DNA of 32,000 bases from Bacteroidia bacterium (GCA_016788065.1 JAEUTI010000048.1:1-32000), one strand, 5' to 3'. Shown: positions 1 to 32,000, counted from the first letter of the stretch. The notes: generated by a model not told the origin, from the letters alone. A program made the numbers and translations.

Positions 1-1536
1 ATCCATGTTGGTATCAAAGTCTCAACACCTACGTAGGTCGGTCCCTTCGGGGACTATATACTATGAAAAACTTCCTCTTAATCCTAAGTCTCAACACCTA
101 CGTAGGTCGGTCCCTTCGGGGACTCTGGGACAACACCTTTCAGGACAAGAACCAAGTCTCAACACCTACGTAGGTCGGTCCCTTCGGGGACTATATACTA
201 TGAAAAACTTCCTCTTAATCCTAAGTCTCAACACCTACGTAGGTCGGTCCCTTCGGGGACAGAGAAATTCTTGAAGTCCTCGTTTAATGAAGTCTCAACA
301 CCTACGTAGGTCGGTCCCTTCGGGGACAAAAGAGGAAGATAAAAATATCTCCAACAGTCTCAACACCTACGTAGGTCGGTCCCTTCGGGGACATTTCTAA
401 ATTGATTTTTGATTGGTAATAAGTCTCAACACCTACGTAGGTCGGTCCCTTCGGGGACATTGGAAAAAGCGTTTCCTCTAAGGAGGTAGGTCTCAACACC
501 TACGTAGGTCGGTCCCTTCGGGGACGAAGGAAACATTCCCGAAGAAATTATGGAAAGTCTCAACACCTACGTAGGTCGGTCCCTTCGGGGACAGTGACCT
601 AACTAGGAAACTAAACCATGTAACTGTCTCAACACCTACGTAGGTCGGTCCCTTCGGGGACAAAACTAAACAAACTTAAATCCAAAAATAATGGTCTCAA
701 CACCTACGTAGGTCGGTCCCTTCGGGGACTAAGTAGCTCACTAAATGTCTAACCCTTAAAGTCTCAACACCTACGTAGGTCGGCCCCTTCGGGGACACTT
801 AAACGATATGAATTACCAAAACAAAAAGTCTCAACACCTACGTAGGTCGGTCCCTTCGGGGACAGATGTAAAAACTCAATAAGTAAATTAAATTGTCTCA
901 ACACCTACGTAGGTCGGTCCCTTCGGGGACAATTGGTCTAAATACACTACTCTCAACAGATGGGTCTCAACACCTACGTAGGTCGGTCCCTTCGGGGACA
1001 AAAAAAAGTTCATTAAGAACCAAAAAACTATAGTCTCAACACCTACGTAGGTCGGTCCCTTCGGGGACTAAAAAAAGCTCATTTAAAATGAAAAAACGTC
1101 TCAACACCTACGTAGGTCGGTCCCTTCGGGGACTATGTAGGTTTATGCATACTAGCAATAATGGGTCTCAACACCTACGTAGGTCGGTCCCTTCGGGGAC
1201 AAAAACTGATCTGCAGTTTGATGAAGAAACTGTCTCAACACCTATGTAGGTCGGTCCCTTCGGGGACAAAAAAGAGGAGAAAAAGTAAGCAAACACGTGT
1301 CTCAACACCTATGTAGGTCGGTCCCTTCGGGGACAGTACCGGCACCTGCTCACCTCGGACTGTGAGTCTCAACACCTATGTAGGTCGGTCCCTTCGGGGA
1401 CCTTGAGGTTAGTAAAAGAATAGTCCTTAATCTGTCTCAACACCTACGTAGGTCGGTCCCTTCGGGGACTAAAAAGGGGGTCGGTTGTTATTGAGCCATC
1501 GTCTCAACACCTACGTAGGTCGGTCCCTTCGGGGAC
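1..1536 (-). CRISPR. CRISPR array with 23 copies of a 36-nt repeat and 22 complete spacers of 29-33 nt; truncated by the left window edge
   Basis: The repeat GTCTCAACACCTACGTAGGTCGGTCCCTTCGGGGAC (+ strand) starts at 19, 88, 156, 225, 292, 357, 423, 490, 557, 626, 694, 761, 828, 895, 964, 1033, 1098, 1165, 1232, 1299, 1366, 1434 and 1501. Point variants are T>C at 784 and C>T at 1245, 1312 and 1379. The minus strand is inferred from three things: the cas genes are on the minus strand, the AT-rich leader lies at the cas2 end, and the reverse-complement repeat ends in GTTGAGAC, which resembles an 8-nt crRNA handle. Confidence 0.97.
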
Positions 1537-1653
1537 TCTTGGCAAATATATGAATTGTATTTCAATATATTAAAAGGGTAAAATTCAGAAGCCAACCTCA
1601 AAATTTCTCCAGAATTCTGAAATTTGTGAAGGTTCTGAATAGGGTTTTTAATT
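1537..1653 (-). promoter_or_regulatory. Putative CRISPR leader between the cas2 stop and the first repeat
   Basis: This is a 117-nt AT-rich non-coding gap between cas2 (stop at 1654-1656) and repeat 23 (1501-1536). It contains the 7-mer TTCTGAA at 1615 and 1633 and its complement TTCAGAA at 1584. The role is inferred from position only. Confidence 0.6.
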
Positions 1654-1980
1654 TCAAACAATATAGGCGTGATCATCCTCTTTATCAAACGTATCTGAAG
1701 GGTTGCCAAAAGTTACCTTTTTTGCATTGGCATCAAGTTTAAAGATACGAATATTTCCGGTCTGAATATTCAATTTTTCAATTTCTTTAATTAAATTACG
1801 TAATTGGGATTTTGAAATCCTGCATTGAAATACACTTTTCTGAATTCTAAAACCATAACCGGAAATAACCTTGTCCGTAGCATTACGTTCCTTATCATTG
1901 GTGATGTCGTAAACAACAAGGTGTTCACCGGCACCTCTGAAACCGATAGCATTTTGAATATACCTGTTTAAATTTTCCAT
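1654..1980 (-). CDS. cas2: CRISPR-associated endoribonuclease Cas2
   Basis: The 108-aa product has the Cas2 core HLVVYDITNDKERN ... YGFRIQKSVFQC. It overlaps the stop of the upstream cas1 fusion by 13 nt and lies directly next to the leader and array. Confidence 0.9.
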   Translation of the reverse strand: MENLNRYIQNAIGFRGAGEHLVVYDITNDKERNATDKVISGYGFRIQKSVFQCRISKSQLRNLIKEIEKLNIQTGNIRIFKLDANAKKVTFGNPSDTFDKEDDHAYIV

Positions 1981-4598
1981 TGAATAAAGGTTAGCGAATG
2001 AAAATCTTTAGCCCAGCGTTTTACTATCAAAGCTTGCCAATATATTTGTTCCTTCCAGGTGAGTTCAGAACCGTTCATTTTTCTGTTGAGTTCAGCTTCA
2101 AATTCTAATAGGAATTTTTTTCTTGCTTCAGGTATGAGGAACAGACCATCTGTAGTTTCAGTAAAATCGGCTAGAGTAATCAACTTTAGATTGATTATCC
2201 GAAGCAAGAACCTGTGCAATCTGCCCCTGAATATTTCTTGTAAGTCAGCAACTAGGGTTTCATAACGCTCATTTTGTGAATGCAGGAAACCAAGGTAAGG
2301 ATTAAGGCCTAATGCTCTCAAAATGGTATTTATTCTTGTAAACAACAAATAAGATCCAAAATTCATCAGCGAATTTATTGCATCCGGTTTAATGCGATCT
2401 CTCCGTAGCATTTTGAATCCGGGTTCTTTTATAAAATGATTTATCTCGGCATACAACTCTTTAGTGTTGTAGCCTTCAATTCCCCGTAATTCATTCAAGG
2501 AAGAGGCCTGATTAATTTTTTCGATCGCTGATTCAATTCTGTTTAAAATCAAAACTGTGCCTTTGCCATATCTCTGTTTGAAAACCGGAAGGTAGTTGCG
2601 AAACTTCATCCCGGCAATTTCTTTTGCGATTGCTAAAATATCCTTTTCTGATAATTCTGCCATTCTCGCACTATGGTGGGCACTCATTTCATAGTATTGT
2701 TTATTGTCAGGTTTAATTGTAGTAACATGATAGCCCGTTTGCAACACGGAAGTAATTGGAATATTCATTTCTACACATTTTTTGATGAAGGATGTGCTAA
2801 AAGATGCCTTTTCCATAATTATAATTTCTGAAATTGCCTGCAAGGGAAATCGGGAAAAGATTTTTTTGTCTTTTCTGATTTCAATACTTTGACCAGCAAG
2901 CATCAATGAAACATATGGTTCTGTAATATATAGCGGTTGCTTTAGTGTTTTAATTTCTTCTTCCTTTTGAACTAGTAATTCTCCTCCTATAAATGTTAAT
3001 CCTATAAAATCAAAACCATGTTTTGCATCAAGTATGAACGTTTTATTCTTTTCAAGTCTTAGGCCATCTTCTGCAAGTAGCAACTCTATAGTGTATGCCA
3101 ATTTTAAAGCATCTTCGTGTGTTTTTGTCAACAGAATAAAATCGTCGGCGTAGCGTACATAACGAACAGGTAAGCTTTTTACTTTTTCATCGAAGCTGTC
3201 GAGATATAAATTTGCCAATAATGGAGAAAGTGGGCTTCCTTGGCTCAGCCCCTTTTCACGGATATTTACCTTATTATTAAGTTTGTAAGGCATTTGGATA
3301 GAAGTCTCTAATAGATGCCTTGTGATGGTATCACAAATTGGAATGACTTTATCAATTTTTTCTTTCAATAATTGATGATTTATATTCGGAAAGAATGTTT
3401 CTATATCAGTTCTGATTATATAAGAAAACCCGTTTTTCAAAGCTTGTTCAATAAGAGTTGCAGCTCTGTCACGACTGACTCCTTTTCTGAAACCTATCGA
3501 TTCGCGTTCAAAGAGTTTATCAAAATTGTCTCTCATTACCCGGTAAAGCATCAAATGGAGAAGTTGCTCCGCTGGCGGTAAGGTCTCTATTCTTCTTGAT
3601 TTCTTTCCATCACTTTTTATGGTAAATGCTTGTGTGGGAGAAGTAGTGAGTTTTTTTTCGATGCAATCAGAGTATAACTTTTCTATCCATTCATCTAGCT
3701 GGTCTTTGGTGAAAAGTTGAAAAAAGTTACTAAAGTTTTCATTTGTTTCAAGCAAATAGTTAAACGCTTCCTTCCATTCTGTAAATTTCTTTATTTTCTG
3801 ATCAAAGAACGGTTGATGATTTTCCAACACATGAAACTGACCTTGTGCGTTGCTTAAACGGGTTCCGAATCCAAATTCACTTCCTAGCAATAGCAAGAAA
3901 ATTGCTTCAGGCGTTAAATTTCTAATGTAAATATTTCCTTTACAACCTTTTATCCATTGAATGTTTTTGGCCGCACCCGAAGATTTCGAAATGTGCTTGA
4001 TATTGCTGCTATATGTTAGTGTATGTGAAATTATATCAAGTTGTTTAAATTTTACTAATTGAGATGAAGAAATGGTAATATTGAAAAGTCGGCGAATTCT
4101 AGCAGCAATTAAATTATAAAGAGATGCACCATCAAAGTATGTTTTAGGCTTTCCTGAAATTTCCGGAATTGTTGTTGGCGTGATGAATTCAATACAACAT
4201 TCATTAGATTCAAATTTTAGAGGGATTTTCAAAATGTCAAGTGTGCTTTTCTGTTTAAAAATGACATCACCAATAATTTCGAAATTTTTCTTTGTTACAT
4301 TCGAGCTAAAATAATTATATATTGATTGAATAAATCTCGTTACATTCCTTTCATCCTGATTGCATAAAATAATCTTAATTCTTACGATACTCCCAACTTT
4401 AATTGTTTCAAATTTAAGAGGCTCCTCAAATTGAAAAAAGATTGTTTCAACCTTAGAGTCACTGTTTATACTTTTGACTATGGCGTTCAGAATGGAAATG
4501 GGATGCTCCTTAACAACTTCATAATTATAACGAATATTCTTAAGTTGTAAATGAATGACATGCCACACAAGATTATTAAGCTCTACCGGTATATTCAT
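1968..4598 (-). CDS. cas1: Cas6-like / reverse transcriptase / Cas1 fusion protein (876 aa)
   Basis: Residues 1-290 (about nt 3729-4598) end in a Cas6-type glycine-rich loop, GSEFGFGTRLSNAQGQF (nt 3834-3884). Residues 330-540 carry RT motifs RRIETLPP, GFRKGVS, IIRTDIETFF, LSQGSPLSPLLANLYL, YVRYADDFILL (YADD at nt 3141-3152) and FDFIGLTF. Residues 555-876 form a Cas1 domain with RGIEG, GFLHS and VADLQEIFR. Confidence 0.9.
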   Translation of the reverse strand: MNIPVELNNLVWHVIHLQLKNIRYNYEVVKEHPISILNAIVKSINSDSKVETIFFQFEEPLKFETIKVGSIVRIKIILCNQDERNVTRFIQSIYNYFSSNVTKKNFEIIGDVIFKQKSTLDILKIPLKFESNECCIEFITPTTIPEISGKPKTYFDGASLYNLIAARIRRLFNITISSSQLVKFKQLDIISHTLTYSSNIKHISKSSGAAKNIQWIKGCKGNIYIRNLTPEAIFLLLLGSEFGFGTRLSNAQGQFHVLENHQPFFDQKIKKFTEWKEAFNYLLETNENFSNFFQLFTKDQLDEWIEKLYSDCIEKKLTTSPTQAFTIKSDGKKSRRIETLPPAEQLLHLMLYRVMRDNFDKLFERESIGFRKGVSRDRAATLIEQALKNGFSYIIRTDIETFFPNINHQLLKEKIDKVIPICDTITRHLLETSIQMPYKLNNKVNIREKGLSQGSPLSPLLANLYLDSFDEKVKSLPVRYVRYADDFILLTKTHEDALKLAYTIELLLAEDGLRLEKNKTFILDAKHGFDFIGLTFIGGELLVQKEEEIKTLKQPLYITEPYVSLMLAGQSIEIRKDKKIFSRFPLQAISEIIIMEKASFSTSFIKKCVEMNIPITSVLQTGYHVTTIKPDNKQYYEMSAHHSARMAELSEKDILAIAKEIAGMKFRNYLPVFKQRYGKGTVLILNRIESAIEKINQASSLNELRGIEGYNTKELYAEINHFIKEPGFKMLRRDRIKPDAINSLMNFGSYLLFTRINTILRALGLNPYLGFLHSQNERYETLVADLQEIFRGRLHRFLLRIINLKLITLADFTETTDGLFLIPEARKKFLLEFEAELNRKMNGSELTWKEQIYWQALIVKRWAKDFHSLTFIQWKI

Positions 4599-4657
4599 GA
4601 GCCCGACAATAATTTAAAATATTGCATTGAATGAAAAGGATTTTCCCATAATACATA

Positions 4658-5671
4658 TTAGTTAATGTTAATTTTCCGAGTTACTGTTCCTTTCTCCGAA
4701 GATATGCGGATAAAATAAACTCCTGCAGGCTGTTCAATTGAAATTTTTGTTAATCGATTGTTTATTTCTTTTTGTTGAACTATTTGTCCGAGTGTATTTA
4801 TTAATTCAAATACTAATGGCTGTTCAATATTATTTTTAAATTCGATAATGATATAATTATTTGCAGGATTAGGATACACTACAAATTCAGTGTGGTTTAA
4901 TTGCTCGTTAATTCCAGTAACGTCAATGATATTTAATGAATCAACATAAACAGTATGGCTCCATCGGGCATTAACGCTATCCCGAACACGCATAAATAGC
5001 ACATCATTTGGCTGGAACGGAATTTCATAATATGGGATATTAAAAACTACTGAATCATCGGCAAATGGTAGAGGGAAATAAAAAGAATGACAGTTTCCAA
5101 ATCCTAAATCCGTTGAATCAACAAAAAAGTATTCAACTTCAACTATTTGCATTTGATTTTCTGTTTGTATTACTTCTATATTCTTGCGGAAAGTATGACT
5201 CCATTTTCCATTGTTATCTTTCATTCTGCCATATAATTTGTGATAACCTATTGAAAGTCCATTAATTGCAGATGCAGGAATATTGAGAAGTTGGGTTATG
5301 TTAGAATCCTGATTAGAAATAATAATGGGAGTTGCCGATCCAAATGATGGATCGGTGTCAATAAACCATTCACCTATCATTACACTATCTTTATCTAAGG
5401 AAGGAACAATTTCGAAATTATACCTTGCAGTGTGGCTCCACATTCCATTACTGTCTTTTGTTCGCAAATAGAGTTTATGGTAGCCAAGTGCCAAACCCGA
5501 TGTTGTAATGGTTGGCAATTGCCAGGTGCTGTCAGCAGCGGGTATCAAGGCAAATGCTGCATTTCCAAAGCCCGGGTCAGTATCTATAAAATATTCCGCC
5601 TGAATTACGTTCTGAGCTCTGGCAGATCCAAATAGGACTAGCAGGTAGAGTAGTGTGATTATTTTTTTCAT
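4658..5671 (-). CDS. Secreted T9SS cargo protein with three internal ~70-aa repeats
   Basis: There is an N-terminal signal peptide (LLVLFGSARAQ). Three repeats begin AEYFIDTDPGFGN, GEWFIDTDPSFGS and VEYFFVDSTDLGFGN, and each ends in a K/RDxNxxWSHT motif. The C-terminal sorting domain reads VVYPNPANNYIIIEF ... GVYFIRISSEKGTVTRKININ. Confidence 0.8.
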   Translation of the reverse strand: MKKIITLLYLLVLFGSARAQNVIQAEYFIDTDPGFGNAAFALIPAADSTWQLPTITTSGLALGYHKLYLRTKDSNGMWSHTARYNFEIVPSLDKDSVMIGEWFIDTDPSFGSATPIIISNQDSNITQLLNIPASAINGLSIGYHKLYGRMKDNNGKWSHTFRKNIEVIQTENQMQIVEVEYFFVDSTDLGFGNCHSFYFPLPFADDSVVFNIPYYEIPFQPNDVLFMRVRDSVNARWSHTVYVDSLNIIDVTGINEQLNHTEFVVYPNPANNYIIIEFKNNIEQPLVFELINTLGQIVQQKEINNRLTKISIEQPAGVYFIRISSEKGTVTRKININ

Positions 5672-5697
5672 AGTAATATCTATTTTTGAGGGAATAG

Positions 5698-6801
5698 TTA
5701 TTTTATGGTGCGTGCTTTGATAGTGACGTCTAATCCGCTTTGTTGAGTAGCGGTTCCAGATGTGAATATGTCATAGATGACTGGAATAGAGGCAAGACCA
5801 GAAAGTGTGTAGCGGTTGGTCACTGAAGAGCCACCGAAAGCACCCCTGTCTGTTGAGTCGTCACCTGCATAATTATTTATTACACCACTTTGAAGTTGGT
5901 ATAATCCATCAGTTGAGCCATTTGCGACAAATAATGTTGTCATGTTTGGAACCAACTGATTGTTGTATCCTCCGGAATAATCAAATTGAGCATTAGATGA
6001 TCCCGTATTAAAAGAAACGCTTGATGAAGGTAAACCATTATTTATATTTAATGTAATAGACGCATCTTTAATAATGTTGTTTTTAAAATTGTTGGAATTC
6101 ATCTCAATCGAGGAACCAGTTAATTGAACATAATCGAAAACATTATTTCTACACTCGGCAACATTAATGTTAGCTAATTTGAGTGGAGCTTTAAAAATAT
6201 TATTATTGATGTATAGGCCAACAATTCCAAAGCCAACCGAGTAACCGATTGCTGCACCACTAAGTAATGCCCCGCTTAGGTAACATTGAATAATATTAAT
6301 GTCAGTTATACTATTGGACATTAAAATTCCACCACCAGAAGTTTTACATCTCCTAATAGTTATTGAGCTGGTATTAATTTTTATTCCATTCGTCCCTGTT
6401 ATAGTGACTCCAAGCAATTGGGATTGTTGAGACCCGTTATTGAAAGTAATATCATATAACTGGGTTTCAAGTTTTGAAACGGAGACATTTTCGTTCTGAT
6501 TTAGAAAATACCCCTCTCCAATTATTGTCAAAGGCTTGGTTAATGTTACACCGTTGTAATTCTGAGAAGAAGCACACCCCTCCAAATACAGGGTATCAAA
6601 ATTGACTGATGCATTTACTCCTTCTTGAAGAGTCTTGTAAACTGGATTTGCAAATGTCCCTCCAAAATTATCTCCCCACAATGTTGAACCGTTAAAATTC
6701 GAACTATTATTAACTCGTCTTATTGTGGCATTAGCTGAATAATGATTAAACAATACCGCTAACAGGATTGAAGTAATTGAAAGTAGTTTTTGAGTTTTCA
6801 T
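5698..6801 (-). CDS. Secreted protein with right-handed parallel beta-helix-like repeats
   Basis: The protein has a signal peptide (SILLAVLFNHYSANA). It is Asn/Gly/Ser/Ile-rich with short repeats such as ITIRRCKTSGGGILMSNSITDINIIQC and NNNIFKAPLKL..CRNNVFDYV..NSNNFKNNIIKD. The fold call rests on pattern recognition only. Confidence 0.55.
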   Translation of the reverse strand: MKTQKLLSITSILLAVLFNHYSANATIRRVNNSSNFNGSTLWGDNFGGTFANPVYKTLQEGVNASVNFDTLYLEGCASSQNYNGVTLTKPLTIIGEGYFLNQNENVSVSKLETQLYDITFNNGSQQSQLLGVTITGTNGIKINTSSITIRRCKTSGGGILMSNSITDINIIQCYLSGALLSGAAIGYSVGFGIVGLYINNNIFKAPLKLANINVAECRNNVFDYVQLTGSSIEMNSNNFKNNIIKDASITLNINNGLPSSSVSFNTGSSNAQFDYSGGYNNQLVPNMTTLFVANGSTDGLYQLQSGVINNYAGDDSTDRGAFGGSSVTNRYTLSGLASIPVIYDIFTSGTATQQSGLDVTIKARTIK

Positions 6802-6840
6802 TTTGGTTGTTTTTAATAGTTTGATAATATTTTTGATGAT

Positions 6841-8058
6841 TTAAAGTTTGACATTGTCTTTACTGATGTACCCTTGCTTTCCGCCTAGCAATTTGATTAA
6901 AATCCATTCTCCTTTAATTTCAACTATATCAAAAGGCGTGTTGCCAGGAACTTTTGTAGTCACTTCCGAGGAGGCATTTGCTTCTTTATGTACATCATAT
7001 CTGTCACCTTTACCTCCACGTGTAGTTAGTTTATTAGTTGAAGATCCGCTATTATTACCGCTAAAACTCACTGATTGGGGTGCAACTCCCAACTGTTCCA
7101 ATTTCTTTTTTTCTTCCTGCCATGCTTTAGCGGCATTTAACTCAGGTCCGTAGGTTTTATCATCAATTTCAGATGCCTTACCGAGTAGTTCAACTGCAAG
7201 GTCATAGTTTCCATAAAGAATTAGAATTTGTGACATGTTATATAGCGCTTCAGCATTGTAAGCATCTCTATCATAAATATCCTTGTATAATGAATATGCA
7301 CCGTGGGCATCTCCATTTTCCAATAAGTCCTGTGCTTTTTTGGCTTTATCTTTTTCTTCTTTTACTTTTATTTTTTTTAGGTTAGTATTGTAGTAAACAT
7401 AGTATGGACTAATATAATCAGCCAACGCTTTTGTTGCGTTTTTCATTGCAGCATCTGCCAAATCTGTAAATGCCATTTGTGCACCACCTTTGCATTCTTT
7501 GTTTTCACTTATCTTCTCTACTGTAGTAATCCCAAGCACCTGACCTGTATTAGGGTCAAGTATTTTCAAAGTTAGAATTATTTTTACCTGCCTTAAACTG
7601 CATCCATCTTGAGAACTACTATATTCATTTTTTTTACTTGTACCGCTTAAAATAGCATCTACTCCAAGAATTTTTCCGGCTTTTGTTGCTTCAGCATCAG
7701 TAATCAGTTTGCTTGATGATAACCTTTGCTCGCTCAATACTTTCTCTAATTCACTTCTTTCAACAATTGAATGAATGGCTGATGATGTGCCTTGCTGGTA
7801 AATTTTTGATTGCCTCCAACCATCATAAAGTCCAAGTGCATCACTATAATAGTATCTGGTTCCACGAGTATTATCCATAAACTGTGTTATCAATAAATCG
7901 GCAGCTTGTTTCCCATTGTCTCCTTCAAAATCAAGAACTGCGATTTTCTTAATATTAGGCATAACTTTTTCGGGCGATTTTAGAATTGCTCCTCCAAGTT
8001 GAGCTTTCAAAGTAACCGTAGCAGCAAATAATAATAATGTCAAAGTAATTATTTTCAT
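6841..8058 (-). CDS. Secreted multidomain protein (CsgG/LpoB-like N-terminal region, TPR-like middle, C-terminal SH3b-like domain)
   Basis: It has a signal peptide (LLLFAATVTLKAQ). The IAVLDFEGDNGKQAADLLITQF ... GVDAILSGT pattern is typical of CsgG/LpoB-type periplasmic domains. A helical AYNAEALYNMSQILILYGNYDLAVELLGKA segment looks TPR-like. The C-terminal GNTPFDIVEIKGEWILIKLLGGKQGYISKDNV looks SH3b-like. Confidence 0.5.
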   Translation of the reverse strand: MKIITLTLLLFAATVTLKAQLGGAILKSPEKVMPNIKKIAVLDFEGDNGKQAADLLITQFMDNTRGTRYYYSDALGLYDGWRQSKIYQQGTSSAIHSIVERSELEKVLSEQRLSSSKLITDAEATKAGKILGVDAILSGTSKKNEYSSSQDGCSLRQVKIILTLKILDPNTGQVLGITTVEKISENKECKGGAQMAFTDLADAAMKNATKALADYISPYYVYYNTNLKKIKVKEEKDKAKKAQDLLENGDAHGAYSLYKDIYDRDAYNAEALYNMSQILILYGNYDLAVELLGKASEIDDKTYGPELNAAKAWQEEKKKLEQLGVAPQSVSFSGNNSGSSTNKLTTRGGKGDRYDVHKEANASSEVTTKVPGNTPFDIVEIKGEWILIKLLGGKQGYISKDNVKL

Positions 8059-8339
8059 CTTGTTTATTTTTTAGTTGTTAGTATTTACTTTTTTTAGGTT
8101 TTTAATATTACATTAAGCCACTTAACAATTAATTTAAGTAAACCCTCTTTATTATTCTTTCTGACAGGTTTTAGAATAATATACTGGCGAGTAACCATTG
8201 TATGGTTCTGAAATCTGCTCATTTCTCTCTTTTAAATTTGACCTCACAAACATACAATCGTGCTATGATGTTTTAGGAGCAAAAAGATAATCTGCGTTAT
8301 TTAAAGCATAAAATGCGGAATTAGGGCTATAAAATTCAT

Positions 8340-9107
8340 TTATTTCAATTTGCCAATACTTATTTTGCTGTGAGCAGACAAAAAATCCTCCTTCCATTTT
8401 CTGGAGACATCAGCTTCCATAGAATTGGTTAATTCAATCAACCCGCCATCTTCCACATTTTGATACTTCTTAACATGATTCAGGTTTACCAAATACCTGC
8501 TATGTGTTCTGCAAAATGAATATTCGGACAATAAATCGGTGTAGTAATTCAATGGTTTTGAACTAATTAGTTGTTTCCCATCTGTTAAAACAATGTATGA
8601 ATCCCCTTCTTTGCTTTCAAGAAGTATAATATTCTCTATTAGAACCGACTCAAATCCTCCTTTAAAATTGATATTTATTCTTTTAAAAGCATCCGGTTGT
8701 TTTAAATTCTCCAGAAGTGATTCTCTGCCATAAATTGAACCGGTTTGTGATGTTCTGCCTTTGTACTTTTCAATAGCAAGTTTTAAATCTTCAAGCGAGT
8801 ACGGTTTCTCTAGAAAATCAAGAGCACTGAATTTGATAGCCTTGACCGCATATTTATTATGTGCTGTCATGAAGATTACTTCATATGTTAAGCTTCGGGT
8901 TTGTTCTAACAAGTCAAAGCCCGTGTATGGAGGTAGTTCGACATCCAAAAATATGAGATCGGGTTGAATTTCATTTACCTTTTTAATTCCCTCAGGAATT
9001 GTTGTACATGAATTGGCAATTTCTATTTCCGGAAAATGCTTTTCAAGCAAATCAAGTAAATGTTTACTTTGTTTGGTATCGTTTTCAATAATAATGCTTC
9101 TGATCAT
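8340..9107 (-). CDS. LytTR-family two-component response regulator
   Basis: The receiver domain contains DLIFLDVELPPYTGFDLL. The C-terminal LytTR DNA-binding region contains FCRTHSRYLVNLNHV. Its start overlaps the kinase stop by 4 nt (ATGA). Confidence 0.88.
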   Translation of the reverse strand: MIRSIIIENDTKQSKHLLDLLEKHFPEIEIANSCTTIPEGIKKVNEIQPDLIFLDVELPPYTGFDLLEQTRSLTYEVIFMTAHNKYAVKAIKFSALDFLEKPYSLEDLKLAIEKYKGRTSQTGSIYGRESLLENLKQPDAFKRININFKGGFESVLIENIILLESKEGDSYIVLTDGKQLISSKPLNYYTDLLSEYSFCRTHSRYLVNLNHVKKYQNVEDGGLIELTNSMEADVSRKWKEDFLSAHSKISIGKLK

Positions 9108-10930
9108 GCCTGATATGGTAATGTTAGTTCAACTCGTGTACCTGAAGGCTTATTATCTTTCGTTAGGTCGATAATTTTCAGATCGGCATGTATATTTTTC
9201 ATGGCATTTAGAATATTCAAACGTTCACGGGTAATTTTCATTCCCATTGATTGATGGTTTTTCAGCATTGGTTCAGTTACCTTTTTATTCAGGTTCCTTC
9301 CAACTCCATCATCTTCAACGATTGCGTGAATGGTATCTTCAATTTGCTCTATGATTATGTAAATATTTCCCGTGGCTTGTTTTGGCATGAGCCCGTGTTT
9401 AATTGCATTTTCTACCATTGGCTGTAGTATTAATGGTGGCACATATGTGTTTTCGATGTCAATTTTCTCATCAATATCAATATGGTAAATAAATGGTAAA
9501 TCTAAACGTAGATTTTCAAACTGCATGTACCATTCAAGAATTTGTAAATCCTGTGATAACGGAATCTCTTTTTTATCTGAACAATTTAAAACCGCTCTCA
9601 TGAGTTTGGAGAATTGAATTAAGTATTTTTCAGCTTCATCAGGTTTGTTTTCTCTTAAAAACTCTTGAATAGATATAAATGCATTATTTAGAAAGTGTGG
9701 GTTCATTTGTGAACGCAATGCCTTTAGTTCAGTCTCTGATATTTGCAGTGTTAAAGCAGTTTCCTTCTGTATTTGCCTTGCATCCCTTTGTCGTTTGTAA
9801 AAAAGAAATGAAATGAAAAAAGTAACCACTATAATAGCAATTAGCATAAAAAGATATTGATTTCGCATTTCTGTCTCTTTGATTTTAGCATCGCTATATG
9901 CTCTATCTATTTGGCGTTTGAACTCCTGCTCTTTTCTTTCAATAACAATTTGTTTCTTGCCTTCAACTCTCATACTATCACTCAATATAATAAAATTCTG
10001 GTATGCTTCAAGTGCTTCTTTAAATTTATTTTGACTTTTATAAATATCTGTAAGGAGTTTATATCCTTCATACTGATTTTGGACAACACCTGCTTTCTTG
10101 CTCATTTCAATTCCCTGCAATGCGAACCTGGATGCCTCTTCGTAATTATTTAAATAGAAATTAGCTTCACTTAAACCTGTATTGGCCTGTATAATGATTT
10201 CAGTAAAATTATTTTCTTCAGCCAACCTAAGAGCTAATTCGAAGTTTTTCTGAGCTTCCTTATACTGACCTTTTTTATCTAATAATCCGCCCATGTTTGT
10301 ATAACCATATGCAAGCAGTTGGTCATCCTTTAATTTTTCTCCATAGTGTATCACTTGTTCTAAGTACAAATTTGCGCTGTCTAAATTCTCTAAATTTAAA
10401 TAGCACAATGCGATATTATTAACCGCCATTGCAATTGATTTTTCATTTCCCAAATGCAAAGCTGCCCGGTAGAATTTCTTAAAGCCAGGAATCGCATGCT
10501 CAAAGTCACCCATCATCGCATAAATTTGTGCGATGTTATTCTCTATAACTTGAGCAGTAATGGTATCACCGATATCAATTGCTTCTTTAATGGCTTTTTG
10601 TGCATAGTCAAGCGAAGTAGTAAAATCGGACTTTGGCAAATAGAGAGCGCCCAAATGTCTGTATGCTTGAACAATACCTTGCCGGTAGTTTAATTCTTTA
10701 GCAAGTTGCAATGCCTCCTTTGCGCTTTTCACTGATTCTGCGTTATCCGTGTATTGCAATGCATCAGAATATAATATAAGAAGATTAAAGCGAGCTGTAT
10801 CCTTTGTTGTAAGTATTTTCAGTTTTTCTAATAGTTTTTCAGCAACTATATTTTGATTTTCGTCTATTTGAGCGCTTAAATAGTTGCAAGAAAAATGGCA
10901 GAGTAGAACAAGTATCAGTTTTTTTATCAT
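9104..10930 (-). CDS. TPR-repeat sensor histidine kinase (LytS/YehU type)
   Basis: The protein has a signal peptide, then about 330 aa of TPR-like repeats, then a single TM helix (YLFMLIAIIVVTFFISFLFY). This is followed by the His_kinase box QMNPHFLNNAFISIQ and an HATPase N-box (VENAIKHG). Confidence 0.88.
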   Translation of the reverse strand: MIKKLILVLLCHFSCNYLSAQIDENQNIVAEKLLEKLKILTTKDTARFNLLILYSDALQYTDNAESVKSAKEALQLAKELNYRQGIVQAYRHLGALYLPKSDFTTSLDYAQKAIKEAIDIGDTITAQVIENNIAQIYAMMGDFEHAIPGFKKFYRAALHLGNEKSIAMAVNNIALCYLNLENLDSANLYLEQVIHYGEKLKDDQLLAYGYTNMGGLLDKKGQYKEAQKNFELALRLAEENNFTEIIIQANTGLSEANFYLNNYEEASRFALQGIEMSKKAGVVQNQYEGYKLLTDIYKSQNKFKEALEAYQNFIILSDSMRVEGKKQIVIERKEQEFKRQIDRAYSDAKIKETEMRNQYLFMLIAIIVVTFFISFLFYKRQRDARQIQKETALTLQISETELKALRSQMNPHFLNNAFISIQEFLRENKPDEAEKYLIQFSKLMRAVLNCSDKKEIPLSQDLQILEWYMQFENLRLDLPFIYHIDIDEKIDIENTYVPPLILQPMVENAIKHGLMPKQATGNIYIIIEQIEDTIHAIVEDDGVGRNLNKKVTEPMLKNHQSMGMKITRERLNILNAMKNIHADLKIIDLTKDNKPSGTRVELTLPYQA

Positions 10931-11281
10931 AAATCCATTGGTCTTATTTCAAAGTAAGTTTATGTACGTTTTATAGTTAGTGTTTTTTAAATTCCGGACA
11001 ATAGCATCTTAAAGTAATTTATTGTGAATTTTGTATTTTCGGGTGATTTGATTTTTAGTATTGGGAATTGATTTATTTATGGTTAGCATATTCATAAATT
11101 GATATTGAAGTCCTTTTTAATTTCATTGATGAAGGCTGTGAGTGAATATTTATTTATCGTTATGCCAGTATTGTATATCTCTCGAATTCTTTTGTTACTG
11201 ATAAGAAAGGCAATAACGATTTGCGTTTAGTTGTTATATACCACATTAGAATAAACGTACATAATTAGAATTCCAATCAGG

Positions 11282-11652
11282 AATATCATTGGAGTATCCG
11301 ATTCCACTAAAAATAAGAAACTACATTCCAATTATCAACATTTTAAAGGTTTAATTTGGCAATTTTATTTATCTAAAAACCAATAACATAAAACCCACCC
11401 CCGTATTTATACCCGAGGGAAAACCCTTGCTTTTTGGTTGTAGGTTTTAGAAGTGGCGGCGTAGAATGGTGTTTTTGGGGAAGCCCATAATTGCCTGCAG
11501 TGCATCCTATTGTAGGCGTAATGCGTTAGAATATCAGTCAATTTTAATAAGAAGGTTGTGCTAACCTTTAGATAGATGTCAACATCACCGGAATGAGGGG
11601 TCAACATGAATCGGAATTGATGAAAATCTGGTTATGGGACTCCAATGATATT
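11282..11652. repeat. Long-range inverted repeat closing a 371-nt non-coding segment
   Basis: AATATCATTGGAGT (11282-11295) is the perfect reverse complement of ACTCCAATGATATT (11639-11652). An adjacent second pair is CCGATTC (11298-11304) with GAATCGG (11609-11615). No credible ORF lies inside the segment. Confidence 0.7.
11359..11471. repeat. Copy A of a ~114-nt direct repeat, downstream of the SGNH/2-TM cassette
   Basis: Hand alignment with 13714-13827 gives 98 matches in 114 columns. That includes a 37-nt perfect core, CCCGTATTTATACCCGAGGGAAAACCCTTGCTTTTTG (11400-11436 equals 13756-13792). Confidence 0.85.
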
Positions 11653-11662
11653 TACTGGCGCG

Positions 11663-11695
11663 GCGCATTTTAGTTCCTTAACCAACTAATAGCGC
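11663..11695 (-). terminator. Possible terminator hairpin after the 2-TM gene
   Basis: GCGC-ATT-TTAGTT / loop CCTTAACC / AACTAA-TA-GCGC lies 25 nt past the stop at 11721. No U-tract follows on the minus strand, so the call is weak. Confidence 0.25.
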
Positions 11696-11720
11696 AAGTG
11701 CGATGTTGGGATCTGAGGTT

Positions 11721-12443
11721 CTATTTATTCATTTTATTATTTATAGTTTGTTTGGGGTCTCTTTTATTACCAATAAAATTTTGTTTGAATTTTTTAAACA
11801 TTTTTATCATACTGCCATAAGTTCCAATACTTTTTCTCTTGTGTTTTGTCACAGGAAAACTTGTTTGCGTACGTTCGAGTTCAACTATGAAGTTAATTCT
11901 TATCTCTTTCCACTTTTTATAATGGGTAGTTCTTATTTGTTTGTTTGTTTCAAAAGTGAAGTCTCCATTATGAAGTTTTTCCAAATCAATGTGATAAATT
12001 TCTTTTAACGGTTCAAACGGATACAATCCCTCATCTTCATCAAAAATTTCATCAATATTTTCATAAACGCTTCTTATTTCTTCAATCGCTTTACTTATGC
12101 AAGATTTAAGTTTGAAATACCTTTCATCATTCTTTTCTTGGCAATAACTATAATCCATAAAGTCGGTATACACTTCCACAAGCAGCGAATAAACAGATCT
12201 TAAAGCTTTAAGATATTCATTGCGTCTTTGAAAACAGAAAACAATATATGCTGCGGGTATTGCAAAAATAATTGGCAGTAATTCTTTGAGTGTTGTATAA
12301 TATTTCTGATTGCTAACATTTAAATTCAAATGAAAAGCAAGTAAAACTACTATTATATAAAATAGGATTACAAATAATAAGATTCTATTTAAAACTATTC
12401 TTGTCATATATTGTTGAATATGTTTTAATGACTGTAAAGTCAT
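11721..12443 (-). CDS. Hypothetical membrane protein with two N-terminal TM helices
   Basis: The 240-aa product has TM segments ILLFVILFYIIVVLLAFHL and LLPIIFAIPAAYIVFCF, followed by an acidic then lysine-rich soluble tail. I recognise no family. It starts 64 nt downstream of the SGNH gene on the same strand. Confidence 0.6.
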   Translation of the reverse strand: MTLQSLKHIQQYMTRIVLNRILLFVILFYIIVVLLAFHLNLNVSNQKYYTTLKELLPIIFAIPAAYIVFCFQRRNEYLKALRSVYSLLVEVYTDFMDYSYCQEKNDERYFKLKSCISKAIEEIRSVYENIDEIFDEDEGLYPFEPLKEIYHIDLEKLHNGDFTFETNKQIRTTHYKKWKEIRINFIVELERTQTSFPVTKHKRKSIGTYGSMIKMFKKFKQNFIGNKRDPKQTINNKMNK

Positions 12444-12507
12444 CCTTTAAAAATTGCCAATTACTATCAATAACTAAAGTAATAAACTGTTCAAAAAGGT
12501 CTTCCTT

Positions 12508-13614
12508 TTATCTTCGTTTAGTCATTTTAGAATTAATTAGCTCGCTATACCGTGAAGCAACAACTTTATATTTATCACTTTTTAAATGTAATTCATCATA
12601 CCAGTCTTCTTGTGCTTTTGGAATATCACTACAATCTACATGATAAACATTTTCAAAATTACTCTCAATATCTCGCAGCATTTCGTTATATTCATAAATT
12701 AAAGTCGTCATAATAGCATGTTGTATTTCTTCATCATGAATCCCTTTAATCATCAATGGTCTGAATAACCATTTCCCAGACTTAAGAAAGGAGTTTACAA
12801 TTGGTTGAAGAGGGTATTTCCATGAGAAGTTAAGTCCTTTCTTAGGATATGGATATGCATATCCATGAGTGATACTAATCATATCTTTGAATTTATTAGT
12901 GTTATTATATATTCCATTAAAAATCATGGTATACTGTGCTTTCATAATCCAAATAAATGAATAGAATTCTTTAGTAATGTATTTTTGAGCTAAAAGAATT
13001 TGATTTTTTTGATATTCATCTTTGATATTTACTAAGGATTGTTGGGTATGTTTTAATTTTTGTTTATCTGTGCTCACCATTACAGCCATTCTTTCATTCC
13101 CTACTAAATCATTTCCTCCGCCACTTATTAAGAAGACATCTGGGGAATGAATTGTTAGCGCTTCTACATACTGTCCTTCATAAAGAATATTTGTTATCCA
13201 ATCACCACCATATGCATCTGAAAATATTAAGTAATTTTCGTTTCTTTCAAGCCAGTCTATTATATCTTTAACAAAAGTTGGAAACAAAAACCATGAATCA
13301 CCCTCGGCATAAATTTTAATATATTTCATATCTGGTTTTTGATTCTCGACACGTTTAAAGTAGCGCTTTTGTCTTATTTTCGTGCTACGTCTATTAAGCT
13401 TACCTAATATGCCTAAATTTGCATTAGAAGTTTCTCTTAGTCTTACTTCATTTAAATCATAGATATGTCTTATACATTCTCTAAAATCATTTAAAGACTG
13501 TTGTACATCAAACTTATTATTTTGTGATTTGTATGAATCTATTAAAGTAGCAAAGTCTACTGAATTAAAATCTAATGGGTTTTGCAACATCTTTTCAAGT
13601 AATGGCTTATTCAT
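12508..13614 (-). CDS. SGNH/GDSL-family hydrolase with no signal peptide and a ~95-aa N-terminal extension
   Basis: All four SGNH blocks are present: AEGDSW (Ser107), SDAYGGDW, SGGGNDL (Asn168) and WYDELH (Asp340/His343). The N-terminus is hydrophilic and has a basic patch, RRSTKIRQKRYFKR. Confidence 0.8.
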   Translation of the reverse strand: MNKPLLEKMLQNPLDFNSVDFATLIDSYKSQNNKFDVQQSLNDFRECIRHIYDLNEVRLRETSNANLGILGKLNRRSTKIRQKRYFKRVENQKPDMKYIKIYAEGDSWFLFPTFVKDIIDWLERNENYLIFSDAYGGDWITNILYEGQYVEALTIHSPDVFLISGGGNDLVGNERMAVMVSTDKQKLKHTQQSLVNIKDEYQKNQILLAQKYITKEFYSFIWIMKAQYTMIFNGIYNNTNKFKDMISITHGYAYPYPKKGLNFSWKYPLQPIVNSFLKSGKWLFRPLMIKGIHDEEIQHAIMTTLIYEYNEMLRDIESNFENVYHVDCSDIPKAQEDWYDELHLKSDKYKVVASRYSELINSKMTKRR

Positions 13615-13713
13615 AGTAAATAGTTTTATTGTTAATTAATCATTCTATTCTTTCGGTATTATCCTAAAAATATACTATCCACCACTAACCACCTATTTTT
13701 ACTTCGAAAAAAT

Positions 13714-13827
13714 GCAAATTTTATTTGCCTAGAAATCAATAACATACAACCCACTCCCGTATTTATACCCGAGGGAAAACCCTTGCTTTTTGTTAGTAGG
13801 TCTTGGTAATGACGGCGTAAAATGGCG
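13714..13827. repeat. Copy B of the ~114-nt direct repeat, upstream of the SGNH/2-TM cassette
   Basis: See copy A. It lies 100-213 nt beyond the SGNH start codon (13614), inside a 578-nt non-coding gap. Confidence 0.85.
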
Positions 13828-14192
13828 GTTTAGAATGGGGGGTATTTGGTTTTGGGACGGGAGTATCGAAGACTTTTAAAGTTAAGAGGTGTGCTTGTGT
13901 TTTTGAAGTTTGAAATCGCTGCCAGGAATTTAAGATTAGTTTAACAATTGTTTTATGGCATAATAAATTAGCTATTATTCATTCGAATGGATTACAATTT
14001 TGGTAATTTAAAAAATGTTTTTTAATTTTCGGATGCTATGGTACATAATCAGCCATTGACGGTCTTAGTAGTTTATTACATTATTCCATGTGACCAACCA
14101 TAAAAGAATAGGTTGGCACATTAATCCAACTAGTAATTTCAAAAGGGATAGCCGAAAACCGGATAGAGTAGGCAGGATATTAATTTAATTTT

Positions 14193-14759
14193 ATGCCATA
14201 TCAAAAATCTTCAAACAACGATGAAGTAACTTTTAATGTTCAGCCGGAACCATATATACATCCTGCAGGAGGTGCATTTAAATGGAGTGCAGGCTGCTTA
14301 TTAGTTCCTGGTGGTTTATTTCTAATAAGTTTAGGTTTAAGTTCTGGATTTGGAGTCCTCATGATAATTTGTTGTGCATTGGGTGTGGGACTTCTTTACT
14401 TTGTTTATAAATTGAGTAAAAAACCTAAAGTAATTGATGAAGTACGAATTCCCAAAATATTTACAGTAAATTCTGGTGGAATTACCATCGATGGTAAAAC
14501 TTATAAAAGAGAAGACATACAATTTATAAGCGTTCGAAATCCTTTGTTGACTCAAGATTCCAGCCCGTATGTTCAAAGAGGTTATGAAGGATTTGCGAAT
14601 GCAGCGCATAATCAAAAAATGTTAGCTGCTACAGTAAATTATTGGGTTGTAATGGAAACCAACGGTGTTCCGGTTTTTTTAGGATGCGGTTTGAATGAAC
14701 TGGCAGCGAATGCTATTATGAGTGATGTGAGTAATTTATTGGGAATGAAAATTTCATAG
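14193..14759 (+). CDS. Hypothetical membrane protein (2 TM helices plus a soluble C-terminal domain)
   Basis: The 188-aa product has TM segments CLLVPGGLFLISLGL and VLMIICCALGVGLLYFVY. It is the only plus-strand gene in the accessory block. I recognise no family. Confidence 0.55.
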   Translation: MPYQKSSNNDEVTFNVQPEPYIHPAGGAFKWSAGCLLVPGGLFLISLGLSSGFGVLMIICCALGVGLLYFVYKLSKKPKVIDEVRIPKIFTVNSGGITIDGKTYKREDIQFISVRNPLLTQDSSPYVQRGYEGFANAAHNQKMLAATVNYWVVMETNGVPVFLGCGLNELAANAIMSDVSNLLGMKIS

Positions 14760-14771
14760 TCATATCAACTT

Positions 14772-14798
14772 TCAAAGTCATCACATAAATCACAACCG
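14772..14798. repeat. Short 9-bp phased TCAxA array (3 units)
   Basis: The units are TCAAAGTCA, TCACATAAA and TCACAACCG at 14772, 14781 and 14790. The 14-mer TCACATAAATCACA is identical to 15707-15720. Confidence 0.5.
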
Positions 14799-14928
14799 AC
14801 ATATAAGTAACAAAAATTGCGATTGAAATTGTGAGCAGAAGGTTAGAAAAAGGAAACTATCCTCACCTGATTACTTAACTTATTATTTATTTCTTGCTAC
14901 CACTCAATTACTAATACCCTCTGAGAAT

Positions 14929-15495
14929 TTAATTTTCAATCGTAACAAACGAATACAACAGTCCGCCTAATTTTGTTCCAATATAACCACGTCCTCTTTG
15001 AAAATATTGTAAATAAAGCTGATAGTGTCCGGGATTTGCATTGGGATTAATATTTTCTGATTGGATAACCAGGCAGTTGATATAATTCGCCTCCGGAGTT
15101 TCAAGTGTTTCTTTAACGGCTATGACGGTATATTTCCAGGTTGAATCAGATTCATACCATACTAATCCTGCTTCAGGATTTTCAGGAATCTCAACTGTTT
15201 CTGTTGTCTGTCCGGATTTTGTGTAAAGCACGCGATTACCATCCTGTCTGTAATATGAAATTGACTGACCAGTCTCGTAAGCAGTGGTGCATTTGATGTA
15301 TGTTAAACCATTTATCACTGTTGGCAGAGAGTCGAATGTCATTGAATAGATGGAAAGATCTGCCCTGTAAGTTAATTTTTGTCCTAAGACAATAGGGTGA
15401 TATGATTTATCAGGAATTTCGTCCAATGTTTTTTTATCAGTAACTGTGAACGCTGTCAAAGTAAATAATGTTGAGATAAGCAGTATTATCTTCAT
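14929..15495 (-). CDS. Hypothetical secreted protein
   Basis: The 188-aa product has an N-terminal signal-like segment (MKIILLISTLFTLTAFTV). I recognise no family. Confidence 0.55.
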   Translation of the reverse strand: MKIILLISTLFTLTAFTVTDKKTLDEIPDKSYHPIVLGQKLTYRADLSIYSMTFDSLPTVINGLTYIKCTTAYETGQSISYYRQDGNRVLYTKSGQTTETVEIPENPEAGLVWYESDSTWKYTVIAVKETLETPEANYINCLVIQSENINPNANPGHYQLYLQYFQRGRGYIGTKLGGLLYSFVTIEN

Positions 15496-15679
15496 ATTTT
15501 ATTCTTTTATGTTTATTAGCTGTTATTAGAACTCAACTCCGAACATCCTGAAATATATGTTTAAATTGGAAATAAGCCCAATCCTATTAATTCAACGTTG
15601 AATCAAATTGCCTGTATAGTTGATGAAGGCATAGTTTAGATGGCACAAACATAACAATAATACAACCCCATCTTTTTCA

Positions 15680-15751
15680 TCATAAAAATCATTGACCTCA
15701 CATTCCTCACATAAATCACATTCCTCACATAAATCATAGTAATCACAGTCA
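15680..15751. repeat. 9-bp phased TCAYA array (8 units) abutting and including the stop codon of the 941-aa cargo gene
   Basis: Units start at 15680, 15689, 15698, 15707, 15716, 15725, 15734 and 15743. They read TCATAAAAA, TCATTGACC, TCACATTCC, TCACATAAA, TCACATTCC, TCACATAAA, TCATAGTAA and TCACAGTCA. The 18-mer TCACATTCCTCACATAAA is exactly duplicated. Confidence 0.8.
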
Positions 15752-18505
15752 GTTGTTAATAATCAACTTTTGGAACCTGCCTGTAAAATTTGATCCGGTT
15801 ACGACAACGGAATAGATGCCATTTGCCAGAGAAGATGTTTCTATTCGGGTGGATTGTTGCTGAAGTGGCTTTTCAGTAATTAAAGCTCCTTTAGCATCAT
15901 ATATCCGTAAGGTTCCATCAGGAATAGTTTGCGTAAGTATTAGCTGGACAAATGTGGATGCAGGATTTGGCATTAACACGAAGCCTGAATTGGGTGGATT
16001 GGTGAGTCCGGTAAAATAGACAGGATAACAAGCCGATGAGAAAGTACATCCCGATGAATCGGTTACCTGCAACTGATACCATCCTGTTGTTGTTGCCGTG
16101 AAGAGTGTGTCTGTGGTGCCACTGCTCAGAATATTTCCTGAGATACAATCAATCCATTCATAGAAAACACTTCCGTTGTTAGCAATAAATACGTTGTTAT
16201 TCACCAGGAGGTTGGTATCCGGATAATTCACCATAAGGGTAGTTGTAATAATACTATCGCATCCGGCTGCATTGTTTAATGTATCTTTATACGTTCCGGG
16301 AAGCGTATACCAGGAAGTGTTCACCTGAATACTATCGCCATTGCAAATAGTAAATGATTGTTGTAAGGAAGTTGGGCTACATTGAAAATTGAAGTTGTAG
16401 CTCCAATAAACACATCCCATATTTGAAGTAATCATCAAAGCATACATCCCCGGATGTGTGGGAGTATATTGCGGTCCATTTGCACCGGGAATAAACTGAT
16501 TATTGGTTGCATCATACCATGAATAGGTGAGAACGGTATCGGGGAAATTATAGAAATTGACATTTGAATTAATCTGACCTTGAGCAGTTGATAATTGCAC
16601 GTATGCATGAATCGGTCGCACGACATCTACATGCAAGCTGTCGCAACCATTGGAGCCGGTAAGCATTTGCGGGACATTTATGTAATTCGAGTACCAGTTT
16701 CCATTTATCTGAATGCTATCACCAGTGCATATATAATGAATAGCGGTAGTGTAAACAGGAGTGCAGCCATTCACTACAGGTACTTCTTCAACTTGAAAGA
16801 CTTCTTTGGTAATACTATCCTGAACAAAAACAACCAAACGCAGGCGCGACACTATTGTTGAAGTATCGGTTATTTGAAAAGAAAAATTAACCGAATCAAT
16901 CTGACCTAAAGCAGGGTTACCTATGTAAGTTCCTCGTGCATCCGGAAACATCTTCAGCATGGTATTTACAAACAGTGATTCGTTACTGGCTCCTTGAGGA
17001 GGAGTGACAATTGTATCCTGCAAAATTGCTACATGAATTTTGCAACGGGCTGCTGATTGAAATTGTACGGCTGAAGTTACAGTTGCCGATATTTCACCAT
17101 GGTAACCATTTGTAGTAAACGTTGGCTGAATATAAAAAAGGCCTTTAAGGTTATAGAGGCTGTCGATCATATTCTGATCAACATGCCAGGGGCATCCTTC
17201 CCAATAATTATAAACATCACTCATGGCAAGTTTACCGTTGGCATAGGCAGAAGGGAAGGATAAGGTGTTGTAAAAATGAATCCTGGTATTTACTTCCGTT
17301 TGTGACCATGCCAGATTATATCCACCTTGTTCGAGCTTTAAATCGGAAGCTTTTACGCGGTTGAGCGCAAGAATGCTGTCGTACTTTACAGTCCAGTAAC
17401 CACAATAAGTACACCAGGTACCTTTCGACTGCTCAAACAATGCACGGCGGGGAGGTAAAGTCGGTGCAACGAAGACATCAAACTGAAATTGATTGTTTGA
17501 TAAATCGGCATCAGTATTATTATTAACATTAACAGCCTCCACCAGAATGGTATACGTGCCGGAAGTTGCCGGATTCAATGGGTTAGTAAAATTAAAGACT
17601 TGTGAATTTCCGCACGGAATATTTAAGCTGTTAAAGGTTTGTGTTTGCTGCAATACGCCGTTAACTGAATAGGTAAGTGTGAGCGTGTTTACGGTATCGG
17701 TTCCGAGATTCCTGAACTTAATTGGAATAGTATACGGGGCATCTGCAATTTCCTGATAAGGATATAACGAAGTAGCGATGAGAGCTCCATCAGTTTGCAA
17801 ATCAGTGCCGGGAGAAAATTCATAATAAACGTTATCTACGTCGTACCAGCTTGAACCGGAAAGTGAAGGAACATTAGGCGAGCCCGGAACCATATAAGCG
17901 GTTGTATTATCGATTTGAATGCCTGCCGATACAGAAATGCTTGATAAGGGATGTTTGAATGCGTCTATGAAATAAATTTTATTGGAATTTTCTTCCAATA
18001 CCACAAACCATGAAACCGGATAAGCAAATTGGTTTCCTACAGTATCAGAAAATTGACTGAACATGATCCATTTTCTTTTAGGGCTGATATTCATGCCGTA
18101 CATAGGTTCTGATAAGATAATTACTTTCGAATTTGTACCAGATGCTTTTATGCCTGTCACACACAAAGATTTATCCGGTACCAATGCATTGGGCAGCGTG
18201 ACTGCTCCGAACGGGGGAGCGATGGCTGCAGTTGTATCAAAGGTCACCACACCGGTAGATGATACTTTAAAATGAGTGACGGAGTCGCCATTGAAAACAA
18301 AAGGAAAACCTATAGGATATACAGTTGACCAAACCGGGTTTAATTGCTGGTACATGGCAAAAATTACACCTGATGCATATAAATCTTCATCAACGTATTC
18401 AGAAGGATTACCGGTTTCATCAATATGAGGAATACAACGGTACTGGGCATGTACGGTCAACGCCTGGACCAGGCAAAACAAAAAGATAGTCAGAATCCGT
18501 CTCAT
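15749..18505 (-). CDS. Large secreted T9SS cargo protein with Cys-rich repeat modules
   Basis: I place the start at Met24 of the ORF (ATG at 18505), which gives the signal peptide MRRILTIFLFCLVQALTVHAQ. The ORF itself extends to 18574. Two modules have the form C.GDSIQ(I/V)N..WY....GCDS. There is a WCTYCGYW motif. The T9SS C-terminal domain reads FVLMPNPASTFVQLIL ... GIYSVVVTGSNFTGRFQKLIINN. Confidence 0.8.
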   Translation of the reverse strand: MRRILTIFLFCLVQALTVHAQYRCIPHIDETGNPSEYVDEDLYASGVIFAMYQQLNPVWSTVYPIGFPFVFNGDSVTHFKVSSTGVVTFDTTAAIAPPFGAVTLPNALVPDKSLCVTGIKASGTNSKVIILSEPMYGMNISPKRKWIMFSQFSDTVGNQFAYPVSWFVVLEENSNKIYFIDAFKHPLSSISVSAGIQIDNTTAYMVPGSPNVPSLSGSSWYDVDNVYYEFSPGTDLQTDGALIATSLYPYQEIADAPYTIPIKFRNLGTDTVNTLTLTYSVNGVLQQTQTFNSLNIPCGNSQVFNFTNPLNPATSGTYTILVEAVNVNNNTDADLSNNQFQFDVFVAPTLPPRRALFEQSKGTWCTYCGYWTVKYDSILALNRVKASDLKLEQGGYNLAWSQTEVNTRIHFYNTLSFPSAYANGKLAMSDVYNYWEGCPWHVDQNMIDSLYNLKGLFYIQPTFTTNGYHGEISATVTSAVQFQSAARCKIHVAILQDTIVTPPQGASNESLFVNTMLKMFPDARGTYIGNPALGQIDSVNFSFQITDTSTIVSRLRLVVFVQDSITKEVFQVEEVPVVNGCTPVYTTAIHYICTGDSIQINGNWYSNYINVPQMLTGSNGCDSLHVDVVRPIHAYVQLSTAQGQINSNVNFYNFPDTVLTYSWYDATNNQFIPGANGPQYTPTHPGMYALMITSNMGCVYWSYNFNFQCSPTSLQQSFTICNGDSIQVNTSWYTLPGTYKDTLNNAAGCDSIITTTLMVNYPDTNLLVNNNVFIANNGSVFYEWIDCISGNILSSGTTDTLFTATTTGWYQLQVTDSSGCTFSSACYPVYFTGLTNPPNSGFVLMPNPASTFVQLILTQTIPDGTLRIYDAKGALITEKPLQQQSTRIETSSLANGIYSVVVTGSNFTGRFQKLIINN

Positions 18506-18611
18506 GGGCCTATTATTTAAAGCTAAAATAAATAAAATTGCCGGAACTCCACAACTATTAGTGGATATTTTCAAAATTTTCCGCTAACAAAGATTTTTTA
18601 TGGATAAGTGT

Positions 18612-18700
18612 AAGGAAAGGGGAGGTGGAAGAGAGAAGGAGAATGGGAATGAGAATGAGAACGGCAATGAGAACGGGAAAGGAAGAGAACGAGACAAAAA
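18612..18700. repeat. 89-nt polypurine (plus strand) / polypyrimidine (minus strand) tract with GAGAAY repeats
   Basis: By hand count, 79 of 89 plus-strand bases are purines. GAGAAY recurs at 18639, 18651, 18657, 18669 and 18685. The tract lies about 107 nt upstream of the cargo-gene ATG at 18505. Confidence 0.8.
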
Positions 18701-18727
18701 CGCAATTGTCACTTGTCTTTAAACCTA

Positions 18728-18763
18728 TCACAGTAATCATTTAAATCAAATAAATCACAGTCC
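18728..18763. repeat. 9-bp phased TCAxA array (4 units) downstream of the 469-aa cargo gene
   Basis: The units are TCACAGTAA, TCATTTAAA, TCAAATAAA and TCACAGTCC at 18728, 18737, 18746 and 18755. The end units resemble the last units of the 15680-15751 array. Confidence 0.65.
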
Positions 18764-18796
18764 ATTGGTGGTTGCATTCTTGGAAGCACACCCTTA

Positions 18797-20206
18797 CTAT
18801 TCCTTTACAATTTTCTTTACTATTCGCGTACTGTCCATATTTACTTCAAGAAAATAAATTCCTTTTGAAAGAAAACTTAAATTTATTGAGTGAATTTGAT
18901 TCATGATAAAGTCGTTTGCCTGTTGTGTGAAAACAGTTTGGCCTAGTACATTTTTAATAGTTATGGCTACAGTTTTCATTCCTTGGTTATGCATCTTTAT
19001 TGAAATTTCATCTTCAAAAGGGTTAGGAAAAACCGAATAATTTTCATCCACAGTTGTATTCGTAATTCCAACATTTAATAAATCACTTGCGATGGCATTC
19101 GGGAAACCATACCAGCAATTCCCATTAGTTAATACAAAGCCGCTATCAACAAAGTTGGATAAGATACCAGGTAATTCCGGATTATTGATTACTCCAATAA
19201 GTAGGGTGCCGGGTTTTGCCTGATAGATTTTACCATTCGGAGCCATTTGCAGACCTCCTAAATCAATACTCGATGATTTGCCAATTGATTGTCGTGAGTT
19301 GTTTATTATACTTACATTATTAGAGGTAACATCAAATTGAAAAATGGAATCATGTCTCATTTCAGTTACATATAGAAAATTGCCACTTGAGGAAAATTCA
19401 AGTCCATAAGCTCCAAAATCCGAAGTCCCAGAGAATGTTGGTGGAGGTAAAATCAAATACTTTTCGTTCGAGACTATGCCGGTTAAATTATCAAAATCAA
19501 ATAATTCGACAAAATTACTTGCTCTGCAGGCAAATGCAATTTTACTGCCATCAGGAGAGAACTTCATGTAACCTAAAGAATTCACACTGTAAACAGGTTG
19601 TCCTATTTTACTTATTACGGGACTTGAAGTGATTCCGGAAGAAGTGACCAAATAAGAAAACAGGCTGTCATTATTATAACCGTGAACTGTTACCCAGATG
19701 TCAGTTCCATTGGCATGCTTTACGGCAGCAATTTTTTCGGAAATTGGCGATCTTAGCACCGAGTTTTTTATGGTAACATCACCGTTTCCACCATTCAGGG
19801 ACATATCAATCAGAGAATAGCTAAAATTATAATTTGTAGTTGGAGGACTGAATTGCTGTTGTAAAGTAAAAATAAAATAGAATCCCGGATTATTCGGATA
19901 TGGTACAATTAATGCATTTTGAGTAGCTGAATTATGGCCACCAAGGGAGCTGCCATTTGGCATTATTGAATGGTTTTTATCCCAGACTGCCTCTCCATTC
20001 GAATAAAATAAAAGGTTGCCATTGCTGTCACTTATAGAGCCGCAACCTTCAATAGTGACCATTGCACTATTCGTGACTTCGGTTGGAATGCCTGAATTAA
20101 AATCTAAAGCAGCATAACCTCCAAAATACCACATGTTATTTTCCTTTTGAGCAAAAAGTAAATTGAAAATGAAAATGAGAAATACGGTAATGGTAGTTGT
20201 TTTCAT
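18797..20206 (-). CDS. Secreted beta-propeller-like T9SS cargo protein
   Basis: It has a signal peptide (VFLIFIFNLLFAQ) and the propeller-style motifs FSPDGSKIAF and MAPNGKIYQ. The T9SS C-terminal domain reads YSVFPNPFEDEISIKM ... GIYFLEVNMDSTRIVKKIVKE. Confidence 0.75.
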   Translation of the reverse strand: MKTTTITVFLIFIFNLLFAQKENNMWYFGGYAALDFNSGIPTEVTNSAMVTIEGCGSISDSNGNLLFYSNGEAVWDKNHSIMPNGSSLGGHNSATQNALIVPYPNNPGFYFIFTLQQQFSPPTTNYNFSYSLIDMSLNGGNGDVTIKNSVLRSPISEKIAAVKHANGTDIWVTVHGYNNDSLFSYLVTSSGITSSPVISKIGQPVYSVNSLGYMKFSPDGSKIAFACRASNFVELFDFDNLTGIVSNEKYLILPPPTFSGTSDFGAYGLEFSSSGNFLYVTEMRHDSIFQFDVTSNNVSIINNSRQSIGKSSSIDLGGLQMAPNGKIYQAKPGTLLIGVINNPELPGILSNFVDSGFVLTNGNCWYGFPNAIASDLLNVGITNTTVDENYSVFPNPFEDEISIKMHNQGMKTVAITIKNVLGQTVFTQQANDFIMNQIHSINLSFLSKGIYFLEVNMDSTRIVKKIVKE

Positions 20207-20381
20207 TTGCTCATGAAGCTTTAGTGTTAGTAGTATGTGAAAATAAATGCAATGTATTAACGGAAGATTTTAATAATTCCATCTGAAAAATACGAAAAAT
20301 TTGAAAACTTACCAAATTCCTGGAATTTTAAGTGAAATCGAGTTAGTTTTTTAAGAAGTCATGGTTTATAAACTGCTTCAT

Positions 20382-21098
20382 CTACATCTTGTCAAATATT
20401 TGACGAGGTATCCTCTTTAGAATAGCTGCTACAATTCCCCATCTTTTAGTCACGTAAGCAATTTTCTTTTTTTTCATTATTGCTTCGAAAATTTGTTTAG
20501 AAGCTTTCTCTACTGGAGCAACCCAGAATTGGCCATCACCTTTTGCCATAGCGGTATCAACGAATCCCGGACGAACATCTGTGATTACAATACCAGCATT
20601 TAAATTTGTTGCTTTTTGTCTTAAGCCTTCCAGATAATTTATTTGATACGCCTTGGTGGCATTGTATGCCGGTGCAACTCGATTTCCTCGCAGACCTCCA
20701 ACAGAACTAATTGCAACCAGGTGACCCGATTTTTGATTTTGAAAATAATTGAAAGCCCAGTCCGCAACACAGGTAAAACCAGTCACATTCGTATCAATGG
20801 TTCGTTTTTCGATTTCAAAGTCGAGGGCATCATTTAAGTCGCCTGTCCCCGAACTAAGAATTAGCAGGTCGAGTCCGTCCAGCTGATTAGTCAATGCTTC
20901 CAGATGTGTTGCTATGTTGTGTAGATCGGTTATGTCAAATGTTTTGGTAAAGAAGCGTGAAGGATTTTGAGCTTTCAATTCATCCAGAAATTCAGTCCTT
21001 CTGCCTGTTATTCCAACCAAATAGTCATGCTCTGCCAAAGTTAAAGCAAGTCCTTTGCCAATTCCCGATGTTGCACCTATTACAATTGCTTTTCTCAT
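20382..21098 (-). CDS. Short-chain dehydrogenase/reductase (SDR) family oxidoreductase
   Basis: The cofactor motif is GATSGIGKG and the catalytic motif is S...YNATKAY (YxxxK). The length is 238 aa. Confidence 0.88.
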   Translation of the reverse strand: MRKAIVIGATSGIGKGLALTLAEHDYLVGITGRRTEFLDELKAQNPSRFFTKTFDITDLHNIATHLEALTNQLDGLDLLILSSGTGDLNDALDFEIEKRTIDTNVTGFTCVADWAFNYFQNQKSGHLVAISSVGGLRGNRVAPAYNATKAYQINYLEGLRQKATNLNAGIVITDVRPGFVDTAMAKGDGQFWVAPVEKASKQIFEAIMKKKKIAYVTKRWGIVAAILKRIPRQIFDKM

Positions 21099-21169
21099 GC
21101 AATAACTATCAACTATTTTGACTTAAATGGTGCTCAACAGAAAAAAGTACAACGAGTGTTTTAGAGAGT

Positions 21170-21622
21170 TTACGACCCGGTTCCACCAGGAACCGGAGAA
21201 ATCTTAAAATCAGCCGACTTTTCCAGTTTATGAAACAAGCTGAGTAATTCAGCAGGAGGTGTGTTTAATTTGCGTGTTGCAATATTCAGCCATGCGCCAT
21301 CAACAGTGAGTTTCGCAGCCAGTGTACCATCAGCTTTATAAAAGTTGTTCTGTAAAGTCCATTTAGAACCATCTTCCGTCATCTTTAAAAGCACCACATC
21401 AATTCGGATGGTTTCGTTTCCTGCAATTTCCTTAAGAAAAATAGTCTCTTCCCTAAATAGAATAGGTGATACCAGATGTTTTCTGAACCATTCCATCCCC
21501 ATACCATTCTCAGCCATAAATAAAAGTCGCGTTTGTGCTGCGTAATCGTTATATGCTGAATGTCGCATGTGAACATTAGCATCGAGATCAGCCCAGCGAA
21601 TAGTGTATTCTTTAAAGTACAT
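21170..21622 (-). CDS. Acyl-CoA thioesterase, 4HBT/hotdog fold
   Basis: The N-terminal YTIRWADLDANVHMRHSAYNDY matches the YbgC/FadM-type signature (DxD..HV.N..Y). The length is 150 aa. Confidence 0.7.
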   Translation of the reverse strand: MYFKEYTIRWADLDANVHMRHSAYNDYAAQTRLLFMAENGMGMEWFRKHLVSPILFREETIFLKEIAGNETIRIDVVLLKMTEDGSKWTLQNNFYKADGTLAAKLTVDGAWLNIATRKLNTPPAELLSLFHKLEKSADFKISPVPGGTGS

Positions 21623-21643
21623 AACGGAGGAGGATGTTAGCTT

Positions 21644-22717
21644 TTATTTAGACTGTATAAATTCGAGCAGTTTATTTTTGCTGCTGGTAGTCGAAAGTGA
21701 TTCGGTCAATTGATAGTAGTCGCCGGTGTTGATGCAGTAATCATAACTGTACAAAGCAATTTCCAGACGTGAGCTTTCAACAGAAAATAACTGGATAATT
21801 CCAGCCAGTTGTTTTACGGTAAAACACTTTTTGGTACTTATGATCTGTTTTGCCAAGGTTACTTTGGTGCTGTTTACGGATACATTATTTATTGATGTTT
21901 TTATTCCTGCAAATTCTTCGGCGGAGACTTCACAAACCGGTGCAGGAGGAGGTGTGTTAATCACAGGTTTTACGATAGGTGTACAGTAAGCAATCCATTC
22001 GTTACGGTATGGGATATGTGAAAACACCTCGGTTCCATACGAGAAATTTTCCATATCATAGATTTTCATAAACGCTTCCTTCATGAATGCAAGCCGGTTC
22101 GATTCCAGTTCCATCAGTGTAGCTAATTTCATAAGCTGTCCCATGCTGAAACAATTTCCTGCTGCTATCAGTCTCATGGCCTCGCTGCGGCGGGATGCAT
22201 CATTTTGCTGAACCAACACAGGCTTAACTATGAATTCAAAATCTTTATCTGCTAAAGGCAATGAGCAACCTTTCACACCATTATATACACCCGGCATTGG
22301 GTAGGAGAGGTCGGGGTACCAGTTGGAAGGCTCCGGAGGCACCGGATCGGAATTAATTTCTGGACGATTTACAAAATCATATAAACGAATGGCATTACTC
22401 AATTTGGTGAAAGCATCATATACATCATAGAAATTCTTCGGATCGTAATTTCTGCGGGAAGCCTTTTTACAAAATTCAAATCTGTAATAATCGCCGGCAA
22501 AGACAATGGCCATATCCCTGATTTGGGCACTGAGCAGACAGGAATTGGGTAAGAACGTTTTTACGAATTGCATCTTAGCCTGATCATTAGGCTGCAAGGC
22601 CAGCTGATTTAATTGTTGCTTGAATTGCGCCTGAGTCATTGGCTGTGCACAATTTTGAGCCGACATCCATAAAGGAAGTATGCTCATCAGAAATACCAGA
22701 ATTTTAGTCTTTAACAT
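21644..22717 (-). CDS. Secreted protein with three tandem ~90-aa repeats (DUF4476-like)
   Basis: It has a signal peptide (LPLWMSAQ). Three repeats each contain a C(F/L)..xQ(L/I)..(L/I)...(F/L)..ES.RL...... pattern. The family name is from memory only. Confidence 0.5.
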   Translation of the reverse strand: MLKTKILVFLMSILPLWMSAQNCAQPMTQAQFKQQLNQLALQPNDQAKMQFVKTFLPNSCLLSAQIRDMAIVFAGDYYRFEFCKKASRRNYDPKNFYDVYDAFTKLSNAIRLYDFVNRPEINSDPVPPEPSNWYPDLSYPMPGVYNGVKGCSLPLADKDFEFIVKPVLVQQNDASRRSEAMRLIAAGNCFSMGQLMKLATLMELESNRLAFMKEAFMKIYDMENFSYGTEVFSHIPYRNEWIAYCTPIVKPVINTPPPAPVCEVSAEEFAGIKTSINNVSVNSTKVTLAKQIISTKKCFTVKQLAGIIQLFSVESSRLEIALYSYDYCINTGDYYQLTESLSTTSSKNKLLEFIQSK

Positions 22718-22775
22718 ATAATAGTATTCAGATTAAGGGATTTATTGCTGTGAAAGTCTATCAAGACTCTATTAA

Positions 22776-23201
22776 TCAGTATGTTGGAAGCTTAACATCA
22801 TCCTTGACCAGGAAAGCACCTCCATAAACCGATTGAATCTCTTTAAGGAATTTCATGGCTTCCAGACGGGTTTTGAAATCGCCGACCCTGATTTTGAAAT
22901 TCGGTTGTTGGTACGACAAATACGCGCCGGTTTTAGGAAAAAGTTGCAGAAATTCGGTTTTGACCTCGGTTGCTTTGGCTCTTTGGGATCCAAAATAAAT
23001 CTGAACCCGATATCCGGGCATCGTCCGTTTTACCTGACTTATGGCGATGTGCCGGTTCATTAAAACTTTCACCAAACTATCCTGAGAAGCCACTGAATAC
23101 TGAGCTTCAGCGGAATTTCCGGACAAAAGAAATGCGAAAAAAAGGAGAATCGGGAGGGTTTTCATGAGCAACAAAAATAAACTATTAAACTTTACCATCA
23201 T
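22776..23201 (-). CDS. SPOR domain-containing protein
   Basis: The C-terminal GYRVQIYFGSQRAKATEVKTEF...FKIRVGDFKTRLEAMKFLKEIQ matches the SPOR pattern. The true start is probably Met13 (ATG at 23165), which gives the signal peptide MKTLPILLFFAFLLSGNSAEA. Confidence 0.65.
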   Translation of the reverse strand: MMVKFNSLFLLLMKTLPILLFFAFLLSGNSAEAQYSVASQDSLVKVLMNRHIAISQVKRTMPGYRVQIYFGSQRAKATEVKTEFLQLFPKTGAYLSYQQPNFKIRVGDFKTRLEAMKFLKEIQSVYGGAFLVKDDVKLPTY

Positions 23202-23359
23202 AAAGGTGAAATTGGAAAAACGTAAGATGATGATTACCTAAACAGTTGATCTGTATTATTTTGGGGGTAAAACAACAAAATATTGGTCGTTTTGTTATTT
23301 AGAATCATTTTAAATTACAAAACTCTGACAAGTGTTTTTCAAATCATAAATGTTTGTCT

Positions 23360-23367
23360 TAAATTTG
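23360..23367 (+). promoter_or_regulatory. Candidate Bacteroidota -7 promoter element upstream of actA
   Basis: TAAATTTG matches the TAnnTTTG consensus and lies 59 nt upstream of the actA ATG. I could not find a well-spaced TTTG -33 element. Confidence 0.3.
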
Positions 23368-23425
23368 CCCACCCCTTATAGGGGTAGTGTGTCTATTATC
23401 CTGCATTCATAATTAAAACGATCCT

Positions 23426-24670
23426 ATGAAAGGTAGCGTGTTCACCTCTAAAGTCACGTCGGTTTGTCTCATTTTTTTCGCCCTGATTTTCTTCTCGGTA
23501 AAGAACGTCCATGCACAACCCGACGGTGCATCCCTTTTCAAAGCTCAATGTGCTCAGTGTCACAGTGTTGGCTCCAATAAGGTTATTGGTCCCGGTCTGA
23601 AAGACGTGCACACCCGGAGAAATGAAGAGTGGTTGCTTAAATGGACCAAGAACTCACAGGGGGTTATCAAATCCGGTGATGCTTATGCTGTTAAGCTTTA
23701 CAATGAGTACAATCAGACAGCGATGCCATCATTTGCATTGTCAGATGATGAGATCAAATCGATTTTTGCATATATAAAAGCCGAAGGTGAAAAAGCGGCT
23801 GCTGCTCCTGCTCCGGGTGCTGCTGGTCCTGCGGGTGCTAAGGCTGAGGAGCCAGGTTTCCCATGGATGCTAACCATGATTTTTGTAATTCTGGGCGTTT
23901 TATATCTGGTACTTGGAAAAGTTAAAGAAGGTCTCGAGCGCGCTTTACGTGCAAAACAAGGTCTTCCTGAGCCAGTTCCTGTAACATCTAAACAAGCATC
24001 TAAAAACTGGATTCGCGGAAACAAGAAACTTATTGCTGTGATGTTCGTGATTTTCGCAGTATGGGGTTCCGTAAAAGGCTGGAACGCATTAGCCGGAATC
24101 GGTGTTTCTCAGAATTACGCCCCTGAGCAACCAATTAAATTTTCACATAAATTACACGTTGGACAGAATGGTATTTCCTGTGTTTATTGCCACTCCGGAG
24201 CTGAAAAGAGCCGTCATGCCAATATTCCTTCACCAAACGTTTGTATGAACTGCCACAAGTATGTTCAGCAAGGACCAACTTATGGTACTACAGAAATTGC
24301 TAAAATTTATGCTGCTCTCGATTACGATCCGAACACACAAAAGTATGGACCGAATCCAAAGCCAATCAAATGGGTGCAGATTCACAACTTACCTGACTTA
24401 GCTTATTTCAACCACGCGCAACACGTAACAGTAGGTCAGATTGAATGTCAGACATGCCATGGTCCGGTAGAAGAAATGGAAGTAGTAAAACAATTCTCTC
24501 CTCTTACTATGGGATGGTGTATCGATTGCCACCGCACTACAGAAGTGAAGATGGAAGGCAATGCTTACTATACAGAATTACACGATAAACTTAAAAAGCA
24601 ATATGGTCCAGAAGCTAAACTGACGGTTGATAAAATCGGTGGTTTGGAATGTGCCCGTTGCCACTATTAA
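23426..24670 (+). CDS. actA: Alternative complex III subunit ActA (multihaem cytochrome c) with an N-terminal monohaem cytochrome c domain
   Basis: There are six CxxCH motifs: CAQCH, CVYCH, CMNCH, CQTCH, CIDCH and CARCH. The layout is a signal peptide, an Ala/Pro linker (AAAAPAPGAAGPAGA) and two TM helices ahead of the pentahaem part. It is the first gene of the act operon. Confidence 0.85.
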   Translation: MKGSVFTSKVTSVCLIFFALIFFSVKNVHAQPDGASLFKAQCAQCHSVGSNKVIGPGLKDVHTRRNEEWLLKWTKNSQGVIKSGDAYAVKLYNEYNQTAMPSFALSDDEIKSIFAYIKAEGEKAAAAPAPGAAGPAGAKAEEPGFPWMLTMIFVILGVLYLVLGKVKEGLERALRAKQGLPEPVPVTSKQASKNWIRGNKKLIAVMFVIFAVWGSVKGWNALAGIGVSQNYAPEQPIKFSHKLHVGQNGISCVYCHSGAEKSRHANIPSPNVCMNCHKYVQQGPTYGTTEIAKIYAALDYDPNTQKYGPNPKPIKWVQIHNLPDLAYFNHAQHVTVGQIECQTCHGPVEEMEVVKQFSPLTMGWCIDCHRTTEVKMEGNAYYTELHDKLKKQYGPEAKLTVDKIGGLECARCHY

Positions 24671-24696
24671 TTTCAGATACAACCCTTCATACAGAT

Positions 24697-27600
24697 ATGG
24701 AAAAGAAATATTGGAAAGGTGTTGAGGAGCTACGGAATGATGCGGAGTTCGTCAGGCTTAAAAACAATGAGTTTTTCGAGCATATTCCCGTCGATGAGGT
24801 CATCGGTCGCAAAGCAGAATCTGCTGATGCAACACCACGCCGTGACTTCCTGAAATTCCTTGGTTTCGGAATGGCAGCAGCAACACTTGCTGCTTGTGAA
24901 GCACCGGTAAAAAAGGCGCTTCCTTATGTCGTTAAGCCGGAAGAAATTACTCCGGGTATTCCGAATTATTATGCATCTACTTTTTCTGATGGTCACGATT
25001 ATGCCAGTATTCTGGTAAAAACCCGTGAAGGCCGTCCAATTAAAATTGATGGCAACGAAATGTCTTCAATCTCTAAAGGTGCCACCCACGCAAGGGTACA
25101 AGCCTCTGTTCTGGGATTGTATGACAACAACAGATTACGTGGTCCGAAAGCAGCAGGTAAAGACACCGACTGGGCGACCGCAGACAAAGAAATTAAAGCT
25201 AAACTCGAAGCAGCTGTTGCGAAAAATGGTAAAATCAGAATTCTTACAGCTACTGTTGTAAGTCCATCTACCAAAGCATTGTTTGCTGAGTTTGCTGCTA
25301 AATATCCGGGTACCGAAGTAGTTACTTATGATGCAGTTTCTTTTTCAGGAACATTAAAGGCAAATGAGCAATCGTTTGGTAAAGCTGCCCTGCCAACTTA
25401 TCGTTTCGATAATGCAGATGTAATTGTAAGTGTTGGTGCCGATTTCCTTTCTAACTGGATCAACCCTACCGAGCATGCTCGTCAGTATGCTGCCAACAGA
25501 AAATTGTTTGGTAAGAAAACCATGTCGCGTCACTATCAGTTTGAAGCAACATTGAGCGTTACCGGTTCTAATGCAGATCACCGCTATAAGGTAAAACCAG
25601 GACAATATGGTTCAGTGGTTGCTGCCCTTTATAATAAGGTGGCTTCATTGGCTGGTGCTACTTCTATCAGTGCCGGCAATACCAGTGTTGATGATGGCAT
25701 ATCAAAAGCTGCACGTGATTTATGGAACAGCAAAGGCCGTTCTGTAGTTGTATGTGGTTCCAATGATCCTGCTGTTCAGGTTCTGATTAATGGAATTAAT
25801 ACATTACTGGGAAATTATGGAAGCACTGTCAACATCGACATGCATTCTAATCTCCGTCAGGGTAGTGATGAGAAAATGGCTGCTTTGGTTGCTGAAATGG
25901 CTTCCGGTGCAGTAGATGTTCTTTTCATGTATAATGTAAATCCTGCTTATACATATCCTGATGCAGCTGCATTCAAAGCTGCCCTCAAAAAAGTTGGTAC
26001 CTCTGTTTCTTTTGCAGGAACTGAAGATGAGTCTGCATCAGAAGCAAATTATATTTGTCCCGATCACCATTACCTCGAATCATGGAATGATGCGGAACCG
26101 GTAAAAGGAATGTTCAGTCTTGGACAACCAGTTATACGACCACTTTTCAAAACCCGTCAGATGCAGGATTCATTGATTCAGTGGGCTGGTTTACCTTATC
26201 AGGATTACCTGACTTTCATTCAGGGTAACTGGAATAAGAGCATGTATGGTATGCAGACTGCAATCAGCTCATACGATGCATTCTGGACGAAATCATTACA
26301 GGAAGGTGTTTTCGAAACTGCCCCTGCTGCCGGAACAACGGTGTTTGCAGGTGATGTTGCTGCTGCTGCATCAAGTATTGTAAAATCAAAAACAGATGGA
26401 CTGGAACTGGTGATCTATGAGAAAACCGGTATCGGAAATGGAAATCAGGCAAACAATCCATGGTTACAGGAGCTTCCTGATCCGGTTTCTAAAGTTTGCT
26501 GGGATAACTACTTTGCTATGTCGCCAGCCTTTGCAAAAGCACAAGGATTTTCACAGGGCAATGTAATTGAAGTAAAAGCAGGTAATAAAACCGTTAAAGG
26601 TCCAGTGTATTTACAGCCTGGTGTTGCTGATCAGACTATTGCTATAGCAATCGGTTATGGTCGTACCAAAGCTGGAAAGGCAGCTGACAATATCGGGGTG
26701 AATGCCTATGAATTAGCATCTATGGTGAATGGAACCATTCACTATTACAATACAGGAATCACTATCAACAAAACTGTTGATGAGGATCACGTGCTTGCAG
26801 CTACACAAACCCACCATACCATGATGGGTCGTGCAATTGTAAAAGAAACGAATCTTGATAAATGGCTGAAAGATCCTAAATCAGGAAATCCTGATGTAAT
26901 GCTTGAAACTTACAAGGGTAAGAAGAAAGCTACTGAAATGGATCTTTGGGCAACGGAAAAAAATCCGGGTCACGATAAGCCAAACCATTTCTGGGGAATG
27001 TCAATTGATCTCAACTCCTGTATCGGATGCGGATCATGCGTTGTTGCCTGTCAGGTAGAAAATAACGTTCCTGTTGTTGGTAAAGATGAGATCAACCGTT
27101 CCCGTGAAATGCACTGGATCCGTATTGATCGTTATTATACCAGCGATACAACAAAAGAAAGTGCTGAGAAAGATGGCCTGGGCAAGATAGATATGCTTGC
27201 TAAAATGGAAGACCCTTCAGAAAATCCGGAGGTAGTATTCCAGCCAATGCTTTGCCAGCATTGTAATCATGCACCATGCGAAACTGTTTGTCCCGTTGCT
27301 GCAACAACACACAGCTCGGAAGGTTTGAATATGATGGCTTATAACCGTTGTGTGGGAACCCGTTATTGTGCAAACAACTGTCCATATAAAGTACGTCGTT
27401 ATAACTGGTTTAAATATTCCGATAATACACAGTTCGATTTCAACATGAATGATGATCTGGGTAAAATGGTATTGAATCCGGATGTAGTAGTTCGTTCACG
27501 CGGGGTAATGGAAAAATGCTCTATGTGTGTTCAGCGTATTCAATATGGTAAGCTGGAAGCGAAAAAAGCAGGACGCCGTCCGAAAGATGGTGAAATTAAT

Positions 27601-27786
27601 ACTGCCTGTGCTCAATCGTGTCCTACCAATGCCATTACATTCGGTGACTACAATGATCCTGCAAGCCGTTTATCTGCGGAAGCTAAAGATGCAAGAGCAT
27701 ATCATGTACTGGAAGAACTTAACGTACAGCCATCAATTTATTATCAAACAAAGGTAAGAAACAAGGATACCGGCACTAAAGCCTGA
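24697..27786 (+). CDS. actB: Alternative complex III subunit ActB (molybdopterin-oxidoreductase-like plus Fe-S domain fusion)
   Basis: I place the start at MEKKYWKG (ATG at 24697); the ORF extension back to 24649 overlaps actA. The Tat signal is PRRDFLKFLGFGMAAATLAAC. The Fe-S cysteine clusters are CIGCGSCVVAC, CQHCNHAPCETVCP and CVGTRYCANNCP. Confidence 0.9.
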   Translation: MEKKYWKGVEELRNDAEFVRLKNNEFFEHIPVDEVIGRKAESADATPRRDFLKFLGFGMAAATLAACEAPVKKALPYVVKPEEITPGIPNYYASTFSDGHDYASILVKTREGRPIKIDGNEMSSISKGATHARVQASVLGLYDNNRLRGPKAAGKDTDWATADKEIKAKLEAAVAKNGKIRILTATVVSPSTKALFAEFAAKYPGTEVVTYDAVSFSGTLKANEQSFGKAALPTYRFDNADVIVSVGADFLSNWINPTEHARQYAANRKLFGKKTMSRHYQFEATLSVTGSNADHRYKVKPGQYGSVVAALYNKVASLAGATSISAGNTSVDDGISKAARDLWNSKGRSVVVCGSNDPAVQVLINGINTLLGNYGSTVNIDMHSNLRQGSDEKMAALVAEMASGAVDVLFMYNVNPAYTYPDAAAFKAALKKVGTSVSFAGTEDESASEANYICPDHHYLESWNDAEPVKGMFSLGQPVIRPLFKTRQMQDSLIQWAGLPYQDYLTFIQGNWNKSMYGMQTAISSYDAFWTKSLQEGVFETAPAAGTTVFAGDVAAAASSIVKSKTDGLELVIYEKTGIGNGNQANNPWLQELPDPVSKVCWDNYFAMSPAFAKAQGFSQGNVIEVKAGNKTVKGPVYLQPGVADQTIAIAIGYGRTKAGKAADNIGVNAYELASMVNGTIHYYNTGITINKTVDEDHVLAATQTHHTMMGRAIVKETNLDKWLKDPKSGNPDVMLETYKGKKKATEMDLWATEKNPGHDKPNHFWGMSIDLNSCIGCGSCVVACQVENNVPVVGKDEINRSREMHWIRIDRYYTSDTTKESAEKDGLGKIDMLAKMEDPSENPEVVFQPMLCQHCNHAPCETVCPVAATTHSSEGLNMMAYNRCVGTRYCANNCPYKVRRYNWFKYSDNTQFDFNMNDDLGKMVLNPDVVVRSRGVMEKCSMCVQRIQYGKLEAKKAGRRPKDGEINTACAQSCPTNAITFGDYNDPASRLSAEAKDARAYHVLEELNVQPSIYYQTKVRNKDTGTKA

Positions 27787-27827
27787 TTCCGACTTTGAAT
27801 ACATTTCTGACAAAGACAATATAAACT

Positions 27828-29216
27828 ATGCACTACGAATCAGAATTAAGGGAACCGTTAATTCTCGGTGATAAAGGTTATCACGAGATTACGGAGGATG
27901 TGTGCAGGCCGATTGAAGGTAAAGCCAACAAATACTGGTGGGCAGCCTTTACATTAGCCTCTATGGCATTACTCTGGTGGATTATTTCAGTTTCCTACAC
28001 TTTAGGAACCGGACTTGGAGTCTGGGGATTAAATAAAACAGTAGGTTGGGCATGGGATATCACCAACTTCGTTTGGTGGGTTGGTATCGGTCACGCCGGT
28101 ACGCTTATCTCAGCGATCCTCTTGTTGTTCCGTCAGAAATGGAGATTATCGATTAACCGATCTGCAGAGGCAATGACCATTTTTGCCGTTATCTGTGCTG
28201 CATCATTCATCGTATCTCACATGGGTCGTCCATGGGTAGCATACTGGCCACTGCCATTACCTAACCAGTTCGGTTCATTATGGGTTAACTTTAACTCACC
28301 ATTGGTATGGGACGTATTTGCGATCTCTACTTACTTCTCTGTATCATTAGTATTCTGGTATACCGGTCTTATTCCTGATTTTGCAGTTGTCCGCGACAGA
28401 GCAAAGACTAAAGGCGCAAAATTCTGGTACACTATTTTAAGTTTCGGTTGGACAGGAACAGCTAAAAACTGGCAACGTTTTGAAGAGGTTTCTCTGGTAC
28501 TTGCCGGTCTCTCTACACCTCTGGTACTCTCGGTTCACTCGGTGGTATCTATGGACTTCGCAACATCGCTGGTTCCCGGATGGCACACCACCATTTTCCC
28601 ACCATACTTCGTTGCCGGTGCGATCTTCTCCGGATTTGCGATGGTACAAACACTTCTGATCATCACCAGAAAAGTATTGAATCTTGAAAATTACATTACC
28701 ATCTATCACATCGATATGATGAACAGGATCATCCTGATCACCGGTTCGATTGTAGGTGTTGCTTATATTACAGAGTTCTTCATTGCCTGGTATTCAGGAG
28801 TTGAATATGAACAATACGCATTCATCAATCGTGCTACAGGACCATACTGGTGGGCATACTGGAGTATGATGACATGTAACGTAATCACACCACAGTTATT
28901 CTGGTCAGCAAAACTTCGTACCAGTCTGTTTGCTACCTTCTTCATTTCGATTTTCGTAAACATCGGTATGTGGTTCGAGCGATTTGTAATTATCGTTACT
29001 TCATTGCACCGTGACTATGTTCCATCAAGCTGGACCATGTATTCACCAACATGGGTTGAGGTAGGTATCTTCATCGGATCACTTGGATTGTTCTTCGTAC
29101 CATTCCTGTTATTCACCCGATTCTTCCCGGTAATTGCAATGAGCGAATTAAAGACTATTGTAAAATCTTCAAGTTCCCAGGCTAAAAAGAAAGGAGCACA
29201 CCACCATGAGCACTAA
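27828..29216 (+). CDS. actC: Alternative complex III subunit ActC (NrfD/PsrC-like quinol-binding membrane subunit)
   Basis: This is a polytopic 462-aa membrane protein directly after actB. It has NrfD-like segments (WAWDITNFVWWVGIGHAGT). Confidence 0.85.
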   Translation: MHYESELREPLILGDKGYHEITEDVCRPIEGKANKYWWAAFTLASMALLWWIISVSYTLGTGLGVWGLNKTVGWAWDITNFVWWVGIGHAGTLISAILLLFRQKWRLSINRSAEAMTIFAVICAASFIVSHMGRPWVAYWPLPLPNQFGSLWVNFNSPLVWDVFAISTYFSVSLVFWYTGLIPDFAVVRDRAKTKGAKFWYTILSFGWTGTAKNWQRFEEVSLVLAGLSTPLVLSVHSVVSMDFATSLVPGWHTTIFPPYFVAGAIFSGFAMVQTLLIITRKVLNLENYITIYHIDMMNRIILITGSIVGVAYITEFFIAWYSGVEYEQYAFINRATGPYWWAYWSMMTCNVITPQLFWSAKLRTSLFATFFISIFVNIGMWFERFVIIVTSLHRDYVPSSWTMYSPTWVEVGIFIGSLGLFFVPFLLFTRFFPVIAMSELKTIVKSSSSQAKKKGAHHHEH

Positions 29217-29721
29217 AATCGCTTACGGCATTTTCGACGACGATGATGTTGTTATGCATGCCATCCCTAAACTTCAGGAAAAGAAATTTAAGGTTGTAGA
29301 TGTTATATCACCCTTTCCAATTCACGGATTGGATCATGCACTGGGTCTGAAAAGAACCCGTATTTCTATGGCAGCATTCATGTACGGTATCACCGGTACC
29401 AGTCTAGCATTGCTGATGATGTGGTATATGAATATCTGGGACTGGCCAATGGATATCGGTGGTAAACCAAGTTTTGCCCTGTATAAAAATTTGCCTGCAT
29501 TTATTCCTGTAACATTTGAATCGACTGTATTATGTGCTGCTCACGGAATGGTTATTACTTTCTATCTGAGAAGTAAATTGCTTCCTGGAGTTGAACCACA
29601 TGTAATAGATGTTCGTGCAACTGATGACCGTTTCGTAATGGCCATTGAAGTTAAAACTGATGCTGATAAAGATGCCGCTCATGCTGCAATGAAAGCATTG
29701 GGTGCAATGTATGTTAAATAA
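29206..29721 (+). CDS. actD: Alternative complex III subunit ActD (DUF3341-type)
   Basis: The 171-aa product overlaps the actC stop by 11 nt. The N-terminal soluble part is YGIFDDDDVVMHAI and is followed by TM helices. Its position in the operon supports the call. Confidence 0.8.
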   Translation: MSTKIAYGIFDDDDVVMHAIPKLQEKKFKVVDVISPFPIHGLDHALGLKRTRISMAAFMYGITGTSLALLMMWYMNIWDWPMDIGGKPSFALYKNLPAFIPVTFESTVLCAAHGMVITFYLRSKLLPGVEPHVIDVRATDDRFVMAIEVKTDADKDAAHAAMKALGAMYVK

Positions 29722-29757
29722 GAAGCAGCTAATCTGATAAATAGAAACTCACAAGCA

Positions 29758-30411
29758 ATGAATCAAAATACTATGAAGCTGTTTTCGGGCTTATTGTTGC
29801 TGAGCATGGTGGTACTTGTATCATCCTGCAGTAAAGATCCCGGTAAGCCGGGTTATGAATACATGCCCGACATGTATCGTTCCCCATCTTATAAAACTTA
29901 TGAGGTGAATGCATTATTTGCAGACAGTTCATCGGCACGTCTTCCGGTTGCCGGAAGTGTTCCAAGAGGATATATTTTCTTCAATTATCCTTCATCCAAT
30001 GAAGGGTATGAGGCTGCAGGTCGCGATTTGAAAAATCCTTTTGAAAGCAATGCAGTGAATCTTGCAGAAGGAAAAAGATTATACACCAATTTTTGTATGC
30101 ATTGTCACGGAGAAACAGGAAATGGTGACGGTCAGCTGATCGGTACCGGAAAATTCCCACCTCCGCCATCTTATTCTAGTGGAGTATCATCACGCGGTGG
30201 AAATATGCGTGATCTGACTGACGGTAAAATTTACCATACAATTACTTATGGAATCAATCTGATGGGACCCCATGCATCTCAGGTAAATCCTGAAGAGCGC
30301 TGGAAAATTACCATGTATGTGCATGAACTGGCTAAAGCCGGTGCAGCACCTGCGCCTGCAGCAAGCGACAGCACTGCAGCCCCTAAAGATTCAACTGTGG
30401 CAATGAATTAA
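29758..30411 (+). CDS. actE: Alternative complex III subunit ActE (monohaem cytochrome c lipoprotein)
   Basis: It has a lipobox (LVSSC) and a single CMHCH motif. The C-terminal tail is Ala/Pro-rich. The start may be Met6 (29773). Confidence 0.8.
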   Translation: MNQNTMKLFSGLLLLSMVVLVSSCSKDPGKPGYEYMPDMYRSPSYKTYEVNALFADSSSARLPVAGSVPRGYIFFNYPSSNEGYEAAGRDLKNPFESNAVNLAEGKRLYTNFCMHCHGETGNGDGQLIGTGKFPPPPSYSSGVSSRGGNMRDLTDGKIYHTITYGINLMGPHASQVNPEERWKITMYVHELAKAGAAPAPAASDSTAAPKDSTVAMN

Positions 30412-30425
30412 TAACAGAAGGAACT

Positions 30426-31619
30426 ATGAATTACACATTCAATCAGAAAAATAAAACCATTGCATTTGTTCTTATTGCGATTGGTCTCGTTTCTATTGCA
30501 GCCAGCTTTTTGACGCATAACCATCAGGCATGGTCAAACCTGTTGCATAATACCTTTTACTTCATGGCCATTTCTCTGGCAGGAACATTCTTCCTCGCTG
30601 TACAATATGCTGCTGAAGTAGGTTGGTCAGTTGTACTGAAAAGAATTCTTGAAGCAATGGGAACTTTCCTTCCTTTTGCAGCTATTCTTATGCTGGTGGT
30701 ATTCTTTGGTAACCTGATGGCCGGTCATAATGGCGGTCACTATATTTATCACTGGTTACACCACGATTTGTATGATCCTGCAAGTGCAGAATACGACAAG
30801 ATCATTGCTGGTAAATCAGGCTATCTGAATCTTCCTTTCTTCGTTATCCGGATGCTGGCTTATTTCGCTATCTGGATTGGCTTCACCCGTTTGTTCCGTA
30901 AGTTGAGTCTGAAAGAAGATATCGAAGGTGGAAGTGCAAATTACCTGAAAGCTAGAAAATATTCAGCAACATTCCTGGTATTGTTTGCAGTAACATCATC
31001 GACTTCAGCATGGGATTTTATCATGTCAATCGATACCCACTGGTACTCTACCTTGTTTGGCTGGTATACCTTTGCCGGAATGTTTATCAGCGGTATTGCC
31101 GTAATGAACTTCATTCTTGTTTATCTGGTGAAGAAAGGTAATATGCCGTTCATCACAGAACATCACCTGCATGATGCCGGTAAATTTATGTTTGCCTTCA
31201 GTATTTTCTGGACCTACCTCTGGTTTGCGCAGTTCATGCTGATCTGGTATGCCAACATCCCTGAAGAGGTAACCTACTTCATGATTCGTTTCGAACATTA
31301 TCGTCCGTTGTTCATAGCTAACTTCCTCATCAACTTCATAGCACCATTCCTGGTGCTGATGACTCGCGATGCGAAACGTAAACTCAATCTGCTGATGACT
31401 ATTTCAGTGGTATTGTTTATTGGTCACTGGATCGATGTATTCCTGATGGTAACTCCGGGAGTAGTAAAAGAACACTGGCACATTGGCTGGATGGAAATTG
31501 GAACAACCCTCGGATTCCTGGGATTGTTCATGTATGTAATTCAGGCTTCTCTGGCTAAAGCTCCATTGCTGCGCGAAAAACACCCGCTGCTACAGGAAAG
31601 CTTACACCATTCAATTTAA
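30426..31619 (+). CDS. actF: Alternative complex III subunit ActF (second NrfD-like membrane subunit)
   Basis: This polytopic 397-aa membrane protein is the last gene of the act cluster. Confidence 0.8.
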   Translation: MNYTFNQKNKTIAFVLIAIGLVSIAASFLTHNHQAWSNLLHNTFYFMAISLAGTFFLAVQYAAEVGWSVVLKRILEAMGTFLPFAAILMLVVFFGNLMAGHNGGHYIYHWLHHDLYDPASAEYDKIIAGKSGYLNLPFFVIRMLAYFAIWIGFTRLFRKLSLKEDIEGGSANYLKARKYSATFLVLFAVTSSTSAWDFIMSIDTHWYSTLFGWYTFAGMFISGIAVMNFILVYLVKKGNMPFITEHHLHDAGKFMFAFSIFWTYLWFAQFMLIWYANIPEEVTYFMIRFEHYRPLFIANFLINFIAPFLVLMTRDAKRKLNLLMTISVVLFIGHWIDVFLMVTPGVVKEHWHIGWMEIGTTLGFLGLFMYVIQASLAKAPLLREKHPLLQESLHHSI

Positions 31620-31669
31620 TTGACGAGTATATAAAGAGTATTGATTAACAGAATAATAAAGGATAAGTA

Positions 31670-32000
31670 ATGAGCTTCCTGATGATGATCACCTTACTGC
31701 TGGGTACACTGGTAGTAATACGACTGATGAGTGTTTCGCAAATGGCCTCTGTTCTCTCCGGAGAAGATGAGGACGTAGCGCAGAAACGAGACAATAGCAT
31801 GAACAGTATCGGTCTGATGCTCTTCATGGTTGTTGGTCTTGCACTGATGATTTACATGACCATCAAGTACCAACCTTTCCTGCTGCCTGTTGCTGCTTCT
31901 GTACACGGAGCTGAAACAGATTTTCTCTTGAATATCAACTTTGCAGTTATCGGAGTAGTGTTCTTCATCACTCAAATCATGTTATTCTGGTTTGTTTACA
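31670..32000 (+). CDS. Cytochrome c oxidase subunit II, N-terminal part (runs off the window)
   Basis: This ORF is not in the supplied track because it has no stop within the window. It has an ATG at 31670 and translates as MSFLMMITLLLGTLVV ... VAASVHGAETDFLLNINFAVIGVVFFITQIMLFWFVY. That is two TM helices with the pattern seen at the N-terminus of Bacteroidota CoxII, and it follows the act operon. Confidence 0.6.
   Translation, partial: MSFLMMITLLLGTLVVIRLMSVSQMASVLSGEDEDVAQKRDNSMNSIGLMLFMVVGLALMIYMTIKYQPFLLPVAASVHGAETDFLLNINFAVIGVVFFITQIMLFWFVY

Follow-up and report, generated by a model that had tools for sequence, protein, structure and literature searches.

A divergent Cas6-RT-Cas1 adaptation module beside a CRISPR array that runs off the window, with no type III effector in view

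The locus described here raises the question of where the effector is that a fusion of Cas6, reverse transcriptase (RT) and Cas1, together with Cas2 and a CRISPR array, would serve, and whether the genome holds one at all. The window, that is, the whole stretch of DNA that we analysed, comprises 32,000 nt of a 75,381-nt source contig, and the fusion protein that it encodes has the same sequence as GenBank MBL7915064.1, a protein of a Bacteroidia bacterium MAG. Modules of this kind have been shown experimentally to acquire spacers from RNA in MMB-1 and Thiomicrospira (PMC8102632, PMC11014452, PMC10828431), and the assignment of the locus to them, made in an earlier sequence-only reading, holds. 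The fusion gene and its parts are as follows.

1968-4598, minus strand: cas6-RT-cas1 fusion gene, 876 aa; full-length AF2 model with pLDDT 88
3813-4598, minus strand: Cas6 domain, residues 1-262, two RRM/ferredoxin-like halves
3834-3884, minus strand: G-rich loop GSEFGFGTRLSNAQGQF, residues 239-255, between the last helix and the last strand
2979-3704, minus strand: group-II-intron-type RT domain, residues 299-540, with motif A aspartate D398
3141-3152, minus strand: RT motif C YADD, residues 483-486
1971-2942, minus strand: Cas1 integrase domain, residues 553-876, with E708, H773 and D785 (plus E788) intact

Profiles for all three parts matched the 876-aa protein. Pfam placed RVT_1 at residues 342-536 (3e-24) and Cas_Cas1 at residues 556-834 (4e-53), NCBIfam returned cas1 (7.7e-51) and the group II RT family TIGR04416 (4.6e-44), and PADLOC reported Cas1_IIIb (1.5e-71), RT (1.1e-51) and Cas6 (2.7e-5, residues 117-247). 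Across a 46-sequence alignment, D398, D485 and D486 of the RT and E708, H773 and D785 of Cas1 are invariant, and the YADD motif (Y483-D486) is conserved. The Cas1 motifs RGIEG, GFLHS and ADLQE lie at residues 705-709, 770-774 and 784-788, and in fold comparison the Cas1 domain matches Cas1 structures with target-normalised TM scores of 0.8-0.88. The sequence-only reading had described the open reading frame, its three parts, the YADD and Cas1 motifs and the G-rich loop, and every coordinate and motif proved correct.

Its Cas6-like N-terminal region had been no more than an inference, and the triple fusion had been staked on a Cas6 fold in residues 1-290. An AlphaFold model of residues 1-295 (pLDDT 84.3) contains two beta-alpha-beta-beta-alpha-beta halves, and the top 31 Foldseek matches in the PDB are all Cas6 proteins (E 2e-11 to 3.5e-7), including the MMB-1 Cas6 domain 6DD5 and Thiomicrospira 7KFU. 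Pfam PF10040 (CRISPR_Cas6) is also matched by 42 of the 46 aligned homologues. Judged from sequence and model, one polypeptide thus combines a predicted Cas6 fold with an RT and a Cas1 whose active sites are intact. Divergence is greatest in the Cas6 domain, which has 21-27% identity to relatives vs 31-40% for the whole protein. At five positions with 89-98% conservation in the family it carries a different residue (H56Q, W194L, G227N, H243G and Y254Q), and the candidate Cas6 helix-1 motif HP...K42 is kept.

The best PDB match, both by sequence (3.3e-46 with the single sequence, 8.4e-105 with the family profile) and by fold (975 aligned columns, E 4.5e-34), is the Thiomicrospira Cas6-RT-Cas1--Cas2 complex (PDB 7KFT/7KFU, PMC8102632), which has the same three-domain order and a Cas2 partner. 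This enzyme cuts its own 35-nt repeat RNA and integrates both DNA and RNA (PMC8102632). The alignment covers the G-rich loop region, the RT and Cas1, but over the full length of the fold alignment the two proteins share only about 18% identity, and at the sequence level the alignment leaves out the first ~210 residues of the Cas6 domain. In the Thiomicrospira enzyme the Cas6 active-site residue is R37, and the host is a gammaproteobacterium. MMB-1, which the sequence-only reading had taken as the model, stands as a functional analogue but not as a close relative, since even the nearest solved relative is only ~18-22% identical in fold alignments. Its Cas6 domain matches the fold of the domain here (E about 1e-9, TM 0.54) and is needed for both crRNA biogenesis and RNA spacer acquisition, and its RT extends RNA protospacers by short 3' tails. 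On the other hand, MMB-1 belongs to a distant lineage, has an adjacent cmr operon and carries spacers of 34-36 nt vs 29-33 nt here. By analogy, we infer that the present module may function in an MMB-1-like manner.

Cas6-domain RT-CRISPR clades with Cas6-RT-Cas1 fusions, linked to Cmr or Csm, comprise clade 8 in Proteobacteria and Planctomycetes and clade 11 in Porphyromonas and other Bacteroidetes (PMC5541045, PMC6013744). The locus shares its host phylum with clade 11; however, the clade 8 protein from Thiomicrospira aligns with the fusion here at the G-rich loop, and therefore clade 11 membership cannot be assumed from the host. The closest sequences span many phyla (Nitrospirota, Desulfobacterota, Bacteroidota, WOR-3 and Aminicenantes), and the best match among all sequences has 40% identity. 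By these sequence relationships, the locus is a real but ordinary, divergent example of the known Cas6-RT-Cas1 kind, with at most 40% identity to anything known.

Downstream of the fusion gene, three further elements complete the visible module.

1654-1980, minus strand: cas2, 108 aa (Pfam CRISPR_Cas2 1.3e-16; TIGR01573 1.1e-16; PADLOC Cas2_IIIa 9.8e-21)
1537-1653, minus strand: leader, 117 nt, 28% GC
1-1536, minus strand: CRISPR array, 23 repeats of 36 nt (19-1536) and 22 spacers of 29-33 nt

The start of cas2 overlaps the 3' end of the fusion gene by 13 nt, and the two genes are predicted to be translationally coupled. This overlap with the fusion stop and the 117-nt gap between cas2 and the array had both been read correctly from the sequence. 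The leader contains one match to the Bacteroidetes -7 box TAnnTTTG, TATATTTG at 1543-1550, which lies 6 nt ahead of the first repeat and is a candidate array promoter; a sigma-70 scan gave no signal above chance. The array runs off the window at base 1, which falls in the middle of a further spacer of which 18 nt are present, and the repeat count is thus at least 23.

The orientation of the array was taken from relatives, whose repeats, in the direction of cas1, carry CTGAAAC or CGGAAAC at the 3' end and have a GTCC..GGAC 5' hairpin in common, and the leader end is the cas2-proximal end at 1536. The minus-strand sequence of the repeat is GTCCCCGAAGGGACCGACCTACGTAGGTGTTGAGAC, and the repeat RNA folds into two hairpins followed by an 8-nt single-stranded 3' tail, GUUGAGAC. 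The same two hairpins and a 7-8-nt tail recur in six repeats, from the locus here and five relatives, despite differing stem sequences. Past the second hairpin the repeat ends in GTTGAGAC, in which the ..UGA(A/G)AC-type 8-nt tag feature is present, and the repeats of most cas10-linked relatives end in CTGAAAC or CGGAAAC. We infer that GUUGAGAC would serve as the crRNA tag in vivo. Nineteen of the 23 repeats are identical and 21 of the 22 spacers are unique, and from its sequence the array looks active and selected. The identical spacer pair, at 55-87 and 192-224, lies near the window edge.

The spacers have a GC content of 31% vs 38% for the whole window, with AT-rich ends. In the target sense, their AT skew is +0.26 (16 positive, 3 negative, p=0.001) vs +0.04 in host coding windows, and this strand bias is repeated in the arrays of 11 independent relatives (106 positive, 43 negative, p=2e-9). 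Because the spacers are AT-rich and strand-biased, the crRNAs would be U-rich, which is how crRNAs complementary to A-rich transcripts would look. AT-rich spacers are likewise found in the RT-Cas1 repertoires of Fusicatenibacter saccharivorans and Vibrio vulnificus, which also show acquisition near gene starts and ends and an antisense bias (PMC10828431); those spacers are experimental acquisitions mapped to known transcripts, whereas no protospacer was identified for the spacers here, and their source and sense are judged by composition. The composition suggests coupling with RNA-guided interference and is consistent with published RT-Cas1 behaviour, but the bias could also be produced by directional acquisition, with no selection by an effector involved.

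On the other side of the fusion, the module has a clear edge, marked by the following gene.

4658-5671, minus strand: T9SS cargo gene (Por_Secre_tail, Pfam), co-oriented, 59 nt upstream of the fusion and outside the system

Pfam thereby confirmed the identity that had been proposed for this neighbour. Neither Pfam nor PADLOC detected cas or defence families in 4658-32000, and a phmmer search of every six-frame ORF of 70 aa or more with 37 type III effector proteins from relatives gave no match either. The absence of effector genes from the ~27 kb of visible flank, as first read, is therefore upheld. Genes for cas10 and for Cas7- or Cas5-family RAMP proteins (csm or cmr) are absent throughout the visible 32 kb, which ends inside the array. 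For these reasons we class the locus as a type III-style adaptation module only and not as a complete type III system. As for type VI-B1, in which cas13b lies beside RT-Cas1, Cas2 and the array, no large HEPN protein and no PADLOC match were found within the window, and the RT-Cas1 proteins linked to VI-B belong to the Cas6-less clade 2 (PMC11662929), whereas the protein here has a Cas6 domain. A cas13b could still lie past the array.

The GC content of the cas genes (34%) matches that of their neighbours (34-36%), and there is therefore no compositional sign of recent transfer. This continuity bears on whether the missing effector is an artefact of mis-binning or chimeric assembly, in which the cas-array segment would be foreign to the T9SS and housekeeping genes. 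In its favour are the MAG origin of the sequence and the identical spacers beside the window edge (55-87 and 192-224), which could be an assembly loop. Nevertheless, the T9SS gene and cas6-RT-cas1 lie on one strand with a clean intergenic stretch of 59 nt between them, GC (0.34 vs 0.35) and GC3 (0.31 vs 0.27) are continuous over this junction, and a chimera would still leave the whereabouts of the effector unexplained. We regard such an artefact as very improbable, the least probable of the readings considered here.

Because the window ends inside the array, one flank is out of view, and it is too early to call the missing effector anomalous. The sequence-only reading had called it unusual, a judgement that we do not share: the window stops within the array, one relative has its effector operon past the array, and 41 of the 110 CRISPR-associated RTs surveyed by Toro et al. 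in 2017 had a partial or unknown effector (PMC5541045). The two explanations offered with that judgement, an effector beyond the array or a module acting in trans, are nonetheless the right pair of alternatives.

To weigh them, effector placement was counted in 18 relatives whose upstream flank extends over 5 kb or more. An effector operon lies within 10 kb in 17/18. In 16/18, cas10/Cmr or RAMP genes are found upstream of the fusion within 10 kb, L013 being counted on a single weak RAMP match, and the order with the effector after the array is rare, being seen in one relative, L004 (P0009; JGI Ga0272443_10000992, metagenomic; 39% identical to the fusion here). L004 and the present locus share the order of housekeeping genes, cas6-RT-cas1, cas2, leader and array, and the 36-nt repeat of L004 forms two hairpins as here and ends in CTGAAAC. 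The far side of its array is visible, with an operon of cas10 and RAMP genes beginning about 220 nt past the last repeat, whereas here that side is off the window. The order of cas2, leader and array is found in L006 and L007 as well, and each close clade member that has cas2 and an array is tied to type III genes. L008 shows a break directly after cas2, of the same kind as here, and a window start inside the array is what would be expected if the assembly broke there.

The reading that we favour, at slightly better than even chances, is that the locus is the adaptation-and-processing half of an RT-assisted type III-style CRISPR-Cas system, an ordinary RT-type III locus seen incompletely. The interference genes would be out of sight because the window, and probably the assembled contig too, ends inside the array.

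Alternatively, the module could stand alone and operate in trans, with crRNAs made by its Cas6 loading a type III effector encoded elsewhere in the chromosome. Type III complexes can use crRNAs from unlinked arrays, and a module with its own Cas6 can supply finished crRNAs without nearby partners. The 27 kb upstream hold no cas genes, in contrast to the 16/18 relatives with an upstream effector, and the match in GC between the cas genes and their surroundings speaks for a settled arrangement rather than a fresh insertion. In the remaining one of the 18 relatives, L035, an intact homologue (34% identity) on a contig of 93 kb, the 10 kb to each side of the gene contain neither an effector nor cas2 nor an array, and physical separation is thus known to happen among members of this clade. 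L035, however, lacks cas2 and an array and is not an equivalent situation, no clade member with both of these and with both flanks demonstrably effector-free was found, and the distal side of the array here lies outside the window. We consider operation in trans a tentative reading, and an effector beyond the array somewhat more likely.

Under the favoured reading of an incompletely seen type III locus, and by analogy with MMB-1 and Thiomicrospira, Cas6-RT-Cas1 and Cas2 would form an integrase complex that inserts spacers of about 31 nt at the leader-proximal repeat. The spacers may come from DNA or from RNA, the RNA route proceeding via 3' tailing, reverse transcription or both. The array would be transcribed from the leader on the minus strand, and the Cas6 domain would cut the repeats at the 3' base of the second hairpin to give crRNAs with the 8-nt 5' tag GUUGAGAC. 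The cas10 and RAMP genes would most likely lie just past the distal array end, as in L004, or on a separate contig that was split from this one at the array.

A further reading holds that the genome has no cognate type III effector, and that the module works with another effector class (e.g. Cas13b, as in RT-Cas1-linked type VI-B1) or is an orphan with another role or in decay. Both type VI-A and type VI-B systems have taken up RT-Cas1 modules, in the case of VI-B mostly among Bacteroidetes (PMC11662929), and the Cas6 domain, as the most divergent part, has lost the five conserved positions named above. Set against this are the Cas6-less nature of the VI-B-linked proteins, the processing of crRNA by Cas13 itself, and the retained HP...K42 motif. 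The repeats also agree with those of the clade in their type III-style architecture and their 3' tag, and their near uniformity, with intact RT and Cas1 active sites, argues against decay. We judge this reading unlikely. Its stricter form, in which the genome has no cognate type III effector and an intact Cas6-RT-Cas1/Cas2/array module with growing, strand-biased spacers is kept alone, is a shade less likely again. If it were true, the module would feed crRNAs to a different effector class, such as a Cas13b encoded elsewhere, or would maintain a non-canonical RNA-derived memory without interference machinery of its own, and the stand-alone L035 homologue would represent a further step on the same path.

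The locus is a genuine, intact and divergent Cas6-RT-Cas1/Cas2/leader/array module, laid out as follows.

1968–4598, minus strand: cas6-RT-cas1 fusion, an ORF of 876 aa
1654–1980, minus strand: cas2 (Pfam, 1.3e-16), with a 13-nt overlap with the fusion
1537–1653, minus strand: leader of 117 nt, AT-rich
19–1536, minus strand: CRISPR array of 23 repeats of 36 nt and 22 spacers of 29–33 nt

The sequence-only reading had assigned an RT and a Cas1 domain to the ORF at 1968–4598, and three annotation sources agreed with it. Pfam placed RVT_1 at residues 342–536 (3e-24) and Cas_Cas1 at residues 556–834 (4e-53), NCBIfam returned cas1 (7.7e-51) and group II intron RT (4.6e-44), and the top PADLOC model, Cas1_IIIb (1.5e-71), covered both the RT and Cas1. 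The motifs that it had located were all in place, with YADD at residues 483–486 (3141–3152 of the window) and RGIEG, GFLHS, ADLQE and the G-rich loop (residues 239–255) in the same protein, as were the overlap of cas2 with the fusion and the 117-nt gap between cas2 and the array. The residues that are invariant across the family are kept in the window protein, namely D398 of RT motif A, the YADD motif, and E708, H773 and D785 of Cas1. The full-length AlphaFold model has a pLDDT of 88 and was aligned with the characterised Thiomicrospira Cas6-RT-Cas1 (7KFU) over 975 columns with an E-value of 4.5e-34.

The Cas6 identity of the N-terminal region had only been guessed. No Pfam Cas6 match was found in the fusion itself; PF10040 (CRISPR_Cas6) was matched by 42 of the 46 aligned full-length homologues, and residues 1–290 taken alone matched a PADLOC Cas6 model (2.7e-5). 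When residues 1–295 were modelled separately from a 21-sequence alignment (pLDDT 84.3), they folded into two beta-alpha-beta-beta-alpha-beta halves, with the glycine-rich loop preceding the last strand. The best 31 PDB matches to this model are all Cas6 endoribonucleases (E 2e-11 to 3.5e-7; TM 0.4–0.6, query-normalised), including those from Sulfolobus, Thermus and Streptococcus, a type IV Cas6, the Cas6 domain of the Marinomonas mediterranea MMB-1 enzyme (6DD5), and the Thiomicrospira fusion enzyme (7KFT/7KFU). The guess was thus confirmed by the domain model and by the fold matches, and the Cas6 fold on which the triple-fusion claim had been made to depend is present in residues 1–290.

The Cas6 domain (3813–4598) is the most divergent part of the fusion, with 21–27% identity to relatives versus 31–40% for the whole protein. 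It departs from the family at positions that are 89–98% conserved (H56Q, W194L, G227N, H243G and Y254Q) and keeps the HP...K42 motif of helix 1. Whereas the window Cas6 is without the family histidines H56 and H243, the Cas6 site of the solved Thiomicrospira enzyme works with an arginine, R37, instead of a histidine (PMC8102632), and the loss of these histidines is therefore not in itself a sign of inactivity. We placed the protein in the Cas6-RT-Cas1 family because it shows every structural feature asked of a member, and as the signature gene is not among the genes seen, we did not class the locus as complete type III. By analogy, the module is predicted to work like the MMB-1 and Thiomicrospira systems. 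The fusion protein has the same sequence as MBL7915064.1, which comes from a Bacteroidia bacterium MAG, and is known from one 75,381-nt contig; the next-closest protein in a search of about 5.8 billion has 40% identity. It is the single NCBI entry in its protein cluster, which indicates that no other assembly holds the organism, and in a scan of a species-representative genome collection the only match was an unrelated RT from a Saccharibacteria MAG.

The minus-strand repeat reads GTCCCCGAAGGGACCGACCTACGTAGGTGTTGAGAC. With cas1 set on the plus strand, the repeats of relatives take the form GTCC-GAGA-GGAC...stem-loop...CTGAAAC or CGGAAAC. All six repeats that were folded form two hairpins, the first of them short and at the 5' end, followed by a single-stranded tail of 7–8 nt, and their stem sequences differ; this common structure rests on the individual folds, as a MAFFT alignment sets the window hairpins one column out of register. 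Given the orientation in relatives and the shared folds, the array is predicted to be transcribed on the strand of the cas genes from the leader beside cas2, and new spacers should enter at 1536. By analogy with characterised systems, cleavage by the Cas6 domain would be expected at the foot of hairpin 2, on its 3' side, leaving an 8-nt tag, GUUGAGAC. The leader contains one Bacteroidetes-type -7 box, TATATTTG, at 1543–1550, 6 nt ahead of the first repeat, and a scan of 1400–5000 for sigma-70 promoters and terminators gave nothing above shuffled expectation.

The array also records a few irregularities. Three consecutive repeats (1232–1267, 1299–1334 and 1366–1401) carry one common substitution, a plus-strand C>T at position 14 of the repeat, which falls in the hairpin 2 loop, yet the two leader-proximal repeats are wild type; this is not the pattern that would arise if each acquisition simply copied the first repeat. 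The repeat at 761–796 carries a different single change. At the window edge, identical 33-nt spacers lie at 55–87 and 192–224 with one other spacer between them, and the 107-nt blocks 17–123 and 154–260 are 100% identical, reflecting a true duplication or else a loop in the assembly where a contig ends. An adjacent duplicated spacer is also found in L004, the locus of a homologue with 39% identity (JGI Ga0272443_10000992).

We then asked what the other side of the fusion encodes, searching all ORFs of 90 aa or more with Pfam. From 4658 to 32000 the families found were T9SS cargo proteins, a CsgG/TPR/SH3 lipoprotein, a LytTR two-component pair, an SDR, a thioesterase, DUF4476 and SPOR proteins, and an alternative complex III operon. 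The larger blocks are listed here.

4658–8058 and 15749–20206: co-oriented secreted proteins with T9SS C-terminal sorting domains
23426–31619: complete-looking alternative complex III operon (multihaem cytochrome c, molybdopterin/FeS subunit, NrfD-like, ActD, cytochrome c and a further membrane protein)

The two secreted-protein blocks also encode the CsgG/TPR/SH3 lipoprotein and a 367-aa protein that has a signal peptide and matches no family, and none of their proteins matched a defence model. The alternative complex III operon is ordinary housekeeping and is useful for placing the MAG. PADLOC found no defence family in the ORFs scanned, which included all of those with no Pfam match, and phmmer with 37 Cas10/Cmr/RAMP proteins of relatives found no match among six-frame window ORFs of at least 70 aa. 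The earlier observation that the visible flank is free of cas genes therefore held under Pfam, PADLOC and phmmer. Rfam and tRNA scans of the window gave no matches. The GC and GC3 of the cas genes are equal to those of their neighbours, and the module is therefore not obviously a recent import.

The same reading had singled out the missing effector as the unusual point of the locus, and here we disagree. For 41 of 110 CRISPR-associated RTs, Toro et al. (2017) found the effector complex to be partial or unknown (PMC5541045), and an unseen effector is therefore a common state of the data rather than a discovery. The same authors assigned Cas6-RT-Cas1 fusions to clades 8 and 11, of which clade 11 is found in Bacteroidetes (PMC5541045, PMC6013744).

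To place the window among its relatives, we gathered loci of homologues by exact-protein look-ups and a metagenome scan and annotated them with the effector protein set. Distinct loci with a near-full-length fusion and 5 kb or more of flank upstream numbered 18. In 16 of them an operon of the cas10/cmr or cas10/large-RAMP kind lies upstream of cas6-RT-cas1, the evidence being clear or likely in 15 of these and weak in L013. Of the other two, L004 has housekeeping genes upstream and the order cas6-RT-cas1, cas2, array, cas10 and RAMPs, with cas10 beginning about 220 nt past the last repeat. The homologue in the last of the 18, L035, has the following position.

9926–12622 of JGI Ga0079997_129426 (93-kb contig): L035 homologue, 34% identity

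Its motifs are intact (YGDD, RGLEG, GFLHS, ADLQE), its neighbours are ThrRS, Ppx, an MFS transporter, a CCA-adding-enzyme-family gene and SufB, and the 10 kb to each side of it showed no cas2, array or effector. The gene is possibly a solo Cas6-RT-Cas1 that has been domesticated. The poly(A)-polymerase/CCA-adding-enzyme-family gene lies 2.5 kb downstream of this homologue. Elsewhere, the accessory genes that adjoin cmr operons vary, with a CorA-family gene in L007 (2213–3766) and Csx3 together with a HEPN/nucleotidyltransferase pair in L010 (6754–7732), and in L009 (12981–13620) one degenerate repeat, and no array, comes after cas2.

The window thus has a minority architecture, and both an effector after the array and none nearby have precedent among relatives. 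Base 1 falls inside a further spacer, of which 18 nt are visible, and arrays commonly break assemblies, as in the locus L008, which ends 261 nt past cas2; base 1 is therefore likely a contig end. On balance we lean towards an effector located past the array or past the break in the contig. A module acting in trans with an effector elsewhere in the genome, for which the intact fusion of L035 with no effector within 10 kb offers a precedent, is a possible but less probable arrangement. A genome with no cognate type III effector we consider unlikely, and an assembly artefact seems very improbable as the reason for the missing effector.

The spacers bear on whether any effector is served at all. 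No protospacer was found for the 21 unique spacers among 50,697 phage records at E<=1, for two GC-richer spacer cores in IMG/VR, or in the window itself with up to 6 mismatches. Spacer GC is 31% versus 38% for the window, and in the crRNA sense (the minus-strand reading) all 22 spacers together are 43.5% T and 25.5% A. The target-sense AT skew is +0.26 (16 positive, 3 negative; p=0.001), significantly above the average of +0.04 in host coding-sense windows. The same direction was seen in 11 independent arrays of relatives (106 positive, 43 negative; p=2e-9) and over all 276 spacers (181 vs 76). The arrays for which the bias was noted are those of the window, L002, L006, L007, L010, L011, L013, L018, L019, L022, L024, L025, L032, L037 and L053. 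Both spacer termini are strongly A/T across the clade, with 70–89% A+T (positions 1–3 included) and 4% G at position -3. This composition fits experimental reports on RT-Cas1 systems, in which spacers are AT-rich and tend to be taken from near the starts and ends of genes, and which in F. saccharivorans and V. vulnificus show an antisense bias (summarised in PMC10828431). Directional acquisition from RNA could account for the bias, as could selection for crRNAs that pair with A-rich transcripts, and the two are inseparable from these data. Selection would imply that the array serves an RNA-sensing effector somewhere.

Two features of the spacer ends were also examined. A crRNA-sense 3' run of at least four T directly precedes the next repeat in 7 of the 21 unique spacers (e.g., plus-strand 1002–1032, 1069–1097 and 1201–1231) versus 8% internally (p=0.001). 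Some runs are preceded by a small hairpin, e.g., GGTTCTTAATGAACTTTTTTTT, and resemble intrinsic-terminator 3' ends. Short non-templated tails have been described at spacer-repeat junctions in RT-Cas1 systems, those of MMB-1 being mainly dA (PMC11014452), which does not fit the strand seen here; neither captured terminator ends nor non-templated tails were adopted as the origin of the runs. CCA(T), the complement of ATGG, stands at the crRNA-sense spacer 5' end in 11 of 118 spacers of the window, L002 and L006 (p=3e-6). It was rejected as a clade-wide acquisition signature on 3 of 159 in 11 further arrays (p=0.65) and is locus-specific or due to chance.

To our knowledge, nature has no other way than RT-Cas1 modules to write RNA sequence into a genome, and transcriptional recording tools have been built on them. 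Judged by sequence identity, the window module is a divergent variant from Bacteroidia, at most 40% identical to anything else among the proteins searched. Nothing seen of it so far is at odds with current understanding. Its short spacers (about 31 nt), compact two-hairpin repeat and atypical Cas6 domain make it useful for enzyme mining, and it adds a data point on the co-evolution of Cas6, RT and Cas1 with their repeat. If the module is truly uncoupled from any effector operon, it would provide a clean natural case for adaptation and processing in trans.
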